Source: a bacterium (GTDB taxonomy: Bacteria; Zhuqueibacterota; Zhuqueibacteria; Residuimicrobiales; Krinioviventaceae). From it: a DNA stretch of 64,000 nt. The notes under the pieces were generated by a model. That model made no database searches. It was not told where the DNA came from and worked only from the letters and a program-made list of their open reading frames with translations. Below are positions 1 through 64,000 of the stretch, piece after piece (the stretch's first letter is position 1; every line of letters begins with the position of its first letter). The translations under genes and the position numbers were made by a program. The stretch spans positions 224,001 through 288,000 of the forward strand of contig CAXXMD010000002.1 of the NCBI GenBank assembly GCA_963675755.2. The letters run 5' to 3'.

Positions 1-493
1 TGATTTGCGTCCTTCTTCAGATACAAAAACCCATCTGGTTTTGTATAACAGTTTCCCCGAGATTGGCGGTATTTCACATACACATTCTACTTTTGCGGTA
101 GCGTGGGCGCAGGCAGCCAAAGGGATTCCAATATTGGGTACTACCCATGCAGACCATCTGCACCTTGAAGTCCCGTGTACAGATTTTATGACTCCTGAAA
201 TGATCAAAGGGGATTATGAAATTGAAACCGGTAACCAGATCTTTAAACGGTTTGCCCATCTTAATTATCGGGAAGTAGAAATGGTACTTGTCGCAGGCCA
301 CGGTCCCTTTACCTGGGGCAAAACCCCGGAAAAAGCGGTTTATAATAGTGTTGTACTCGAAGAAATGGCAAAAATGGCCTTGTTAACCTATCAAATAAAT
401 CCATCAACACCGTTACTGAGTGACGCACTGATCGATAAACATTATACACGTAAACATGGTCCCAATGCCTATTACGGTCAGAAAGAAAAATAA
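1..493 (+). CDS. araD: L-ribulose-5-phosphate 4-epimerase (5' part lies before the window)
   Basis: Class II aldolase motifs PSSD..TH, HTHS, GTTHAD, HGPFTWG and the C-terminal H.RKHG.NAYYGQ; directly upstream of araA. Confidence 0.93.
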   Translation, partial: DLRPSSDTKTHLVLYNSFPEIGGISHTHSTFAVAWAQAAKGIPILGTTHADHLHLEVPCTDFMTPEMIKGDYEIETGNQIFKRFAHLNYREVEMVLVAGHGPFTWGKTPEKAVYNSVVLEEMAKMALLTYQINPSTPLLSDALIDKHYTRKHGPNAYYGQKEK

Positions 494-517
494 TTTTAAT
501 ATACAGGAGTAGTAACA

Positions 518-2017
518 ATGGACCTCAAACAATTTGATATATGGTTTGTTACAGGCAGCCAGGCCTTGTACGGCCCCGAAACGCTGAAACAAGTGGCAGA
601 GCATTCCCAGGAAATCACTGCTTATTTTAATAAAGCTTTAGAAATTCCGGTCAATATTATATTCAAACCGGTAATGAAATCTACTGACGAGATTACCAAT
701 CTATGTATCGATGCAAATGCAGACCGCAAATGTATCGGTGTGATTACCTGGTGTCATACCTTTTCTCCATCCAAAATGTGGATCAATGGCTTAAAGATTT
801 TAAATAAACCCATACTGCATTTGCATACCCAGTACAATCGTGATTTGCCCTGGAACGAGATTGATATGGATTTTATGAACCTCAATCAATCAGCCCATGG
901 TGACAGAGAGCATGGATTTATCATGACCCGCTTGCGTATAGAACGCAAAGTTGTTGTGGGACACTGGCATGAAAAAGAAGTCAGTGAAAAGATTGGGATC
1001 TGGTCACGTGCTGCTGCGGCCTGGCATGAAATGCAAAATCTCAAAGTCGCCCGTTTTGGTGATAATATGCGTGAAGTTGCGGTAACCGAAGGCGACAAGG
1101 TAGAGGCGCAAATCAAACTTGGCGTATCAGTGAACAGCTATGGTGTTGGTGATATCGTCAAGGTGATTAACGATTTTACAGATGCTGAAATTGACAAACT
1201 GGTACAGGAATATGAAGATACTTATGTTATTGCTGCTGAAGGTCGAAAGGGCGGCGCGTATCATAACAATGTTCGCTATCAGGCCCGTATTGAATTGGGA
1301 TTAAAGGCATTCCTTTCAGAAGGTGGATTTGGTGCATATACGGATACCTTTGAAGATCTGCATGGTTTGGAACAATTGCCGGGATTGGCTACCCAGCGGT
1401 TAATGGATGCCGGTTATGGCTTTGGTGCAGAAGGCGACTGGAAACACTCTGCGCTTGTACGTGCTTTAAAAGTAATGGGCACCGGATTAAAGGGTGGAAG
1501 TTCTTTTATGGAAGATTACACCTATCATCTGGATCCTTCCGGTTCCAAAGTTTTGGGTGCGCATATGCTTGAAGTTTGTCCTTCTATTGCAGTAGGCAAG
1601 CCATCTTTGGAAGTACATCCATTGGGCATTGGCGGTAAAGATGCACCGGCAAGACTGGTTTTTGGAACTCCTGCGGGTCCTGCTGTCAATGTGACCCTTG
1701 TGGATATGGGGAACAGGTTCAGGATTATTACCAATCCAGTGGATTGTGTAGAACCAACACCCCTGCCCAAGTTACCGGTCGCGCGTTGTCTCTGGACACC
1801 CCAGCCTGATTTAAAAACCAGTGCGGCATCGTGGATTTATGCGGGTGGTGCGCATCATACTGCTTTCAGCCAGGCAGTAACAGCAGAGTATATTGAAGAT
1901 TTTGCTGAAATGGCAGGTATTGAATATGTATTGATCGACAAGAATACGACTGTATCCGAGTTGAAAAAAGAACTGCGCTGGAACGAGATTTATTATCATC
2001 TGGCAAAAGGATTATAA
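518..2017 (+). CDS. araA: L-arabinose isomerase
   Basis: 499 aa; [52 protein letters not shown]; RBS AGGAG. Confidence 0.97.
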
Positions 2018-2052
2018 AAAAATCAAGGGCCTGGTTATTCATCAGGCCCTTG
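2016..2052. terminator. Intrinsic terminator hairpin between convergent araA and GNAT genes
   Basis: CAAGGGCCTG (2024-2033) / CAGGCCCTTG (2043-2052); the preceding A-run gives a U-tract on the minus strand. Confidence 0.75.
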
Positions 2053-2917
2053 CTGTAATGGGGTGCTTAAACGGGGATGCAATATTGAATGATTCAGCTT
2101 TTATCATCAATTTGTCACTATTTTGCGGTGGTTCTGTTTTGCATTGAACATCGAGCCTGTCTGGTGTGAAATGGAATTCAACTTTATTAATTTGGGGCCC
2201 TGATATATAGTTTTTGATTTGTTCAAATTTGATGGAATGGGCTGATATAATATCAAACAAATGTACAGCATTCTCTTTCTTTTCAAAAACCAGAATTATA
2301 TCCTCTGCCGGACAATAATAGAAATTATTGTTTAGCATATTATAGGTATACCAGGAAATAATATGCTCAGCATTTCTTACACCAAATGTAGAAGAAAGGG
2401 GAGTCCTTTTTCTGATCAGTCGTTTGGCGAGTTCTCGGTCGTCTGTTTTGCTAAAATCCAGTTTCCGGATTTGTGAATTATGCGACTCGACCGTATTGAT
2501 GTCAGCAATAAATGAGGACTGTTGTATTTCTTTGAATCCAAAACGTTGATAGAATGATGCCAACTCGGGTTCACAAAACAGATAGAATAAATCGGTTACA
2601 GCTGTATAGTCATGAATAATCCGGTTTATTAAAGCACTCACCAGGCCTTTTCCACGATAATCCGGATGGGTCATAACAGTACCGATTTGTACAGCATTAA
2701 CCGGGGAGTCGTGAATGATCAGGTCCATCAGGTTTAACGAAGCATTGGATATTATTTTATTATCCCAATACGCGTAACAGATATACCTGTCATTCCAGTG
2801 TCCGCCCTGGAACCAGTTTTCAAAATCAATATCAAAAGTTTCAACTACCAGGCGATTAAAATCAAGGCGTTGATTGTCATTTGACTGGTAATTTTTTATA
2901 AATTCTGGTGATTGCAT
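2042..2917 (-). CDS. GNAT family N-acetyltransferase
   Basis: Acetyl-CoA motif IGTVMTHPDYRGKGL and FYQRFGF. Confidence 0.85.
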   Translation of the reverse strand: MQSPEFIKNYQSNDNQRLDFNRLVVETFDIDFENWFQGGHWNDRYICYAYWDNKIISNASLNLMDLIIHDSPVNAVQIGTVMTHPDYRGKGLVSALINRIIHDYTAVTDLFYLFCEPELASFYQRFGFKEIQQSSFIADINTVESHNSQIRKLDFSKTDDRELAKRLIRKRTPLSSTFGVRNAEHIISWYTYNMLNNNFYYCPAEDIILVFEKKENAVHLFDIISAHSIKFEQIKNYISGPQINKVEFHFTPDRLDVQCKTEPPQNSDKLMIKAESFNIASPFKHPITARA

Positions 2918-2922
2918 TCGAA

Positions 2923-3627
2923 TTATTTAAATTGATAAATAATTTGCAAGCTCGTTTGATAGGCTTTATTTCTGCCAAAAATATCAAGATAATCATATTC
3001 AAAATGATATGCGTAACCGATATCCGGGGCATATTCGAATTGTAAACCTAATGACAGATTGTTGGCAATGGGGTATTGCAGGCTTGCTCCTGCTAGTGCT
3101 CCAAAGACGACAGATTGTATATCTTCTTTATATATATATACATAAAAATAATCTCCATTATATTGTTTGTCATCTGAGGTATATGTATCCGGAGTATATT
3201 TATATTTTTGAAAATAATCAAGTCTTGCGCCTGCCATAACATTGATTTTCAGTTTCTTTATTTCAAGTACTGTAACTTTTAAATAAACGGGAAAAGATAT
3301 ATAATCAAGACGGATTTCATCCTGTGCGGTTTTTAATATTTCAGGACCCGATTCACCCGTAACAATAAATTCATCCTTGTATCCTTTTTGAGTGTAATTT
3401 GCACCAAAACCAATCGCTAACCGGGGATGAATATGAGAAATTTCAACAAATAATCCGGCTGTTGAACCATTCTTCCAAATCATATCCCCTTTATAGTTTG
3501 CCAATTCATGATTTTGGTATTGATTGGAATATACCCAACCCAATGAGCCTCCAACATTTGCCGATGAAAAGCACTGTGAGACTGAAAAAACAATCAATAG
3601 CGATACAAAAATACTATTTTTTTTCAT
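2923..3627 (-). CDS. Outer-membrane beta-barrel protein (PorT/OmpA-like, probably 8 strands)
   Basis: Signal peptide from ATG 3627 (MKKNSIF...); YTQKG, RLDYISFPV motifs; C-terminal LQIIYQFK beta-signal. Confidence 0.75.
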   Translation of the reverse strand: MKKNSIFVSLLIVFSVSQCFSSANVGGSLGWVYSNQYQNHELANYKGDMIWKNGSTAGLFVEISHIHPRLAIGFGANYTQKGYKDEFIVTGESGPEILKTAQDEIRLDYISFPVYLKVTVLEIKKLKINVMAGARLDYFQKYKYTPDTYTSDDKQYNGDYFYVYIYKEDIQSVVFGALAGASLQYPIANNLSLGLQFEYAPDIGYAYHFEYDYLDIFGRNKAYQTSLQIIYQFK

Positions 3628-3699
3628 CCCGATTCCTGTTTTGAAATAATGATTTGAATTTATTGAAATCAAGATAGTAAAATTTAGGATAACCTGCCA

Positions 3700-3740
3700 G
3701 AAGAAATATCAAGACCGCCAAACGAGTCAGCGGTCTTGAT
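3700..3740 (-). terminator. Terminator hairpin after the ABC operon
   Basis: ATCAAGACCGC (3708-3718) / GCGGTCTTGAT (3730-3740), followed by ATTTCTT on the minus strand. Confidence 0.65.
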
Positions 3741-3757
3741 GGGGGAGTTGTGTGTGT

Positions 3758-5224
3758 CTATCTTACATCATAACGATTAAAAGCAATAAAAGCTCCGCTT
3801 ATACATAATGATGTGTATAATAACAGAACCATGATCTGTTTTAATGAGGGGAATAGTAGTGTAGACAATCTCGTTTTTCCAGGATTATATTCCGGTACAC
3901 CGCTAATGTCCAGGCTGGTATTTCGTCCCATTTCCAGTTTGAATCCTGCTTCAGAAGCTATAGTTACTCGTAATCCTGTTATACCGGTTTCTGATTTTTC
4001 TTTATTATCCAGATACTGATTTAATATGTTTTTATAGTCCTGCATGTTTTGTTCTGTACGTGATTTTAAATGAATATCCGTTTCTGCAACGTTGAGCATT
4101 AAAAGTTCAAATGCTGCGGCTGGCGATAGTTGGGCCAATGTAAAGGCAAGTTGTTCCTGTTCTCTTTTCTGGTTATAATATAGATTGTATTGAGCTGTTG
4201 AATACTCGTTGATATCTTTTTGATAATTTTTGCGTAAAGCATCTTCCTGTTCAATCCATTCCCACATGTGGTCATCCTGATAGATTTCTCGTTCAGAACG
4301 GTCCATATTTGTCATTTCAACATTCCGGATATTCCACATTTGTTCAAGCTCTTTGGTAAAGCTATCCCAGCGTTGTTTTGAATGGCCTTCTATTTGAGCG
4401 TCAATTTCAGCAACAGATGGCACCGGTTTTATTCTACCCGCAGCCATTACACCTATTCTGGGGATGATCAATACCAATGTGATCCAGATTATTAACAAGA
4501 GTAAGAAAGATGTTGAGGATTTTTGAGTTACTGATGATATAAACAAACCCATTGCAATAAAGAATACAAAATAAATCATTGTACTTGAGATCATGATGAT
4601 CATTCGAATCCACATATTGGAATCGAGCTGAATGTTAAATGCCATGATCAGTAATAAACTGATTAGAATTGATAAAATTACTGGTAATAACAATCCACTG
4701 CAGATTCCGGTAAATTTAGCTGTAATATATTGTTTTCTGGGAACAGCGTTTGCAAAAGTAAGCCGTAATGTGCCATTCTCTTTTTCACCGCTGATTGCGT
4801 CAAAAGAAAAGAGAATCGCAAAAAGAGATAACACAATAAGCACAAATCCTTTATAATCCAAATGTCTGAATACAGCAAAAATCGGATCATCGGAATAGGT
4901 ACTATGTTCGAGTTTAATGGGACTGGTACGATCTATGGAACTGTACCGGCCAATATCATTGGTGATTCCAGTTGTGAAAATTTTTAACGGATCGGGTTTA
5001 CGGTAAAGTGTCCGTTTGAAATGAGACCATGAACTCAGGCTGTTCATTTCTTCCAATGATAATTGTTCACCGGCATTGTACGATTGAATTGCGGACTGGT
5101 AATCCAGTATTCCTAGATAGATTGCCAGCATTAACAACAAGAGCGTTATTAAAAAAGTGAAAATGAATTTAGGTCCTGTTAGAATTGCTTTAAATTCCTT
5201 AATAAATATTGTTTTAAACATCAT
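3758..5224 (-). CDS. ABC-2 type exporter permease (paralog 2)
   Basis: N-terminal IFIKEF; FDAISGEKENGTLRLTFANAVPR...KF; about 6 TM helices with a long extracytoplasmic loop; ends YDVR. Confidence 0.88.
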   Translation of the reverse strand: MMFKTIFIKEFKAILTGPKFIFTFLITLLLLMLAIYLGILDYQSAIQSYNAGEQLSLEEMNSLSSWSHFKRTLYRKPDPLKIFTTGITNDIGRYSSIDRTSPIKLEHSTYSDDPIFAVFRHLDYKGFVLIVLSLFAILFSFDAISGEKENGTLRLTFANAVPRKQYITAKFTGICSGLLLPVILSILISLLLIMAFNIQLDSNMWIRMIIMISSTMIYFVFFIAMGLFISSVTQKSSTSFLLLLIIWITLVLIIPRIGVMAAGRIKPVPSVAEIDAQIEGHSKQRWDSFTKELEQMWNIRNVEMTNMDRSEREIYQDDHMWEWIEQEDALRKNYQKDINEYSTAQYNLYYNQKREQEQLAFTLAQLSPAAAFELLMLNVAETDIHLKSRTEQNMQDYKNILNQYLDNKEKSETGITGLRVTIASEAGFKLEMGRNTSLDISGVPEYNPGKTRLSTLLFPSLKQIMVLLLYTSLCISGAFIAFNRYDVR

Positions 5225-5236
5225 GTCCTCGGAAGT

Positions 5237-6652
5237 TTATCTGACGTCATATTTCAAAAATCCAATCAAGGCACCGGTAAAACAGAGTGCGTTGAGTACC
5301 AATAGAATTGACAGGTTAACAACAAATGGTTTTATATTTTGGTTAATGGAAACCGGTTGATAGACAAAGGCGGGCAATTCATTAATATCAATGGGTGGGG
5401 GCTGATTTTCTCCATCATCATTTATTTTCATCATTACGGTTCCCTGATCAAGTAATATACCTGTTTTCTCTTTCATAAACTGTTGATATACTGTTTGATA
5501 CCCCTGAACATTTTTGATAAAATTATTGTCCAGATCTAACGAAGTGCCTGAAATGGTTGAAACTGCTAAACCGAATAATGCTGCGGGAGAAATTCTGGCA
5601 ATACCCAACGCAATCCTTTTTTGTATTCCTTTTTTATTTTGCCTGTCTTCATTTAACCTGCCTGAAAAATCCATCAGCCTTTCATTTCTACTATCTCCAA
5701 GGTCTTGCATAAATTCTTGAAATTCCTGAATCATTTTTTCGGGATCTTGCGTGTTGATGGGATTAAATTGTGCCATTTTATTGCGATCTTCCTGTAACAA
5801 TTGGGACCTCAATCTGCTCTTTTGATAATCAAGGTAATCAACAGAGGGCACATTTACTGCTTTACCGGCAATAAGTACAGAAGCATTCGGTATGACAAAC
5901 ACAAACAATAACCACAATATAAGCATGGACAAAAAAGAAAGAGAAGGCTTGGGTAATACTATGGAGGCTAGAAAGGACAACAATTGAAAAAAATTAAAAT
6001 ATACAAGCCCGGCCAGTATTACCAGAAAGAGTTGTATCCATTCAGTTAATGAGAGTTCAATACCCATGAAAATCAGTATCAGGCAACCCAGCAACAAGGG
6101 AAGCATTAGTGGTAATGCAATGGCAAAAAAGGAACCGGTAATTTTACCAATAATATATTTGTCTTTGGGCACAGGGTTAGAAAAAGTCAATCTTAATGTC
6201 CCTTGTTGTTTTTCTCCATTTACCGCATCATAGGAGAACAATATGGCAAATATGGATAAAATGATTTGAAAGATAAATGTGAGATCCAGAAACCTGAAAA
6301 CAGCAAATAAAGGATCATTGCTGTACCGGCTATTTGCTGATGTCAATTCACCCCGGCTGAAAATTTCGGCTGACCGTCCAATGTCGTTTGATACTCCTGT
6401 AATAATGGATTCAAGGGGAGAGGGCGGTAAAAAAGCATGATGCCCCGTTACTTGTAACCAGTCAGTTAAACCGCTAAACTGTCGCAGGTTTTCAGCCTTT
6501 GCAGCATTATATTTATCCAGATTCATCTGATAGTTGGCTGCACCAATATAAAACGAAATAAGGATTAATACGGAGCAAACGGTAAATGTCCAAACAAATT
6601 TGCGTGTTTGTAAATGCTCCAACAGTTCTTTATAAATAATTGTTTTGATCAT
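5237..6652 (-). CDS. ABC-2 type exporter permease (paralog 1)
   Basis: IIYKEL; YDAVNGEKQQGTLRLTFSNPVPK; same topology as its neighbour; ends YDVR. Confidence 0.88.
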   Translation of the reverse strand: MIKTIIYKELLEHLQTRKFVWTFTVCSVLILISFYIGAANYQMNLDKYNAAKAENLRQFSGLTDWLQVTGHHAFLPPSPLESIITGVSNDIGRSAEIFSRGELTSANSRYSNDPLFAVFRFLDLTFIFQIILSIFAILFSYDAVNGEKQQGTLRLTFSNPVPKDKYIIGKITGSFFAIALPLMLPLLLGCLILIFMGIELSLTEWIQLFLVILAGLVYFNFFQLLSFLASIVLPKPSLSFLSMLILWLLFVFVIPNASVLIAGKAVNVPSVDYLDYQKSRLRSQLLQEDRNKMAQFNPINTQDPEKMIQEFQEFMQDLGDSRNERLMDFSGRLNEDRQNKKGIQKRIALGIARISPAALFGLAVSTISGTSLDLDNNFIKNVQGYQTVYQQFMKEKTGILLDQGTVMMKINDDGENQPPPIDINELPAFVYQPVSINQNIKPFVVNLSILLVLNALCFTGALIGFLKYDVR

Positions 6653-7405
6653 CTAGTTCTCCTGCACCTGATTGTTCTCCTTGAGAATATATTGTAAATA
6701 GAGTTGTTCAAGATCCTGCTGTTGCAATTCTTTTTTAGATTGCTCTGTTACAATTTTTCCCTTGCTCATAATTCCAACCATGTCTGCCATCTGTTTTGCT
6801 CTGAAAATATCATGAGTGGATATCAGGATCGCTTTACCTTCATCCTTCAATTCCAGTAACAAGTCGGTGAAATCATGGCCGGCTTTGGGGTCCAGCCCGG
6901 ATGTGGGTTCATCCAATACAATTGCAGGTGCGTTTTTCAGAATAGCTATTGCAATACCGCATTTTTGACGCATACCTTTGGAATAGTCACCCAGTTTACG
7001 ATTGTGGCTGCTTTTTTCCAAGCCGACTCTTTCCAGGGCTTCGTGATAATCTGATTTGGTATAGTAATCATGTCCACCGAGTTTTGAAAAATATTCCAGA
7101 TTTTGTATTGCACTGAAATTTGGATACAACATTACATTTTCAGAAACATATGCCAGTTTTTCTCTGGCACGTAGGGGATTTACATGTGTTTCAATTCCAT
7201 CTACCAGTGCTCTTCCATTTGTTGGTTCAATAAAGTTTAAAAAGATGTTTATTGTTGTAGATTTCCCGGCTCCGTTTGCTCCCAGCATGGCATAAATTTG
7301 TCCGGTATATATTTTGAATGAAACCTGATCAAGTGCAAGTACATCAGGTTCGTAAGCTTTTGTTAATGCGTCTGCTTCCAATAGAGGAGTATTAATATTT
7401 TCCAT
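6653..7405 (-). CDS. ABC transporter ATP-binding protein
   Basis: Walker A GANGAGKS, signature YSKGMRQ, Walker B IVLDEP, H-loop STH; ATG 7405 has a GAGG RBS (ORF open to 7417). Confidence 0.95.
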   Translation of the reverse strand: MENINTPLLEADALTKAYEPDVLALDQVSFKIYTGQIYAMLGANGAGKSTTINIFLNFIEPTNGRALVDGIETHVNPLRAREKLAYVSENVMLYPNFSAIQNLEYFSKLGGHDYYTKSDYHEALERVGLEKSSHNRKLGDYSKGMRQKCGIAIAILKNAPAIVLDEPTSGLDPKAGHDFTDLLLELKDEGKAILISTHDIFRAKQMADMVGIMSKGKIVTEQSKKELQQQDLEQLYLQYILKENNQVQEN

Positions 7406-7420
7406 AGTTAACCTCATTAT

Positions 7421-8911
7421 TTATCTTCGTGAAAGGCGAATTCCATAATAGATGATAACCGAGATGATTATCAGTATAAACAGGATGATGATCAAAGTTC
7501 CTGCTGTATTAGATCTTGCTTCTACCTGTACAATTACTGTTTTTTCTTCACCATATACAGGACGGTTGTCTGATAACGATGTGGATTTTATCCTGAATTC
7601 ATAGCGACCTGTACTAATCTCCTTCGTTGGCGTTAGGGTAATCCGTGTTTGTTTTTCATTACCTATTTCAAGTGATGGTGTTAATTCAGGATCAATGGAT
7701 TTGTCCCAGTTCATTGGTGTGTCTGCCTCCACCTTGATATTGTCAAGACGGCGAGACCCCTCATTAATTAGCTCAATATTAAAAGAAACCTGTTCCTCAG
7801 GTTTAATTGAGAAGTAGAGCATGGGAGCCCTTACCAAAAGTTTTCCAACACCGCGGGGTACAAGTTCCAATCGTACATAGCCAATATTCAGTGCTTCCAG
7901 TTCTTTATCATTCCAGATTTTATCAGAATCATTAAATTCACTGATCATGTTGCGGGGTACTGCAAGCACATAAAAGGGGATTGCCTGATCTATGACAATT
8001 TCATCAGATGGGCGATCAGGCATAAATACCTGTAATGCTGCTTGCCGGGTATTGGTGCTTTCAGTGAATTTGAACTGACTTAATCTCGCCTGACTAGCAG
8101 GATCCATAAAATAATGGTTAATCTGTTTGGGCAGATTCACAACCAAAAGTTTAAAAGTATTATTAACAGCACTAAACAATTCCAGAGTCAGATCAAGTGA
8201 TGCAGACTCGCCCAGTTCAACCTCTTGAGAGAATTGTTCAGATTGAACAATAACCTTGTTTTCGGATTCATCTTTTTGCAAAAAGATTTTAGGACTTCGT
8301 TGACTTCCATTGCTATATAAGAGATTTACCGTAACCGCATCCACATCCTGAAGTAAACCAAAGTCCAGCGTAATGGGTTTGCCGTACAAAAGCTGTTCAA
8401 TTTTTGCTTCATACGGTTGACTGATGATGGCATTGTCGTCATTCAAGAGTGAAACATAAACGTCATGTACTGTTTCCGGTTGCAGTGCGTTATAAAGATC
8501 ATCGTCAATGTTTAACAGCTTTTTAAACTCGGCTGTACCACCGGATGTATTTGCCAAAGTAATTTTGACTCGTTTTTGTCCGGTTTTGGATTGATACTTT
8601 ACCGCATTTTCTACACCCACATACTGATTTTCAAACAGGACGGCCAGCAGGGATTGCTGATAATTGACTTCAGCATCTGTCATTATATTTCTGGCGTTAT
8701 CCAGTTCCTGTTGAGATGTAAGGCCATTGTCAAACATGTCTTTGATTCGGTCGAACTGTTTCTTTGACATGTCATAGGCTTCTTTGGCCCGTTTTAATCC
8801 CAACAGCGTATATTGATCATCCCGTTGATTAAAATATGTCCCGGTTTGACTGAATGCGAGAGAGTACAGGATTAAGACGATTAAAAAATATTTAAATATT
8901 TGATTCGGCAT
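7421..8911 (-). CDS. Periplasmic accessory protein: MFP-like helical hairpin + Ig-like/NEW3 domains + C-terminal TM anchor
   Basis: Signal peptide; LKRAKEAYDMSKKQFDRIKDMFDNGLTSQQELDNAR hairpin; NEW3-like N.G...L.NI....TP.NW...L..G...TP....GRY; hydrophobic C-terminal helix followed by RLSRR. Confidence 0.7.
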   Translation of the reverse strand: MPNQIFKYFLIVLILYSLAFSQTGTYFNQRDDQYTLLGLKRAKEAYDMSKKQFDRIKDMFDNGLTSQQELDNARNIMTDAEVNYQQSLLAVLFENQYVGVENAVKYQSKTGQKRVKITLANTSGGTAEFKKLLNIDDDLYNALQPETVHDVYVSLLNDDNAIISQPYEAKIEQLLYGKPITLDFGLLQDVDAVTVNLLYSNGSQRSPKIFLQKDESENKVIVQSEQFSQEVELGESASLDLTLELFSAVNNTFKLLVVNLPKQINHYFMDPASQARLSQFKFTESTNTRQAALQVFMPDRPSDEIVIDQAIPFYVLAVPRNMISEFNDSDKIWNDKELEALNIGYVRLELVPRGVGKLLVRAPMLYFSIKPEEQVSFNIELINEGSRRLDNIKVEADTPMNWDKSIDPELTPSLEIGNEKQTRITLTPTKEISTGRYEFRIKSTSLSDNRPVYGEEKTVIVQVEARSNTAGTLIIILFILIIISVIIYYGIRLSRR

Positions 8912-8922
8912 TGAGCTTCTCG

Positions 8923-9684
8923 TTATTTATTAATAATGATATTGTCTTTGATTTCTGGTTTAATAAAAGAGACTCTAGTAGTTTTATCTTTATTTTTAAA
9001 TAAAAGTGTAACTTGCTCTCCAATCTTGATTTTGGAATAGAGTGCATCAAAATCCATTTTGTTGTTAACAGTATTATCGTTAATGGAAAGTAATTGACAA
9101 CCGGGTTCTATCTTTGTATCACCCAGAATAGTATGCGCGTGTGGCAGCACGTCAAATACAGTCAAAATATTATTGTTTTCTTCCAGCACTAATCCTTCGC
9201 CTGCAAGGATAATGAGATTCTCTGCGCCTTTGAGTACGACTTGCTCATTGTCGCCCATATCATCAGAAGGTGTTTTATCCTGAATGATCATTACACGTTT
9301 TCCATCTTGTTTTTGTAAATCCATTTTTTTGAATGCAATCATGAGCATTTGTCCGTCTCGTTGTATTCCCATTTTTACTTCTGATTCCGGATCCAGCGAA
9401 TCATAAATATTTTTAATTTCAGAAGCGCTTTTGACTCTTTTTTTGTTTACCATCAATATCGTATCATCTTGATCAAGTTTAATTTCACGATATTCTTCAG
9501 GGCGGGTTTCTGAGGGTAAAAGATTTGCAATTTTGACAGTATTGTTTTCACCTGATAATACAATCCCTAATTCCGGTAACATGAAAATGTCATCACCTGT
9601 AATTTCAATTTTTTTCATATGTACCTGAGCCAGCAGGGTAACGCATTGTATAAGGATGATCAGTGTTGATATTGTTCTTTTCAT
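8923..9684 (-). CDS. Secreted protein with two PDZ-like domains
   Basis: Signal peptide; two repeats (ELGIVL...LDQDDTILMVN...VKMGIQRDG and EGLVL...IEPGCQLLSIND...GEQVTL); RBS AAGGAG; no protease domain. Confidence 0.7.
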   Translation of the reverse strand: MKRTISTLIILIQCVTLLAQVHMKKIEITGDDIFMLPELGIVLSGENNTVKIANLLPSETRPEEYREIKLDQDDTILMVNKKRVKSASEIKNIYDSLDPESEVKMGIQRDGQMLMIAFKKMDLQKQDGKRVMIIQDKTPSDDMGDNEQVVLKGAENLIILAGEGLVLEENNNILTVFDVLPHAHTILGDTKIEPGCQLLSINDNTVNNKMDFDALYSKIKIGEQVTLLFKNKDKTTRVSFIKPEIKDNIIINK

Positions 9685-9750
9685 TTTATTCTCCTTTTTT
9701 ATGATTTATATTTTGTACGCCAAATATAAGTAATTGTTTTTACTGACTAT

Positions 9751-9790
9751 AGTTAAATAGTGTTATAATGTGTTAAAAAGTGTTAAAATC
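9751..9790. promoter_or_regulatory. Four tandem 10-bp direct repeats, probable OmpR-family binding array
   Basis: AGTTAAATAG TGTTATAATG TGTTAAAAAG TGTTAAAATC in the divergent intergenic region. Confidence 0.7.
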
Positions 9791-9826
9791 CGTGTTTTTT
9801 TCATCAATATGTATTATGTTTAACTG

Positions 9827-11452
9827 ATGGAAAAAAAACACATACAATTTGGGATCTTTGCTCTCATTATTCTGTCTTTTATAGGATTGGCAGGATTACA
9901 GCTTTATTTGTATAATCACAATAAAGAGCTTGAAAAGCAGTCTTTTGATAATATTGTGGAAAATTCACTCGGTCTGATAGTGAAAAAGATAGAAGCGCTG
10001 GATATAGCTGGCAATATAATACAAATGACTCGTGACGATTCCATGTATCACAAAATTATCAAAATTGATTCCTGTGATACCATGATAACCCGAATAAAGC
10101 ATATGAATGGGATAGTTGATACTACAGTTGAAATGCACATCATTTCCGCATACGATTCGCTTGATACCCTTGTTGATCCCCAGGGAGGAAATGCTGCTGG
10201 TACCTTTATTTATAAATTTGAAAAATCAATCTCAGACAGCACAATGATTTTGGATCATGACAGCATGAATGTGATGATCAAGATTGCGTCAGATGGGAAT
10301 AACAATCAAATAAATGCCAATGTTGATTTGAATGACCGCAAGCTAATGATTGAAAAAGTTGTGAATGATTTGACTTTTCTGAAAGCCAAACCTGTAATGG
10401 AAAGAATTCAACCAGCTGTTCTGGATTCAATTATAAAAATAACGTTGACTCAAAATTCGCTAAATCTAAATTATACATTTGGAATACTTGATACTCGTAA
10501 AGATTCTCTGTTATTTAAAAGCCCTGGGTTTGATCCCGGCTATATAACCAAAGCATATAAAAAGCAGTTGTTCCCGAATGATCTGTTGCCCGTACCTGCA
10601 CAGTTGTGTGTGTATTTCCCTAACCAGGGTTCATTTTTATTCAAGCGGTCTGGTACCTGGATACTCACAACCTTGTTTTTTATTCTTGTACTCGTATCCA
10701 GTTTTGTTTATTTGACTGGATTGCTATTCAGGCAGAAACAGTTTTTTAATCATATAGTGAATTTTATCAACAACATGACGCACGAGTTTAAAACTCCAAT
10801 TTCAACATTATCTCTTGTTGGCGAGGCACTCAAAAGCCCGGATAATATTGGCAATCATGAAAAATTATCACGCTACAGTCAGGTTGTTGATGACGAAACT
10901 TTACGCATGAGAAACCAAGTAGAAAAAATATTACAAATGGCAGCTTTGGAAAGTGGTAACGTTGAACTGAATAACAAGGGTGTTTCAATTCATCAAATAA
11001 TGAACAAGCTTGTTAAAAAGTATCAGATTGTTCAGGAGAAAGGTGCTGTAAATTTACAGATCAAGCTTGATGCCAATCAGGATAGTGTACTTGGTGATCC
11101 TGTACATTTGATGAATGTTTTTGATAACCTGGTGGACAATGCGATAAAATACAACAACAATACTCCGGATATTCATATTACCACCTATAATGACCCTAAA
11201 AGTATTACAATTATATTTCAGGATAATGGTATAGGTATATCTTCTCAAGATCAAAAGTTAATTTTCGATACCTATTACCGGGTACCCACAGGCAATGTGC
11301 ATGATGTTAAGGGTTTTGGATTGGGATTGAGTTATGTAAAACGTATTATAGAATTACTGCATGGCGACATACGAGTCAAAAGTCAGTTGGGTAAAGGCAC
11401 TCAGTTTGAAATAATTTTGCCATTGCAGATAGAAAATGCCAGGGATATATGA
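9827..11452 (+). CDS. Membrane sensor histidine kinase
   Basis: Two TM helices; H-box NMTHEFKTPI; N-box NLVDNAIKY; G1 DNGIG; G2 GFGLGL. Confidence 0.96.
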   Translation: MEKKHIQFGIFALIILSFIGLAGLQLYLYNHNKELEKQSFDNIVENSLGLIVKKIEALDIAGNIIQMTRDDSMYHKIIKIDSCDTMITRIKHMNGIVDTTVEMHIISAYDSLDTLVDPQGGNAAGTFIYKFEKSISDSTMILDHDSMNVMIKIASDGNNNQINANVDLNDRKLMIEKVVNDLTFLKAKPVMERIQPAVLDSIIKITLTQNSLNLNYTFGILDTRKDSLLFKSPGFDPGYITKAYKKQLFPNDLLPVPAQLCVYFPNQGSFLFKRSGTWILTTLFFILVLVSSFVYLTGLLFRQKQFFNHIVNFINNMTHEFKTPISTLSLVGEALKSPDNIGNHEKLSRYSQVVDDETLRMRNQVEKILQMAALESGNVELNNKGVSIHQIMNKLVKKYQIVQEKGAVNLQIKLDANQDSVLGDPVHLMNVFDNLVDNAIKYNNNTPDIHITTYNDPKSITIIFQDNGIGISSQDQKLIFDTYYRVPTGNVHDVKGFGLGLSYVKRIIELLHGDIRVKSQLGKGTQFEIILPLQIENARDI

Positions 11453-12156
11453 CAAAAAAAATTAACATATTAATTGTTGATGATGATCCGAATTTGGGTT
11501 TTATATTACAGGAATCCCTTGAAGCTCAAGGATATGAGCTAATACGTTGTGATAATGGTGCAGATGCGCTTGAAGCATATATCAAGAATACATTTGATCT
11601 CTGTTTGATTGATATTATGCTGCCCAGGATGGATGGGTTTAGTCTGGCAAAAGAGATCCGTAATATTGATAAACAGGTTCCTATCATTTTTCTTACCGCA
11701 AAATCTCTCAAAGAAGACAAGATTGAAGGTTTCAAAATTGGTGCGGATGATTATGTGACCAAACCCTTTAGCATGGAAGAACTGCAATTACGTATATCTG
11801 CTGTATTACGTCGAACACAAAATTTAATTGATGATTCAAATGAATCTATTTTCACAATAGGTAAATTTACATTCTACTATTCCGAACAGATTTTGAAATA
11901 CCGTAGAAAATCTCTTAAACTTACCTTAAAAGAATCAGAACTATTGTACCTGTTATGCAAACATCGTGATAAATATCTGGCTCGTGAATTTGCGTTGCAA
12001 TACATCTGGAATGATGAAAGTTATTTTTCCGGGCGCAGTATGGATGTTTATATTACAAAGCTGCGAAAATATCTTCAGGATGATGAGCGAATTGAAATCC
12101 GTAATTTGCATGGTAAAGGCTTTAAGCTGATCGTTCCTGATTCCACATCACATTGA
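11449..12156 (+). CDS. OmpR/PhoB-family response regulator
   Basis: ILIVDDD, DIMLP, FLTA, KPF; winged-helix RSMDVYITKLRK...GKGF; ATGA overlap with the kinase. Confidence 0.96.
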   Translation: MTKKINILIVDDDPNLGFILQESLEAQGYELIRCDNGADALEAYIKNTFDLCLIDIMLPRMDGFSLAKEIRNIDKQVPIIFLTAKSLKEDKIEGFKIGADDYVTKPFSMEELQLRISAVLRRTQNLIDDSNESIFTIGKFTFYYSEQILKYRRKSLKLTLKESELLYLLCKHRDKYLAREFALQYIWNDESYFSGRSMDVYITKLRKYLQDDERIEIRNLHGKGFKLIVPDSTSH

Positions 12157-12276
12157 CAGCGTTTTTAAGTAAAATTTTTTCCCAAAACATCATACTCTCC
12201 TTGCAAATTGACTCAAAATTTATTATCATAATTTCAATTCAATTGTTAAAAGAAAACCTATTATCAGGGATATGTA

Positions 12277-13551
12277 ATGAATATTGATCCGCATGAATTT
12301 GAATCTATAATAAAAAAACTTTATACCAACCCCAACGATCAGGTACTGCAATACAAGCGATACAATAAACTTGTGATGGAATATCACGAAACATTTCCTG
12401 AAACTGATATTCATATTTTCAGTACACCTGGCAGGACAGAAGTAGGGGGAAACCATACAGACCATAATAATGGCCGTGTATTGGCAGCATCGGTAAATCT
12501 GGATTCAATAGCTGTTGCCGCAGCAAATAATAATTCAACTGTTACCCTGTATTCAAAAGGATACGAAAAGCCGTTTATAGTCGATCTGGATTCACTTGAT
12601 AAAGTGGATAACGAGTCAGGAACTACTCTTGCTCTGATTAGAGGAATTGCTGCACGAATTCATCATCTGGGATTTGATATAGGCGGATTCAACGCATACA
12701 TAACCAGCGATGTATTACCCGGTTCAGGATTGAGCTCTTCTGCGTCTATAGAGGTGCTGATTGGAAGTATTTTTAATGCACTTTTTAATAATGATGAAAT
12801 TGCCGCAGATGTATTGGCAAAAATTGGTCAATGGGCAGAAAATAATTATTTTGATAAACCCTGCGGTTTAATGGATCAAACTGCTTGTGCTGTTGGTGGC
12901 TTTGTGACCATAGATTTTCAAAATCCTCAAAAACCGGGAATTGAAAAGGTTGATTTTGATTTCAGTGCTCAAAATTACAGTTTAATTGTTGTTGATACCG
13001 GCGGCAGTCATGCGGATCTGACTGATGATTATGCAGCGGTTCCCGCTGAAATGAAAGCTGCAGCTCGTGAGCTGGGTGTGGCATGCTGTCGTGAAACAAA
13101 TCTTGATGCTTTAATCAATAATATTGCTCAAATGCGTAATACAGTTGGAGACAGAGCAATTTTGCGAGCATTTCATTTTTTGCAGGAAAATGAACGTGTT
13201 GTTCACCAGGTACAGGCATTAAAGAATGGTGAATTTCAGAAATTTCTGTCACTGATTCGGGAATCCGGTAATTCATCATATAAATGGCTTCAAAATGTTT
13301 ATACAGCTAAATCTCCGGAACAAGGGGTTTCATTGGCGCTTGCATTAACCGAGTATTTTATAGGTACTATTGGAGAAGGCGCCTGCCGTGTTCATGGAGG
13401 AGGATTCTCAGGCACCATTCAGGCATTTTTACCCAATACTGCTGTAGATAAATATATTAAACTGATATCCGGAGTATTTGGGCATAACAGTGTTTATCTT
13501 TTGTCTATACGCCCCTATGGAGCTGTTCATCTGGATAATTTTGTTGAATAA
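12277..13551 (+). CDS. galK: Galactokinase (GHMP kinase)
   Basis: PGRTEVGGNHTDHN, PGSGLSSSA, CGLMDQ, RVHGGGF. Confidence 0.85.
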   Translation: MNIDPHEFESIIKKLYTNPNDQVLQYKRYNKLVMEYHETFPETDIHIFSTPGRTEVGGNHTDHNNGRVLAASVNLDSIAVAAANNNSTVTLYSKGYEKPFIVDLDSLDKVDNESGTTLALIRGIAARIHHLGFDIGGFNAYITSDVLPGSGLSSSASIEVLIGSIFNALFNNDEIAADVLAKIGQWAENNYFDKPCGLMDQTACAVGGFVTIDFQNPQKPGIEKVDFDFSAQNYSLIVVDTGGSHADLTDDYAAVPAEMKAAARELGVACCRETNLDALINNIAQMRNTVGDRAILRAFHFLQENERVVHQVQALKNGEFQKFLSLIRESGNSSYKWLQNVYTAKSPEQGVSLALALTEYFIGTIGEGACRVHGGGFSGTIQAFLPNTAVDKYIKLISGVFGHNSVYLLSIRPYGAVHLDNFVE

Positions 13552-13568
13552 TTCAAAGGAGTTGTAAG

Positions 13569-15023
13569 ATGAAACGACGTCAATTTTTAAAAACTTGTGG
13601 TGCCGCAGCTGCAGTGGGTCTTGCTGGCTGCTCGTACAAAAAGCAAAAACCCAATTTTGTTTTCATTCTTGTGGATGATTTAGGGTATAATGATATTGGC
13701 GCCTATAATCCTGATACTTTTTATGAAACACCCAACATTAATAAACTCGCCCAAAAAGGTGTACGTTTTACAGATGGCTATGCTGCAAATCCGGTATGCA
13801 GCCCTACCCGTTACAGTATAATGACGGGCAAGTATCCCAGTAGAGTAGATGCAACAAACTGGTTTTCGGGTATGCGGTCGGGTAAATTTATGGGGGCACC
13901 CCTGAACGATAAAATGCCTCTTGAAGAAGTTACCATTGCAGAATCATTAAAAGAACAAGGTTATAAAACTACATTTATTGGCAAATGGCATCTTGGAGAA
14001 ACCCAGGATTTATGGCCGCAGGCACAGGGATTTGATAAAAATATTGGAGGTTGGAAAAAAGGATCTCCTTCGAGTTATTTTTCTCCTTATAACAATCCCG
14101 TATTGCCGGATGGCCCGGATGGAGAGTATCTGACAGAGCGGTTAACCAATGAAGCCTTGAACATATTGGAGCAAGCCAAAGACGATCCGTTTTTTCTGTA
14201 CCTTGCTTTCTACACTGTGCATATCCCATTACAGGCGATTGAGCATTTAATTGAAAAGTATGAGAGCAAAGCAGAAAATATATCAGGACCGGAATTCGCA
14301 GATGAAAAACAGGTCTGGCCCACGGATGAAAAACGACGTGTGCGTATTTTGCAAAAAAATCCGGTTTATGCCGCAATGGTTGAATATATGGATACCAGTG
14401 TAGGCCGGGTATTGGACAAACTAGAGGAAATGGGGCTGGACAAGAACACAGTTGTTTGTTTTATGTCAGACAATGGTGGTCTGTCAACTGCTGAAGGATT
14501 ACCAACATCTAACCTGCCATTGCGGGCAGGTAAGGGATGGTTGTATGAAGGGGGAATACGTGAACCTTTTATTATCAACTGGCCTGATGCAAAAAGAAAT
14601 TCTCATGTATGCAATTATCCGGTTATCAGTACTGATTTTTATCCCACAATCCTGGACATTGCAGGTGTACCTCTGCATCCTGAACAGCACATGGATGGTT
14701 TGAGCCTGGTTCCCTTGTTAAATGGTGGCCAAACCCTTGGTCGTTCAAGTCTGTTCTGGCACTATCCGCACTATAGTAATCAAGGTGGTATGCCGGGAGG
14801 GGCAATACGTGAAGGAAAGTACAAGCTCATTGAAAGTCTGGAAGATGGCAGTGTTGAATTGTATGATCTGGATCTGGATATAGGTGAGCAAAATAATTTG
14901 GCTGAATCCATGCCGCATTTGGTTAAAGAAATGGGTGATCGTTTACATAAATGGTACAATACTGTAGATGCCAAGTTTTTACAAGCAAAACCTGGCGGCC
15001 CACAACCCTGGCGACCAGAATAA
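13569..15023 (+). CDS. Formylglycine-dependent (S1) sulfatase, Tat-exported lipoprotein
   Basis: KRRQFLK Tat motif plus LAGC lipobox; DDLG, CSPTR, GKWHLG, SDNGG, GKG.LYEGGIR. Confidence 0.94.
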   Translation: MKRRQFLKTCGAAAAVGLAGCSYKKQKPNFVFILVDDLGYNDIGAYNPDTFYETPNINKLAQKGVRFTDGYAANPVCSPTRYSIMTGKYPSRVDATNWFSGMRSGKFMGAPLNDKMPLEEVTIAESLKEQGYKTTFIGKWHLGETQDLWPQAQGFDKNIGGWKKGSPSSYFSPYNNPVLPDGPDGEYLTERLTNEALNILEQAKDDPFFLYLAFYTVHIPLQAIEHLIEKYESKAENISGPEFADEKQVWPTDEKRRVRILQKNPVYAAMVEYMDTSVGRVLDKLEEMGLDKNTVVCFMSDNGGLSTAEGLPTSNLPLRAGKGWLYEGGIREPFIINWPDAKRNSHVCNYPVISTDFYPTILDIAGVPLHPEQHMDGLSLVPLLNGGQTLGRSSLFWHYPHYSNQGGMPGGAIREGKYKLIESLEDGSVELYDLDLDIGEQNNLAESMPHLVKEMGDRLHKWYNTVDAKFLQAKPGGPQPWRPE

Positions 15024-15148
15024 AATAGTTATTTGTAATATCAAAAATCCTTTTATATTAATAAACTATTCTTACAATACCGGAATCCTGATATTAATGT
15101 TCCTGTTGTAAATTATTATTATATAAATAAATTTTCAAGGAGAAGAAA

Positions 15149-16486
15149 ATGATAAATGTAACACTGGGTAAAACCGAATATTTTAAAGGTATTGATAAAA
15201 TCCAGTATGAAGGCCCGGATTCTGATAATCCGTTGGCATTTAAATATTATGATGAAAACAAGATAGTAGCAGGTAAGACCATGAGCGACCATTTCCGTTT
15301 TGCTATTGCTTATTGGCATACATTCTGTGGAACAGGTGAAGATCCTTTTGGTCCTGGTACGCAACCATTGCCCTGGCTTGAGGGTAGTGATGATATGACA
15401 ATCGCAAAAAACAAACTTGACGCTGCTTTTGAATTTGTATCTAAACTGGGTGTTCCATTTTACTGTTTCCATGATCGTGACCTGGCTCCCGAAGGCAGCA
15501 ATGTTATAGAATCTGAAAAGAACCTGAAAGAACTGGTTAGTCTTGCCAAAGCCAAACAGCAGGAATCTGGTGTTAAATTATTATGGGGAACCGCCAATGT
15601 ATTCAGTAATCCCCGTTATATGAACGGAGCTGCTACAAATCCTGATTTTCATGTAGTTACTCATGTTGCAGCACAGGTTAAAGCCGCTATGGAAGCGACT
15701 GTTGAACTGGGTGGTGAAAATTATGTGTTCTGGGGCGGACGTGAAGGATATTTCACTCTATTAAATACAATGATGAAACGCGAACTGGACCATCTGGGAA
15801 TGTTTTTGCAAAAAGCCCGTGATTACGGTCGCGAGATTGGTTTTAAAGGTACTTTTCTCATCGAGCCCAAGCCTATGGAACCCACCAAACACCAGTATGA
15901 TTTTGATACTGCAACGGTATTGGGATTTCTGCAAAAATATGGTTTGGATCAAGATTTCAAGGTCAATATTGAAAATAACCATGCAACTCTTGCAGGCCAT
16001 ACATTTGCACATGAAATTCAAACCGCTGTTGATGCAGGAATCTTTGGTAGTCTCGATATAAATCAGGGCGATCCATACAATGGTTGGGATACTGATGAAT
16101 TCCTTAGAAATTTGTATGATGCTGTTGAGATTATGCTTGTTCTGCTGCAAACAAAAGACGGTATGGGCAAAGGTGGTATGAATTTCGACGCCAAAACACG
16201 TCGTTCTTCAACAGATCTGGATGATATCTTTATCGCTCATATCAGTTCAATGGATACACTGGCTCGCGGATTGATCATTGCTGATAATATTTTGAAAAAT
16301 TCAAATTATCTAGATCTTCGTAAAACACGATATGCATCCTTTGATGATGGTAAAGGTGCAGAATTTGAAGCTGGGAAAATGGGGCTTGCTGAAATGGCAA
16401 AACTTGCTGCAGAGTGGGGTGAACCCAAAATGATCAGTGGAAAACAGGAAATGTATGAGAGTTTGTTAAATAAATATATCCGATAA
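15149..16486 (+). CDS. xylA: Xylose isomerase (class II)
   Basis: YWHTF, FHDRD, WGGREGY, IEPKP.EP, NIE.NH, GWDTD, NFDAK. Confidence 0.97.
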
Positions 16487-16505
16487 ATCGTTTATTGTAA
16501 ATTTG

Positions 16506-16540
16506 AATGCCTGTTTCTTTTGAAACGGGCATTTTTTTTA
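16506..16540 (+). terminator. Intrinsic terminator after xylA
   Basis: AATGCCTGTTTC / GAAACGGGCATT followed by a T-run. Confidence 0.8.
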
Positions 16541-17431
16541 TCTGAGAAACAAGAGTGCAATCCCCGCTACTGTGATTACCGTCCCGATAAATGCCCGCAA
16601 GGTTGGTTTTTCTTTATATACAAAATAGAGCATAGGAATTATAACAATTGGAACGGTTGCCATAAGAGTGGATGCAATACCGGTTTTGGTATATTTGATT
16701 GCTACAACAGATAACCATACTCCCAGATATGGGCCAAATACAGCGCCGCCAAATGCTGCCAACATTCCTTTGTTGTCTCTGATTGCTAAAAGTATCTTTC
16801 TGGTTCGTCCTGCAGAAATACCCATAATCATAAGGATCAGTGCAGAGGGTACCATTCTAAGAATTGTTGCAGACAATGGATCGATATCATTTTGTAGTCC
16901 ATATTTTGCCAATACCAATCCAACAGCTTGGCCGGTTGCACCAATTAACCCAAAGATAATACCTTTGAGTTTTGAGCCATGGATTTTTTCCTCTCCGTCT
17001 TTATGTTCACTTACTACCCAGAAAATACCCCAAATGGTAACCGTAATACCTATTAAAGCAATTAATCCCAGAGTTTCACCTAAAAAGATCCATGCAATAA
17101 CTGTTGTAATAGGGGGGGCTAGTGATAAAATCAGGGTGGTTCTATGAGAACCCAGTATAACCAGGCTTTTGAATAAAGCACCGTCTCCTAAAACAAGACC
17201 TACAAATCCACTAAGACCCAGCCAGAAAATATTCTGCATATTGGCATGAATGGGGAAAAACATTCCTTTGGTAGCAAAAAGTGTAATACATAACAGTACA
17301 CAAGCCATGACAAGACGAACAAGATTGGTGTTATATGTTCCAATCCGTTTGCCGGCAATTTCAAACATGATGGCGCATATGCCCCAAAAAAATGCACCTG
17401 CTAATGCAGCAGTTTCTCCAATATAAGGCAA
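16538..17431 (-). CDS. DMT/EamA family transporter
   Basis: 297 aa, about 10 TM helices in two EamA repeats (FLGETL, YKEKPT). Confidence 0.88.
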   Translation of the reverse strand: MPYIGETAALAGAFFWGICAIMFEIAGKRIGTYNTNLVRLVMACVLLCITLFATKGMFFPIHANMQNIFWLGLSGFVGLVLGDGALFKSLVILGSHRTTLILSLAPPITTVIAWIFLGETLGLIALIGITVTIWGIFWVVSEHKDGEEKIHGSKLKGIIFGLIGATGQAVGLVLAKYGLQNDIDPLSATILRMVPSALILMIMGISAGRTRKILLAIRDNKGMLAAFGGAVFGPYLGVWLSVVAIKYTKTGIASTLMATVPIVIIPMLYFVYKEKPTLRAFIGTVITVAGIALLFLR

Positions 17432-17487
17432 TTCAATCTCCCAAATAATAAGCAGTCAATATAGGGCTTTATTTTCATTTATGAAAT

Positions 17488-17531
17488 AAAAAAAAGGCCG
17501 CAGCTTGAACACGTGCATGCGGCCCTTTTTT
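17488..17531. terminator. Terminator downstream of the giant surface-protein gene
   Basis: A-run GGCCGCA ... TGCGGCC T-run. Confidence 0.75.
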
Positions 17532-17561
17532 GGGGTGAGTTTATTTAATAACGGGTCAACG

Positions 17562-20500
17562 TTATTTTACAAATGCCATTTTTTTAATCTCTTTATATTC
17601 ACCAGCTATAATGCGATAGTAATATACACCCGAACTTACAATGGTACCCTGATCATTTCTTCCATTCCATTCAATTTCATGATAACCGGGATCCATTTTG
17701 TTGTTTACGAGTGTCGCTACTTGTTGTCCCATAATGTTAAATATTTCAATCCGGGTTTGCATAACCTTGGGAAGATCAAAACGTATGCGTGTGACCGGAT
17801 TAAAAGGATTCGGGAAATTCTGATGTACCTGGAATGTTTTCGGGTACGCGGTTTCCAGTGAAACCGGTCCGTGTTCACCAGACCATCCGGAAATACTCAT
17901 GTCAACAAGTTTATAAAAATAGGTCCTTCCGGGTACAGTTGTAGTATCTGAATAACTGTATTGTCCGTCTTTACGCGTAGGTATCAATTTATTGTTCAGC
18001 TGCGCGTATTCACCTTCTTTTGTTAATGAGCGATAGATAAAAAATCCAAGATTGTCTACCTCATTTGCGGTTTCCCAATCCAGAATAACTCCTTTATAGG
18101 GTTCATGAATTGCACTAAAGCTTTGCAATTCAACTTTGGTTACCTGCCCCCATGTCACTTCGTCTGTATATTCACCATCAGATACAACACATTTAAGTGA
18201 ATATGATCCAGGGTGCTCAGCTGCAACAAAGAGGAATTCAGAACCAGTTCCAACCTCAGTATCATCCAGATACCATGTGAATGTTAATGGATCAGAATCA
18301 TCATCTTTTGCCAGTATGGTGAATTTCTGGCTGCCACCTTGTGGAACATCCAATACGGATTGGGGTGGATCTTTGTAAACAATCTGTGGCGCAGAGTTTC
18401 CTGTAATAACTATGGTAAGAGAATCTATATCAAATCCTTGTTCAGAATCGGGTTTGTTATCATACACTTCAAATACAATGTCCCATGTTTTTTTCTGATT
18501 TGCTTTTGGCATCCAGGTGAATACACCAGTATTGGGATCAAATGAAGAGTTTGCCGGTAGATTTTTAACTGAAAAGATTAATGGATCATCGTCATCATCT
18601 GAAGCAATAATCTGGTATTGATATTGTCCCTCAGTATAATCAACAGAGTCTTTGTGTGTAAGGTTTGTAAATACCGGGAATGCATTGCTGACACCAGTTG
18701 CGATAAATTCCAAATAATCAGGATTTGTACCCGGCTTGGAAGCCCATAATACATTCTCAGCCTGGTCACCCAACTGCCAGAAACAGGAGGCAAGGCCCAT
18801 ACTATCAGTGGTATCTTTGGTGCTTGAAACCGAACCTATGAAATCTTTGGGTTGAAAATAAACCAGTTCATCACTTACTTTATTACCATAACTATCAGTT
18901 AGTTTCACAACATTGGGATAAACAAGGAACCGGTTTTTGGTCATTACCTGGTTATTGCCGGAAACCATGTTTAATCTTGAAGGTCTACCATGTACGGCCT
19001 GTATATTAAAGATTACCTGAATATCATCTAATTCCGGAGATTTGGCAGTTATAGTATATTCGCCAACAATTTGACCGAGCTCAAGAATACCCTTTGCCAT
19101 GCCATTCATGTCTGTTAATAGTGTGTCTGCATTTAAAAATTCTGCATGATGTTCATCTGTTGGTGCATCTGCAACATTAAATACTATTTTTGTACCGGGA
19201 ACCGGATTGTCATGTTTATCTATTGCTTTAATGATCAACGTATCTGCTATAACCATTCCTACTGTATCAGTAACGGTAGTTGCTGATAGTGCAAGCAAAT
19301 CTACAGCAGAATCTGATTGAGCAGTTACCGTAACCCAAATAAAGGTTTCATCATTGGTTACATTGGCTTTGATTTGTTGCGGTCCTGAAACCATACCCGG
19401 TATATAATTGATTTCTGAACATCCTAAAAAGTTAGAGGTAGCGGGATTGTCTCCGATGAATTCTGCATCGTCAACGGATTTGGTGAATGTTACACTTGCT
19501 CCTGCAACAGCCAGAGAATCGCTGTCGTATACTTTGATACGAATGGGGTTTTCCATTTCTTCACCAACGGTTCCTGACAGCTCTCCCGTATAGTCTGTCA
19601 ATTTATAGGGGGGAACCGCATCTCTGGATGTAATTGAGAATTCTGCTACCTGACTACTTTGTCCCAGAGATTTTATATATGCAAGTACCAGCTGCGTACC
19701 TGTATTGGGACCCAATACCCAGTTTGCATATGCATTACCCGCAGAATCCGATTTGGTGGTATAGGATTGCAAACCGCTTTCTTTATGATATCCATCTCCA
19801 ACCTGGGTTTGGAATACAATATCCACATTTTTGATAGGATTGCCGTTGAGGTCTGTTACATGTGCACCAAATGGCTTGTTCAATACGGCACCTTTGTTAC
19901 CGGTCTGATCTGTACCGGCAATAGCGTCAATCTGAGAGGCATCATCCGGCACAAAATTGATGTCTATACTTCCCAGTGCTTTACTATTCTCTGCCAAAAG
20001 AACGTCAACAGTTACAGTATCTGCAATGGTGGATTTTACCTGACCTGTTGTTTCACCGCTATTGTTTGTAGCAAGAGTTGGATTAATAATTGTAACTCCC
20101 TGATCATCCGCATTCAACTCTACCATTTTACCGGAAACAGGATTGTTGTATTTATCCCGCAAGCGGATAGTAACCTGTGATGATTCTACTCCATCTGCAA
20201 CCACATCCTGGATTGCATTAATTTGAGTAGAGTCTGCAAAAGGAGTACCTGCCCGCAAGGTGACTTTGACAGTGTCTGGAGACCCTGCTAAATGAACATC
20301 ATCATTACTGGATGATATCTCTAACCAGTTTTCTGTATTTATATCTGTACCTAAAATCCAGTTTTCTGTTGCTACACCGTTCAATGTTCCCTGAAAGCTT
20401 TTGTCAATAGTCGTTGATTCAAGACGACCACCGCCCTTGATGACTTTGTAATTGACGTTATGTTTGTCAACGGGATCGCCATCCAGATCATAGGCGCCAA

Positions 20501-23500
20501 CATTTACTGCAAATGTATCAGCAACAGTTAATGTTGTGTCACGTGTAGTTAATAAGCGAATTTCAGTTGCTTCCGGAGTAGAACCAAAGATAAAAAAGGT
20601 CTGTTCGGACTGTAATTCACTGCCATTGTTTTCTGAACTTGCTTTAACAGTATTTATATCCAATACCGGTTTGAAATAGGCCTGTGCAATACCATCGTTG
20701 TTGGTTTGCTGTGTTGTTTCTTCTACCAGGCTGTCATCATCCAGAATAAATTTGCCTTTACTTCCATTATCCGGATAGGTTACTGTAAATGTAACCGGGT
20801 GTCCGCTGATGGGGTAATCATGTCGGTCTGTAACCCTGACTTTGATTGCCTGTGATAAACGTTGGTTGGCTATACCTGTATCGGTAGCTGCGGAAATCTG
20901 TTTGAGATAAAAAGGTTCGCCGGGAATGGTTATCGCTTTAAATTCAACAGGTGAATTTAAAAGAAAAGTACCATTGTGCTTTGCAGTAGCCTGAACGATA
21001 TTGGTGTCGGGATCAATGCTCAGGATCCAGTTAACTCTGGCGATACCATCAGCTCCACTTGTTACTGTAATACTGTCAGCACCGTTAACAGTACCATCAC
21101 CATCAATAATTTTAAACTTGACACTGGTATTCGGAACCGGATTGTTGCGAATATCCAGTACTCTTATTTCAGGTGTCAGTGTGGTGGCATTGTTCGATAA
21201 TATCAAATTGTTCCAGAGACTATCCTGATTGGCTTTGATCTTTTCCGGAGTACCAGGAGTTGCCGTTGCTCTGAAAACAACCGGATCAATATCCGGACGG
21301 TTTTCTATTGTAACCTCTATAGAGTCACTGTTTATACCTGCTGTGAAACCCAGCGTATAAAAAACATGTGCCTGTCCGTTTTCATCTGTAAAACGGGTCA
21401 GTTCTGTTTCTGCGCCAATCTGGCCACCTGTGCTTAACACATTATAAATCACAGCCTGTTCGGGGATTGGGTTGTTATACTGGTCCCGTACTTCAACCAC
21501 CAGAGAATCTTCCAACATGGAACCTATTTGAGCCTGTTGCACCGGAGAATCACCACTAATCTTGACGATTTGGCTGGCAGTATCCGGGATTACAAAACCT
21601 CTGAATGTTACCGGGCTTCCTGTTAACGCTGTCTGCGAATTGTTTTTATTTGCAGTTGCAGTTATCAGGTTGGTTATATTGATATTGGTACCCATTTGAT
21701 AATCAACCTGAGCGATACCCTGGCTGTTGGTGATTGCAGTTACCGGACTGGTTTTATTTGGAAAAAGTCCATTGCCCTGAGTTACCTGAAATTTTACAGA
21801 GTGACCCGGGTAAGGATTGTCATATTCATCTGTTACTCTGACCTGAAGCGCGATCGGGCTGTGTCCCGCACCATAAGTGAATGGTGACGTACTGGCTATT
21901 ATCATGTTCGAAGCCGGGGCAGGGGTAGCTGTGGCTGTATACTGTACTGCTGTAACACCCGGATAATCCGGTAAATAGACACGAATGGTTTGCGTGCCTG
22001 CAACTGTTCCGAGACGATATGTCGCTTCCGCTGTACCATCTGCAGATGTATTTACAATAGTAGAATCCAAAGAAGAAAAACTACCGCCACCGCTAATGGT
22101 TTTAAATACAACTCGAATGCCTGATGACATGTTTGTACCAAATGGATCAACAATTTTAATCTTGAATGGATTCGGCAAAATGGTATTGACCACTGCTGAC
22201 TGGTTTGGTGTATCACCGGATATTTTTATAATCTTGTTTGGTCGCCTTGGTAATACAGTCAAATGGAATGTGTCTGGTGAACTGATCTGCAAGTCAGGAA
22301 TACCTTCAACTTTGACCAGAGTTTCACCTTCATCGTTACCTGCGGCAAAAGTTGTAAGTGCTTTACCCAGTGTGTCTGTTGTTACTGTTTTTATATCATT
22401 TTCAACACTGATTCCTTCTTTGCCTTCAAAGTTTCCATCGCCGTTGATTACTGAAAATCTAACCGTATATGATTCTATACCATTATTATATTGATCGGCA
22501 ATTTTAACAGTCAGGCTATCGCCAAATTGTTTTCCGGCATTTTGTTCCTGTTCGTCTACTTCAAGCATGATCAATTGATAAGGGGAGTCTGGTTTGGCTT
22601 CCGGACGAAAGTAGAGTGGGGCACCGGGTAAATTTACATCAACCATGACCACATTTGTATTAACCCCCGCTGAATCACCTAATGTATAGCTGACCGATGC
22701 TGTACCATCTGCAGATGTGTTTACGGTTTTGCTGTTTCCATTATCATCAAAAAATCCATTTCCTTTTGATACGTTAAATGGAACTGGGTAATTTTCAACA
22801 GGATCACCTTTTTCATCCAGAATTTTAACTGTCAATGGTGTGTTTAATGCATGCATTACGGTTCCGGTTTGGTCTGCGCCCTCAACGACCTGAATTTCTA
22901 CCGGTACACCTTCACCTGCTATACCTCTGAATGTAATAGGTGCAATATTGGGATAACCGGGAAGAGATGCTTGTACAACCGATTCTTCTTCATACCCCAA
23001 GGTAAGTTGAATACTTGCAGTACCATCGCTTTCTGTTGATAAACGTGTGGAATCCACACCCGTACCGTTAAATGTTCCATCTCCTGAAATGACTTTAAAA
23101 TCAACCGGTATCCCCACACATGGATTGGAATAAACATCTTGTAAGAATATGGAAAAGTCAATATCTAATGGACTACCCGCTACACCGGGATAGCTCGGTG
23201 CGGAATTGTAATCTATACCTTGCGGATCAAGTGCTTCCGCATAAACAGAAAACAATTGTGTTGATCCTACTGATACATTTGCATCTGCCTGGACCTGTAC
23301 TGAACCTGCTTGCAAACCAAAAGTGATCTCTGTTCTTGCCAAGCCTGATGCATTTGTAATAAATGAAAAAGGTTGGGTTTCATCACCTTCATTGGTCGGT
23401 GTATAAGATTCATTTCGGGTTAACAGGATTTTGTCAATCTGTGTGCCGGATTCGCGGTTATGTATAAGAAAATCAACAAATCCACTTGGCAGTGAAAATG

Positions 23501-25652
23501 TATTACGTTCTTCGTATGATACCCATTGCCAATAGTCACGTGCGTTAAAGTCCCAACGATATTCCTGAGAGTTATTGACTGATACATAGCAGGAATTGCT
23601 AACTCCGGAGGGAGCATAGACACGAAGCCAAACTTTATAGGTGCCAGATACCGGTATATAGATGTTATATGTTGCAGTACCTTGTTCATTGTTTCCCTGA
23701 CCATATTCGTCAACATAGGGGGTCACAACAATATATTTGTTATCAGATGCTTCAATATCATCCTGCTGGGTCATTGGAAGATCAAGTGTACCACTTTCTG
23801 CTTCAACCCAGACATTGTTGTTAAATTCCTGTTCAATGGAATCTGAATGTGTACTGAGATATCCGACTCCCGCTGTAACTTTGAATTCTACAGGTTCGCC
23901 TGAAACAGGAAGACCATTAATATCCAGGATTTGAACTGTCAGTGAATTTGCGAGCTTTTTGGTTACACGGCCTGATTCATTGTTACCCGCGTACATTTTC
24001 ATTTCATATGCAGGTAGTTGAGGGATTTTTAAAGTAAAATTATCTACAGCATAATCTTTACCACCGTAAAGCATTACTCCTGAATATAATTGATCTGCAT
24101 TACCCTGGGTTTTATTGGTATCGTGAACATTACCAATATAAATGGTTCCGGAAGTCGTGCTATTCAAATATACTTCGAATGAATGACCTGTACTGGAATT
24201 GGGATACCCTTGAACTACAAGTTTGTCTCCCGCGGATGGCACAACACTGGTGGATACAGAGTAGATTTCTGCTTGCTGTATACTTCCGTTTGTAATGGGA
24301 TAGAGGCGCAAACGGTTTGAACGGATAAAAATAAAGTATCCGTTTGCTGTCGATGTGGAATCGTCTAGCATCATGGCAACGCCAATATCGCCAGCCATTC
24401 CATATTCAAAAGTTGTTTCTACATAAGCCGCATTGGGTGAATACGTAGCGCGTTTATAAGTTGCAAGGTCGTTCCAACCACCAACAGTATTTACATTCAC
24501 CAACTGTCCGTTAATAACATCATAACTACCGTCATAATCCCACCAGGTGTTTGTCAGTGTTTCATCACTAAAATCATCTGAATATTCCGGTACTACTTCG
24601 GGCTCTATATATAAATTAAATACCTCAGAAATAGGTCCTTCATTATTTAATTCATCCCAGCAGCGAATATAAAAATGATAAGTAACATCAGATACCAATC
24701 CACTTATTACAACTGATTCAATGGAATTGGGATCAGAAGGTCCATCTACACCGGGTACCAGAATACCATCATTAAATTCCTGCAGGTCAAATTCAGAATA
24801 TCTCAATTCATAGAGGTTGGCTCTGCCGGTATAGTTATCATCACCGGGGGCTCTCCATTGCAGCTGTATTGTACCGGTTTGATTATTCAGCACTTCTCCA
24901 CGAACCCATGTTACCGTACCAGGATCAATGGTGTCACCAGCATTTATGCCTTTGATAACGCGGGCATATTCATCAGCCATTTTTTCATAACCGGATTCAT
25001 TAGGATGTCTTACTTCTGAATAATCTGCCAACTCTAATTTAGAGTACATGTCTACAATTGTCATCTTGTCTACTGCTAGACCGGCAGCTCTGTCGAAAAA
25101 CATGTTTTCAATTTCAGAGTTGAAACTTACAACCTGTGGGTTTTCCAATGTACCATTGTCTTGCTGGGATATGATTTTACAAACAAGAATGCGTTCAACA
25201 CTGGAAAAAGCTGAAGCAAGTTTTAAAACCTGGGCAAGTTTACCGGATGAAGTGTTGGTATTTAGTGTGATTCCATTATCATCAGAATAGGGAGCTGCCT
25301 GATCAGTATAATTATTGGTCCCCAAATGGATCAAAAGCATATTGGGCTTGTAGTTATTAATAGCAGCTTTAATATCTTTGGCAGCACCTTCATAAAACTG
25401 TTCAATCTTGGCTCCGCTCAGAAAAAGTCCGTTATATGGAGAAGAACCATCTGGACCGACAAATTCAAAATCAAGACCCGCGTCGTTTAATTGTTGGTAC
25501 AGATCGTCTCTAAATCCAGGCTCATAAGGATAGCCGTTGGTAATCGAGTTACCTACAGGCATGATCCTCCACCGTGCCGCAAATATATGACATGAAGTTA
25601 AAAGGATAATTAATAAAATCAGTTTAAAGCAATTTTTACATTGCAAAGTCAA
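17562..25652 (-). CDS. 2696-aa secreted surface protein: SGNH hydrolase, FN3, beta-sandwich, CBM-like domain, about 15 bacterial Ig (Big_1-like) repeats, He_PIG/cadherin-like domains, T9SS-type/FlgD-Ig CTD
   Basis: TTG start with GGAGG RBS; signal peptide; GNSIT/GTNN/HPN; WRAPGDD..GRA..YELRYS; repeated D...NPV...V.F...T...G.A; QNFPNPFNP...WNGRND.G..VSSGVYYY. Confidence 0.88.
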   Translation of the reverse strand: MTLQCKNCFKLILLIILLTSCHIFAARWRIMPVGNSITNGYPYEPGFRDDLYQQLNDAGLDFEFVGPDGSSPYNGLFLSGAKIEQFYEGAAKDIKAAINNYKPNMLLIHLGTNNYTDQAAPYSDDNGITLNTNTSSGKLAQVLKLASAFSSVERILVCKIISQQDNGTLENPQVVSFNSEIENMFFDRAAGLAVDKMTIVDMYSKLELADYSEVRHPNESGYEKMADEYARVIKGINAGDTIDPGTVTWVRGEVLNNQTGTIQLQWRAPGDDNYTGRANLYELRYSEFDLQEFNDGILVPGVDGPSDPNSIESVVISGLVSDVTYHFYIRCWDELNNEGPISEVFNLYIEPEVVPEYSDDFSDETLTNTWWDYDGSYDVINGQLVNVNTVGGWNDLATYKRATYSPNAAYVETTFEYGMAGDIGVAMMLDDSTSTANGYFIFIRSNRLRLYPITNGSIQQAEIYSVSTSVVPSAGDKLVVQGYPNSSTGHSFEVYLNSTTSGTIYIGNVHDTNKTQGNADQLYSGVMLYGGKDYAVDNFTLKIPQLPAYEMKMYAGNNESGRVTKKLANSLTVQILDINGLPVSGEPVEFKVTAGVGYLSTHSDSIEQEFNNNVWVEAESGTLDLPMTQQDDIEASDNKYIVVTPYVDEYGQGNNEQGTATYNIYIPVSGTYKVWLRVYAPSGVSNSCYVSVNNSQEYRWDFNARDYWQWVSYEERNTFSLPSGFVDFLIHNRESGTQIDKILLTRNESYTPTNEGDETQPFSFITNASGLARTEITFGLQAGSVQVQADANVSVGSTQLFSVYAEALDPQGIDYNSAPSYPGVAGSPLDIDFSIFLQDVYSNPCVGIPVDFKVISGDGTFNGTGVDSTRLSTESDGTASIQLTLGYEEESVVQASLPGYPNIAPITFRGIAGEGVPVEIQVVEGADQTGTVMHALNTPLTVKILDEKGDPVENYPVPFNVSKGNGFFDDNGNSKTVNTSADGTASVSYTLGDSAGVNTNVVMVDVNLPGAPLYFRPEAKPDSPYQLIMLEVDEQEQNAGKQFGDSLTVKIADQYNNGIESYTVRFSVINGDGNFEGKEGISVENDIKTVTTDTLGKALTTFAAGNDEGETLVKVEGIPDLQISSPDTFHLTVLPRRPNKIIKISGDTPNQSAVVNTILPNPFKIKIVDPFGTNMSSGIRVVFKTISGGGSFSSLDSTIVNTSADGTAEATYRLGTVAGTQTIRVYLPDYPGVTAVQYTATATPAPASNMIIASTSPFTYGAGHSPIALQVRVTDEYDNPYPGHSVKFQVTQGNGLFPNKTSPVTAITNSQGIAQVDYQMGTNINITNLITATANKNNSQTALTGSPVTFRGFVIPDTASQIVKISGDSPVQQAQIGSMLEDSLVVEVRDQYNNPIPEQAVIYNVLSTGGQIGAETELTRFTDENGQAHVFYTLGFTAGINSDSIEVTIENRPDIDPVVFRATATPGTPEKIKANQDSLWNNLILSNNATTLTPEIRVLDIRNNPVPNTSVKFKIIDGDGTVNGADSITVTSGADGIARVNWILSIDPDTNIVQATAKHNGTFLLNSPVEFKAITIPGEPFYLKQISAATDTGIANQRLSQAIKVRVTDRHDYPISGHPVTFTVTYPDNGSKGKFILDDDSLVEETTQQTNNDGIAQAYFKPVLDINTVKASSENNGSELQSEQTFFIFGSTPEATEIRLLTTRDTTLTVADTFAVNVGAYDLDGDPVDKHNVNYKVIKGGGRLESTTIDKSFQGTLNGVATENWILGTDINTENWLEISSSNDDVHLAGSPDTVKVTLRAGTPFADSTQINAIQDVVADGVESSQVTIRLRDKYNNPVSGKMVELNADDQGVTIINPTLATNNSGETTGQVKSTIADTVTVDVLLAENSKALGSIDINFVPDDASQIDAIAGTDQTGNKGAVLNKPFGAHVTDLNGNPIKNVDIVFQTQVGDGYHKESGLQSYTTKSDSAGNAYANWVLGPNTGTQLVLAYIKSLGQSSQVAEFSITSRDAVPPYKLTDYTGELSGTVGEEMENPIRIKVYDSDSLAVAGASVTFTKSVDDAEFIGDNPATSNFLGCSEINYIPGMVSGPQQIKANVTNDETFIWVTVTAQSDSAVDLLALSATTVTDTVGMVIADTLIIKAIDKHDNPVPGTKIVFNVADAPTDEHHAEFLNADTLLTDMNGMAKGILELGQIVGEYTITAKSPELDDIQVIFNIQAVHGRPSRLNMVSGNNQVMTKNRFLVYPNVVKLTDSYGNKVSDELVYFQPKDFIGSVSSTKDTTDSMGLASCFWQLGDQAENVLWASKPGTNPDYLEFIATGVSNAFPVFTNLTHKDSVDYTEGQYQYQIIASDDDDDPLIFSVKNLPANSSFDPNTGVFTWMPKANQKKTWDIVFEVYDNKPDSEQGFDIDSLTIVITGNSAPQIVYKDPPQSVLDVPQGGSQKFTILAKDDDSDPLTFTWYLDDTEVGTGSEFLFVAAEHPGSYSLKCVVSDGEYTDEVTWGQVTKVELQSFSAIHEPYKGVILDWETANEVDNLGFFIYRSLTKEGEYAQLNNKLIPTRKDGQYSYSDTTTVPGRTYFYKLVDMSISGWSGEHGPVSLETAYPKTFQVHQNFPNPFNPVTRIRFDLPKVMQTRIEIFNIMGQQVATLVNNKMDPGYHEIEWNGRNDQGTIVSSGVYYYRIIAGEYKEIKKMAFVK

Positions 25653-25948
25653 GAGAGACCTCCGGAATTTTATTATAATTTATGAATATTCCGATCAGTT
25701 TTTTGCAAAGATTATACCTTTAATCTGGCCGGATTTTGATAATTTATGTACAATAAATTTATATTTTATAAAATAATTTGTGAATTTGTGATGATGCAAG
25801 TTCAATAATAACAGTTTGTTGTTGTACAGTGATTATTGTGGGGTAATTATACGAAAATAAAAATTAATAATTAAATTTTTGGATAATTAATCCTAAATAA
25901 AAACTGTACCAATTGAAAACGATTTATGCTTCATTGTCGTACAAGTAA

Positions 25949-26554
25949 TTAAAATAAAAAGTTTAGTTTGAATGACAATTTAGGTCCACTGTAATTATCG
26001 GTTTCTCCGACTTTTTGAGAAAATTTTGCATACAGGTAAGCATATTCAGCGGTAAATGCAAATCTTGAAAATAAATACAGGTTCACACCCGTCCCCACAT
26101 TAAATCCAAATCCTGCCCGGTCAAGGGGGATATTGGAATTATCAGCACCCATTGGAACTTGTCTGGACCAAATGCCGGCTATTCCATAATTAACAAATGG
26201 GCAAATACGTGATTGTGTTAAAATATAATTTTTCAATTCAACAGATAAATGTCGTAAAGAGACATAATCCAGTTCAATGTCTTCAAGCTCGTTTTGTTTC
26301 CAATACATAAATGCTAAGCGGATTGCATAGCTTTTGATAGATGGAGAAGTTAAAGAAACACCCATATAATTGTCAGCCCCTTTAATATTATCAAAGGGTT
26401 TTGACGAATTCTGGTCCAGTGCGCTTGGTTTCCAAACACCATAGTCAAAGGCAACATTACCTCTGGTGAAATGTTCCTCTGCAAGTGCATTTGAAAATCC
26501 CAGTGTGATGATAAAAAGTATTAATAAATAAATATATATACGAAAGCAGCTCAA
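25949..26554 (-). CDS. Small outer-membrane beta-barrel protein
   Basis: Signal peptide; PFVNYGIAG, GFGFNVGTG alternating strands; C-terminal Phe. Confidence 0.7.
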   Translation of the reverse strand: MSCFRIYIYLLILFIITLGFSNALAEEHFTRGNVAFDYGVWKPSALDQNSSKPFDNIKGADNYMGVSLTSPSIKSYAIRLAFMYWKQNELEDIELDYVSLRHLSVELKNYILTQSRICPFVNYGIAGIWSRQVPMGADNSNIPLDRAGFGFNVGTGVNLYLFSRFAFTAEYAYLYAKFSQKVGETDNYSGPKLSFKLNFLF

Positions 26555-26610
26555 GAAAACCTCGTTAATTCAAAAGAAATGGCAAACAGTAAAAGTAATG
26601 ATATATTTTA

Positions 26611-26934
26611 TTATTTTTCTGAATCCGGTTGAAAACCAAATTGTTTAACCTGACCCATATCCTGTTTTAAATCATTTATTTCACCAAACTGCTCTTCATA
26701 TTTTTTGATATTTTCCTGCATTGCTTTTAAAAATGATTTTGCATGCTGAGGTGTCATTATTATCCTTGAATAGACTTTGGTTTTGGGAACACCTGGTACA
26801 ATTCGAGTAAAATCAATTATAAATTCAGCAGGGGAATGTGAGATTAATGCTAAATTAGAATAAATGCCTTCTGCTTCTTTTTCACCCAATTGAATGTTTA
26901 TTTGATGAGGTGGTGTCGGTTGATTAGAATTCAT
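26611..26934 (-). CDS. DUF3467 family protein
   Basis: AEGIYSNLALISHSPAEFIIDF...SRIIMTPQHAK...YE.QFG.I; ATG 26934 after a GGAG RBS. Confidence 0.88.
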   Translation of the reverse strand: MNSNQPTPPHQINIQLGEKEAEGIYSNLALISHSPAEFIIDFTRIVPGVPKTKVYSRIIMTPQHAKSFLKAMQENIKKYEEQFGEINDLKQDMGQVKQFGFQPDSEK

Positions 26935-27100
26935 GATATCTCCATCTTTATTTAGTTTATAAATTAACAATTTTTTAGTTCAACACAAATATTTTTTTAT
27001 ATTGTTATGTTACCATTTTTTATCTTACAGGTTCCAGTTTTTCGTTGTATTTCGTAATGATTTTCACTACAATTTAATTTATGATTAAATCAGGTAGAAA

Positions 27101-29104
27101 ATGAAGCACATCTTTTGGCTGTTGTTAGCAACCCTATTTTTTTCAATTTCCTGTGACAAAATTCCATTTTGGGGCAGCAAATCATTTTATACACATAAAA
27201 TTGATGATAATAATGGTGTATATTTATTATCCGAAAATTTTCCTTTACATGCAGATGGTAAAACTGATGATTCTGAAGCAATTCAGGCAGCCATTGATTA
27301 CGTCCAAAAATATAATGGTTTTGGGATTGTTTTTATTCCTTCCGGTCAATATGCTATTCATAATCCTGTTTATGTCTGGCGGGGTATCCGTTTAATTGGT
27401 TATGGCCGTAAGCGTCCTCAATTTATATTACCTGAAAATACACACGGTTATCAATCTCAAAAACAGTATATGGTCCAGTTTATGGATCGAAAACCATTAC
27501 TGGATCAAGAACCTGTAGATGCCGGTAATACAACTTTTTACTCGGGTATTAGCAATATCGACTTGAAAATTGAAAAAGGAAATCCTTCCGCAGTAGGTAT
27601 ACGTTTCAATGCTGCCCAGCTTTCTTCACTTGAGCACATGGATTTCAAGATTGAATCAGGTATTGCCGCTGTTGAACAGGCTGGAAGCCAGATTTTTGAT
27701 TGTAAATTCAATGGTGGTGGATTCGGATTAACATTGGATGGCTCATCATCAGGTGCACAGACATTGATCATGAACTGTAAATTCAGTAACCATGACCAGG
27801 CCGGTATTTTAACCTGTGATGCCGGTTTAACGGTAATTGGATGTGGGTTTGAAAATATGTCACATGCAATTGTGGTAAGAGAGAACAGGGTGGAAAAATT
27901 ATATATTCAGGATACCTACTGTAAAAATGTTACAGTCAGTGCAGTCTTGACCAGCAAATACAATAGTCCGGACAATTATATCCTCATGGATACATTCCAG
28001 TGTGCCAATACACCCAATGTGTTGTTATTCAGAGATCGTAATACTCCGGTAAGTATTAACGAACAGTTTTTTCAGATCAATGAATTATACCATGGTTTAC
28101 TTATAGACAGACAGGTTGCCAACAAGTACAATAAAAGTATTCGTACAAAATATGGTTATAATGTACTAGAGGATCTTGATGATCCTGTTGAATTCAAAGT
28201 ACCACGATTGCCCGGATCTAATAACTGGTTCAATGTGCAAGAGTATGGGGCTATAGGAGATGCATATACAGATAATACCATTGCTTTCAACAAAGCAATT
28301 ACAGATCATAAAACCATTTATTTGCCAATGGGATTATATGTAATATCTGAGCCCCTTGTATTGCGTAAAAATACAAAAATTGTGGGATTACATCCCAAAG
28401 CTACTCAGATAATATTGTTAGACAATACAGCAAAATTTAGTAATCCTGATTCTTTAGAGCCAATGGTCATTGCTCCTGAGAATGGTAAAAACATGATATC
28501 CGGAATTGGCTTTAATGCCGGATTGAATCCCGGAACTGTTCAATTGAGATGGATGGCGGGACGACATTCCTATTTAAATGATATCTGGTTTGAGTGGGGT
28601 GGACAAGGCGATACCCAGCAAGATAAAGAGTTTTCTTCCAGTTTGCGGATTGATAATAATGGCGGTGGTTTTTTCAAAAATATATGGTGTGCTAACCTTT
28701 TTGCCAATACCAGTGTTATGATTCAAAACACCCAGACTCCTGGTCAGGTATATTTGATGGGTACTGAAAACAATCATCGGAATATTGCAATTCAAAATGT
28801 TGAAAACTGGAACATGACGGCCATTCAATGTGAAGAGAATATGGGGCGCCAGCAATCTTTGATGATTGATGTGCGTCAAGACAGTCGTGTTAATTTTAAC
28901 AATGTATTTGTAAAACGTGAAATTACTTTAAAAAAAGATAATAATTTTAGTTTGCGTTTGGATGAAAATAGTTCAGTTGTCATTCGTGGAATGCATAATA
29001 GTTCATGGGGCAATGTTCCATTTGACACTGCTGTTTTCTATACCGGGCAACAATTATTAATTTCTGAAAAAGATTTTTCATACACCAGGGTACCAAATCA
29101 TTAA
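27101..29104 (+). CDS. Lipoprotein with two pectate_lyase_3-type beta-helix domains (GH55-like architecture)
   Basis: Lipobox SISC; ADGKTDDSEAIQAAI..FIPSGQY and NVQEYGAIGD..TDNT.AF...IYLPMGLY. Confidence 0.75.
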   Translation: MKHIFWLLLATLFFSISCDKIPFWGSKSFYTHKIDDNNGVYLLSENFPLHADGKTDDSEAIQAAIDYVQKYNGFGIVFIPSGQYAIHNPVYVWRGIRLIGYGRKRPQFILPENTHGYQSQKQYMVQFMDRKPLLDQEPVDAGNTTFYSGISNIDLKIEKGNPSAVGIRFNAAQLSSLEHMDFKIESGIAAVEQAGSQIFDCKFNGGGFGLTLDGSSSGAQTLIMNCKFSNHDQAGILTCDAGLTVIGCGFENMSHAIVVRENRVEKLYIQDTYCKNVTVSAVLTSKYNSPDNYILMDTFQCANTPNVLLFRDRNTPVSINEQFFQINELYHGLLIDRQVANKYNKSIRTKYGYNVLEDLDDPVEFKVPRLPGSNNWFNVQEYGAIGDAYTDNTIAFNKAITDHKTIYLPMGLYVISEPLVLRKNTKIVGLHPKATQIILLDNTAKFSNPDSLEPMVIAPENGKNMISGIGFNAGLNPGTVQLRWMAGRHSYLNDIWFEWGGQGDTQQDKEFSSSLRIDNNGGGFFKNIWCANLFANTSVMIQNTQTPGQVYLMGTENNHRNIAIQNVENWNMTAIQCEENMGRQQSLMIDVRQDSRVNFNNVFVKREITLKKDNNFSLRLDENSSVVIRGMHNSSWGNVPFDTAVFYTGQQLLISEKDFSYTRVPNH

Positions 29105-29120
29105 AAAAAATCATTTTTTC

Positions 29121-29151
29121 TGCAAACCATTTCCGTGTTTATCTGTCTAAA
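29121..29151 (+). promoter_or_regulatory. Putative ECF sigma autoregulatory promoter
   Basis: CAAACC (29123-29128) N16 GTCTAA (29145-29150), 23 bp before the sigma ATG. Confidence 0.5.
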
Positions 29152-29173
29152 TAGACAAGAAGCGAGAGAATAC

Positions 29174-29746
29174 ATGGAATTCAATGAAATAGAATTAATT
29201 AAACAAGCCCAGTCAGGTGATACAACTGCATTTACCAGGTTGATGGAAATGCATGATCGTAGTGTATGGCAGGTAATTTATCATATGCTGGGAAACGTGC
29301 AAGATACTCAGGATCTGTATCAGGATACATTCCTCCGTGCATTTGAAAAAATTGGTACTTTTCGTTTTGCAAGTTCGTTCAAGAGTTGGATTGTACGGAT
29401 AGGTATTAATCTATGTATTAATCATCGCAAACGGAAACGTATTGTAAAATGGATATCAATTTTTGATACGGTTGATGATACAGATAAAACTTTACAATGG
29501 ATGGATACCAAAGTGTTAAATCCGGATGAAAAACTGTCTCAGACGCAAATCAAAGAACATATTGTATCTGCAATGGATACTTTGTCACACCGCGAACGGG
29601 CAGTTTTTGTATTGAAACAGATTGAAGGATACAAAATCCAGGAGATTGCTAAAACTCTCAACTGTGCTGAAGGCACAGTGAAGAATTATTTGTTTCGTGC
29701 AACACAAAAAATGAAAAAGGGGCTTACACCTGTACTAAGAGCCTGA
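29174..29746 (+). CDS. ECF RNA polymerase sigma factor
   Basis: AQSGD..AF..L, QDLYQDTFLRAF, SFKSWI.RI..N, region 4 EIA..L....GTVK..LFRA. Confidence 0.95.
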   Translation: MEFNEIELIKQAQSGDTTAFTRLMEMHDRSVWQVIYHMLGNVQDTQDLYQDTFLRAFEKIGTFRFASSFKSWIVRIGINLCINHRKRKRIVKWISIFDTVDDTDKTLQWMDTKVLNPDEKLSQTQIKEHIVSAMDTLSHRERAVFVLKQIEGYKIQEIAKTLNCAEGTVKNYLFRATQKMKKGLTPVLRA

Positions 29747-29755
29747 GGAAATGTT

Positions 29756-30763
29756 ATGAATAACTGTAAAAAATATCAAAAATACATTGTGCTTGATTAT
29801 TACAATGAACTGAACGGTTATGAAAAAGCTGATCTGGACGCACATCTGCTGCATTGTGAATTATGCAAGAAAGAACAGTTGGAATTGCAGAGTATGGGAG
29901 TGGTAATAGAGGAAAATTATACCACAGAACCCAAAGAGCACATCCTTAAATCATTGAGAAATCTTGTAGAAATACGATTGCAACAGCATAATAAGCCGAA
30001 TTTTGAGAAAAAAGGTGTTTTCCTGCCACGCTTTGTTCTACAATTTGCTATGGTTGTTCTTTTAATTGGTGTTGGTTTCTTTACTGGCAGAATGATACCA
30101 ACACAAGAAAAACAAAACGTATCTTCTATAGATCTTTTAAATGATCTTGTTAAAGCCGATCAAAACGTTGAATTCTCAAATCGCACAATTGATCCTTACC
30201 TGGTTGGTATTAATCGGTTAAAATTTGACCAAGAAACAGGCAAGGTGAATGTAAGTTATAATACGGTAAACGATATTGATGTTTCAGCAAGCCTGGATGA
30301 TCCTCTGGTTAGGGAATTGTTGTTGTATGCTTTGAACCATGGCGAAAATCCCAATGTTCGTATGCATGCTGTCAAAGCTGTAAATGCAATTGCTGCAAAC
30401 AAAAATACGCTGGATGTACAGTTTATTAAATCCATTGGTAAAACGCTGACAGATGAAGAGAATCCCGGTATTCGGCTATTTGCGTTACGTGTTTTGTCTT
30501 CCATGTCAATGGATGAAAATATTAAAATGATGTTGATACATGTGCTGCTTTATGATGTGAATCCCGCATTAAGGATTGAAGCATTTAAAATTTTAACCCG
30601 TGAAAATATTTCAATCCCGGATATTGGAATGTATCTGGAGCCGGCTCAAGAAGACAGTAACAGCTTTATCAGCAATCAGTCAAAAATAATTATCGATCAA
30701 ATTCTTAAAGAACAAACCAAAGATAATGGCCCTTATGAACTGGCCAGAAGGAGTCAACCATGA
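29756..30763 (+). CDS. Anti-sigma factor (zf-HC2/ZAS, one TM, periplasmic HEAT-like repeats)
   Basis: HLLHCELC (HxxxCxxC); TM at about aa 93-110; repeats NPNVRMHAV, NPGIRLFAL, NPALRIEAF. Confidence 0.85.
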   Translation: MNNCKKYQKYIVLDYYNELNGYEKADLDAHLLHCELCKKEQLELQSMGVVIEENYTTEPKEHILKSLRNLVEIRLQQHNKPNFEKKGVFLPRFVLQFAMVVLLIGVGFFTGRMIPTQEKQNVSSIDLLNDLVKADQNVEFSNRTIDPYLVGINRLKFDQETGKVNVSYNTVNDIDVSASLDDPLVRELLLYALNHGENPNVRMHAVKAVNAIAANKNTLDVQFIKSIGKTLTDEENPGIRLFALRVLSSMSMDENIKMMLIHVLLYDVNPALRIEAFKILTRENISIPDIGMYLEPAQEDSNSFISNQSKIIIDQILKEQTKDNGPYELARRSQP

Positions 30764-32004
30764 GAAGAATAACATTCTCAATACTACTTTTACTGATTTT
30801 AATCTCACTTGTTTTTTCTCAGGAATTAGTAAAAAAGAATGGTTACTATGAAGCAAATATTAATCAGTCTTTTAATGTAAAACCTGATGGGAACCTGGTT
30901 ATTGAAAATATTAATGCAGATATAGAAATCTATACCTGGGAAAATAATCAGGTGGAAATTAAAGAGTTTGCCAAATTTGACGTGTATACCGAAGAAGAGG
31001 CAAATGAGAGAATTAAACATTGGAAAAAACAATATTCTCAATCCGGCAATACCATAAAAATTTCAGGTTCAGGCCATTTTGATTGTGAAAATTGCAAGTT
31101 TGTAATAAAAGTGCCAACCCGATTTAATATAGATTCCAAAACTCGCGGGGGAGATGTTTTAATAAATGGCATTACTGGTAATGTAGGTGTTTCTACTTCC
31201 GGTGGTGATATGGAAATGTACGAGATTACCGGAACTGTTACCGCCAGAACATCCGGAGGGGATCTTGAATTTTATAATATCAAAGGTCAGCTTGATGCAA
31301 AAACGTCGGGTGGTGATATAGAAATGGGAAATATACAAGGAGATGCTACGATTGTTACATCGGGTGGCGATATTGAACTGGAAAACGCAACACAAAAAGT
31401 CTTGTTAAAAACTTCCGGCGGTGATATTTCAGTCAAAGATCTTGCAGGGCCAACAGAAATGACTACTTCGGGTGGAGATATTGAAGTTTATAATTTTACC
31501 GGTCCTACTCTTGATTTTAAAACCAGTGGCGGTGATATTGAAATGTATAATATTAAAGGAACATTAATTGCGTCAACCAGTGGTGGGGATATTGAAGGAA
31601 AAACATTCTTGTCACCCGTACAGGTTAAATCATCAGGAGGAGATATTGAACTCGTTGATGTTCAAGCTTCGCTTAAGGCAAATACTTCCGGTGGCGATAT
31701 TGATATCAAAATGAATATTGTTGATTATTCAATTCCACATGAGATTGATCTTGAAACATCCGGTGGTGACATTAATCTTACCATACCTGCTGATCTACCG
31801 GCAACGATTGACGCGCAAATTAAATTGCGAGATAATAATCGCTCATGGGATCGAAATGACATATACAGTGATTTCCCACTTACCAAATCAATGGATAAAG
31901 AAGGTAGTTATGTAATTATTAAAAGTCAGGGTGAGATTAATGGTGGCGGTGATTTAATCAAGCTGCGGACTTCGGCCGGCGATATACATATAATTAAAAA
32001 ATAG
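30760..32004 (+). CDS. Secreted DUF4097 beta-solenoid protein (TSGGD repeats)
   Basis: Signal peptide; about 13 TSGGD-type motifs, mostly with 18-aa period. Confidence 0.88.
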   Translation: MRRITFSILLLLILISLVFSQELVKKNGYYEANINQSFNVKPDGNLVIENINADIEIYTWENNQVEIKEFAKFDVYTEEEANERIKHWKKQYSQSGNTIKISGSGHFDCENCKFVIKVPTRFNIDSKTRGGDVLINGITGNVGVSTSGGDMEMYEITGTVTARTSGGDLEFYNIKGQLDAKTSGGDIEMGNIQGDATIVTSGGDIELENATQKVLLKTSGGDISVKDLAGPTEMTTSGGDIEVYNFTGPTLDFKTSGGDIEMYNIKGTLIASTSGGDIEGKTFLSPVQVKSSGGDIELVDVQASLKANTSGGDIDIKMNIVDYSIPHEIDLETSGGDINLTIPADLPATIDAQIKLRDNNRSWDRNDIYSDFPLTKSMDKEGSYVIIKSQGEINGGGDLIKLRTSAGDIHIIKK

Positions 32005-32053
32005 TGTAACAAATGAATTTAATTTGCGTTTTAAAATAAAAATGGAGGCAGGA

Positions 32054-33037
32054 ATGGAAAAATTAAAATTATATCTTTTATCAACTGTTATTTTATTCTT
32101 TATTGCGCAAGGTGCTTTTGCCGATATAGATGCAAATTTAAAAAAGACATTTGATGTTAATAAAGGCGGTACATTATATATTGAATCTGATTTTGGCAGT
32201 ATAGAAGTATCAACTCATAAAAGTAATTCTGTGATTGTTGAGATTTTAAGAGAAGTTGATGCTTTTACCAAAAAAGAAGCTGAAAGAATACTTGAAGACC
32301 TTGAAATAACTCTTGATCAGCAGGGAAATGATGTATATGTTGAAGCTGATTATCATAAAGATGGTTTCAGATGGGGAAACCGTCGTATAAAGATGAAATT
32401 TATTGTAACAGTACCAGATGAATATAATGTTGATCTGAGCACTTCCGGAGGCAGTATTTCTGTAGATGATCTTAAAGGTGCTGTAGCTGCAAAAACTTCT
32501 GGTGGTAGTTTATCCTTTGGTAATATTGAAGGACCTGTAAATGGTCGTACTTCAGGTGGCAGTATAAGTCTTGATGGCTGCGATGGCAATGCGGATATTA
32601 AAACCTCTGGTGGAAGTATCAAGATAGGAGATGTTAATGGAAGTGTTGATGCGCATACCTCTGGTGGTTCAATAAAAATAAATCGTGCAGAAGGCAATGT
32701 AATTGCAAAAACTTCCGGTGGCAGTATTTCTGTTGAGGAAGTCTTGGGCGAGATTGAAGCCAAAACTTCTGGCGGTTCTGTAACAGCACGCATTTTATCT
32801 CAACCCAAAGCCGATTGTACTCTTAGTACATCTGGTGGAAGTGTGAATATATACATGGCTAATAATGTGGATGTTAATGTAGATGCGAAAACCAGTGGCG
32901 GCCGTGTAAAAACTGAATTTCCTGTGACTATTCAAGGTGAGATTAAAAAGAACGAGCTAAAAGCCAAAATCAATGATGGAGGTCCATTGCTTTATCTTCG
33001 AACTTCAGGTGGTAATATCAATTTAAATGAATTATAA
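32054..33037 (+). CDS. Secreted DUF4097 beta-solenoid protein (TSGGS repeats)
   Basis: ATG 32054 after GGAGG; signal peptide; about 10 TSGG motifs; GG..L.LRTSGG.I terminus. Confidence 0.88.
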   Translation: MEKLKLYLLSTVILFFIAQGAFADIDANLKKTFDVNKGGTLYIESDFGSIEVSTHKSNSVIVEILREVDAFTKKEAERILEDLEITLDQQGNDVYVEADYHKDGFRWGNRRIKMKFIVTVPDEYNVDLSTSGGSISVDDLKGAVAAKTSGGSLSFGNIEGPVNGRTSGGSISLDGCDGNADIKTSGGSIKIGDVNGSVDAHTSGGSIKINRAEGNVIAKTSGGSISVEEVLGEIEAKTSGGSVTARILSQPKADCTLSTSGGSVNIYMANNVDVNVDAKTSGGRVKTEFPVTIQGEIKKNELKAKINDGGPLLYLRTSGGNINLNEL

Positions 33038-33062
33038 AAAAAGTTATTTCCTTTCCCCCAAG

Positions 33063-33091
33063 GCCCTGAAATTTTTTCAGGGCTTTTTTTT
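33063..33091 (+). terminator. Intrinsic terminator of the ECF operon
   Basis: GCCCTGAAA / TTTCAGGGC followed by a T-run. Confidence 0.85.
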
Positions 33092-33124
33092 GTTATATCA
33101 AACAAAATTAATCAAGGATAAAAT

Positions 33125-33820
33125 ATGACAATCAATTCCGGTTTTACAGGCTTTCCAAAGGAAGGTGTAGATTTTTTAGGGAAATTAAAATTAAATAATA
33201 CTAAACCCTGGTTTCAGGAGCATAAAGACGAATATGAAAAATACCTGGTAGACCCGGCAAGAGCTTTTATTCTGGAAATGGGGACTAGATTAACCACACT
33301 TTCACCATCTGTTACCTTTGATCCCAGAACGGATAAATCTTTGTTCAGAATTTATAGGGATGTTCGCTTTAGTAAAGATAAAACACCTTACAAGACACAT
33401 CTGGCAATTTGGTTCTGGGAGGGAAATCGGAAAAAGGTTGAAAACTCGGGCTACTATTTCCATCTTGAAGCAGACCATCTTTTACTGGCTGTGGGATTAC
33501 ATACCTTTCCACCTGATTTGATGGATAATTATCGTCAAGCTGTTGATGGTGAAAAATCAGGCAAGGAATTGCTCGATGCTGTGGATCTGGTTGAAAGTAA
33601 GGGATATGATGTGAGTGCTGAAACATATAAACGTGTACCGGGAGGTTATGCTCAGGACCATCCACGTATGCGTTTTCTTAAATATAAAGGTTTTGGTGCA
33701 ATGAAAGCTTTTCCAATTAATGACACGCTGCATTCTACAGATTTGATTGATTTCTGCTACAATGTCTATGAGGATCTGAGCCTGCTTCATTACTGGCTGG
33801 TTAAATATGTAACCAAATAG
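33125..33820 (+). CDS. DUF2461 (TIGR02453) family protein
   Basis: FL..L..NN.K.WF..HK..Y; FRIYRDVRFSKDKTPYK; KRVP.GY..DHP. Confidence 0.9.
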   Translation: MTINSGFTGFPKEGVDFLGKLKLNNTKPWFQEHKDEYEKYLVDPARAFILEMGTRLTTLSPSVTFDPRTDKSLFRIYRDVRFSKDKTPYKTHLAIWFWEGNRKKVENSGYYFHLEADHLLLAVGLHTFPPDLMDNYRQAVDGEKSGKELLDAVDLVESKGYDVSAETYKRVPGGYAQDHPRMRFLKYKGFGAMKAFPINDTLHSTDLIDFCYNVYEDLSLLHYWLVKYVTK

Positions 33821-33979
33821 TTACTACCTTTTTTCCGGTTCTTGTTTGACTTGTTTTCTTATTTGGCATATTTTACGTATATTTCATAATCTAAACATAA
33901 TATTGAATTAATGAATTGATTTTAAATTCAATTGTGTCTAAATTATTATCTTTTGTTTTTGAAAAAGGAGAAACGGCTT

Positions 33980-34606
33980 ATGAATGCTGTATTGGAAAAA
34001 CTCGGTCAGATGAGAATTGTACCTGTTGTTGCGATCCACAATGCAAGTGATGCACAGCCACTAGCCCTGGCATTAATGGAAGGTGGATTGCCTTGTGCTG
34101 AAATAACATTTAGAACAGATGCTGCGGAAGAAGCGATCAAGGCAATGGCAACAATTGACAATATGCTGGTAGGTGCCGGTACAGTATTAAAAGTTGATCA
34201 GGTAAAAACAGCAGTAGATGCCGGTGCATCTTTTATTGTTTCACCTGGCTTTAACCCAAAAGTAGTTGAATATTGTGTTAAAAACAATATTCCTGTAACC
34301 CCGGGCATCAGTAATCCAACGGATATTGAAATGGCTTTGGATTTTGATCTTGAGGTTGTCAAGTTTTTCCCGGCAGAGGCGTTTGGTGGATTAAAGACGC
34401 TTAAAGCCATGAGTGCCCCGTATCATATGGTGAAATTCATACCTACGGGTGGAATAAACGCTGACAATCTTGTATCATATTTGGAATTCCCCAAAGTGTT
34501 AGCTTGCGGTGGCAGTTGGATGGTTAAAGCAGATCTCATTAATGAAGGTAAATTTGAAGAGATATCCTGCCTTACCCGAAAGGCCATGGATATCGCAATG
34601 TCTTGA
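33980..34606 (+). CDS. eda: KDPG/KHG aldolase
   Basis: AEITFRT, VGAGTV, FIVSPG, KFFPA, PTGGI, GGSW; ATG 33980 after AAGGAG. Confidence 0.95.
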   Translation: MNAVLEKLGQMRIVPVVAIHNASDAQPLALALMEGGLPCAEITFRTDAAEEAIKAMATIDNMLVGAGTVLKVDQVKTAVDAGASFIVSPGFNPKVVEYCVKNNIPVTPGISNPTDIEMALDFDLEVVKFFPAEAFGGLKTLKAMSAPYHMVKFIPTGGINADNLVSYLEFPKVLACGGSWMVKADLINEGKFEEISCLTRKAMDIAMS

Positions 34607-34625
34607 CATAATTGAGGATATCATA

Positions 34626-36017
34626 ATGACGCAACCTGTTTTAACTAAAATAATTTGTTCAATATCCGACCGGAACGCGGGTAATGAATTTTTAACCGAT
34701 CTTTTCAACAGTGGTACAAAGATCCTGAGATTAAATACCGCACATCAATCTGTTGAATCGACAAAAGAAGTAATTGATAATATTCGCAAGGTATCTGAAC
34801 GTATCAGCATAATGCTTGATACCAAAGGGGCTGAAATGCGAACAGCCAATGTTGCCGAGCCTGTTACTGTTGCTAAAGATGGAATGATTAAAATAGTCAA
34901 TAGTCTGTCGGAAACGCAGCCAGATACTCCTGAATTTCAAATCAATTACAGTAATTTTGTCAAAGATGTACCTATTGATTCAATGGTACTTGTTAATGAC
35001 GGTAGTATTCGGTTAAGAGTAATAGAAAAAACAAAATCTTATTTACTTTGCCGAGCTGAACAGGGTGGGACTATTGGAGATAAACGTTCAGTAAATGTGC
35101 CGGATGTTCATATAAATCTTCCTGCGATCAATGTTAGGGACGATGATTATATCCGGTTAGCTGCTGACGAAAATGTAGAATATATTGCACATTCTTTTGT
35201 GCGTTCAAAACAGGATGTTGAGGCGGTCCGTAACCGTATTCAACATTATGGTGGTAATTCACAATTAATTGCAAAAATTGAAAATTATGAAGGTATAAAT
35301 AATCTAGATGAGATTATTAGTGCTGCGGATGCAATCATGATTGCAAGAGGTGATCTTGGTGTTGAGGTCCCCTTTGAAAAAGTTGCAAAAATTCAAAAAC
35401 ATATAATAAATCAATGCCGTATCAATGAAAAACCGGTAATTCTGGCTACCCACTTGTTAGAAAGTATGCGGGAAAATATACGTCCAACACAGGCAGAAGT
35501 CAGTGATATTGCTAATGCGGTTTTTGATGGTATAGATGCTTTAACATTGACGGGTGAAACTGCTGCCGGAGCACATCCTGTAGAGGCGGCACAGACTCTT
35601 GTGAGGATTGTGCAATATAATGAAAAGCTGCACCCATTGCTGCCAGTCGATTCTAATCCTCCATTATCCGAGCAGAATATTTATGAATGTCGCAAAGCAA
35701 TGGAAGCAGCAAATTACCGTCTTGCCAAAGCAATTGTTATTTCTTCAAAAGAGGAAAATACAATAAGATATTTATCAACATTCAGAAGCAGAGTTCCTTT
35801 GATTGTTGTATGTTCTTCACAAAAAGAAAGTAAACGTTTTGCACTGTATTACAGTGTAACTCCAATTGTTTTGGAGCATGAGAATGCTTTGTCTGATCTT
35901 TTTAAACAATGGGATTTTACTGAATCAGATCATATAATATATTTAACACCCCGCGATAATCATTTGCATTCTGAATTGTTAAATTTGAGAGAGGTGTGTC
36001 AGCACTTGAAAAAATAA
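34626..36017 (+). CDS. pyk: Pyruvate kinase (divergent)
   Basis: TKIIC, RLNTAH, LDTKG.E.R, SFVR, IAKIE, ARGDLG; ATG 34626 after GAGG. Confidence 0.88.
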   Translation: MTQPVLTKIICSISDRNAGNEFLTDLFNSGTKILRLNTAHQSVESTKEVIDNIRKVSERISIMLDTKGAEMRTANVAEPVTVAKDGMIKIVNSLSETQPDTPEFQINYSNFVKDVPIDSMVLVNDGSIRLRVIEKTKSYLLCRAEQGGTIGDKRSVNVPDVHINLPAINVRDDDYIRLAADENVEYIAHSFVRSKQDVEAVRNRIQHYGGNSQLIAKIENYEGINNLDEIISAADAIMIARGDLGVEVPFEKVAKIQKHIINQCRINEKPVILATHLLESMRENIRPTQAEVSDIANAVFDGIDALTLTGETAAGAHPVEAAQTLVRIVQYNEKLHPLLPVDSNPPLSEQNIYECRKAMEAANYRLAKAIVISSKEENTIRYLSTFRSRVPLIVVCSSQKESKRFALYYSVTPIVLEHENALSDLFKQWDFTESDHIIYLTPRDNHLHSELLNLREVCQHLKK

Positions 36018-36034
36018 CTGTTTACCAGGGTATA

Positions 36035-36070
36035 CAATAAAGCCGAATTAATCAAAATTCGGCTTTATTG
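36035..36070 (+). terminator. Terminator hairpin after pyk
   Basis: CAATAAAGCCGAATT / AATTCGGCTTTATTG, 15-bp inverted repeat. Confidence 0.8.
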
Positions 36071-36225
36071 TTATTTTTATTATCTGGAACAATGCTAAAT
36101 TCCTGTTTTTATGAGATTATTGTAAAAAAAATTATTTTAAATTCGTATTTTTTATCTAAAATTGGTACATTAATTGTTACATAATATTTGAATTAATACA
36201 AATTGACTTTTTTAGATTGGTAATT

Positions 36226-37797
36226 ATGGCCTCACCCAATAACCGGTTGCTGGATAATTTTTTTATAAGAATGCTTCTAGGCCTTTTTCTTGGTGCATTG
36301 GCACTGAGTGTTGAACTCTTTTTTCAACAGGCCGTAATGGGGCAAAATCCGTTTTTATTCCGTGCATATATAATTCCAATTGTATATGGTGGTCTGAGTG
36401 GTATATTATTGTCATATTTTTATACCAAAAATCAAACTGCCATAAAGAAAAAGCTGCGTTTTGAAACTACACAAAAAAGCAGATACCAGCGAGAAAATGA
36501 AAAAAATAGTAAAATATTAAAACATCTCAAGGCAAAACTTGATCACGAGATTTTTGAAAATAAAAATACTACATCTGCACTTCGTAAAGCAAAATTGGAA
36601 ATCAATAAAATCAATGATAGTACCAATAGTATTGGCCGGGTATTGATTGTTGATGACGAGTATAATTTTTTAAAATTTTTACAAGACCAAATGTTTCAGG
36701 CCGAATTTGATGTCATTACCGCAACCAGTGGTAAAGAAGGACTCATGAAATTGGCTGCTAATAATGTTGATCTGGTAATCAGTGATTACAAGATGCCAGA
36801 AATGTCTGGTGCAGATTTTTTGAAAAATGTGAAATTTGATTTTCCGCAGGTTAATCGTGCAGTAATGAGTGATTTCGAGTTTCAACCCTCTGTTGTTAAA
36901 ATTCTTACCGAAGGTCTTGCCACTACAACTTTTGCTAAACCTCAGGGCAATGATGTTTCACCACTGACTCAGCAGATTACCAGAATGCTTAAAATGAGAA
37001 GGCAGTTGAATGATCAAAAGATTTTGGAATTGATGGAAAGTATAGATCATTTACCCAAATTGCCATATATTTTTAATGAATTTAATGATGCTGTCAGGAG
37101 GGAAGCTAATTTTCAAATGCTTTCTGAAATCATTAGTAAAGATGCTGGTATATCTACAAAGCTCATGCAAATTGCCAATTCAGCATTTCTTGCTACTGAA
37201 AAAACATCATCTCTTGAACAATCGATCATGATGCTGGGTGTAAATGCTACCCGTGATATTGTTTTGACTGTTTCTTTGATGGAACAGGGGACCGAGAAGA
37301 AAGAACATTTGGATTATTTTCAGAAAATCATGAAGCATTCTACTGTTGTTAACAAGTATATGGATCCCATTAGCAAGATTGTTTTAGGAAAAGGGATTGA
37401 TCGGAATTTCAAGTCCATTGGCCTTACGCATGATATTGGCAAAATTATGTTGCTACAGCACTTTCCTGAACGTTTCGAAAAAATTATGTCATATATGTTT
37501 TCTCATCCTAATACCAGTTTTTATGAAAGTGAAATAGCACTGGGATATGAGAATTGCACCCATTCTGAAATTGGTGCTTATCTGTTAGACCTGTGGAATT
37601 TTCCGGATGCAACTGTAGAAGTTTCTTTATTTCATCATAAACCCTCCGATGCCAGAGATATAAAAAATGTTGACGTTTTAAAGGCAGTAAGCATTACCAA
37701 TGAATTGGTCAATTATTTAACTCGCCCAGTCAATATTGAAAATGTTAATTTTAGCAACATGTTTAAAGCCATTCGAGCTGATCTGCTTAAAAACTAG
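36226..37797 (+). CDS. Membrane-anchored receiver + HDOD domain signalling protein
   Basis: Two N-terminal TM helices; coiled coil; REC (VLIVDDE, ISDYKMP, AKP); HDOD (LPKLP, D..IS.KL...ANSA, GLTHDIGK, HSEIGAYLL.LWNFP, FHH.P). Confidence 0.85.
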   Translation: MASPNNRLLDNFFIRMLLGLFLGALALSVELFFQQAVMGQNPFLFRAYIIPIVYGGLSGILLSYFYTKNQTAIKKKLRFETTQKSRYQRENEKNSKILKHLKAKLDHEIFENKNTTSALRKAKLEINKINDSTNSIGRVLIVDDEYNFLKFLQDQMFQAEFDVITATSGKEGLMKLAANNVDLVISDYKMPEMSGADFLKNVKFDFPQVNRAVMSDFEFQPSVVKILTEGLATTTFAKPQGNDVSPLTQQITRMLKMRRQLNDQKILELMESIDHLPKLPYIFNEFNDAVRREANFQMLSEIISKDAGISTKLMQIANSAFLATEKTSSLEQSIMMLGVNATRDIVLTVSLMEQGTEKKEHLDYFQKIMKHSTVVNKYMDPISKIVLGKGIDRNFKSIGLTHDIGKIMLLQHFPERFEKIMSYMFSHPNTSFYESEIALGYENCTHSEIGAYLLDLWNFPDATVEVSLFHHKPSDARDIKNVDVLKAVSITNELVNYLTRPVNIENVNFSNMFKAIRADLLKN

Positions 37798-37813
37798 CCT
37801 CTTGACTCACTAT

Positions 37814-37843
37814 TGAAACCTTTTTTTCTATTTTCCCGTATCT
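37814..37843 (+). promoter_or_regulatory. ECF-type promoter
   Basis: TGAAAC (37814-37819) N17 CGTA (37837-37840), resembling the Bacillus SigW/SigM-type consensus. Confidence 0.6.
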
Positions 37844-37875
37844 TAATTTATACTAATTAATTAAGGAGAGCGGGT

Positions 37876-38463
37876 ATGAAAAAGTTTTATCTACTATTAT
37901 TTCTATTTCCATTTTATTTATGCCTGGGGGCAGAAGTTGGCGAGGATTGTGATGAAATAATCCTGAATTTTAATGATGGGGTTCACATGGGTGAATTCAG
38001 CACTGATGATTTTAATCTCGATATTGAGGATGATGAAATCATATTCAAATCGAATGAAAATCATGATGTTGTGGTCATGACCAAAGATTGCGGACTGTTG
38101 ATTAATAACGAGTCTATCGATTTAAATGGCCATCAAACTGATATGGTTTGTGAATATCGTGAATTGATGTATGGAATAGTTGACGAGGCTAAAGATCTGG
38201 GATTAGCCGGGGCCAAAGTTGGTTTAAAAGGAGCTGCTATTGGTTTGACTGCTGCTGCAAGTGTTGTAAAACTTTTGTTGCCAGGTTATGATGAAGACGA
38301 TCTTGAACGTGATATTGAATTTAAAACTGAAAAATTAGAACTTGAAGCTGAAAAACTGGAAAAAAAGGGGGAAGAGATTGAAGTCATGGGTGATCATTTG
38401 GATGATTTGCATGATGAATTAAAAGACAATATCCCTGAGTTAAAGGAACTGGGCTGGTTTTAA
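37876..38463 (+). CDS. Secreted YggN/DUF2884-like protein
   Basis: Signal peptide; L.IN...I.L...Q......Y; Ala/Gly-rich helix; acidic coiled coil; IPELK..W terminus; RBS AAGGAG. Confidence 0.6.
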   Translation: MKKFYLLLFLFPFYLCLGAEVGEDCDEIILNFNDGVHMGEFSTDDFNLDIEDDEIIFKSNENHDVVVMTKDCGLLINNESIDLNGHQTDMVCEYRELMYGIVDEAKDLGLAGAKVGLKGAAIGLTAAASVVKLLLPGYDEDDLERDIEFKTEKLELEAEKLEKKGEEIEVMGDHLDDLHDELKDNIPELKELGWF

Positions 38464-38480
38464 ACCAGCCCTTTTTCCTT
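38442..38480. terminator. Hairpin between convergent genes, overlapping the stop codon
   Basis: GGGCTGGTTT (38451-38460) / AAACCAGCCC (38462-38471) followed by TTTTT. Confidence 0.75.
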
Positions 38481-41298
38481 AATTTTTCCTTGATAACAAT
38501 CCTATAATACCAGCCAGAATAAACAAGGTAGTCAGAAAACACATCGCAACTCCAATAAACAAAGCGCTGCCCAGTTGTCCGAATCCTCTCCATATTGAAA
38601 ATACCAAAGAGCCAAATCCCAGCATGGTTGTTAATGATGTAAGAAGTATCGCTTTTCCTGTACTTGAATAGACAAGCTGCAAATTGCTCTTTCCTTCGCT
38701 TATCCACCTATGCATAACATGTACGCCATCATCAATTCCTATTCCTATAATGAGCGGCAAGCCCATAACATTCATCACAGTTAATTGTAAACCTAACAAG
38801 TGCATTGTACCAACCATCCAGAACACACCGGCAATCAATGGTATCATGGCAATTAATGCATAACCTGGTTTTTTAAAGTCATACCATAATACAAAAAACA
38901 TTAAAATAATGGTTAATAATGCTGCGTTTCGTCCATCCTGACCAATCACATCAATTAATGCTCTGAAAACAGGCGGCATACCGGTTGCATTGGGACTAAT
39001 TCTCTCCAAATCATTTGAGAATTGTTCAAGAAATTTGGCATCCTGCCATATATTCCCTGATGGAAAAACAGTAACCATAAATTGATCTCTTTTCTTGTTA
39101 CTGTAACGGTCCTTGATAGACTCTGGCAAATCGTTAAAGGTGATTTGTTCTGTTTTGCACATGTTCAATACTGAACTTTTGAAATAAGGGGCCGCTTGTT
39201 TTTGATAATCTGCAAGTTTAATATTGGCTGTAGGATTTGATGCCAATTCATCTTTAACCAGCGAAATATAGCTGATTGGATTGTCTGCAGAAGGATCACC
39301 AACGAGTTCTTTACACTTGGTATCGACCTTGTCTTGTCCGCCCAGATAAGCCATATCCTGCATTTCCATAATGTTCATCTCGAGACGTTCAAGTTCGGTT
39401 ATCAAATTTTCCATGTCTTTGGAAGAGATTTGGGATTGAATTGTTGATTTTAAAAGTCTGTTCTGAATCTCTTTGATGTACGGCTTTCTCGCTTGCTGCT
39501 GTTTTTCTGATGGCAGATACATTGAAATATCATCTACTATGGCTACTGTGCCAGTCTTGCGATATTCTTCAGCGATTCTTCTTGATTCATCTATGGTCTC
39601 AGACAGTACCATTCCATAATCCATACTCAAATCAAATTTGTCCAGAATTGAATCCTGAAGTGCAATTGATGTAAGACCTTCCGGTTCGATGTTCATGTAA
39701 TTATGGTCAAACGTAATACGAAATGCAGCAATTGTTAATATGATTGTTAAAAGTAACGCAATAGTGAGTGATATTATGGGGTGTTTGCCCAATTTACCGG
39801 CAGTTTTGCCCATAAATTTGAAAGAAAGATCTCTTTTTTGAGCCACAATCCCTTTTTTCTCTTTTTTCCTTTCCCGCAAAACCAAAAGTGCGGGAAGAAA
39901 CAAGAATGTAGAAACCATAATCGCCAGTAATCCAAATCCACTAACCAAACCCATTTCTTTCATACCGCGAGAGCTGCTTATAACCAATGCAAGAAATGCA
40001 ATTGAAGTTGTAATACCACCAGTCAAAATGCCTCTGCCTATTTTAGAGAGGGTGAGCTCCAGGGATTCCTTGATGGATAAGTGTTTGGCCCGGTATTCTG
40101 TAAACCCGGTAATAATATGGATTGAGAAATCTATGCCCAAACCAATCAGAATTACCGTAAACATGTAGGTCATCATATTGAGTTGACCCACTGTTATAGC
40201 GGCTACACCCATGGCCCAAATGATTCCAATGATAAGATTTATGATAGCATAAAAGGGAGCCATTAACATTCTGAACGCAATAATAAGCATTACCAGAATT
40301 GCGATAAACGCAATAACGCTGGTAATACCCAGACTTTGCTCAGAGTATACCATTTCGTCATGAGACACTGCCATCATTCCAGTCAGACCAGCATGAACCT
40401 CGGGAAATGATTTTACATGATTATCGATCAATTCTTGAACAACATCCGTTAAAAGAATGGTTTTGTCCATTTCCATCAAACTAAAAGTTGGGATAACGTT
40501 CATGATAATAGCATCCTGATCATATGAGATCATAAATGGATCGCCATACAACAATTTTTCAATGACCTGTTTTGCTTTAGCTTCATCTGCATTATCATTA
40601 TTGTAATTTTGTAATAAAGTTATAAAGTCTTTGATGCCATCAAGAAAAACAACTGCATTATCTTCTTTTTGCCTTGTGCTGATTGATTCCTTTTGTCCCA
40701 CATATTCCTTTTCCATACTATTGTTCATATTTTCAATCAAGGAGACAAGATTAGCATCGTAATAAATATCTTTAATGTTTTTCAAATCATCTTCTTTTAC
40801 CAGCAAAAGACCATTTTTCTTTAGAAATTCTATTTCATTTTTATAATCAATACGTTTAACAAGTTTCTGTGATAAAAGAGATTTTTGGGTTATAATTTTC
40901 TGTTCTAGTTCTTGTATTGATTTACTGTCCTGATTCTCTCTAGCTTTTAAAAGTTCCTGTTCTAATGCAGCAATTTCTGAATTTAATTCTTCATTCCGGG
41001 TTGAATCAACAAGAGTTAGTATTTTGGGAGCAACAGATTCCGCAAACGATTTAATCTCTTTTTCATCGCCCTGTACTATGACGACCAGGCTGGTGGCTGT
41101 TGAAAATTCATCCAGGATTTTGTTAAATTGCAATGTACGGATATCTTTTTCCGGTAACAGATCAGACCATCGCATTGTAATATCGAGTTGTGAAGAAAAT
41201 GCCATGAATATCACTGTCATTACGAGTACAAAAGTGATCATCCTCCATGGATGTTCTGCATGTGCATCAGCAAGACGGGATAATAATTTTTCTCTCAT
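38479..41298 (-). CDS. MMPL/RND family transporter (HpnN-like)
   Basis: 939 aa, 1+5 TM repeated twice; IGLGIDFSIH and IGIGIDDGVH; TGKAILLTSLTT..GFGSL. Confidence 0.9.
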   Translation of the reverse strand: MREKLLSRLADAHAEHPWRMITFVLVMTVIFMAFSSQLDITMRWSDLLPEKDIRTLQFNKILDEFSTATSLVVIVQGDEKEIKSFAESVAPKILTLVDSTRNEELNSEIAALEQELLKARENQDSKSIQELEQKIITQKSLLSQKLVKRIDYKNEIEFLKKNGLLLVKEDDLKNIKDIYYDANLVSLIENMNNSMEKEYVGQKESISTRQKEDNAVVFLDGIKDFITLLQNYNNDNADEAKAKQVIEKLLYGDPFMISYDQDAIIMNVIPTFSLMEMDKTILLTDVVQELIDNHVKSFPEVHAGLTGMMAVSHDEMVYSEQSLGITSVIAFIAILVMLIIAFRMLMAPFYAIINLIIGIIWAMGVAAITVGQLNMMTYMFTVILIGLGIDFSIHIITGFTEYRAKHLSIKESLELTLSKIGRGILTGGITTSIAFLALVISSSRGMKEMGLVSGFGLLAIMVSTFLFLPALLVLRERKKEKKGIVAQKRDLSFKFMGKTAGKLGKHPIISLTIALLLTIILTIAAFRITFDHNYMNIEPEGLTSIALQDSILDKFDLSMDYGMVLSETIDESRRIAEEYRKTGTVAIVDDISMYLPSEKQQQARKPYIKEIQNRLLKSTIQSQISSKDMENLITELERLEMNIMEMQDMAYLGGQDKVDTKCKELVGDPSADNPISYISLVKDELASNPTANIKLADYQKQAAPYFKSSVLNMCKTEQITFNDLPESIKDRYSNKKRDQFMVTVFPSGNIWQDAKFLEQFSNDLERISPNATGMPPVFRALIDVIGQDGRNAALLTIILMFFVLWYDFKKPGYALIAMIPLIAGVFWMVGTMHLLGLQLTVMNVMGLPLIIGIGIDDGVHVMHRWISEGKSNLQLVYSSTGKAILLTSLTTMLGFGSLVFSIWRGFGQLGSALFIGVAMCFLTTLFILAGIIGLLSRKN

Positions 41299-41319
41299 TT
41301 TTACAACTGTCCTTTATGG

Positions 41320-42438
41320 TTAGATTTTATTGATTTCGGTTTTGATACCCATCGTATCTATATCACTAATAAACTGTTCAGGATCTACTATATTGGCCTG
41401 ATACCATAAACCGGTTTTCTTAAATGTTCCTTCACTATATTGTTTTAAACAAGCAACTATGGGTACTGCTGTTAAAAAATATCCATCCGTATGCATCAGT
41501 TTAATTTGTATGTTTGATTGTTTATTGTTTGACAATCCCTCTGCTTCCAGGTTTAACATGGTAATAAATGGGGGCTTGCTGAATTTTTGCAGACCCCATT
41601 GAAACAATTTCCCAAATTTCTTTTCAGATTTTGGAAACCATTTTAATCCCAGCATTACGATTGGTGTAATAAGATAATCTGTTATTCCATTGAATCCCGT
41701 AATGTAAAACCCGGTTTCCTGTAATGATGGTATTAAATCCAAAAGTTCTTCAAATTCATTCATCACCATGGCAATACAATTCGCTTTGCCTACGGGGTAT
41801 CCAAAGTCATATTTGGGCATATTTTTGTAAGCAAGCGTGGTCCATTCTCTGTTCTGGATTATCTGTGGTTTGTAATCTTTGAATTCATGCACCATTTCCA
41901 GCACGGTTGATTCTGAAAAAGTATAAGCCTGCCAGTCCAGCCGGATTGTGCTAAAGATATTACCAGTGACTAGTTCATCCATTTCACTTGCAGCATAACG
42001 GACCAACGCAGCTGGAACCCCCGGATGAAATCCTGCATCTGTAATGAAAAGCCGCTCATTCCTGAGCATTTCTGGTCTGTATTTTTTTAAAATATTCAGT
42101 TTCTGATGATTTGATAATTGTGTGTCCAAATAATCGGTTCCGGTATTGATTGCTGCTTTTATCACATTTTCAACATATTCCATTGTGCTCGAAGCCATTA
42201 CAGTCATATCTGCCAGGGTAAATGCTGATTCAAGACTCTTTTGGTTTGCTGCATCAACTACCAGAGCATGAACACGATTACCTGAAAACATTTTGTTCAA
42301 CTCGTCGGATGTTTCCTGAGCACGATTTTTATTCCTGCCCGCAATGATGACATTTGAATCTGTGTGTAATAACAGTAATTCAGCAATCTGGAAACCTGTG
42401 TTTCCGTACCCACCAACAATCAGGAATGTTTTACTCAT
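41320..42438 (-). CDS. Saccharopine dehydrogenase-like NAD(P)-dependent oxidoreductase
   Basis: Rossmann LIVGGYGNTG, IAGRN, YLD, AGFHPG. Confidence 0.8.
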   Translation of the reverse strand: MSKTFLIVGGYGNTGFQIAELLLLHTDSNVIIAGRNKNRAQETSDELNKMFSGNRVHALVVDAANQKSLESAFTLADMTVMASSTMEYVENVIKAAINTGTDYLDTQLSNHQKLNILKKYRPEMLRNERLFITDAGFHPGVPAALVRYAASEMDELVTGNIFSTIRLDWQAYTFSESTVLEMVHEFKDYKPQIIQNREWTTLAYKNMPKYDFGYPVGKANCIAMVMNEFEELLDLIPSLQETGFYITGFNGITDYLITPIVMLGLKWFPKSEKKFGKLFQWGLQKFSKPPFITMLNLEAEGLSNNKQSNIQIKLMHTDGYFLTAVPIVACLKQYSEGTFKKTGLWYQANIVDPEQFISDIDTMGIKTEINKI

Positions 42439-42450
42439 AAATCCCTCTAA

Positions 42451-43677
42451 TTAAAAGTAAACCCTTAATCTGGCAAGACCACCATTGCCCATATTTTGGG
42501 CATAACATCTGCCATTTTTACCGGTATAATAATTACCAAAAACTGTCAATTCAACATCCTGAAATACACTGTATACTATCATTGGAACAAGCGCTGCTGA
42601 ACCATCACTAATACTGTATATGGTCGATAATCCGGCGGTAATGAGGTCCGTTGCCGGGTATTGAACCAATCCTGAAAACTGGTCTTGTGATAGTGTCTTC
42701 ATTTCCGAGGAAAACATCCACATCCAATCATTCAAATCATAATTCTGCCAATCCGATTTTGCCATTGAATTGTGATAATATTCACCCATAACATACAAAC
42801 CTGATTCAAAAGTATAATCAATTCCTGCTAACCATTCCCAATGATCTTTGATGGATTGAATATTAATGTCAGATTTGCTTTCCATCATGTTATAGGCACC
42901 TTCTGCCCAGACACCCAAGCTCAACAATTCTCCAACCAAATCTCCACCAATCAAATCTCTTTTATAATCCACTGCTTGGAAGGAATAATAATCTGTAAAA
43001 GTCCAGTACCTGCTTAATCCCATAACAGAGACGTCAAAATGACCCAGTCTGCTTTTGAGTTTCAACATTTTAGCTGTATCTTTCCATTCTTCTCCCGCGG
43101 CAAGAATGGACACCAGACTAAATCTGTCACCCAATGGCATTTCAAGTTTAATGGCATTTTGACCGGGTTGTTCATAAGTGGGGTCGAGTATATCTTTATG
43201 ATTAAAAACATCTGTAGGGTTCCAGGTATAACCTGTGCCCATGGGTAACTGTTGTTTCCCAACGGTTAGATCGAATTTGTCAAAAGCCAATCTTACATAT
43301 GCATTGTCTAAAAAGATTTTATCTGCTCTGTCAACATACATGGGCCCTATATTGGATACCATATCTCCAAAGTTGAAAACAAAATATGGCTTAATCATAG
43401 ACGGTACCTGAGCCGTTATGTTTGTGGGGAGGTAATCCAGCATGTTCCACTCGGTTTTACCATGATATGTGATATAATCAAAATTAGCACCAAAAGAGAC
43501 CCTGTCTGACAGATCCTTGGCAATATCTAACCGAAGTTTGTTCGAACTAACATTATAATAATTATCTTTAAAATTCAGTACAGTATATTGGGGTTCAAAA
43601 TAACCATATATGTCCAGTTCTTGAGCAGAAAGGAGGGATGCGAGCAATAACAGTATTGTGAATACTTGTTTTGTCAT
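42451..43677 (-). CDS. Putative outer-membrane beta-barrel
   Basis: Signal peptide; LDNAY...DLTVGKQ...G.G..WNPTD.FN; C-terminal RLRVYF. Confidence 0.7.
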   Translation of the reverse strand: MTKQVFTILLLLASLLSAQELDIYGYFEPQYTVLNFKDNYYNVSSNKLRLDIAKDLSDRVSFGANFDYITYHGKTEWNMLDYLPTNITAQVPSMIKPYFVFNFGDMVSNIGPMYVDRADKIFLDNAYVRLAFDKFDLTVGKQQLPMGTGYTWNPTDVFNHKDILDPTYEQPGQNAIKLEMPLGDRFSLVSILAAGEEWKDTAKMLKLKSRLGHFDVSVMGLSRYWTFTDYYSFQAVDYKRDLIGGDLVGELLSLGVWAEGAYNMMESKSDINIQSIKDHWEWLAGIDYTFESGLYVMGEYYHNSMAKSDWQNYDLNDWMWMFSSEMKTLSQDQFSGLVQYPATDLITAGLSTIYSISDGSAALVPMIVYSVFQDVELTVFGNYYTGKNGRCYAQNMGNGGLARLRVYF

Positions 43678-44432
43678 TTTTTTAACTCTCTTTCGGTAAA
43701 CATGTCATCATCCAAGTCGATATTATATTGAATGTCTTTGATTTTCATTATGGTATTGGTATTGTCATTTCGGTTTACCATTTCCATAAAGGTACCTGTG
43801 GGAATGCTATCAATAACTTTAATTTCTTTTTGGTACAAAGATTTTTCAACCCGGTCAGGATCATCTTTATAATAATCTATTACAACCGGTACAAAATTTT
43901 CTTTGACTACCCACATGACCATTTTTACATAAGCCGAACTTGCATCCGGTTTTCGGTTTAATTCTAATTTATAGCAATTGTAACCTTCTTTTTCCTCACT
44001 ACCTGTTATGGTAGTTGTAAAGTCCGTTAAAAAAGCGTTTGATGCGCCCATATCTTCATAAGAAAAATCGCTGCCTTCCATTTTTTGTTTTTTTGCATGT
44101 GTTGCCAATTTCCTAACTCTCTTTGTCCGTACAAAATAGGACCATATATCATCCGCATTATTGAGCATTAAAATCTTTTGTCCCTTTACCCGCTGGGGGG
44201 ATTCATAGATCATTAGATTTTTTTCGCCCTTGTCTTTTGAATAGGTAAGGTATTCAAAAGTACGCTTATCTCCGCTCGAAGTGGTTATAGTCATTTCCAT
44301 TGTTGCTTTACTTGATGGTTGGTTCATTAAATCATTAACTTTTTTTATTATTTCATCTGCTGTAGGTTCTGCTGCAAACGATGGTATGGCTATGAAAAAT
44401 CCTAAAAATAAGGGGATTATTTTCAACTTCAT
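43674..44432 (-). CDS. LolA-like outer-membrane lipoprotein-sorting protein
   Basis: Signal peptide; P..VKG...L, W.Y....RVRK, GSDFSYED, F.ER.L. Confidence 0.88.
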   Translation of the reverse strand: MKLKIIPLFLGFFIAIPSFAAEPTADEIIKKVNDLMNQPSSKATMEMTITTSSGDKRTFEYLTYSKDKGEKNLMIYESPQRVKGQKILMLNNADDIWSYFVRTKRVRKLATHAKKQKMEGSDFSYEDMGASNAFLTDFTTTITGSEEKEGYNCYKLELNRKPDASSAYVKMVMWVVKENFVPVVIDYYKDDPDRVEKSLYQKEIKVIDSIPTGTFMEMVNRNDNTNTIMKIKDIQYNIDLDDDMFTERELKK

Positions 44433-45025
44433 TTTTTTGCTCCTTTTTTAGGGTGAACGATCAAAAGTAAAATACCAATAAGCAGGGCCCCAAAACCAAA
44501 GACCCAGGTGAAAATTTCAAGCCCATATTTCAGAAAAATAGATACTGCTAAAATTCCACTTATGACCATGGTTTCACAGAAAAATAATAAAATTTTTCTC
44601 ACACTAAAAATAACCATAGAAAACATGGCGATACCTGTTGAAATTAACCAAAGACCCGGTATATAAATAGCTTGATCAATTTGTATAAATACAGTTGTAA
44701 AAATGATAGGGAACAAAAATATACTGAACGCTATGCCCCACATTTTCATTAGAAATGGATTAAAAGGTTCTATACCTCTGGATTTTGCCTCCCTGAACCA
44801 AAAAAATGTCTCCAGCGTTCCGCCAATGATAAATATTATAATCCATAAATTGAGAATGAATGAATATTGATTTGTTTTTATTAACCATTCTGTAATTAAC
44901 CCTCCGGCTAATCCCAAAAAGCCCCATTCAATCCATTGCCAGGGGGAGAAGAACATGCGGTCTGTCGCCTTGTCCATTAAATCACGAATATATTTAATCT
45001 GATCCAGTGCTTCTTCTTGTTTCAT
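44429..45025 (-). CDS. Integral membrane protein (about 6 TM), partner of the wHTH regulator
   Basis: Hydrophobic helices; N-terminal AL..I..IR.LM....WG; ATGA overlap with the next gene. Confidence 0.75.
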   Translation of the reverse strand: MKQEEALDQIKYIRDLMDKATDRMFFSPWQWIEWGFLGLAGGLITEWLIKTNQYSFILNLWIIIFIIGGTLETFFWFREAKSRGIEPFNPFLMKMWGIAFSIFLFPIIFTTVFIQIDQAIYIPGLWLISTGIAMFSMVIFSVRKILLFFCETMVISGILAVSIFLKYGLEIFTWVFGFGALLIGILLLIVHPKKGAKK

Positions 45026-45037
45026 TGTCCCACCATT

Positions 45038-45343
45038 TTATTTGTTAATACCTTTAATGATTTGCTCCAGCATTTCAAGATAGTTCTCGAAAGCCTTTTT
45101 ACCTTTTTCGGTTATACTAAAAGTAGTACGGGGTTTATTTTCTACAAATTCTTTTGTAACCGTAATATACTCGTTTTGTTCAAGAACTTTCATATGAACA
45201 CTTGTGTTTCCACGTGTAAGGTTTAATTCATTCACAAGTTCGGTAAATGACACCTGTTCTTTGGCGATAAGAATTGTCATAATTCCCAGTCGCGCTCTTT
45301 CGTGAAAAATTTTGTCTAATTTGTTTGTTAGTTCTGTAACCAT
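45038..45343 (-). CDS. Winged-helix transcriptional regulator (HTH_34/ArsR-like)
   Basis: LDKIFHERARLGIM..L, F.EL...L.LT.GN.S.H...LE...YI...KEF...KPRT....T.KG..AF..Y; ATG 45343 after AAGGA. Confidence 0.9.
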   Translation of the reverse strand: MVTELTNKLDKIFHERARLGIMTILIAKEQVSFTELVNELNLTRGNTSVHMKVLEQNEYITVTKEFVENKPRTTFSITEKGKKAFENYLEMLEQIIKGINK

Positions 45344-45364
45344 ATATCTTTTTTCCTTGGTGAG

Positions 45365-45389
45365 TACAAACTTGTTTGTATCACAAACA
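45365..45389. promoter_or_regulatory. Overlapping inverted repeats, putative operator
   Basis: TGTTTGT-atc-ACAAACA (45373-45389) overlapping TACAAAC-tt-GTTTGTA (45365-45380). Confidence 0.55.
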
Positions 45390-45507
45390 TGTCTACGTAA
45401 AGATATGAATAATTGTTTCATAATCAAGAAATATTTTTTTATTTTATAAATGAAATAATAAAATTTGAGTACTGTTATATTATTCTCACATGAACAGGAG
45501 TATTGTT

Positions 45508-45729
45508 ATGTCTGATGATTCTCACAATGCGGGTGTTTCAACATCCCAAATAAAATTTTGTGATTTGCGCTGCGAACATGCGGAATTTCCCAAACTTCAC
45601 GGTGTTGATGGTTCAAACAGTTGCAGAACTTTTGCAGCATTGTACTGTAAAGAGCTGGATCAATTGGTAACAAAAAACGCACCCTGTGCTGTTATTTTTG
45701 GTCAGCGTCGTCCAAAATCAAATGTTTAA
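45508..45729 (+). CDS. Small Cys-rich hypothetical protein
   Basis: AGGAG RBS before ATG 45508; five cysteines. Confidence 0.65.
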   Translation: MSDDSHNAGVSTSQIKFCDLRCEHAEFPKLHGVDGSNSCRTFAALYCKELDQLVTKNAPCAVIFGQRRPKSNV

Positions 45730-45744
45730 ATAGGGAACAGGGGC

Positions 45745-46623
45745 TTGAAGAAAATCTTGATTACCGGTGCCAGCGGATTCCTTGGCGGACATGTCTATAA
45801 ACTTGCAATGGACCGATTTGAAACATATGCCGGTTTCCATGATCATACAATCAATGAAAAAGGAGAGTGGGTACAGCTTGACTTGGCTGATACTGAAAAA
45901 CTGTCTCAAGTAATTCACAAGATTAAACCCGATGTGGTTGTACATTCAGCCGCTATCAGCAATCTGGATTTATGTGAAAAGGATCCGGATTTTGCTTACA
46001 AGATCAATACCACCGGTACATTGCATTTGGCCCGGCTTGCTAAAGAAATGAATTTCAGATTAATCTTTATATCTACGGATATGGTCTTTAATGGCCAAGC
46101 TGGAATGTACAAGGTTTCTGATCCTGTTTCTCCCATTGCGGTTTATGGGCAATCCAAAGTTACCGCAGAAAATGGAATTCTTGATGAAAAGATTAATGCG
46201 GTTATCATACGATCTGCATTGATCTATGGGCGTCCTGCAACCGGTGGTAGTTCTTTTTCCATGTGGATAGAAAACCAGCTGTTTGAAAATAAACCGGTTT
46301 CTTTGTATCATGATCAGTTCAGAACTCCAATATTGGTGAACAACCTTACAAGTTTGATCATTGAAATTGCCGAATCAAATATAACCGGAATCATACATGG
46401 CGGGGGAAGTGAACGCATTGATAGATATCATTTTGGATTAAAAATGTGCGAGCTGGGCGGTTTTGATTCATCATTATTATCAGCAATCTCCATGCATGAA
46501 CATAACCCACCTGCGCCCAGACCCCAGGACGTATCTTTGGATATTGCAAAAACAATACAGCAATGTAAAACACCTATTCTGAATGTTGATGCAGGATTGT
46601 CTGAAATGTTTAAAGCGAATTAA
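45745..46623 (+). CDS. RmlD-like (dTDP-4-dehydrorhamnose reductase family) extended SDR
   Basis: ITGASGFLG, HSAA, ISTDMVF.G, YGQSK, DQFRTP, RP.D.SLD; no rmlABC nearby. Confidence 0.85.
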   Translation: MKKILITGASGFLGGHVYKLAMDRFETYAGFHDHTINEKGEWVQLDLADTEKLSQVIHKIKPDVVVHSAAISNLDLCEKDPDFAYKINTTGTLHLARLAKEMNFRLIFISTDMVFNGQAGMYKVSDPVSPIAVYGQSKVTAENGILDEKINAVIIRSALIYGRPATGGSSFSMWIENQLFENKPVSLYHDQFRTPILVNNLTSLIIEIAESNITGIIHGGGSERIDRYHFGLKMCELGGFDSSLLSAISMHEHNPPAPRPQDVSLDIAKTIQQCKTPILNVDAGLSEMFKAN

Positions 46624-46693
46624 TTCATTGGGAATATACCCAATATGAGATTAGTTACACTAGTCGCGATTGTAGTTTAGAAAGGATAAAAGG

Positions 46694-47233
46694 ATGAACC
46701 AGATAGATTTTAAAGAAAGTATGGAGCTCTGGAGAACCCCGGAAAGGGTTGTTCTGGTTACCAGTATAGATAAGCAAAATGTTCCTCATGTTATCACAGT
46801 TAGTTGGTTTAGTCGGGTTTCTTTTGATCCCCCCATGTTTGCTATTGCTATTGGAAACAACCGATCCATGTACAACCTGATTAATGATTCAAAAGAACTG
46901 GTAATTGCTATTCCCGGTCCTGAACTCGCTGATGCTGTTTTAGGCTGTGGTAAAAGTGGTCAGGAGCTGGAAGATCGATTTGAAAAATATGGAATTGAAA
47001 CCAAAGTCGGTAAAGTTGTTAAGAGCCCATTATTATCAAACTGTTTGGTTAATTACGAGTGCCTGGTTAAAGAACAAGTTGTTGCAGGGGACCATACTGT
47101 TTTTATTGCAAAAGTAAAACAAAGTTGGGCATCTGATGAACCAGTACAAAACCTGATACTGGTAGGCGATGAGAAAGGGTATGACATACTTGCAGAAAGC
47201 GGCCCTTATAAAGTTGGCACCATAAAAAAATAG
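46694..47233 (+). CDS. Flavin reductase family protein
   Basis: VVLVTS, VSFDPPM, EC, GDHTVF. Confidence 0.88.
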   Translation: MNQIDFKESMELWRTPERVVLVTSIDKQNVPHVITVSWFSRVSFDPPMFAIAIGNNRSMYNLINDSKELVIAIPGPELADAVLGCGKSGQELEDRFEKYGIETKVGKVVKSPLLSNCLVNYECLVKEQVVAGDHTVFIAKVKQSWASDEPVQNLILVGDEKGYDILAESGPYKVGTIKK

Positions 47234-47242
47234 ATTTTACTC

Positions 47243-47273
47243 AAACCGCTGTGATCCTCAGCGGTTTTTTTTT
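47243..47273 (+). terminator. Intrinsic terminator
   Basis: AAACCGCTG / CAGCGGTTT followed by a T-run. Confidence 0.85.
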
Positions 47274-47331
47274 ATTATGATTATCCCTCAAATTTACTTA
47301 ATTTCTCTTTCATACAAGATCGGATTGTTTA

Positions 47332-48219
47332 ATGAATAAAGGCGTTATATACGCGGCACTTGCATATTTATTATGGGGTGTTTTTCCCGTTTTTTGGAAA
47401 GCAGTACAACATGTTCCCGCTTATGAAAGTCTGGGGCATCGTATGTTTTGGACTTTTCTTATAGCCGCATTGCTATTAATCATACGTAGAGACAAGTTCT
47501 TTTTTATAGAAATCAGACAACCTAAAACTATACTCGCTTTCATAGGTTCAAGTTTTCTTATTGTTTTAAACTGGTTTACTTTTATCTGGTCTGTTAATAA
47601 TAACTATATTCTTGAAGTCAGTTTGGGGTATTTCATAAATCCATTGGTACATGTATTGTTTGGAATTATTTTTTTAAAAGAACGTTTACGCAAAATGCAG
47701 TTGGTTGGTATTCTGATAGCTGCTTTGGGTGTATTTTATTTAACTTTTAATTATGGACGATTCCCCTGGATTGCTATGATATTGGCAATATCATTTGCAT
47801 TTTATGCTCTGTTGCGTAAAACCGCCAGACTTGATTCGCTTGAAGCTTTGACGTTTGAGACAGGTATTGCTTTTATACCTGCTTTGATTTATTTGATTTG
47901 GTTTGAAACTGCCCACCAGGGTTCTTTTTTTCATACCGATTATATTACTCCCGTACTCTTGATGGCTACCGGAATTATTACGGCATTACCACTGCTGTTA
48001 TTTGGAGCAGGTGCACGAAAAATTAAACTGGTGACATTGGGAATTCTTCAGTATATTGCACCTACATTACAATTCCTGCTGGGATTGTTCATTTATCATG
48101 AACATTTTCCCAGGGAGCGGTTTGTCGGTTTTGTGATTATCTGGATTGCTGTAGCAATATATACATTTGATAGTATATATACATTTAATATTAACCGACA
48201 GCGGATTGCCAGGGCATGA
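47332..48219 (+). CDS. rarD: RarD family EamA/DMT transporter
   Basis: AYLLWG..P.FWK, HR..W, NW..FIW, SLGYFINPL, G.LQYIAPT.QFLLG. Confidence 0.92.
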   Translation: MNKGVIYAALAYLLWGVFPVFWKAVQHVPAYESLGHRMFWTFLIAALLLIIRRDKFFFIEIRQPKTILAFIGSSFLIVLNWFTFIWSVNNNYILEVSLGYFINPLVHVLFGIIFLKERLRKMQLVGILIAALGVFYLTFNYGRFPWIAMILAISFAFYALLRKTARLDSLEALTFETGIAFIPALIYLIWFETAHQGSFFHTDYITPVLLMATGIITALPLLLFGAGARKIKLVTLGILQYIAPTLQFLLGLFIYHEHFPRERFVGFVIIWIAVAIYTFDSIYTFNINRQRIARA

Positions 48220-48315
48220 TAATTTTAACTGTTTAAGAAAAAAACTTGACTATCTGCAAAAAATTCTTAATTTCAATATTGCTAACCTGCCATAGCTATT
48301 TTTTAGTCTCACTTT

Positions 48316-48371
48316 AAGAGATTGATTTATAATCTCTTCATCAATAAAAAAGACCGGTCTTTTCCGGAAAA
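48316..48371. promoter_or_regulatory. Cluster of palindromes upstream of the MFS genes
   Basis: AAGAGATT-N7-AATCTCTT (48316-48338); AAAAGACCGGTCTTTT (48348-48363); TTTTCCGGAAAA (48360-48371). Confidence 0.55.
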
Positions 48372-48426
48372 AATGAGGTTGGGTAATCCAAAATATATCA
48401 TATAACTTAACAAGGGAGTGTAATCC

Positions 48427-49584
48427 ATGAAGAAAATGACAGCTGTTGTTGCACTGATGGCAGTATTTACATTGGCAATGTGTTTTGTTGTGATCGGTGC
48501 GATTTCTGTGGAATTGATGGCAAAACTTGGAATTGGTCCTGCGGAAATTGGTAGTATGGCTTTTGCTTTATTCCTCACAGCAACAATTGTACAATTTATT
48601 ATTGGCCCATTGGTAGATAAATTAGGCCATAAACCTATTGCAATAATTGGATTTGTTGTAACCAGTGCAAGTATGTTTTTATTGGCTTTTGCTCCCAGTT
48701 TTGCATTGGCCATGTTGGCATCTATCTTTTTGGGTGTTGGTGCCATGTGCTTAAATACAGTTGGTAATACCCTGATCCCGGTTGTACTGTTTGATGGACA
48801 GGACCCTGCACGTGCCGGTAATTTTGGTAATGGATTCTTTGGTTTGGGTCTTGTTGTTGCTCCCTGGATGGTTTCAGCAGGTAGTGCTATGGGACTCGCT
48901 ACTAGTACTTCAATTATGATTTTAGGTCTTCTGGTTGTAGTCTTTTTACTTTTTGCATTGACTGCATCATATCCTCAGATCAGTACAGATTTTAAAATGT
49001 CTATGGCTCTAAAATTACTGTCAAAGGGAGCTGTTATAGTTGCTGCATTGGCACTATTCTGTTATGTTGCCCTTGAAAGTACTATGAATACATGGTTGAA
49101 ACCTTATTTAACTGAAGTTTTTAATGGTAATGCTGACACTGCTGGTTGGGTATTTGGCTTGTTTGGACTTTTCATGATGATTGGTCGTTTTATTGTTTCT
49201 GCTATTAAAAATCTTACTGCTATTGGTACAAAAATCATTGCCATTATGGCTGTTGTTTCCATCGGGACAATCCTGTTGATGATCTGGACCCCAAATCCTG
49301 CAACTGCAATTATTGCAGTGATTTTTACAGGTCTTGCATTTGCACCCATTTTCCCAACAGTTGTTGGTGTTACTTTTTCAAAGTTTGAACCACAATTCTA
49401 TGGTAGTATCTTTGGAATCATTTTTTCAATAGGTTTATTGGGGGGAACATTTGTACCCAAATTTGTTGGTGACTTGGCTGCTGGTAAAACGGTACAACAA
49501 AGCTTACCCATTGCTGTTGTAATGGCTGCTATTCTGGTCATTATTGCTTTGGTTATGTCCAAAGTTGGCAATAAAGCTGAATAA
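48427..49584 (+). CDS. MFS transporter (sugar/FucP-like)
   Basis: About 12 TM; motif A GPLVDKLGHK; YV..E, GRF, APIFPT. Confidence 0.88.
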   Translation: MKKMTAVVALMAVFTLAMCFVVIGAISVELMAKLGIGPAEIGSMAFALFLTATIVQFIIGPLVDKLGHKPIAIIGFVVTSASMFLLAFAPSFALAMLASIFLGVGAMCLNTVGNTLIPVVLFDGQDPARAGNFGNGFFGLGLVVAPWMVSAGSAMGLATSTSIMILGLLVVVFLLFALTASYPQISTDFKMSMALKLLSKGAVIVAALALFCYVALESTMNTWLKPYLTEVFNGNADTAGWVFGLFGLFMMIGRFIVSAIKNLTAIGTKIIAIMAVVSIGTILLMIWTPNPATAIIAVIFTGLAFAPIFPTVVGVTFSKFEPQFYGSIFGIIFSIGLLGGTFVPKFVGDLAAGKTVQQSLPIAVVMAAILVIIALVMSKVGNKAE

Positions 49585-49603
49585 TTTATTTTTGTGTTTC
49601 AAG

Positions 49604-49635
49604 AGCGGCGGGTATTTGCCCTCCGCTTTTTTTTT
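49604..49635 (+). terminator. Intrinsic terminator
   Basis: AGCGG.GGGT / GCCC.CCGCT followed by a T-run. Confidence 0.7.
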
Positions 49636-49665
49636 ATCTGAATTTCAATAAATACGGAGATTGCT

Positions 49666-50889
49666 GTGAATAAAAAAGTCAGTCTTGGCATTATGATGTT
49701 TCTGGAATATGCCATCTGGGGTTCCTGGTACCCGGTATTGTCTGCATATATGCAAAATACTTTGGGTTTTAATGGTTCTCAGGTTGGTGTAATTTACAGT
49801 CTTTTGCCACTTGCTACAATTATTGCACCGTTTTTTTTCGGTCAGCTGGCTGATCGTTATTTTGCAACACAAAAGGTGATTGCTTTTGCTCAACTCATTG
49901 GTGGAGTTATATTATTATGGCTGGCCACTGTAGATTCTTATACTCCGATGGTTTGGGGCATGTTTATATATACTTTGCTCTATGCGCCTACAATGGCATT
50001 AACCAATTCAATTACTTTTACCCATTTGTCTGATTCCGAACGTGAATTTGGCTGGATACGGGTTGGAGGTACAATTGGATGGATAGCTGTTGGTTTTACC
50101 CTGACAGGTTGGAGAGTTTTGGCTGACAATGGAATCCTTCCCGGTACACCGGGAGATGCTTTGATTTTAGGTGGTATATTGTCACTCATTATGGGTGTCT
50201 TTTCTTTTTATTTACCCAATACACCTCCAAACAAGGAAGCAAAAAATCCCTGGGCATTTCTTGAAGCTTTTAAAATGTTCAAGAATTTCAATTTTGCAGT
50301 TTTTATGGGTATTGCATTTATTGTATCCACAGAATTAATGTTTTATTATGTTTTGACCGGCCCATTTTTAACATCTGAGAAAATTGGTGTAACCCAATCC
50401 GGGTTAGCTGGTGTTATGGCAATTGCACAGATTGCAGAAGTATTTGTTTTGGCGCTGTTACTGCCTTACTTTTTGCCCAAACATGGTATGCGTAAAACCT
50501 TGACCCTGGGTATTCTTGCGTGGCCTATTCGATACATCATTTTTGCAATTGGTTCACCCGCATGGCTGGTAATTGCATCTCTTGCATTGCATGGATTCTG
50601 TTTTGTTTTCTTTTTCGCGGCATCTCAGATCTATGTTGATACAGTTGCTCCACGTGATATCCGGGCTTCTGCACAGAGCATGTACTCGTTTATCACATAT
50701 GGAGTTGGTTTATATTTAGGTAGCCGTTTTTCCGGATGGATTCAGAATGTTTTTTCTGAATTAGGTCCGCAGGGTCAAATTATACAAACCAATTGGACCC
50801 ATGTGTTTATTGTACCTACAATCATGACCATTGTCTGTGCTGTATTGTTTTTGATTACATTTAGAGAAAAACCCAAGATGGCAGAATAA
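49666..50889 (+). CDS. MFS nucleoside:H+ symporter family (NupG/YegT-like)
   Basis: MMFLEYAIWGSW, ADRYF, IRV.GTIGWI, LP.TPP, Q.AE, LHGFC, RASAQ. Confidence 0.88.
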   Translation: MNKKVSLGIMMFLEYAIWGSWYPVLSAYMQNTLGFNGSQVGVIYSLLPLATIIAPFFFGQLADRYFATQKVIAFAQLIGGVILLWLATVDSYTPMVWGMFIYTLLYAPTMALTNSITFTHLSDSEREFGWIRVGGTIGWIAVGFTLTGWRVLADNGILPGTPGDALILGGILSLIMGVFSFYLPNTPPNKEAKNPWAFLEAFKMFKNFNFAVFMGIAFIVSTELMFYYVLTGPFLTSEKIGVTQSGLAGVMAIAQIAEVFVLALLLPYFLPKHGMRKTLTLGILAWPIRYIIFAIGSPAWLVIASLALHGFCFVFFFAASQIYVDTVAPRDIRASAQSMYSFITYGVGLYLGSRFSGWIQNVFSELGPQGQIIQTNWTHVFIVPTIMTIVCAVLFLITFREKPKMAE

Positions 50890-50892
50890 GAT

Positions 50893-50918
50893 AAGCCGGT
50901 GTTATCACCGGCTTTTTT
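50893..50918 (+). terminator. Intrinsic terminator
   Basis: AAGCCGGTG / CACCGGCTT followed by a T-run. Confidence 0.85.
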
Positions 50919-50975
50919 GTTTCATATTGTAATTTATTTTTGCAATATTCCATTTGATTTTAAACAACAAACTAA

Positions 50976-52184
50976 ATGGAGTATTCAATGTCATCGCCAT
51001 CTCTGGAATCTACTGATACAAAACAATTGCTGCTTAACCGGAATTTGCATATAATATTTGCAGTGACTTTGATGGCTGTACTGGGTGTTTCAAGCATCAC
51101 TCCGGCTTTTCCTCGCATTTCAGAAGCTTTAAATATTTCACCTCAATCTATTGGTTTATTGATTACAGTGTTTACTTTGCCAGGTATCTTTTTAACACCG
51201 GTTTTGGGTGTTTTCGCAGATCGATATGGTAGAAAGAGAATTCTTGTACCCTCTATGTTTCTTTTTGGCATTGCAGGTGGATTATGTGCCTTTACCCGCT
51301 CGTTTGAAACCTTATTGATTATGCGCTTCTTTCAAGGAATAGGTGCCGCATCTTTGGGGGCTATTAATCTTACGTTGATTGGTGATTTGTTTCCTGGTAA
51401 ACAACGTACCATAGCTATGGGATATAATTCAAGTGTGCTAAGTGTGGGGACAGCTTCGTATCCTGCTATTGGTGGCGCTGTTGCTGCCTTTGCATGGTAT
51501 TATCCATTTTTACTGGCTTTTATTGCAATACCCATTGGATTATGGGTTTTATTGGGATTAAAGAATCCCGAGCCCAAAAACAATCAATCTTTGGGGCAAT
51601 ATCTCAAATACGCTTTGAAAAGCATGAACAAGAAAAATGTATATGTTTATTTTACTGCCAACCTGGTTACGTTTATTATTTTGTATGGTATATTTTTAAC
51701 TTATATTCCCATCTTTTTGCATGAACACTTTCAGGCATCTACAGTTATTATTGGTCTGGTTATGTCTTCTACTTCGGTAGTAACAGCTTTTATGGCTTCT
51801 CAATTGGGGCGTCTTGTTCGTCGGTTTAGTGAGATCGAATTGTTAAGAGTATCCTATTTATTGTATAGCCTGGGTTTGATAATGATCCCTTTTATTCATA
51901 GTATTTATATGTTTATTATTCCTGTTGCCATATTTGGAATAGGTCATGGTTTAAATATCCCTGTTGTTCAATCGTTACTTGCAGGGGAGGCCCCACTCGA
52001 GCATCGTGCTGCATTTATGTCGCTTAACGGAATGGTGCTTCGCCTGGGTCAGACTTTGGGTCCCATTATTATGGCTGGAATATTTTTGTTATTGGGGTTG
52101 GATTGGATCTTTTTTGCCGGATGTATGCTGGCTGTTTTATTTGTGATTTTTCTTTTCACATTCATGAAAAAATCAAGGGATTAA
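50976..52184 (+). CDS. MFS transporter (DHA1-like)
   Basis: GVFADRYGRKR, RFFQGIG, about 12 TM. Confidence 0.9.
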   Translation: MEYSMSSPSLESTDTKQLLLNRNLHIIFAVTLMAVLGVSSITPAFPRISEALNISPQSIGLLITVFTLPGIFLTPVLGVFADRYGRKRILVPSMFLFGIAGGLCAFTRSFETLLIMRFFQGIGAASLGAINLTLIGDLFPGKQRTIAMGYNSSVLSVGTASYPAIGGAVAAFAWYYPFLLAFIAIPIGLWVLLGLKNPEPKNNQSLGQYLKYALKSMNKKNVYVYFTANLVTFIILYGIFLTYIPIFLHEHFQASTVIIGLVMSSTSVVTAFMASQLGRLVRRFSEIELLRVSYLLYSLGLIMIPFIHSIYMFIIPVAIFGIGHGLNIPVVQSLLAGEAPLEHRAAFMSLNGMVLRLGQTLGPIIMAGIFLLLGLDWIFFAGCMLAVLFVIFLFTFMKKSRD

Positions 52185-52226
52185 TACATTTATTATCTCT
52201 GTTAAAATTTGAAAAATGAGGTGCTA

Positions 52227-53261
52227 ATGAAAAGAAGAGACTTTATTAAAACATCTTTGTTAACTTCTGTTTCACTTGGCTTGGTGAACCAGATTGCTTT
52301 TGGCAAGATTGAAGATTTTTACATTCAAGCTAAAGGAAAGATTGTTACTGTAACAGGATTAATTGAACCAAAGCAAGTTGGTAATCTCTTGCCACATGAA
52401 CACGTTATGTCTATCTTTGGTGGTGATGCTGCAGAAAAAGCTGAATATGACAAGAATAAACTGTTCAATGCAGTCATACCTTATCTTGAAAAAGTCAAGG
52501 CTACAGGTAGTAACGCTTTAGCAGATTGCACAACTGCTTATTTTGGCAGGGATCCTGAATTGTTAAAGCAAATCTCTGAACGTACAGGATTTTATTTACT
52601 CACCAATACCGGTTATTACGGCGCGGCAAATGATCGATATGTACCCAAACATGCATTGAAAGAGAATGCTGATGAACTTGCAAGACGCTGGTTAATCGAA
52701 TGGGAGCATGGAATTGCAGATACCGGCATTCATCCCGGATTTATCAAGATTGGCGTCGATAATGGCCCCTTGTCTGAAATTGATAAAAAGCTGGTTACCG
52801 CAGCTGCCAAGACACATGTAAAAAGTGGTTTAACCTTGTCAATCCATACAGGCGATAATCCCGAGGCAGCACTTGAGCAAATTGAGATTTTAAAACAAGA
52901 GGGTGTTCATCCATCAGCGTGGATCTGGGTACATGCGCATAATGTTAAAGACAAGCAAACTGTTCTCGAGGCAGCAAAAGCCGGAGCCTGGATAGAGTTT
53001 GACAGCTTGCAGCCGGATAATGTAGAACTGCATCTGGAGTGGATTCAATTTATGATTAACAATGGGTATATAAATCAGATATTGCTTTCTCACGATGGAA
53101 ATTCATTCAAGTATGGTGACAGACCTATGAAAACCTATCACCATTTACATGAATTACTTGTACCCATGATGAAGCAAACAGGTTTGGGTAATGAAGAGAT
53201 TAATCGGATAATTACACAAAATCCGCAAAGAGCGTTTACCGTTCAGAAACGGTTGATATAA
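52227..53261 (+). CDS. Tat-exported phosphotriesterase/lactonase-family metallohydrolase
   Basis: KRRDFIK Tat signal; HEH, FIKIG, IHTG, WVH, LLSHD; NP.R. Confidence 0.88.
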   Translation: MKRRDFIKTSLLTSVSLGLVNQIAFGKIEDFYIQAKGKIVTVTGLIEPKQVGNLLPHEHVMSIFGGDAAEKAEYDKNKLFNAVIPYLEKVKATGSNALADCTTAYFGRDPELLKQISERTGFYLLTNTGYYGAANDRYVPKHALKENADELARRWLIEWEHGIADTGIHPGFIKIGVDNGPLSEIDKKLVTAAAKTHVKSGLTLSIHTGDNPEAALEQIEILKQEGVHPSAWIWVHAHNVKDKQTVLEAAKAGAWIEFDSLQPDNVELHLEWIQFMINNGYINQILLSHDGNSFKYGDRPMKTYHHLHELLVPMMKQTGLGNEEINRIITQNPQRAFTVQKRLI

Positions 53262-53289
53262 AAAAAGCCCGGTTTAACCGGGCTTTTTT
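53261..53289. terminator. Bidirectional terminator
   Basis: AAAAAAGCCCGGTT / AACCGGGCTTTTTT between convergent genes. Confidence 0.9.
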
Positions 53290-53290
53290 A

Positions 53291-55885
53291 TTATATCGTT
53301 ACTTTTTCTATCGTTATTTTTTCGGGTTTTTCTATTATCAATTCTATTACTGTATCTCCATTTTCTGTCTGCAAACTTCCGGATTCAGCAGCTCCTGTTA
53401 TTTTGTATGCTCCCAGTGATTGCGGCCAATAGATGTTTATTGTACCAGGAGCTCCGGATTCTATCATCATTGTCGTATCGTTCAGGATCTGAATATCTTT
53501 TAGCCAGCAAGTAGATCGACCAATGTATGCGCCAAAGTCATTGTTTCCTAATACAAATGCGTTTCTTGCAACATCCGGTTCTGTGAAATCAAATGTAAAT
53601 TCAAGATTGCTGTTTCCAGTTTGTGTTTCACCAAAAATACCGGGAACATGGTATGCATGCCCAATAACACCCAGAAAACTTTTTGTTTTAAAATATTGCG
53701 TTTGATAAGTTTCTGATGTTATGCTGCCGCTGAAAGCAATGACCTGACCCTGGGCTGAGAGAGAGTCTATCTGTTCATAGACTTCAGGAGATGAACCAAT
53801 GCTGCCGGTTTCTGTAGGTCTTACCGAAGATGCGGTTTTGGCTATTCTTTTATAAGTGTTAAAATGAAGCTTGCAAAAATCACGTTCTTCCGGTGACAGT
53901 TCAGAAAGATCGCCCCAAATACCATGACCACCCAGTATAGCAGTTGATAAATTATAATGTTGTGCTTTAAAAGGTGAACCATTGTGTGGATATACAGCAT
54001 ATGTCTGTAAAACAGGAGGGATGATGCTGTTATATTCATATGGAATTGTTCGCATGGATTTGGATCTATACTGACTCAGATCGTCATATCCTGAAGCGCC
54101 ATTATTCATCCAGAAATACCGGCCTTCATTGAAAAATTCCAGGCCAATATTACGACCTTTTTCGGTTACATCGTATACAATAATTAATCCCGGTTTGTAA
54201 TCGGTTAATGCTTTGGCAATACGTGTAACACTGTTTATAAGCTCAAATCCATAACGTTCTGCACGTTCTTGTGGGGAATCATTAGGGCCACCATGATGGT
54301 GATTGGCAGCATAGCAAAGTTGGCCATCTAAACCATCCCATTTAAAATATGTACAACCAAGATCAATTAGTTTTTTTGATTTTTCTATAAAATAAGGTTC
54401 AAAATCACTAACAAGACAGGCCATGTCTCGTCCCCAGCTAGCTTTGGGAATTGCACCGGTACTGTCTATTGCCATAAATTCAGGGTGTTTTTCAAATGTT
54501 TCGGATTCTTTGTGAACACAAAATGGGGCCATCCATAATCCCAGACGCATTCCGTATCCATCCAGTTTTTCTTTAATGGGTCCCAATTTTTTATCATAAT
54601 GACGTTTATCTACATTCCAGTCACCCATCCAGTCAAACCAGCCATCATCAATAACAAATACATCCACACCACATTCATGTGCAAAATCTATCTCTTTGAG
54701 TAAACGATCTTCATCGCGTAATACATCGCGAGGAGAAAAATACTTTCTGGGGCCACCGCTGCCTTTGATATTGTAATAATTTGCAGGATCATAAACTGTA
54801 GCGTCTCCATAAATATCAGTACCAATTTTCTTTTCCCGTAAATCGGCAAAATTTATAAATTCGCGTTGGTCATCTCGCTGCCAACCCCAGGTGTTATAAT
54901 AGATCATGGGAGTTCGGGTAGCTGATTTTTCACTTTGCCAGTTGTAGAGATAATTCCAAATGAGTTTTTTACCTGTTTCATAATCCGAATTGTTATAACA
55001 TCCTGTCAAAACCCAAACTGTTTGCAGAGGGTGTTGGGGAGAAAAAGTTTCATGTTCAGTAAACGTACCCCGAAGTGCAGTCAAACCTGTTTGGGTAGCA
55101 TTATTCAACAATAATCCTGTAGAGATATTGATAAAATCACGAGTTGTGTCATTGTCTGGTGATCCATGCTCATATGCCATTACCCAACCAGAGTTGTTTT
55201 CATTTTTTGCTAACAAGATAGGACCTTTAAAAGATCCTGCACCTGATTGCTCATGTACCAGTTCTGCCGGATGATACATATGGCATTGAGACAGGTTTGA
55301 ACCCGAAGCATTGCCAGAATTCCAATCTCTATCAAGAGGAAATGCATCAATGTTCGCGCCCTGTAATTGTTCGCGATTCCAAGATGCTAACCGGATCTCA
55401 AGTAATTCTGTCGCTTTCTCTAGGTTATATATGGGAAAAACATACTGAATGTTTTCTGCAACGTTTTGCATTGTAAAAGGTACTTTGCGTGGTCTTAGTA
55501 TAAAACGTTCCCGGGTTAATGAACAACCAGGAAAAATTTGAACAAGATAATGGATGATAATATCATTATGTTCCAACCGTATATCCACTTCTTTTCCACC
55601 ATGTCCCAATTCACGAATTGCATGAGATTGATAGCCGGCTGAATTCAAAGTATCGTTGTTTATTACAAATTTAAACCAGGTATTATTTGGTGCGGTTATT
55701 AAATTTTGCTCAATATCTTTATGATAAAATGATGTCGGGTAGAATGTATCCAAAGTATTGTAATCCCGTTTTATAACATCATTTTCAATAGAGAGCACAT
55801 TGTTTTCAAATATGATTTGAATTTCTTCAGCAGCACTCATGGATGCAAATAACATAATACAAAAGAGTAAGACCAGATTTTTCAT
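53291..55885 (-). CDS. Secreted GH36-like alpha-galactosidase
   Basis: Signal peptide; YNTW, FVIDDGW, GLWMAP, YFKWD (nucleophile motif). Confidence 0.8.
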   Translation of the reverse strand: MKNLVLLFCIMLFASMSAAEEIQIIFENNVLSIENDVIKRDYNTLDTFYPTSFYHKDIEQNLITAPNNTWFKFVINNDTLNSAGYQSHAIRELGHGGKEVDIRLEHNDIIIHYLVQIFPGCSLTRERFILRPRKVPFTMQNVAENIQYVFPIYNLEKATELLEIRLASWNREQLQGANIDAFPLDRDWNSGNASGSNLSQCHMYHPAELVHEQSGAGSFKGPILLAKNENNSGWVMAYEHGSPDNDTTRDFINISTGLLLNNATQTGLTALRGTFTEHETFSPQHPLQTVWVLTGCYNNSDYETGKKLIWNYLYNWQSEKSATRTPMIYYNTWGWQRDDQREFINFADLREKKIGTDIYGDATVYDPANYYNIKGSGGPRKYFSPRDVLRDEDRLLKEIDFAHECGVDVFVIDDGWFDWMGDWNVDKRHYDKKLGPIKEKLDGYGMRLGLWMAPFCVHKESETFEKHPEFMAIDSTGAIPKASWGRDMACLVSDFEPYFIEKSKKLIDLGCTYFKWDGLDGQLCYAANHHHGGPNDSPQERAERYGFELINSVTRIAKALTDYKPGLIIVYDVTEKGRNIGLEFFNEGRYFWMNNGASGYDDLSQYRSKSMRTIPYEYNSIIPPVLQTYAVYPHNGSPFKAQHYNLSTAILGGHGIWGDLSELSPEERDFCKLHFNTYKRIAKTASSVRPTETGSIGSSPEVYEQIDSLSAQGQVIAFSGSITSETYQTQYFKTKSFLGVIGHAYHVPGIFGETQTGNSNLEFTFDFTEPDVARNAFVLGNNDFGAYIGRSTCWLKDIQILNDTTMMIESGAPGTINIYWPQSLGAYKITGAAESGSLQTENGDTVIELIIEKPEKITIEKVTI

Positions 55886-55897
55886 ATTTCCTCTTTA

Positions 55898-57691
55898 CTA
55901 TTTGATCAGTAACATTTTTCGTTTAAAATTATATGTATCTGTATTTAGTTGATAATAATAAATTCCGCTGGGCCAGGCTTGGGCTTGCAATGTTGTATTG
56001 TACGCACCTGCTGCCTGAAATTGATTAACAAGTATTGCTAAAAGTTCTCCTCGTATATTATAAACTGACAAATTGACCTTTGATGCTTGGGCCAAAGTGT
56101 AACGAATTGTGGTAACAGGATTAAAAGGATTGGGGTAATTTTGAAACAATTGAAATTTATCAGGTGATTGATCTTGATTGTTAACAGATACTGGAAAAGT
56201 AGTAATGATTGCATTTTGAATTGTTTTGGTTGTTTCACCACCGGGCCCTTTGACTGTCAGAGATATATCAAATGAATCAGCGCTTGTATAAATGTGTGAT
56301 GGACTTTTTGCGGTACTTTGAGTTCCATCTCCAAAATCCCAATTCCAACTTTCAATATTTCCGGTAGACAAATCCGTGAATTGCACTGTTAATGGAACTA
56401 GACCTGTGGAAGGTGAGAACTCGAAATCCGGAACAGGTGGTGAAGTAACGGTAGTGATATAATCTGTTTTTGTAGTGGTGTTGATTCCTGCCGTTCCTGC
56501 AACCGTTAGTGAAACCGTAAATGTATCTACTTTATCATATACATGTTCAGGATGTTGAGCTTCGCTTGTTGTGCCATCACCAAAGTCCCAATACCATGCA
56601 TTTATATTGCCATTTGATTGGTCTGTAAATTGTACAGATAGAGGGGCAATACCTGTTTTGGGTATAGCGTCAAATTCTGCAACAGGTAAGGGATCTTGAA
56701 CGATAATATAATTTTCTCGTATAAGCATATCTGTACCCAATTCACCATTTACTGTTAAGCGAACAGAGTAGGTATCTGGTTGAATATATGTGTGAACAGG
56801 ACTTTTCTTAATACCGGCTTCTCCATCACCAAAATCCCAGGAATATTCATCTATGTCACCTGAGGATTGATTTATAAATTGAACTGCAAGTGGTGCAAAA
56901 CCGATCCGGGGTTCAGCTACAAAATAGGCGGCAGGTGGACCTTCATTAACAGTGATGTAACTATATTTGATATTCTGCTTGTTACCACCGGGGCCCGTTG
57001 CATCAAGAGATACAGTAAACGTACCTGTTTCCCTGTAGGTATGCATTGGATTGGTTTCTGAACTTGTACTATCATCACCAAAATTCCAAAGTAAATCGGT
57101 AACTATGCCTGAAAGTTGACTGATAAAGTGTATGGTAAGAGGTGCGCTGCCATTCAAAGTATCTGCACTAAAATCAACAATCGGAAGCATAAAAGGTAAT
57201 ACATCAATTAAAACAACATAATGACTTTTGGCATTTACTGCTCCTGCGGCACGGTTACCACCTAATATCAATGTATCCGGAAGGCTTGACATTTTCCAAA
57301 CATTTAATGTATTAGCATCATCAGAAACACCAAGCGTCAATTCAGTTAATGTAAACGAATCAGATAACCAATTGGGAACAGAGCTTGCTCTGCTGTCAAA
57401 GCCTATATAGATATCTGCATCATCCAACAAAACCAGTTGAAGGTAATCGTTTGTTTGATTATCAGCATTATCATTTGAAGGAACAATCCAAAGCAGGCTG
57501 TCGAGCTCGCCAGGTATTTCAGTTATAGTATAATCACGATCACTATAATACATATTACCGGTTTCAAGTAAAGTTGTATTATAATTTTCCGGTGCTAGTA
57601 TCTGAACAGCTTGTTCTATTGGGTACTGGGCATAAAGATAGAAAGGCATTACTGCAAATAATAGCGAAAATATCAGAGTCCGGTTTTTCAT
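55898..57691 (-). CDS. Secreted protein: uncharacterised N-terminal domain + 4 PKD domains + T9SS-type CTD
   Basis: Four P..(D/E/Y)F......G..PL...F...W.FGD...H.Y repeats; QNYPNPFNP...SGIYYYQL...KMLLIK. Confidence 0.88.
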   Translation of the reverse strand: MKNRTLIFSLLFAVMPFYLYAQYPIEQAVQILAPENYNTTLLETGNMYYSDRDYTITEIPGELDSLLWIVPSNDNADNQTNDYLQLVLLDDADIYIGFDSRASSVPNWLSDSFTLTELTLGVSDDANTLNVWKMSSLPDTLILGGNRAAGAVNAKSHYVVLIDVLPFMLPIVDFSADTLNGSAPLTIHFISQLSGIVTDLLWNFGDDSTSSETNPMHTYRETGTFTVSLDATGPGGNKQNIKYSYITVNEGPPAAYFVAEPRIGFAPLAVQFINQSSGDIDEYSWDFGDGEAGIKKSPVHTYIQPDTYSVRLTVNGELGTDMLIRENYIIVQDPLPVAEFDAIPKTGIAPLSVQFTDQSNGNINAWYWDFGDGTTSEAQHPEHVYDKVDTFTVSLTVAGTAGINTTTKTDYITTVTSPPVPDFEFSPSTGLVPLTVQFTDLSTGNIESWNWDFGDGTQSTAKSPSHIYTSADSFDISLTVKGPGGETTKTIQNAIITTFPVSVNNQDQSPDKFQLFQNYPNPFNPVTTIRYTLAQASKVNLSVYNIRGELLAILVNQFQAAGAYNTTLQAQAWPSGIYYYQLNTDTYNFKRKMLLIK

Positions 57692-57795
57692 GAATACAAG
57701 ATAAATGTTAGTTTTTAAACATACTTAATAATAGTTATCCTAATCGATCAATTCAAGTACTTAATTGTAAACTGATTGAATATGTAGGTATATAA

Positions 57796-59073
57796 TTAAT
57801 AGGTTGCCAGGACGTCCAGCATAAACTTGATGACGGTTATGTTTTGAATAGCCATAATAATTATGAAAATTGAAGAGATTACAATTGAAGCTATCCTGAA
57901 TTTGGATTTTAATCTGAAAATACCTGCAAAAAGAATGATCTCTGACAATATCCAGTGTTGAGAATACAAAAATAATTCTTTGCCATAAACAGAATGAAAT
58001 ATCCAGTTGAAAATTAATACGAGTAATGCTGCCAGTAACAGAAATTGAGAATTGGGGTCCCGGAATAATACCAGCATACCAATCATCATCATTAATAATA
58101 AAATGACCCGGATAATTATCAAAGGATTGATATTATCTTGCATGGAGAATGTGATGTCATATTTAGCATCGGGATTGTATGCTAAAGCACCGCTGTTATA
58201 GTCGATATCCGGTTCAGGGGTTACAAACGCATTGGTCAATGTTTGGGTGAATTCCTGAAATTTGTTACTAGCTTCTGAAAAAGTATGGGCGATAAATAGT
58301 TCGTGTTTTGTGCCATCCAGAATAGATTTTTCTTTGGGAAGAATGAATGTGTTCACCAATAGCGCATATCCCATATTAAAAATCAGGATGAAAATAGCCA
58401 TATAGGTTGTAAATTTTAAAGCAGTTTTAAAACTATAACGAATTTGATAGACCACCAATCCCCATAATATCATTACGACAGCAATATTAGACAAGGTTAT
58501 TCCTGCAATCAAAGTACCTAAAATAACCCATAAAGGTGTATAAAGTTTTTCTTTTTGCAAGCTTGTTAATGCCAACAGAAACAATAAAGCCAACAAAAAT
58601 CCGGTTATAGCAAAATGTTCAGGCATACTGTTAAACATCAGCCTGCTAAAACTCAACATTTCAAGCAGACATAGTATTACCGTAGAGAGAATATCGAATC
58701 CCCATTTATAAAAAAAGATAAAGAGAATAAGCGTTTTTAATGCTCCTAAAACTGGTAAAAGAAAAATGATAATATCTCTTCTAATATCATTGGGGTGTGT
58801 TTTTATCAATCCACTATGATAGAGAACAGAAGCCAATGCTCTAATAGGTGGATGTACAAAATTTGACAAATTAGGATGAACCCATTCATGACCACCCGGA
58901 CCCAAACCGTATTGAAAATTTTTTAATCTAAAACTCGGATCGGCATCAAACATAACATTGTGTTGAGAAAAAACCTGTAAATGGTCTAATTTTTTTTCAA
59001 GATAATAATTGATGAAAAAACTGCAAACAACAAGTATCATAATGTTTGCAAAAATAAGCCATTTGTCTTTCAT
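57796..59073 (-). CDS. Polytopic membrane protein, possibly GT-C fold
   Basis: About 10 TM; acidic FDAD after TM1; PE.F and ELFLYS.HW motifs. Confidence 0.55.
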   Translation of the reverse strand: MKDKWLIFANIMILVVCSFFINYYLEKKLDHLQVFSQHNVMFDADPSFRLKNFQYGLGPGGHEWVHPNLSNFVHPPIRALASVLYHSGLIKTHPNDIRRDIIIFLLPVLGALKTLILFIFFYKWGFDILSTVILCLLEMLSFSRLMFNSMPEHFAITGFLLALLFLLALTSLQKEKLYTPLWVILGTLIAGITLSNIAVVMILWGLVVYQIRYSFKTALKFTTYMAIFILIFNMGYALLVNTFILPKEKSILDGTKHELFIAHTFSEASNKFQEFTQTLTNAFVTPEPDIDYNSGALAYNPDAKYDITFSMQDNINPLIIIRVILLLMMMIGMLVLFRDPNSQFLLLAALLVLIFNWIFHSVYGKELFLYSQHWILSEIILFAGIFRLKSKFRIASIVISSIFIIIMAIQNITVIKFMLDVLATY

Positions 59074-59302
59074 TTATTCAACCCGATAGTTTTAAGTTAG
59101 AATTATTATATTATATGAAAAAAAAATTAATATGCATAGTAAAATAATCTTGAAAATAACACCAGAAATGATTTTGTAACTGGTATTGTTGTAGTAACAT
59201 ATAAAAAAATGAATCCGGAATGTGTAAATTTTTCTGCTTTGCTTTTTTTATTCATAATAAATGATTACATTTATTGTTTGGTAAAAATGGAAAGGATTTT
59301 TT

Positions 59303-62149
59303 TTGTTACAACCAATTAAAACAGGACAGCGCTGGATTAGTGAAATGGAACCCGAATTGGGTTTAGGACTTGTGATAAAGCTGGAACATAGAAGAGCTTA
59401 TATTGAGTTTGAAGCAGGTGAATGCGTAAGGATTTATGCAATTGAAACTGCACCCATCAAACGTGTAGAATTTACCGTTGGAGACACTCTAAAAACCCGC
59501 GATGACGATGAATTTACTGTTGAAAAAGTTGACGATCAGGATGGATTACTGATTTATAGCGGTAATGGATTTGAGATTGTTGAATCTGATCTGAGTCCGC
59601 ATATCAGTTTTACCACACCTGAAAATCGCATGTCTGCCGGGCATGTTGATCCGAATGGATTGTTCAATCTACGCTGGGAAGCTCTGCAAACCCGTTATAA
59701 TATCCTCAAATCTCCGGTTAGGGGATTTGTTGGTGGTCGTATAGATTTAATTCCACATCAACTTTATATAGCGCATGAGATTTCTGAACGAAAAATTCCA
59801 CGTGCACTTTTGGCTGATGAAGTTGGTTTGGGTAAGACCATTGAAGCTTGTTTAATCATGCATCGTTTATTGGTTAGTGGGCGAATAAACCGCGTGTTGA
59901 TACTTGTACCCGAGGTTTTGATATATCAATGGTTTGTTGAATTGCTCCGTCGATTTAATTTAATGTTTAGAATTATCGATGAAGATTTTATGATGGATCT
60001 GGAAGAAGAACATCCGGATTCCAATCCCTTTGAAAATGAAGCTTTGGTTTTATGTAGCAGTGATTTCTTTGAATATGAACCGGACAGGTTTGAACAGGCA
60101 ATGCAAGCTGGCTGGGACCTGTTAATTGTGGATGAAGCCCATCATTTAAAAGAAGGTACGCACGAGTATGAACTGGTTCAGGGATTATCTTTGCAAACTC
60201 CTGGCTTGTTATTGCTGACAGCTACTCCTGAGCAACTGGGTCTACATGGACATTTTGAAAGATTAAGACTACTCGATCCTGCTCGATATTCGGATTATGA
60301 TGCATTTCTTAAAGAATCTGAAACATACCACAAAGTTGCAGAGTTGGGACATGTTATACTTGGAGATAAAAAAGTACCTGAAAAAACAATTAAAGAAATT
60401 GAAAAGATTTTTAGTGATGACAATTCTTTGATTCAAGTGATCCAGGATGCACTCGGTGGTGATGATAAATCAAAAAAACGGTTAATGGGACACATGCTGG
60501 ACCGTCATGGTATAGGCCGAGTCATGTTCCGTAATACGCGATCTGCTATGCCGGATTTTCCTAAAAGAGAGATTCATCCTGTTGAGTTAAAGGGAAAGAG
60601 TGATCCCGTTTTGCTTGCAAGGCTTGATAACGAGTTTTCCGGTGATACCGGAAGAATGAAGTTCAAGATTTCTTATGATTTTCAGGATGATCCACGTATT
60701 GATTGGCTTGCAGAGTTTTTGAAAAATAATCCCGATGAAAAAGTACTTTTGATATGCAGAACCCGAAGAAAAGCTCAAGCCATACATGATGCTTTGAAAA
60801 AGAAAATTGAAATCAAATCCACATTGTTTCATGAAAACATGTCTATTGTACAAAGAGACAGAAATGCGGCATGGTTTTCAGAACCTGATGGCGCGCGGTT
60901 GTTAATCAGTTCAGAGATTGGTAGTGAGGGACGGAATTTTCAGTTTTCTCATCATCTGGTTTTTGTTGATTTGCCGGTGAATCCGGAATTGTTGGAACAG
61001 CGCATTGGTCGTTTGGATCGTATTGGGCAAACTTCAACAATTCATATACATGTTTTATTTATACCTAATACGGCATATGGAATGTTGTTTGACTGGTATC
61101 GTAATGGTTTGAATGCCTTTGAAAAACATGTACCCGGAGCGAGACAAGTTTATGAAGAATTTAAAGAACCATTGTGGGAAATGTTAGGCCAGGCAAACAG
61201 CTCACCTGACCAGAAAAAATATAAACAGTTAATTAAAGATACCCATGATTTCAGTGAAAAGCTTGAGCAAAAGCTTGAGGAAGGTAGAGACCGTTTATTG
61301 GAACTCCATTCATTTCGACCTGAAGCTGCTGCGTCGCTTGTAGATTTAATTGAATCTGATGGGAAAAATACCAGTCTTGATCAATTGATGCATTTGATCT
61401 GGGAGTTTTATGGTATAAACTCGGATGATATAGATATCGATAAACGAACTTTTCGTTTGACTCCCGGTGATTTAAAGATTGATGCCTTTCCTGGATTTAA
61501 TCCCAAGGGAATGATTGTATCCTTTGATCGTGAAAAAGCAATAGAAAGGGAAGATATTGTATTCCTTAGCAATGATCATCCTATGGTACATGGAGCGCTT
61601 GATTTGGTATTAGGAAGTGAAATGGGAAACAGCACTATTGCTACTTTACAAAATAATCATGAAACCGGTATTTTACTTGAAACTATTTATGTTCTGGAAT
61701 GTCTTGCACCGCTCCGTTTACAGGTTGATCGTTTTCTTGCTCCCACACCTGTACGAGTTATGGTAGAACCGGGTGGTAAAGAAAAATCCGATGAGTTTAG
61801 TGAAAACAAAATGAAAAAGCGGTTAAAAACGCCCGTACAAGCGGGACAATTGCTTGATTCTATGCCCATTAAAACAGAATTATTACCGGACCTTTTAAAG
61901 CAAAGCAAGCATATTGCACAAGAAAAAGCTGCTCAAATAATAAAATCTGCCCTTGAGCAAACGGAACAATCTTTGGGTGATGAAATTAAAAGATTAAAGG
62001 CATTGAAACAGGTCAATGATCATGTAAGTGATGACGAAATAAACCTTGCTGAACAGGAAAAACAGGAAATTGTTGCAAGTATAAAAACCGCACGAATTCG
62101 TTTGGATGCTCTACGTTTGATTATTATTGGAGATTTTTCAAATGATTGA
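59303..62149 (+). CDS. rapA: RNA polymerase-associated SWI2/SNF2 ATPase RapA
   Basis: GQRWISE.EPELGLG; LADEVGLGKT; DEAHH; LTATPEQLG; SEIGSEGRNFQF; QRIGRLDRIGQ; RLDALRLI. Confidence 0.96.
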   Translation: MLQPIKTGQRWISEMEPELGLGLVIKLEHRRAYIEFEAGECVRIYAIETAPIKRVEFTVGDTLKTRDDDEFTVEKVDDQDGLLIYSGNGFEIVESDLSPHISFTTPENRMSAGHVDPNGLFNLRWEALQTRYNILKSPVRGFVGGRIDLIPHQLYIAHEISERKIPRALLADEVGLGKTIEACLIMHRLLVSGRINRVLILVPEVLIYQWFVELLRRFNLMFRIIDEDFMMDLEEEHPDSNPFENEALVLCSSDFFEYEPDRFEQAMQAGWDLLIVDEAHHLKEGTHEYELVQGLSLQTPGLLLLTATPEQLGLHGHFERLRLLDPARYSDYDAFLKESETYHKVAELGHVILGDKKVPEKTIKEIEKIFSDDNSLIQVIQDALGGDDKSKKRLMGHMLDRHGIGRVMFRNTRSAMPDFPKREIHPVELKGKSDPVLLARLDNEFSGDTGRMKFKISYDFQDDPRIDWLAEFLKNNPDEKVLLICRTRRKAQAIHDALKKKIEIKSTLFHENMSIVQRDRNAAWFSEPDGARLLISSEIGSEGRNFQFSHHLVFVDLPVNPELLEQRIGRLDRIGQTSTIHIHVLFIPNTAYGMLFDWYRNGLNAFEKHVPGARQVYEEFKEPLWEMLGQANSSPDQKKYKQLIKDTHDFSEKLEQKLEEGRDRLLELHSFRPEAAASLVDLIESDGKNTSLDQLMHLIWEFYGINSDDIDIDKRTFRLTPGDLKIDAFPGFNPKGMIVSFDREKAIEREDIVFLSNDHPMVHGALDLVLGSEMGNSTIATLQNNHETGILLETIYVLECLAPLRLQVDRFLAPTPVRVMVEPGGKEKSDEFSENKMKKRLKTPVQAGQLLDSMPIKTELLPDLLKQSKHIAQEKAAQIIKSALEQTEQSLGDEIKRLKALKQVNDHVSDDEINLAEQEKQEIVASIKTARIRLDALRLIIIGDFSND

Positions 62150-62785
62150 TGATTTAAAAACTGGTGAAGGTATACCCAAATGGCTGGACTGGGCAAGAAG
62201 AATTCAGTCAATAGCACAAACTGGCCTGGCTTTTAATCAATCAGAATATGATATTGAACGTTTTAATCAATTGCAAAATATTGCAGCTGAAATTATAGAA
62301 GAGCATACCGATCTTGAAAAAACAGGTCTGTTTGAAAACTTTAATCTGCAAAAAGGTTACGCTACACCTAAAATTGATGTAAGGGGAGCTGTAATCAAAG
62401 ATAACCAGATTTTACTCGTGCAGGAAAAGTCAGACGAACATTGGTGTATGCCCGGAGGATGGGCGGATGTAGGAGAAGGGCCCGCTCATTCTGTTGTACG
62501 AGAGATACGTGAAGAAAGCGGTTTTGAAACACAGGTCGTCAAAGTTGTAGGTGTATATGATGCCAATAAAGTGGCAGGCAATTAGAATTGTACCATGCAT
62601 TTAAAATTGTTTTTTTGTGCGAGATTCTTGGGGGAAAAGCAACACCCAGCAATGAAACGCTTGCTGTGGAATTTTATGATTTCGATTCAATTCCTGATCT
62701 CTCTCAGAACCGGACCAACACATATCATCTTGAACATGTTTTTAAACATGTTCACAATCCAAATGAATTGACATTTTTCGATTGA
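62142..62785 (+). pseudogene. NUDIX hydrolase (Nudix_N + NUDIX) split by a 1-bp deletion (or a sequencing error)
   Basis: W......Q.IAQ.GL, GYATPK.DVR, Nudix box GGWADVGE.......REIREESG; the reading frame continues in another frame from about 62570 as SGRQLELYHAFKIVFLCE...TFFD. Confidence 0.8.
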
Positions 62786-62786
62786 C

Positions 62787-63536
62787 ATGAAAAAAACTAT
62801 TATAACTTTGGGCACAGGGGCGGGGTATGCTTCACCCGAGAGAGGTGGTGCTGCTAATTTAGTATTAATAGATGATCAAGTGATTTTGTTGGATTGTGGG
62901 GAAGGAGCAGCTGGTTGGATAAATAAATTAAAAAAGACAAATGCTGTATCTGTAATTTTTATTTCTCATATGCATGCAGATCATATTGCCGGTTTGTTTG
63001 TATTGCTGCAAAATATGAAAATTCAAAAAAGAAACAAACCTCTTGAGATTTTTTTACCACAAACAGGAATAAATGACCTCGAAAGATTTTTACCTGCGGT
63101 TTATCTTGATGCTCCTAATAATGACTTGCTATTTACAATCAGATTTAAACCTGTTGATGTTGGAACTCTGTATGATAATAAATTGTTTAAAGTAAATGCA
63201 TGGATGTCCGATCATTTTGTTAAAGATGTGATCAAGAACAAAGAACAAAGACCTGCATTTGGATTTACAATTGTTACTTTTAACAATGAATACCTGATCT
63301 ATTCGGGTGATATTGCGAGTATTGAGTGTATAATACCAGAATTACAGGAAAATTCAATTCTTATTTGTGAAACGACGCATCCGGTGCTAAAAGACGTTAT
63401 TGAAATTGCAAAGCAAAAACATTTAAAATCTGTTGTTTTTACTCATATAGCTCCTGATTTTGATTTAGATGAAAAACTGATAAATATGAACGATTTTGTT
63501 TTTCTGGCAAATGATGGCCAGTTATATAATTGGTAA
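62787..63536 (+). CDS. MBL-fold metallohydrolase (RNase Z-like)
   Basis: LGTG, DCGEG, SHMHADH, YSGD, E.TH, FTH, A.DG. Confidence 0.88.
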   Translation: MKKTIITLGTGAGYASPERGGAANLVLIDDQVILLDCGEGAAGWINKLKKTNAVSVIFISHMHADHIAGLFVLLQNMKIQKRNKPLEIFLPQTGINDLERFLPAVYLDAPNNDLLFTIRFKPVDVGTLYDNKLFKVNAWMSDHFVKDVIKNKEQRPAFGFTIVTFNNEYLIYSGDIASIECIIPELQENSILICETTHPVLKDVIEIAKQKHLKSVVFTHIAPDFDLDEKLINMNDFVFLANDGQLYNW

Positions 63537-63562
63537 TATGAGTATTTTTTTTGGCAAAAAAA

Positions 63563-63591
63563 TTGCAATGTAATTTTATGTAAGGTATAAT
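63563..63591 (+). promoter_or_regulatory. Sigma70-type promoter
   Basis: TTGCAA-N17-TATAAT, 57 bp upstream of ATG 63649. Confidence 0.6.
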
Positions 63592-63648
63592 GTGTAGAAT
63601 TACACAAGGTGACTTGGTGGGGGGGTAAAAAATATAGGATAAATTGAC

Positions 63649-64000
63649 ATGATACTTGTGGTTGAAGACGACCAGATTACCCAAACCATTGTTGCGAAAA
63701 TATTGAGCAAAGCTCAATTTGAACTAGACATAACATCGGATGCATATCAGGCAATTACCAACATTCGTCAAAATCAATACCTGGTTGCTGTAGTTGATCT
63801 GGTTTTACCAGGTCCAATGAATGGTATTAATTTAATTAAACAGATTAAAAAATATTCTCCATCAACGCGAATTATCGCTTGTTCCGCATATGGTTCACAA
63901 CAGCAAAGCCGACTGGCAGCGCGTGCCGGTGCGGATTTGTTTCTGTTAAAACCTTTCAAGCCCAATGAACTTGTTGCCGCTGTTACTAAATTATCTGGTG
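63649..64000 (+). CDS. Response regulator receiver domain (runs off the window; not in the ORF track)
   Basis: Translates as MILVVEDD...VVDLVLPGPMNG...IIACSAY...GADLFLLKPF with no stop codon before 64000. Confidence 0.9.
   Translation, partial: MILVVEDDQITQTIVAKILSKAQFELDITSDAYQAITNIRQNQYLVAVVDLVLPGPMNGINLIKQIKKYSPSTRIIACSAYGSQQQSRLAARAGADLFLLKPFKPNELVAAVTKLSG

What the first reader, a model, noticed from the sequence alone, without database searches (positions are those of the whole stretch)
3758..12156. Candidate new trans-periplasmic ABC export module: PDZ protein + MFP-hairpin/Ig adaptor + ATPase + two paralogous permeases, with a divergent two-component system
Seen: five tightly packed minus-strand genes (gaps 0-15 bp), closed by a hairpin at 3708-3740 and divergent from an HK/OmpR pair. 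Known: ABC-2-type exporters do not usually use membrane fusion proteins; tripartite pumps (MacAB, HlyBD) use N-anchored MFPs. Inference: this ABC-2 heterodimer may be coupled to an outer-membrane channel or to periplasmic substrate handling through an unusual adaptor, with the stand-alone PDZ protein recognising peptides. That would fit envelope protein/peptide quality control or detoxification. No TolC gene is present in the window. I cannot confirm novelty without a search.
Basis: partly seen in the sequence, partly recalled or inferred. Interest (0 to 1): 0.78.

Follow-up and report, generated by a model that had tools for sequence, protein, structure and literature searches.

The report
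Conserved ABC-2 envelope module, novel adaptor
A seven-gene module widespread in Bacteroidota-related bacteria couples an ABC transporter to a previously undescribed periplasm-spanning adaptor protein whose tip resembles the part of efflux-pump adaptors that docks onto outer-membrane channels; what it transports is unknown.

Summary
Five tightly packed minus-strand genes (2xPDZ protein, adaptor, ATPase, two 34%-identical ABC-2 permeases), a terminator hairpin and a divergent HK/OmpR-type pair lie at the stated coordinates. Across 80 related genome loci (FCB-group phyla) adaptor-ATPase-permA-permB is near invariant (76/77, 69/69, 58/59). The PDZ gene (58/72) and the two-component pair (47/59, 44/57) are usual. 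A phased TTAAC repeat array is conserved in 26/42 divergent promoters. The adaptor folds (AF2 pLDDT 91) as a cleavable signal peptide, an N-terminal alpha-hairpin, three Ig-like domains and a C-terminal TM helix. The hairpin tip carries the RxxxLxxxxxxS (RLS) motif that MacA/AcrA use to bind TolC, conserved and in register with solved MFPs, though all sequence scores are marginal. The permeases are NosY-like with a ~170-residue periplasmic insert, mostly helical. It is not NosDFY, GldAFG or a canonical MFP. No outer-membrane factor gene is linked in any locus. Substrate, oligomeric state and OM docking remain inferred. Verdict: a real, uncharacterised, conserved system and a new variant of adaptor-dependent ABC export.

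The parts
3708..3740 (-). Intrinsic-terminator-like hairpin closing the operon
   Evidence: 14-bp stem, 6 GC pairs, 5-nt loop, T-rich tail. It lies 17 nt after the stop codon of the last permease gene (sequence read).
3758..5224 (-). Permease B (488 aa), ABC-2 type, paralogue of permease A
   Evidence: Pfam ABC2_membrane_2 6.4e-32 and DUF3526 1e-6. 34% identical to permease A. Present in 58/59 related loci with enough flank. The one miss (L026) has a permease-like ORF after an inserted gene.
5237..6652 (-). Permease A (471 aa), NosY-like six-TM core with a periplasmic insert (~170 aa, mostly helical) between TM5 and TM6
   Evidence: Pfam. AF2 pLDDT 82.1, pTM 0.77; helices 271-294, 304-352, 356-368 and 372-397 lie between TM5 (236-265) and TM6 (436-467). 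The best PDB fold matches are NosY chains of NosDFY, TMt 0.69-0.78. Profile against PDB: NosY 1.2e-10. Present in 69/69 loci.
6653..7417 (-). ABC ATPase (254 aa, single NBD)
   Evidence: Pfam ABC_tran 2.7e-28. The nearest NCBIfam models are DrrA-type (177.8 bits, cut-off 312) and GldA (150.6, cut-off 402.6), both below cut-off. Walker A (GANGAGKST), Walker B with the catalytic Glu (VLDEPT) and the H-loop (STHD) were read in the sequence. 30% identical to each half of E. coli YbhF. Present in 76/77 loci.
7421..8911 (-). Adaptor (496 aa): signal peptide, alpha-hairpin, three Ig-like beta-sandwich domains (the third is NEW3/NPCBM_assoc), C-terminal TM helix and a short basic tail
   Evidence: AF2 on a 58-sequence alignment: pLDDT 91.2, pTM 0.69. 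Helices 32-61 and 67-94; beta domains about 98-210, 220-353 and 358-463; helix 469-495. Pfam NPCBM_assoc 5.3e-12. Family size: 468 clusters at 50% identity with E<=1e-3, and full-length matches down to ~25% identity. No specific solved homologue.
8630..8818 (-). Alpha-helical hairpin of the adaptor (aa 32-94)
   Evidence: AF2. A profile of the hairpin alone hits 25 PDB sequences at E<=10, and 13 of them are membrane fusion proteins (best EmrA 0.0017, 4l8j 0.0094). All are marginal. The best BLAST HSP against E. coli YbhG is the hairpin tip (E 0.097).
8714..8749 (-). RLS-type motif at the hairpin tip (R55-x3-M59-x6-S66)
   Evidence: In 58 diverse family members: R 43/58, L 50 plus M 5 of 58, S 44 plus T 3 of 58. 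It aligns in register with the RxxxLxxxxxxS of PDB 4l8j and of YbhG. The motif is defined as the TolC-binding tip of MacA/AcrA/MexA in PMC3391258 (passages read).
7427..7507 (-). C-terminal transmembrane anchor of the adaptor (aa 469-495)
   Evidence: AF2 helix 469-495. The stretch is hydrophobic and is followed by RLSRR at the C-terminus. The tail consensus is conserved.
8923..9684 (-). Secreted protein with two PDZ domains and no protease domain (253 aa)
   Evidence: Pfam PDZ_2 8.2e-14, 2 stretches. Weak DegP/HtrA PDZ-region hits, far below cut-off. The N-terminal hydrophobic signal was read. Present upstream of the adaptor in 58/72 loci. No longer fused relatives were found (weak evidence).
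9751..9785 (-). Four direct TAAC(A/T) repeats at 10-bp phase, the candidate binding site of the OmpR-type regulator
   Evidence: Box cores at 9751-9755, 9761-9765, 9771-9775 and 9781-9785. TTAAC pairs spaced 9-11 nt, in the same orientation, occur in 26 of 42 HK/operon intergenic regions. In 500 shuffles the mean was 0.06 and the maximum 2.
9721..9728 (-). TATATTTG, a match to the TAnnTTTG -7 element of Bacteroidota promoters (consensus recalled, not from a call)
   Evidence: 36 nt upstream of the PDZ start codon, and its start lies 22 nt after the last repeat box.
9827..11452 (+). Sensor histidine kinase (541 aa) with a ~245-aa extracytoplasmic region between two hydrophobic segments
   Evidence: HisKA 5.8e-11, HATPase_c 5.9e-26. 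The hydrophobic stretches at about aa 8-29 and 278-301 were read. No Pfam family covers the sensor region. A divergent HK is present in 47/59 loci.
11449..12156 (+). OmpR/PhoB-family response regulator (235 aa)
   Evidence: Response_reg 3.9e-31, Trans_reg_C 1.3e-15. The nearest NCBIfam model is RprY, 305.3 bits, below its cut-off of 370. Present in 44/57 loci.

Best explanation
This is a conserved, signal-regulated envelope machine built on an ABC-2 (type V, NosY-like) transporter.

Composition. One ATPase gene supplies both nucleotide-binding domains. Two paralogous permeases form a heterodimer, and each carries a periplasmic insert (~170 residues, mostly helical). A signal-peptide-bearing, C-tail-anchored adaptor stands on the inner membrane on a stalk of three Ig-like domains. 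Its free N-terminal end is an alpha-hairpin whose tip carries the RxxxLxxxxxxS motif that membrane fusion proteins use to dock onto TolC-type channels.

Most likely mechanism (inferred). Several adaptor copies surround the permease dimer, as MacA surrounds MacB and as YbhG is presumed to surround YbhSR. They link the permeases to an outer-membrane factor encoded elsewhere in the genome. ATP-driven movement of the periplasmic inserts then expels a periplasmic or outer-leaflet substrate. The soluble two-PDZ protein would be a periplasmic accessory that captures or presents a peptide-like ligand. The divergent kinase/OmpR-type pair would switch the operon on through four phased TTAAC boxes.

Shown here: gene content, conservation of gene order, domain architecture, motif conservation and the conserved cis-element. 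Inferred: oligomeric state, outer-membrane docking, direction of transport, substrate and the PDZ role.
For: Synteny. Of 80 related genome loci, counted only where enough flank is present: ATPase 76/77, permease A 69/69, permease B 58/59, PDZ 58/72, divergent HK 47/59, RR 44/57, all seven genes 34/52.

Adaptor architecture. AF2 pLDDT 91.2: hairpin 32-61/67-94, three beta-sandwich domains, C-terminal helix 469-495.

RLS motif at the modelled tip. R 43/58, L/M 55/58, S/T 47/58 in a diverse alignment. These are among the best-conserved hairpin columns. The motif is in register with MFP 4l8j and with E. coli YbhG. Its function is described in PMC3391258.

MFP likeness of the hairpin. MFP hairpins make up 6/13 PDB hits of the full-length profile and 13/25 hits of the hairpin-only profile.

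Permease. NosY-like fold with a helical periplasmic insert. Periplasmic loop 1 is strongly conserved, with 23/66 columns at >=90%.

Fusion. One family member (P0210, 892 aa) is an in-frame permease-adaptor fusion.

Precedent. E. coli ybhGFSR has the same gene order, MFP-ATPase-permease-permease.

Regulation. Phased TTAAC boxes occur in 26/42 intergenic regions against a shuffle mean of 0.06. In three Calditrichia loci the two-component pair is absent and M56 BlaR1-type genes stand upstream, with a BlaI-type repressor gene confirmed in two of them. The operon is thus kept under signal control by interchangeable regulators.
Against: - Every sequence match of the hairpin to MFPs is marginal (best E 0.0017 to 0.0094). 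Coiled-coil proteins such as CLF1 and ribosomal protein L35 score in the same range.
- The hairpin also gives weak OEP hits (9/58 members), although the genuine MFP YbhG does too.
- The adaptor lacks the lipoyl, beta-barrel and membrane-proximal domains that let MFPs form hexamers.
- No OEP/TolC gene was found among 123 neighbour ORFs scanned in the related loci or in 45 window ORFs.
- The base of the hairpin is more conserved than its tip.
- R55 is replaced in some members (15/58) and the window itself has M, not L, at position 59.
- The closest solved relative of the permease, NosFY, is thought not to be a trans-envelope exporter (from memory of the NosDFY literature; not read here).
- PDZ and the two-component genes are dispensable in whole lineages: Ignavibacteria lack PDZ, and Rhodothermales lack both.
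Confidence: 0.4

Rival explanations
1. Periplasmic mechanotransducer without an outer-membrane partner, in the manner of NosDFY, FtsEX-EnvC or LolCDE. ATP hydrolysis moves the periplasmic helical inserts. The adaptor hairpin binds those helices, as the EnvC coiled coil binds FtsX. The motion is used to activate, load or release a periplasmic partner: the PDZ protein, or a hydrolase acting on peptides or cell wall. Nothing crosses the inner or outer membrane.
For: - The closest solved structure of the permease is NosY of NosDFY.
- No OMF gene is linked in any locus.
- Periplasmic hydrolase genes recur inside or beside the cluster. PF00144 serine hydrolases lie inside it in 9 of 80 loci. S41 peptidases lie between the ATPase and permease A in 2 loci. 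Amidase lies directly downstream in 4 loci. S9, M1 and M3 peptidases also occur.
- The hairpin base is more conserved than the tip.
- The adaptor lacks MFP oligomerisation domains.
Against: - The RLS motif is conserved and in register with TolC-docking adaptors.
- The hairpin sits at the end of the chain farthest from the membrane anchor, after three Ig domains. That placement suits reaching outward rather than binding the membrane-proximal permease.
- The accessory hydrolases are each present in only a minority of loci and are absent from the window.
- The FtsEX and NosDFY comparisons are recalled, not tested here.
Confidence: 0.3
2. Self-contained inner-membrane detoxification or immunity exporter of the LanFEG / BceAB-RS kind. 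One ATPase plus two paralogous ABC-2 permeases, induced by a dedicated two-component system, removes an antimicrobial peptide or other amphiphile from the membrane. The adaptor and PDZ protein act as periplasmic binding or shielding accessories, like LanI or other immunity proteins, and not as a bridge to the outer membrane.
For: - The architecture is ATPase + two paralogous permeases + an OmpR-type two-component system.
- The ATPase scores against the lantibiotic-protection model TIGR03740 (149 bits) and the PSM-export model PmtA.
- A BlaI/BlaR1-type sensor pair stands in place of the two-component system in Calditrichia loci.
- Beta-lactamase-family genes are inserted in 9 loci.
Against: - All those NCBIfam scores are far below the curated cut-offs (149 against 309.75; permease hits 15-27 bits).
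- LanEG permeases, from memory, are about 250 aa without periplasmic domains. Here each permease has a ~170-residue periplasmic insert between TM5 and TM6.
- The kinase has a large extracytoplasmic sensor, unlike the transporter-dependent intramembrane-sensing BceS type (the comparison is recalled).
- The adaptor is 57-66% identical among the 120 best database hits, whose source names span several phyla. That is unusually slow evolution for an immunity accessory.
Confidence: 0.2
3. Housekeeping envelope-biogenesis transporter. It would move a lipid, glycolipid or lipoprotein from the inner membrane towards the outer membrane, as ABCA/ABCG, Lpt or Lol systems do. The Ig stalk and hairpin would act as a bridge or ruler.
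For: - The fold is type V/ABCG-like, the class that handles lipids (one search lists ABCG25, ABCG2, ABCA1, ABCA4 and ABCA7 after NosY).
- Sequence conservation across phyla is very high.
- Stalk length varies by whole Ig domains in some relatives (P0146).
Against: - The module was detected in only 347 stretches of a collection of 185,579 species genomes (this is a lower bound, because the search depended on two peptide patterns). It is therefore not a universal housekeeping system.
- It is under dedicated inducible regulators.
- No lipid-related gene is consistently linked.
Confidence: 0.1

Closest known systems
E. coli YbhGFSR (cecR-ybhGFSR operon)
   Same: The gene order is periplasmic adaptor, ABC ATPase, then two paralogous six-TM ABC-2 permeases, with a dedicated regulator alongside (annotation of NC_000913.3; PMC7190983 passages). 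The ATPase is 30% identical to each YbhF half. The adaptor hairpin tip aligns with the YbhG tip with RxxxLxxxxxxS in register.
   Different: - YbhG is a canonical HlyD_D23/lipoyl MFP. The adaptor here has none of those domains, is anchored by a C-terminal helix and uses three Ig-like domains.
- YbhF is a tandem-NBD protein of 578 aa. Here the ATPase is a single 254-aa NBD.
- YbhS/YbhR are barely related to these permeases (BLAST E 0.01). The permeases here score below the gathering cut-off on ABC2_membrane_3, the family I recall for YbhS/YbhR.
- The regulator is TetR-type in E. coli. Here it is a two-component system.
- There is no PDZ gene in E. coli.
MacAB-TolC and other MFP-dependent tripartite pumps (AcrA, MexA, EmrA, HlyD)
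   Same: An alpha-hairpin with an RLS-type tip motif. The ABC transporter has a sizeable periplasmic domain that could sit inside an adaptor ring. In E. coli the OMF gene of these pumps is unlinked (recalled).
   Different: - There is no lipoyl, beta-barrel or membrane-proximal domain.
- The hairpin is at the free N-terminus instead of being inserted in a lipoyl domain.
- The anchor is at the C-terminus instead of the N-terminus.
- The transporter is type V (NosY-like), not the type VII MacB fold.
NosDFY(L) copper-delivery ABC complex
   Same: The permease TM core is the nearest solved fold and sequence relative. Both are ABC-2 permeases that work with a dedicated periplasmic partner protein.
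   Different: - No NosD beta-helix protein, NosL or NosZ gene was found among the window ORFs scanned or the neighbour ORFs scanned in the loci.
- The NosY chains are 246-276 residues long and, from memory, form a homodimer. Here there is a heterodimer of 471 and 488 aa with a ~170-residue insert, mostly helical, between TM5 and TM6.
GldAFG gliding-motility ABC transporter of Bacteroidota
   Same: An FCB-group ABC-2 transporter with a membrane-anchored periplasmic accessory protein of unknown role.
   Different: The curated equivalog models are not met: GldA 150.6 against a cut-off of 402.6, GldF 20.6 against 288.5. No GldG-type protein is present. There is a single GldF permease, against two paralogues here.
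LanFEG-LanRK / BceAB-RS peptide-antibiotic detoxification modules
   Same: An ATPase plus (for LanFEG) two paralogous ABC-2 permeases, under an adjacent OmpR-type two-component system.
   Different: Scores are far below family cut-offs. The permeases here have large periplasmic domains. An adaptor and a PDZ protein are added. The kinase has a large extracytoplasmic sensor.

Membership tests
Membrane fusion protein / periplasmic adaptor protein (HlyD, AcrA, MacA type) | Antiparallel alpha-helical hairpin with a conserved RxxxLxxxxxxS tip motif | tested here: met
   AF2 helices 32-61 and 67-94 with the loop at 62-66. R55/M59/S66; in 58 members R 43, L+M 55, S+T 47. In register with 4l8j and YbhG. 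Sequence E-values are marginal (0.0017 to 0.1).
Membrane fusion protein / periplasmic adaptor protein (HlyD, AcrA, MacA type) | Lipoyl (biotinyl-lipoyl-like) domain split around the hairpin | tested here: not met
   No Biotin_lipoyl, Biotin_lipoyl_2 or HlyD family in any of 58 members at E<=0.01. The control YbhG hits Biotin_lipoyl_2 at 2.2e-7. The hairpin directly follows the signal peptide.
Membrane fusion protein / periplasmic adaptor protein (HlyD, AcrA, MacA type) | Beta-barrel and membrane-proximal domains (HlyD_D23 / HlyD_3) | tested here: not met
   None in 58 members. YbhG control: HlyD_D23 7.3e-20, HlyD_3 9.4e-15. The model shows three Ig-like sandwiches instead, and Foldseek returns only generic tandem-Ig matches with TMq <=0.30.
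Membrane fusion protein / periplasmic adaptor protein (HlyD, AcrA, MacA type) | N-terminal membrane anchor (TM helix or lipid) | tested here: not met
   The N-terminal hydrophobic stretch is about 13 residues with an A-x-S site, typical of a cleaved signal peptide (read; this is an inference). The anchor is the C-terminal helix 469-495.
Membrane fusion protein / periplasmic adaptor protein (HlyD, AcrA, MacA type) | Hexameric assembly that binds an outer-membrane factor | not testable with these tools
   No oligomer or OMF complex could be modelled. The OMF genes of the host genome are not in the window.
NosDFY | NosY-type ABC-2 permease | tested here: met
   Profile E 1.2e-10 to NosY, over the TM2-TM5 core only. 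Foldseek TMt 0.69-0.78.
NosDFY | NosD periplasmic beta-helix partner with NosL/NosZ context | tested here: not met
   No such Pfam family in the 45 window ORFs scanned or in the 123 neighbour ORFs of related loci.
GldAFG | Curated equivalog models for GldA and GldF, plus a GldG component | tested here: not met
   GldA 150.6 bits against cut-off 402.6; GldF 20.6 against 288.5. No GldG-like gene in the cluster.
YbhGFSR | Operon order adaptor-ATPase-permease-permease with two paralogous ABC-2 permeases | tested here: met
   Window order against E. coli annotation ybhG-ybhF-ybhS-ybhR.
YbhGFSR | Orthology of the components (tandem-NBD YbhF, YbhS/YbhR permeases, HlyD_D23 adaptor) | tested here: not met
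   Permease A against YbhS: E 0.01, 22-23% identity over fragments. Adaptor against YbhG: only a 38-residue HSP, E 0.097. The ATPase is a single NBD of 254 aa against 578 aa.
LanFEG lantibiotic-protection transporter | Curated model for the ATPase (TIGR03740) and short LanE/LanG permeases | tested here: not met
   149.1 bits against cut-off 309.75. Permease hits to related immunity or export models are 15-18 bits against cut-offs of 220-450.
OmpR/PhoB-type two-component system | HisKA+HATPase_c kinase and Response_reg+Trans_reg_C regulator encoded together | tested here: met
   The specific equivalog RprY is not reached (305.3 against 370).

The most novel reading that the evidence does not exclude
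The 496-aa protein founds a new class of periplasmic adaptor. It is a type-I, C-tail-anchored protein that holds an MFP-style RLS hairpin at the end of a three-Ig stalk. Several copies turn a NosY-like type V ABC-2 heterodimer into an envelope-spanning, OMF-coupled extrusion machine. That would be a third structural solution to tripartite ABC export, besides MacAB-type and HlyBD-type systems. The machine would be inducible through a conserved TTAAC-box regulon and would serve to clear peptide-like or cell-wall-related compounds from the periplasm of FCB-group bacteria.
Probability: 0.3. Interest if true: 0.8.

Novelty: new variant of a known kind. Interest (0 to 1): 0.62.

Why it matters
Tripartite efflux and secretion systems are central to envelope biology and drug tolerance in diderm bacteria. 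All characterised periplasmic adaptors share one domain plan: lipoyl, barrel and membrane-proximal domains around a hairpin. Here an MFP-type hairpin tip appears on a completely different scaffold, next to a type V ABC-2 transporter whose nearest solved relative (NosFY) is, as I recall it, not an exporter.

If the adaptor does dock onto an outer-membrane factor, two things follow. The hairpin tip would be the transferable docking element, and adaptor scaffolds would be interchangeable. The range of transporters known to be wired to TolC-like channels would also grow.

The module is strongly conserved: the adaptor is 49-66% identical to the window's across the 79 other-species loci kept (94% in L054, a near relative). 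It occurs in hundreds of species of KSB1, Calditrichota, Ignavibacteriota, Rhodothermales, Balneolales, Chitinophagales and neighbouring groups. It has its own conserved regulatory site. No curated NCBIfam model reaches its cut-off for any of its seven proteins, and no paper describing it was found. It is therefore a well-defined, testable unknown in a poorly studied part of the bacterial tree.

Tried and rejected
1. Complex prediction of permease A with the mature adaptor gave no verdict (score 0.00; controls not run). It counts neither for nor against binding.

It was repeated with a closer 19-sequence alignment.

3. The Atlas look-up of the window adaptor was not possible. The stored homologue P0109 returned only its own family and distant COG1470/NEW3 clusters at 0.77, which is lead level.

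4. phmmer of the adaptor against PDB gave 0 hits. Foldseek of the adaptor model gave only generic tandem-Ig matches (integrin legs, ciliary proteins; TMq <=0.30).

5. An apparent PDZ-adaptor fusion (P0147) was rejected as a probable frameshift artefact. Residues ~245-345 and ~505-690 are R/P/S-rich sequence with no similarity to either protein.

6. A search for longer fused relatives of the PDZ protein found none (weak evidence by the tool's own statement).

7. tblastn of the adaptor against 72,556 plasmids gave no match.

8. Literature searches of the held library:
- 'DUF3526': 0 papers.
- 'NEW3 domain' + 'ABC transporter': 1 paper, which mentions a NEW3-domain protein only in passing.
- 'COG1470': 1 paper, judged unrelated from its title and abstract only.
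- 'NPCBM_assoc': 5 papers, judged unrelated from titles and abstracts only.
- 'ABC-2' + 'periplasmic adaptor' + 'Ig-like' + 'TolC': 0 papers.

9. Pfam accessions PF25876/PF25893, precomputed on 31 of the 120 listed homologues, could not be named or reproduced. The local Pfam copy does not report them even for YbhG. I recall them as MFP hairpin families.

10. The downstream OMP beta-barrel gene (2923-3672) was considered as a sixth operon member and rejected. It lies after the terminator and is conserved only in the 94%-identical relative L054.

Full report
OBSERVATION

There are five minus-strand genes: 8923-9684, 7421-8911, 6653-7417, 5237-6652 and 3758-5224, separated by 11, 3, 0 and 12 nt. 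A 14-bp-stem hairpin with a T-rich tail lies at 3740..3708, 17 nt after the last stop codon. A 142-nt divergent intergenic region leads to a histidine kinase (9827-11452) and a response regulator (11449-12156) that overlap by 4 nt.

Pfam gives:
- two PDZ_2 stretches for the 253-aa protein;
- NPCBM_assoc/NEW3 plus a weak Ig hit for the 496-aa protein;
- ABC_tran for the 254-aa protein;
- ABC2_membrane_2 plus DUF3526 for both permeases;
- HisKA/HATPase_c and Response_reg/Trans_reg_C for the regulators.

The permeases are 34% identical. No curated NCBIfam model reaches its cut-off for any of the seven proteins. That includes GldA and GldF, the lantibiotic-protection ATPase and RprY. No OEP/TolC-family protein is among the 45 window ORFs scanned.

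IS THE CLUSTER A UNIT?

The adaptor has more than 1350 relatives among the 8000 candidates scored. The best 120 are all about 500 aa and 56-66% identical (the window's own entry, 100%, aside). Their sources call them only 'NEW3 domain-containing', 'hypothetical' or 'uncharacterized membrane protein'. Against 1.84 billion representatives it matches 468 clusters at E<=1e-3 and 179 at E<=1e-30, with full-length alignments down to about 25% identity.

A scan of 185,579 species genomes with two conserved peptide patterns found 384 stretches. Of these, 347 encode a relative, and the best 80 were kept with flanks. By record title they are KSB1/Zhuqueibacterota, Calditrichia, Ignavibacteriota/Melioribacteraceae, Rhodothermales, Balneolaceae, Chitinophagales and other Bacteroidota, Krumholzibacteriota, one Acidobacteria and several unnamed bacteria. 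One is an isolate (Balneola sp. EhC07, L076). L054 is a 94%-identical near relative of the window organism.

I called ORFs in these loci and searched them with the window proteins. I counted only loci with enough flank. The adaptor is followed on the same strand by:
- the ATPase in 76/77 loci (miss: L069);
- permease A in 69/69;
- permease B in 58/59. The miss, L026, has a permease-like ORF after an inserted BamB-like gene.

The PDZ gene precedes the adaptor in 58/72 loci. It is absent in a set of Ignavibacteria and Rhodothermales loci. A divergent kinase is present in 47/59 loci and the regulator in 44/57. All seven genes are present in 34/52.

The invariant core is adaptor + ATPase + two permeases. 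PDZ and the two-component pair are frequent accessories.

One family member (P0210, 892 aa) is an in-frame fusion of a permease to an adaptor. An apparent PDZ-adaptor fusion (P0147) looks like a frameshift artefact.

REGULATION

The window's intergenic region holds four TAAC(A/T) cores at exactly 10-nt phase (9751-9785). They are followed, on the operon strand, by TATATTTG 36 nt before the PDZ start codon. I recall TAnnTTTG as the Bacteroidota -7 consensus.

In 42 kinase/operon intergenic regions, 26 have TTAAC pairs 9-11 nt apart, all in the same orientation. In 500 shuffles the mean was 0.06 and the maximum 2. Seven more regions have pairs 20 nt apart. The aligned snippets show a conserved array: TTTAACAC, 2 nt, TTTAACAC, 2 nt, cTAACAC, 2 nt, TTTAACTA. 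This is what a tandem OmpR/PhoB-type binding site looks like. It links the regulator to the operon by phylogenetic footprint. Binding itself is inferred.

The kinase has two hydrophobic segments flanking about 245 residues with no Pfam family, so it probably senses in the periplasm.

The three Calditrichia loci (L013, L021, L023) lack the two-component pair. An M56 BlaR1-type gene stands upstream on the operon strand in all three, and a BlaI-type repressor gene is confirmed in L021 and L023. The operon thus stays under signal control while the regulator type changes.

THE ADAPTOR

AF2 on a 58-sequence alignment gives pLDDT 91.2 and pTM 0.69. The model has:
- a hydrophobic N-terminal helix, about 13 hydrophobic residues followed by A-F-S, which I read as a cleaved signal peptide;
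- helices 32-61 and 67-94 forming a hairpin;
- three beta-sandwich domains;
- a C-terminal helix 469-495 followed by RLSRR.

The predicted topology is therefore an inner-membrane anchor at the C-terminus, with the hairpin at the free, membrane-distal N-terminus. Foldseek finds only generic tandem-Ig proteins, and phmmer finds nothing in PDB.

Profiles are more informative.
- The full-length profile hits 13 PDB sequences at E<=1. Six are MFP hairpins (4l8j 9e-4, TriAB, ZneB, MexJ, two AcrA). Six are Ig domains of glycosidases matching the NEW3 domain.
- A hairpin-only profile hits 25 sequences at E<=10. Thirteen are MFPs (EmrA 0.0017, 4l8j 0.0094, AcrA, MexJ, MacA, TriAB, ZneB). The rest are CLF1 (5), ribosomal protein L35 (3), SmpB (2) and two others.

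These scores are marginal, and coiled-coil composition contributes to them. What adds weight is the register. The tip reads R55-x3-M59-x6-S66, the RxxxLxxxxxxS 'RLS' motif. PMC3391258 (passages read) describes that motif as the TolC-binding tip of MacA, AcrA and MexA (RLT in HlyD). It aligns residue for residue with the motif in 4l8j and in E. coli YbhG.

In the 58 diverse members the three positions are R 43, L 50 + M 5, and S 44 + T 3. They are among the most conserved of the 68 hairpin columns.

Against this:
- the hairpin base (LLGLKRAKEAY... and DAEVNYQQSLLAVLFE) is even more conserved than the tip;
- 9/58 members also give weak OEP hits, as does the genuine MFP YbhG;
- none of the lipoyl, barrel or HlyD domains is present (YbhG control).

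The protein is therefore not a member of the MFP family, but it carries that family's docking element.

Some relatives (P0146, 718 aa) have two extra copies of the first Ig domain, which gives a longer stalk.

THE TRANSPORTER

AF2 of permease A (51 sequences; pLDDT 82.1, pTM 0.77) shows six TM helices. TM1 is extended (17-57). Between TM5 and TM6 there is a periplasmic insert of about 170 residues, mostly helical: helices 271-294, 304-352, 356-368 and 372-397. The 49-residue helix would reach about 70 A if straight.

The nearest solved structures are NosY chains of NosDFY (Foldseek TMt 0.69-0.78; profile E 1.2e-10). ABCG and ABCA transporters follow. This is a type V fold.

Periplasmic loop 1 (58-123) is strongly conserved, with 23/66 columns at >=90% including a GxxNDxGR motif shared by both paralogues. 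AF2 models it poorly. It is a candidate partner or substrate site.

The ATPase has intact Walker A, Walker B with the catalytic Glu, and an H-loop (read).

CONTEXT

No OEP gene was found among 123 neighbour ORFs scanned. One of those calls covered 68 of the 90 ORFs of 380-560 aa within 4 kb of the core.

The only recurrent insertion inside the cluster is a PF00144 beta-lactamase-family serine hydrolase, in 9 of 80 loci. Also seen:
- S41 peptidases between the ATPase and permease A (L009, L019);
- an amidase directly downstream (4 loci);
- S9 (5 loci), M1 (3 loci) and M3 (L071; L073 has an ORF of the same length and place that was not scanned) peptidases nearby.

This is a hint of a peptide or cell-wall theme, no more. 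The window itself has none of these genes. Three Rhodothermales loci carry a third permease paralogue upstream.

INTERPRETATION

The best-supported reading (confidence 0.4) is an inducible, adaptor-dependent ABC-2 extrusion machine that uses an unlinked outer-membrane factor. The closest known system is E. coli YbhGFSR, which has the same order: MFP, ATPase, two paralogous ABC-2 permeases. The components are not orthologous, however.

The main rival (0.3) is a NosDFY/FtsEX-like periplasmic mechanotransducer with no outer-membrane partner. Lesser rivals are a LanFEG-like immunity exporter (0.2) and a lipid or envelope-biogenesis transporter (0.1).

A complex prediction of adaptor with permease A returned no verdict and is not used as evidence.

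NOVELTY

Six literature searches found no description of this architecture (details under Tried and rejected). The library omits most subscription journals. I rate the system a new variant of a known kind: adaptor-dependent ABC export with an undescribed adaptor scaffold on a type V transporter.

UNCHECKED

- Whether the host genomes encode OMFs.
- The 267 further genome loci.
- The gene context of distant family members.
- The closed collections metagenome contigs and viral contigs.
- The names of PF25876/PF25893.

Noticed in passing
L013:7249-8730, L021:6778-8744, L023:7166-9062: In the three Calditrichia loci the divergent two-component pair is absent. An M56 BlaR1-type gene stands directly upstream of the PDZ gene on the operon strand in all three, and a BlaI-type Penicillinase_R repressor gene is confirmed in L021 and L023. 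This is a regulator swap at a conserved operon.
   Followed up: partly
L005:8324-9919, L009:8434-9894, L011:8127-9848, L012:8291-9907, L014:4013-5479, L019:8259-9710, L003:2781-4628, L007:1900-3843, L013:12385-13884: A PF00144 beta-lactamase-family serine hydrolase gene is inserted inside the cluster on the operon strand in 9 of 80 loci, at three different positions. S41 peptidase genes sit between the ATPase and permease A in L009 and L019.
   Followed up: partly
L035:8059-9654, L049:5950-7410, L062:1614-3053: Rhodothermales loci that lack PDZ and the two-component genes carry a third ABC2_membrane_2+DUF3526 permease paralogue upstream of the adaptor.
   Followed up: partly
protein P0146 (718 aa): Some adaptor relatives have two extra copies of the hairpin-proximal Ig domain, so stalk length varies by whole domains within the family.
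   Followed up: partly
window 2923-3672 (-): A 249-aa OMP_b-brl_2 / TDE1717-like small outer-membrane beta-barrel gene lies directly after the operon terminator, followed by a GNAT acetyltransferase gene (2042-2917). This arrangement is conserved only in the near relative L054, so it is probably not part of the module.
   Followed up: partly
window 17562-25652 (-): A 2696-aa ORF with an N-terminal GDSL lipase domain, Big_1/invasin-type Ig repeats, a macroglobulin MG4 hit and a C-terminal FlgD_ig domain. It is probably a giant secreted or surface protein.
   Followed up: no
window 38479-45427 (-): A six-gene minus-strand cluster: an HTH_34 regulator, an unknown gene, a LolA_like protein, an unknown gene, a saccharopine-dehydrogenase-like reductase and a 939-aa MMPL/SecDF-type transporter. 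It looks like a lipid-export module.
   Followed up: no
window 29135-32004 (+): An ECF-type sigma factor, followed by a HEAT-repeat protein and a DUF4097 'toastrack' protein. This is a putative sigma/anti-sigma envelope-signalling trio.
   Followed up: no
window 55898-57691 (-) and several related loci: Proteins with a Por_Secre_tail (type IX secretion) C-terminal domain. This fits an FCB-group origin for the window.
   Followed up: no
window 33932-34606 and 34509-36017 (+): The KDPG-aldolase ORF and the pyruvate-kinase ORF overlap by 98 nt as listed. The GTG start listed for pyruvate kinase is probably too far upstream.
   Followed up: no

Follow-up and report, generated by a model that had tools for sequence, protein, structure and literature searches.

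The gene considered here lies in a 64,000-nucleotide stretch of bacterial DNA (the window) and encodes a 496-residue protein in which a signal peptide, a helical hairpin, two Ig-like domains, a NEW3 domain and a transmembrane (TM) helix follow one another. Its neighbors encode a secreted PDZ protein, an ABC transporter with two permeases and a divergent two-component pair. The features are as follows.

7421..8911, minus strand: whole gene of the 496-aa hairpin-Ig-Ig-NEW3-TM protein (from the ORF list; stop codon 7421-7423)
8849..8911, minus strand: signal peptide, residues 1-21 (hydrophobic N terminus; A/S-Q junction conserved in the alignment)
8729..8809, minus strand: hairpin helix 1, residues 35-61 (AF2 model; R55 at 8747-8749, M59 at 8735-8737)
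8714..8728, minus strand: hairpin tip loop NGLTS, residues 62-66 (AF2 model and conservation; S66 at 8714-8716)
8630..8713, minus strand: hairpin helix 2, residues 67-94 (alignment and AF2 model)
8270..8620, minus strand: β-sandwich domain 1, residues 98-214 (AF2 model)
7892..8260, minus strand: β-sandwich domain 2, residues 218-340 (AF2 model)
7514..7882, minus strand: NEW3 (NPCBM-associated) domain, residues 344-466 (Pfam PF10633)
7424..7507, minus strand: C-terminal TM helix, about residues 469-491, and basic tail RLSRR, residues 492-496 (sequence and AF2 model)
8923..9684, minus strand: secreted tandem-PDZ protein, 253 aa, upstream (Pfam PDZ_2, E 8.2e-14, two stretches)
6653..7417, minus strand: ABC ATPase, 254 aa, DrrA/GldA-like (Pfam and NCBIfam)
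5237..6652, minus strand: ABC-2 permease A, 471 aa, DUF3526-like (Pfam ABC2_membrane_2, E 6.5e-27)
3758..5224, minus strand: ABC-2 permease B, 488 aa (Pfam ABC2_membrane_2, E 6.4e-32; DUF3526, E 1e-6)
9827..11452, plus strand: divergent histidine kinase, 541 aa (HisKA and HATPase_c)
11449..12156, plus strand: OmpR-type response regulator, 235 aa (Response_reg and Trans_reg_C)

AlphaFold2 (AF2) modeling of the full protein with a 74-row alignment gave a mean pLDDT of 92.1 and a pTM of 0.72; the fold obtained from the single sequence was unusable (pLDDT 42.7), and the alignment-based model was used. The N terminus looks like a cleavable signal peptide and has no lipobox cysteine; a putative cut between AFS and Q was placed by us from the sequence, and the only other hydrophobic helix is C-terminal. 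An N-terminal inner-membrane anchor as found in membrane fusion proteins (MFPs, the periplasmic adaptors), whether a lipid or a TM helix, is absent from the sequence and the AF2 model. A sequence-only reading of this DNA had described a signal peptide, a helical segment at about 8650-8800 and a β-rich Ig/NEW3-like remainder that ends in a TM helix and a basic tail. This layout is borne out: the quoted stretch, LKRAKEAYDMSKKQFDRIKDMFDNGLTSQQELDNARNIMTDAEVNYQQ, corresponds to residues 39-86 (nucleotides 8654-8797), and AF2 and Pfam place three β-rich domains, followed by a TM helix that spans residues 469-495 in the model, before the RLSRR end, a type of basic tail that the alignments show to be kept in both branches of the family discussed below. 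β-Sandwich domain 1 has a weak Pfam Ig_GlcNase match (residues 103-169, E 5.4e-4) that is below the cut-off. The NEW3/NPCBM_assoc assignment (PF10633, residues 370-442) is above it, with an E value of 5.3e-12 and 46.2 bits as compared with a gathering score of 24.4, and this domain also resembles the NEW3-type domains of glycosidases and sialidase (VIA Z 12.1-12.6). In a structure search, the model of residues 96-466 gave tandem Ig/PapD-like alignments along its span; this region comprises tandem Ig/PapD-like and NEW3 domains, with no lipoyl, β-barrel or membrane-proximal domain. The N-terminal halves of such domains are impossible because only about 13 residues separate the predicted cut from helix 1, and the earlier remark that MFP lipoyl and β-barrel domains are missing stands.

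The hairpin comprises about 60 residues in two antiparallel α-helices (35-61 and 67-94) with pLDDT values above 90, and the sequence DAEVNYQQSLLAVLFE in helix 2 is almost unchanging within the close branch of the alignment. It had been described as an HlyD/MFP-type α-hairpin, with failure to fold as an antiparallel hairpin set beforehand as the refutation; the model does fold in this way and superposes on three MFP hairpins. Residues 32-96 match the hairpin of MexA (1vf7; VIA Z 10.6, rmsd 1.4 Å over 65 residues), that of 4l8j (Z 10.9, 1.5 Å over 65 residues) and that of MacA-MexA (4dk1; Z 9.8, 1.7 Å over 65 residues), and these are the only ones among the 50 structural matches listed that cover the hairpin part, although middling Z values come easily to helical hairpins. 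The NCBIfam models MdtN, CzcB, RND_mfp, HlyD and DevB match residues 39-104 with E values of 8e-5 to 0.07, in each case at the hairpin positions of the model only and far from the curated cut-offs (15.3 versus 94.9 bits for RND_mfp, TIGR01730; 21.6 versus 376 for MdtN, 20.2 versus 319 for CzcB, 13.1 versus 393 for HlyD and 12.4 versus 129 for DevB). When the family profile was compared with the PDB, positions 28-100 matched 10 MFP sequences, including TriAB (E 4.9e-4), 4l8j (E 7.9e-4), ZneB, MacA, MexJ, MexA and AcrA; the sole matches outside the MFPs were ataxin-3 (E 1.3) and CmeC, a TolC-family outer-membrane factor (OMF; E 5.6). Comparison by hhalign with 18 canonical MFPs that this genome encodes gave a probability of 96.7% (E 3e-10), as compared with 0.1% for reversed controls and a weaker 85.5% for the OMFs of that genome. 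The likeness of the hairpin as a whole to MFP hairpins exceeds chance. It is found at the level of profile and fold only, because a single-sequence phmmer search of the PDB with residues 23-110 gave nothing significant: the best match was an unrelated splicing protein (E 0.066), with TriAB at 1.3 and CmeC at 2.8. The OEP family (PF02321) has no match in the window protein at E≤0.1, and homologues have single OEP matches, confined to the hairpin, of 13.8-20.2 bits against a cut-off of 22. The families PF25876 and PF25893, which may be MFP hairpin families, are precomputed on 31 of 120 listed homologues, though not on the window protein, and the argument does not rest on them.

R55, M59 and S66 have the R-x3-[LM]-x6-[ST] spacing and are placed by AF2 at the tip of the hairpin, as the sequence-only reading had proposed, and the hhalign comparison with 18 MFPs puts them in register with the tips of the canonical proteins. 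The R-x3-L-x6-S tip motif and its role in the binding of adaptors to TolC are described in passages of PMC3391258 and PMC4446572. The bare spacing is not significant, being present in 32% of 2000 shuffles of the window protein, and it also occurs in 717 of the 3300 long ORFs of the genome. A lack of conservation of R and S in homologs had been set as a second refutation, and in the branch of the window the triad is conserved (R in 76/80, L/M in 78/80, S/T in 76/80); in the wider family the counts are 51/74, 71/74 and 58/74, respectively. The arginine is missing from the distant, OMF-linked branch, where its position has D or N in 48 of 56 aligned sequences and R in 1 of 56. The motif argument carries little weight alone because the OMF-linked branch does without the arginine. 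The contrast between a branch that has the arginine and is not linked to a channel gene and a branch that is so linked and lacks it is a natural test of the purpose of the RLS motif.

These observations bear on a reading in which the protein would be a generic anchored Ig-stalk of the COG1470/NEW3 type with the role of a spacer, a fence or an arm that captures substrate for the transporter; the coiled coil would be no more than an oligomerization handle and the MFP likeness convergent. Its strength is that the whole-model Foldseek search of the PDB, uninformative on function, yields generic multi-Ig stalks only (integrin α legs, hydin, titin), that coiled-coil hairpins are easily matched, that the single-sequence search is empty of significant PDB matches and that the tip motif is common by chance. 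Convergence, however, must account for the MexA length of the hairpin with 65/65 residues at 1.4 Å and also for the profile match and the register of the tip, and it leaves unexplained the adjacency of TolC-family genes in 53 of 74 distant-branch loci that have no canonical adaptor. We consider this reading improbable.

Canonical MFPs assemble, usually as hexamers, into a funnel or barrel. Four copies of residues 23-214 (the hairpin and first Ig-like domain) were folded together and gave an ipSAE of 0.43, as compared with 0.00 for the best of three controls; this passes only narrowly the mark of 0.42, which was calibrated under other conditions than four copies and our own alignment, and the score may stem from solved MFP hexamers that the model has learned. 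Of 30 proteins solved as pairs of one chain, 20 reach the mark, as compared with 1 of 23 whose structures contain a single chain. Contact agreement between runs was at least 80%, with a partner pLDDT of at least 75. In the predicted interface, helix 1 (28-48) packs in parallel against helix 2 (71-90) of the neighbor, and the edge strands of the first Ig-like domain contribute.

The organization of the operon is conserved across the 80 loci of the window's branch, in which an HK-RR pair accompanies the gene order PDZ, hairpin-Ig protein, ABC ATPase and two NosY-like ABC-2 permeases. Among 72 evaluable loci, 64 have the PDZ gene upstream; the ATPase is downstream in 74/74 and the permeases in 61/62, with a histidine kinase in 48 and a response regulator in 47 of 56 evaluable loci. 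Permease A has large periplasmic insertions and its nearest solved chain is NosY (7o0y, E 2.6e-7), which also matches permease B (E 6.3e-9) and is the sole solved relative of both. Genes of the β-lactamase family, S41 and MBL are inserted in the operon at some loci. A small outer-membrane β-barrel gene downstream (2923-3672) was ruled out as part of the module, being conserved in only 1 of 80 loci, the near-identical L002. Two database proteins read as fusions, P0147 of PDZ with NEW3 and P0210 of a permease with NEW3; both are weak hints that may be gene-calling artefacts, because the first permease TM is missing from P0210.

No TolC-family gene adjoins the homologue in any of the 80 loci of this branch. 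Such a gene lies within 10 kb in three of them (L038, L061 and L062), two of which, L038 and L061, also carry a canonical MFP. The genome of the window itself has at least 14 TolC-family genes, and none stands out as an orthologue of the distant-branch channels described below, the matches of 20-45 bits being spread over six MFP-linked OMFs. Two OMF genes of this genome that lack an adjacent MFP were inspected: one is the neighbor of an HK/RR pair, the other is next to genes for a Wzz/GNVR kinase and an SLBB protein, and neither showed a link to the hairpin-Ig module.

The family is large: of 8000 candidates that were scored, over 1350 are homologues at E≤0.001. These come from KSB1, Calditrichota, Ignavibacteriota, Bacteroidota, Zixibacteria, Krumholzibacteriota, Acidobacteriota and others, and clustering gave 468 representatives. 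In 53 of the 74 distant-branch loci, the homologue has a TolC-family ORF of the same orientation as its immediate neighbor; among the 40 evaluable loci the count is 38. All 10 of these ORFs that were tested belong to Pfam OEP (E 1e-29 to 1e-41). Searches with 18 MFP queries found a canonical MFP as the best match of an ORF in 0 of the 74 loci; the same queries did detect MFPs in three loci of the window's branch (set A). There was also no MFP among 10 unassigned in-cluster ORFs, and the PDZ gene is absent from 74/74 loci.

The two branches can be weighed against a second reading, in which the protein would be a mechanotransmission arm without a channel: the ABC-2 motor would move the stalk, and the hairpin would bind or activate the PDZ protein, serine hydrolases or S41 peptidases. 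NosD on NosFY and the EnvC coiled coil on FtsEX are periplasmic arms moved by a transporter motor in this way, and the finding that both permeases have NosY as their sole solved relative suits this reading, as do the 0/80 OMF linkage of the window's branch, the PDZ gene that is frequent there (64/72) and missing from the other branch (74/74), the β-lactamase-family, S41 and MBL genes within some operons and the apparent PDZ-NEW3 fusion in P0147. It is opposed by the specific fit of the hairpin to MFP hairpins with the tip in register, by the R/L/S triad, which is best kept in exactly the window's branch, and by the OMF linkage of the sister branch. On balance it is unlikely, though far from negligible. 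The window's branch, which gained the PDZ protein and at some loci serine hydrolases as well, could have another job, to judge from its gene content. A third reading makes use of the long helical periplasmic insertions in both permeases, on whose DUF3526-like structure the hairpin would dock, the protein folding back as a lid or regulator. The constant linkage of the family to ABC-2 permeases and the apparent permease-NEW3 fusion in P0210, with its apparently truncated N terminus, agree with this, but the three rigid Ig-like domains between anchor and hairpin make a fold-back awkward and the predicted self-contacts use the sides of the hairpin and leave its tip free. This reading is very improbable.

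We lean, by a little, toward the view that the window protein serves an ABC-2 pump as a periplasmic adaptor of non-canonical build, anchored at its C terminus. The adaptor idea, raised in the sequence-only reading, gains independent support because the distant branch pairs the homologue with an adjoining TolC-family gene in the absence of a canonical adaptor; it is only partly supported because none of the 80 loci in the window's own branch is TolC-linked and the OMF-linked branch lacks the arginine. The same reading had called the adaptor topologically inverted. This is right for the anchor, which is C-terminal instead of N-terminal, but the hairpin would be directed outward from the inner membrane, as it is in normal adaptors. 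In the mechanism that we propose, the protein would be secreted and would remain tethered to the inner membrane through its C-terminal helix. The stalk made up of the NEW3 and two Ig-like domains would stand alongside the heterodimer of permeases A and B, next to the large domains that these have in the periplasm, and the MFP-type N-terminal hairpin would be at the far end of the stalk. Several copies may pack together in the manner of MFP hairpins, with helix 1 of each copy facing helix 2 of its neighbor, and the tips would dock on a TolC-family channel whose gene is located in another part of the genome. As the ABC-2 permeases move at the expense of ATP, a substrate, which may be a peptide-like envelope compound, would then be expelled across the outer membrane, and the exporter would be under the regulation of the HK-RR two-component system. 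We infer the docking of the window-branch protein to a channel, its binding to the permeases, its oligomeric state, the direction of transport and the substrate; the fold, the family-level likeness of the hairpin to those of MFPs, the conserved operon and the TolC-gene linkage of the distant branch are observed.

The ABC-2 transporter is probably linked to an outer-membrane channel by the window protein in a way that is undescribed. To our knowledge, every textbook tripartite pump has one adaptor architecture, in which lipoyl, barrel and membrane-proximal domains surround the hairpin. We found no description in the literature of a hairpin-Ig-NEW3 adaptor or module, and the words Ig-like, immunoglobulin, atypical, non-canonical, ABC-2 and C-terminal transmembrane do not occur in the text of a 2026 adaptor review (PMC13328181). 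The chances appear even that these proteins form a large, undescribed adaptor class, single-pass, C-terminally anchored Ig-stalks that have nothing of an MFP but the hairpin and replace the canonical adaptor in ABC-2/TolC pumps, in two lineages: (i) one with its own channel and a diverged tip, and (ii) one with a PDZ protein and a two-component switch, the R-L-S tip and a shared channel. If an Ig-stalk protein does the work of an adaptor, the hairpin is a portable channel-docking module, NosY-like ABC-2 transporters can be wired to TolC channels, and surveys that rely on MFP models miss a widespread class.

Four known kinds of system are closest to the module. NEW3/COG1470-type membrane proteins likewise have a C-terminal NEW3 domain, here above the Pfam cut-off, followed by a TM helix, but this family name covers one domain and says nothing of the hairpin, the ABC-2 operon or the TolC linkage. 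NosDFY resembles the module in that NosY is a relative of both permeases and an ABC-2 motor has a dedicated periplasmic partner; unlike the window protein, NosD is a soluble β-helix protein with no known hairpin, Ig stalk, anchor or channel partner. KpsMT-KpsE-KpsD capsule export appears similar in outline, in that an anchored oligomer, helical in part, connects an ABC-2 exporter across the periplasm. KpsE differs in having two TM helices and no known Ig stalk or MFP hairpin, and its outer partner is OPX, not TolC; none of the searches made gave a sequence link to this system. From MacA-MacB-TolC and the other MFP pumps (AcrA, MexA, HlyD, DevB), the window protein is set apart by a linear three-Ig stalk in place of the lipoyl, β-barrel and membrane-proximal domains, by a C-terminal TM helix as anchor in place of an N-terminal lipid or helix, by a hairpin at the free N terminus and not inserted in a lipoyl domain, and by scores far below the MFP-model cut-offs (15.3 versus 94.9 bits for TIGR01730), and its transporter is a NosY-like ABC-2 heterodimer and not of the MacB/FtsX type. 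What it shares with them is a hairpin of MexA length with the R-x3-L-x6-S tip in register, the predicted parallel packing of hairpins side by side, and a gene that is encoded with an ABC transporter and, in the distant branch, with a TolC-family gene as well.

The minus-strand open reading frame at 7421-8911 of the window codes for a protein of 496 residues. Folded from its single sequence it gave no usable model (pLDDT 42.7); with the diverse family alignment A2, which holds 74 homologue rows of 24-64% identity, AlphaFold2 gave a confident one (mean pLDDT 92.1, pTM 0.72).

Features of the window protein (residue numbers; gene on the minus strand)
35-61, hairpin helix 1 (AlphaFold2 model)
62-66, five-residue hairpin tip loop NGLTS (AlphaFold2 model)
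67-94, hairpin helix 2 (AlphaFold2 model)
98-214, 218-340 and 344-466, three beta-rich domains (AlphaFold2 model)
370-442, NEW3 domain (Pfam, 46.2 bits against a cut-off of 24.4)
469-495, transmembrane helix ending in RLSRR (AlphaFold2 model)

The model and the Pfam NEW3 match bear out the architecture proposed in an earlier, sequence-only reading, namely a signal peptide, a hairpin, a beta-rich stalk and a C-terminal transmembrane helix with a basic tail. The stretch quoted there, residues 39-86 (nucleotides 8654-8797), directly follows a typical signal peptide and is indeed an antiparallel hairpin, which superposes on those of MexA, 4l8j and a MacA-MexA chimera. Lipoyl and barrel domains are absent, as that reading also held, because only about 13 residues separate the predicted signal-peptide cut from helix 1. 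In the window (8846-8851) and in most close homologues in alignment A1, the cut is followed by Gln (A/S-Q), a known pattern in secreted Bacteroidota proteins.

The hairpin resembles those of membrane fusion proteins (MFPs), the periplasmic adaptors, with four tests for the likeness and one against; the likeness is at the level of profile and fold, and a single sequence shows none. Residues 39-104 were matched by the NCBIfam models MdtN, CzcB/NccB, RND_mfp, HlyD and DevB (E 8e-5 to 0.07), in each case only at the model's own hairpin positions and all far under the family cut-offs. The A2 profile was searched against all PDB sequences, and the matches listed include ten adaptor sequences at positions 28-100: fused TriAB (4.9e-4), Bacteroides 4l8j (7.9e-4), ZneB (5.7e-3), three MacA, MexJ, one MacA-MexA chimera and two AcrA. 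Non-adaptors listed at these positions are limited to ataxin-3 (E 1.3) and the CmeC channel (E 5.6); the other matches listed fall in the NEW3 domain or are to ribosomal L16 at E > 1. A structure search independent of Foldseek placed model residues 32-96 on 4l8j (Z 10.9, rmsd 1.5 Å, 65 residues, 20% identity), MexA 1vf7 (Z 10.6, 1.4 Å, 65 residues) and the MacA-MexA chimera 4dk1 (Z 9.8, 1.7 Å, 65 residues), the only three of 50 listed matches that cover the hairpin, with the caveat that helical matches under about Z 13 may be common arrangements. Compared by hhalign with 18 canonical MFPs from the same genome, aligned by MAFFT, the hairpin sub-alignment scored a probability of 96.7% (E 3e-10, 49 columns), the R, L and S positions being in register; it scored 85.5% against 14 TolC-family outer-membrane channels of that genome, and the control with reversed hairpin rows gave 0.1% against both. 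The test against is a phmmer search of the PDB with residues 23-110 as a single query, which found no significant match. Set beside these results, a generic anchored Ig stalk whose coiled coil is convergent with the MFP hairpin is quite improbable.

Self-association was modeled with four copies of residues 23-214 (the hairpin and first Ig-like domain), folded with A2. The ipSAE of 0.43 (runs 0.43, 0.53 and 0.36; best control 0.00) narrowly exceeds the pass mark of 0.42, from whose calibration the four copies and custom alignment differ, and it may echo memorised solved MFP hexamers. Of the proteins solved as one-chain pairs, 20 of 30 reached that mark, against 1 of 23 solved as single chains. 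Contact agreement between the runs was at least 80%, and partner pLDDT at least 75. Confident contacts join helix 1 (28-48) to helix 2 (71-90) of the next copy, and further ones join edge strands of the first Ig-like domain (207-212 with 156-168 and 187-188). The predicted packing is parallel and side by side with the tip free, which is the geometry of MFP funnels.

Of 8000 scored candidates, more than 1350 are homologues at E ≤ 0.001; the best 120 are 56-66% identical to the window protein. The 80 loci of the window's own branch, drawn from genome assemblies labeled KSB1/Zhuqueibacterota, Calditrichota, Ignavibacteriota, Bacteroidota including Rhodothermales, Zixibacteria, Krumholzibacteriota and Acidobacteriota, have one module in common, in which this gene stands between the PDZ and ATPase genes.

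Module members besides the proposed adaptor gene, window's branch (evaluable loci)
Divergent histidine kinase, 48 of 56
OmpR-type regulator, 47 of 56
Secreted tandem-PDZ protein, 64 of 72
ABC ATPase, 74 of 74
Two ABC-2 permeases, 61 of 62

For both permeases, NosY of NosDFY is the only relative with a solved structure (E 2.6e-7 and 6.3e-9). That the hairpin folds back onto helical insertions of the permeases is very unlikely. In the window's ATPase (6653-7417, minus strand) the Walker A (GANGAGKS) and Walker B (IVLDEP) motifs are normal, and YSKGM stands in place of the common LSGGQ signature; this variant is usual in DrrA/ABC-2-type ATPases and is therefore probably no defect. Just downstream of permease B, at 2923-3672 (minus strand), lies a gene for a 249-residue outer-membrane beta-barrel (Pfam OMP_b-brl_2, E 3.3e-12), which is probably outside the module since it is kept there in only 1 of the 80 loci, the near-identical L002. 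Two database proteins read as fusions, P0210 (892 residues) of ABC-2 permease and adaptor and P0147 (741 residues) of PDZ protein and adaptor; P0210 lacks the first permease transmembrane segment, so both may be merged gene calls. Some operons carry, between the PDZ and adaptor genes or between the ATPase and permease A, inserted beta-lactamase-family serine hydrolases (PF00144), S41 peptidases or a metallo-beta-lactamase-fold protein, a hint of a peptide-like substrate.

Operon inserts (locus:coordinates)
L009:8315-9916, L016:8416-9891, L019:8118-9845, L024:3995-5476, L021:12376-13881
L010:8526-10121, L016:12567-14129, L031:12553-14463, L040:6936-8468

In none of the 80 loci does a TolC-family gene adjoin the adaptor gene; three (L038, L061 and L062) have one within 10 kb, and L038 and L061 also hold a canonical MFP. 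Elsewhere the window's own genome encodes about 18 canonical MFPs, along with at least 14 TolC-family channels. Two of the channel genes, G000:C1:22186-23673 (L156) and G000:C2:2431592-2432974 (L157), lack a neighboring gene for a canonical adaptor: one follows a histidine kinase/OmpR-type regulator pair, and the other has an SLBB protein and a Wzz/GNVR tyrosine-kinase co-polymerase as neighbors. Both are candidates for free channels, and inspection found no link to the module. The absence of channel linkage in this branch, together with its PDZ and hydrolase genes, favors a NosD- or EnvC-style arm that transmits mechanical force to periplasmic partners without a channel, an explanation that we consider unlikely but worth weighing.

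The reading as an adaptor draws on a distant branch of 74 metagenomic loci, retrieved with patterns from inside its long homologues in alignment A3 (P0150, P0148, P0146 and P0217); its proteins score 100-290 bits against the window protein. A TolC-family frame lies within 400 nt on the same strand in 52 loci by phmmer and in L123 by Pfam. The channel thus adjoins the homologue in 53 of 74 loci, and in 38 of the 40 flanked on each side by 1.5 kb or more; L092 (channel gene 2.5 kb away, within the cluster) and L109 are the exceptions. All 10 adjoining frames tested are Pfam OEP proteins with two repeats (E 1e-29 to 1e-41). No frame in the 74 loci has a canonical MFP as its best match; the same 18 queries found MFPs in three loci of the window's branch. 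Nor was an MFP found among 10 unassigned in-cluster frames, which are LamG-domain proteins, ECF sigma factors, a LuxR regulator, a peroxiredoxin-like protein, another OEP and two without family. The clusters contain an ABC ATPase and several ABC-2 permease pairs, and a PDZ gene in 0 of 74. With a channel adjoining in most loci and no canonical MFP found, the family occupies the adaptor's place in these ABC-2/TolC clusters. The clusters have as many as about ten ABC-2 permease genes in tandem. Large LamG/concanavalin-like proteins (582-1553 residues), possibly cargo or accessory proteins, are encoded directly after the adaptor gene at L099:11675-16333, L107:1748-4909 and L112:11377-13122.

PMC3391258 describes RxxxLxxxxxxS as the hairpin-tip motif of MacA, AcrA and MexA (RLT in HlyD) and reports that mutations in it impair TolC binding; its conservation is not absolute according to PMC4446572. 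Residues R55 (nucleotides 8747-8749), M59 and S66 of the window protein fit this motif, and the sequence-only reading expected homologues to keep it. They do so in the window's branch (R in 76, L/M in 78 and S/T in 76 of 80 loci), and the wider family alignment has R in 51, L/M in 71 and S/T in 58 of 74 rows. The spacing by itself is weak evidence: it arises in 32% of 2000 shuffles of the window protein and occurs in 717 of 3300 long frames of the genome and in 11 of 18 canonical MFPs. A longer signature, which adds a hydrophobic pair ahead of S and an acidic residue behind it, is found in 9 of the 3300. In the distant branch the hairpin persists, its helix 2 carrying an insertion of seven residues, and the tip (loci L093-L155) has L at position 59 in 56 of 57 and S/T at 66 in 39 of 57, but D or N at 55 in 48 of 56 and R in 1 of 56. 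The arginine on which the sequence-only reading relied is absent just where a channel is linked, the two running inversely. L109, with no linked channel and a window-like gene order, keeps the arginine. On one reading, an adaptor served by its own channel would have co-evolved to a tip unlike the canonical one, and an adaptor that must borrow a shared channel would keep the tip of the genome's ordinary MFPs.

What the analysis shows is the fold, the likeness at family level, the operon and, for the sister branch, linkage to a channel gene; beyond this we infer a mechanism that would run as follows. The C-terminal helix and NEW3 domain would sit against the permease heterodimer, and the three Ig-like domains would form a stalk around the large periplasmic domains of the permeases. 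Several copies would bring their hairpins together as a full or partial barrel, with the tips contacting a TolC-family channel, and the histidine kinase/regulator pair would switch the pump on. Speculatively, the PDZ protein and the hydrolases of some operons may point to a peptide-like substrate or to its processing. An Ig domain measures about 40 Å, a 27-residue hairpin about 40 Å and the periplasmic barrel of TolC about 100 Å; three Ig domains and the hairpin (about 160 Å) plus TolC would thus span the periplasm.

By Pfam the protein is a NEW3-domain protein, a label that tells nothing of its function. A published description of this hairpin-Ig-stalk family was not found in the literature searched, which covered main texts outside subscription journals, and relevant terms for such an adaptor are absent from the main text of a 2026 adaptor review (PMC13328181). 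The window protein shares with MFPs the hairpin, the tip and the transporter linkage, and may share their side-by-side packing, which the four-copy fold predicts by a narrow pass. In these respects it is MFP-like. It is nevertheless not a member of the MFP family: it falls under the cut-off of every curated MFP model, has none of the three split beta domains, and its anchor is at the other end of the chain.
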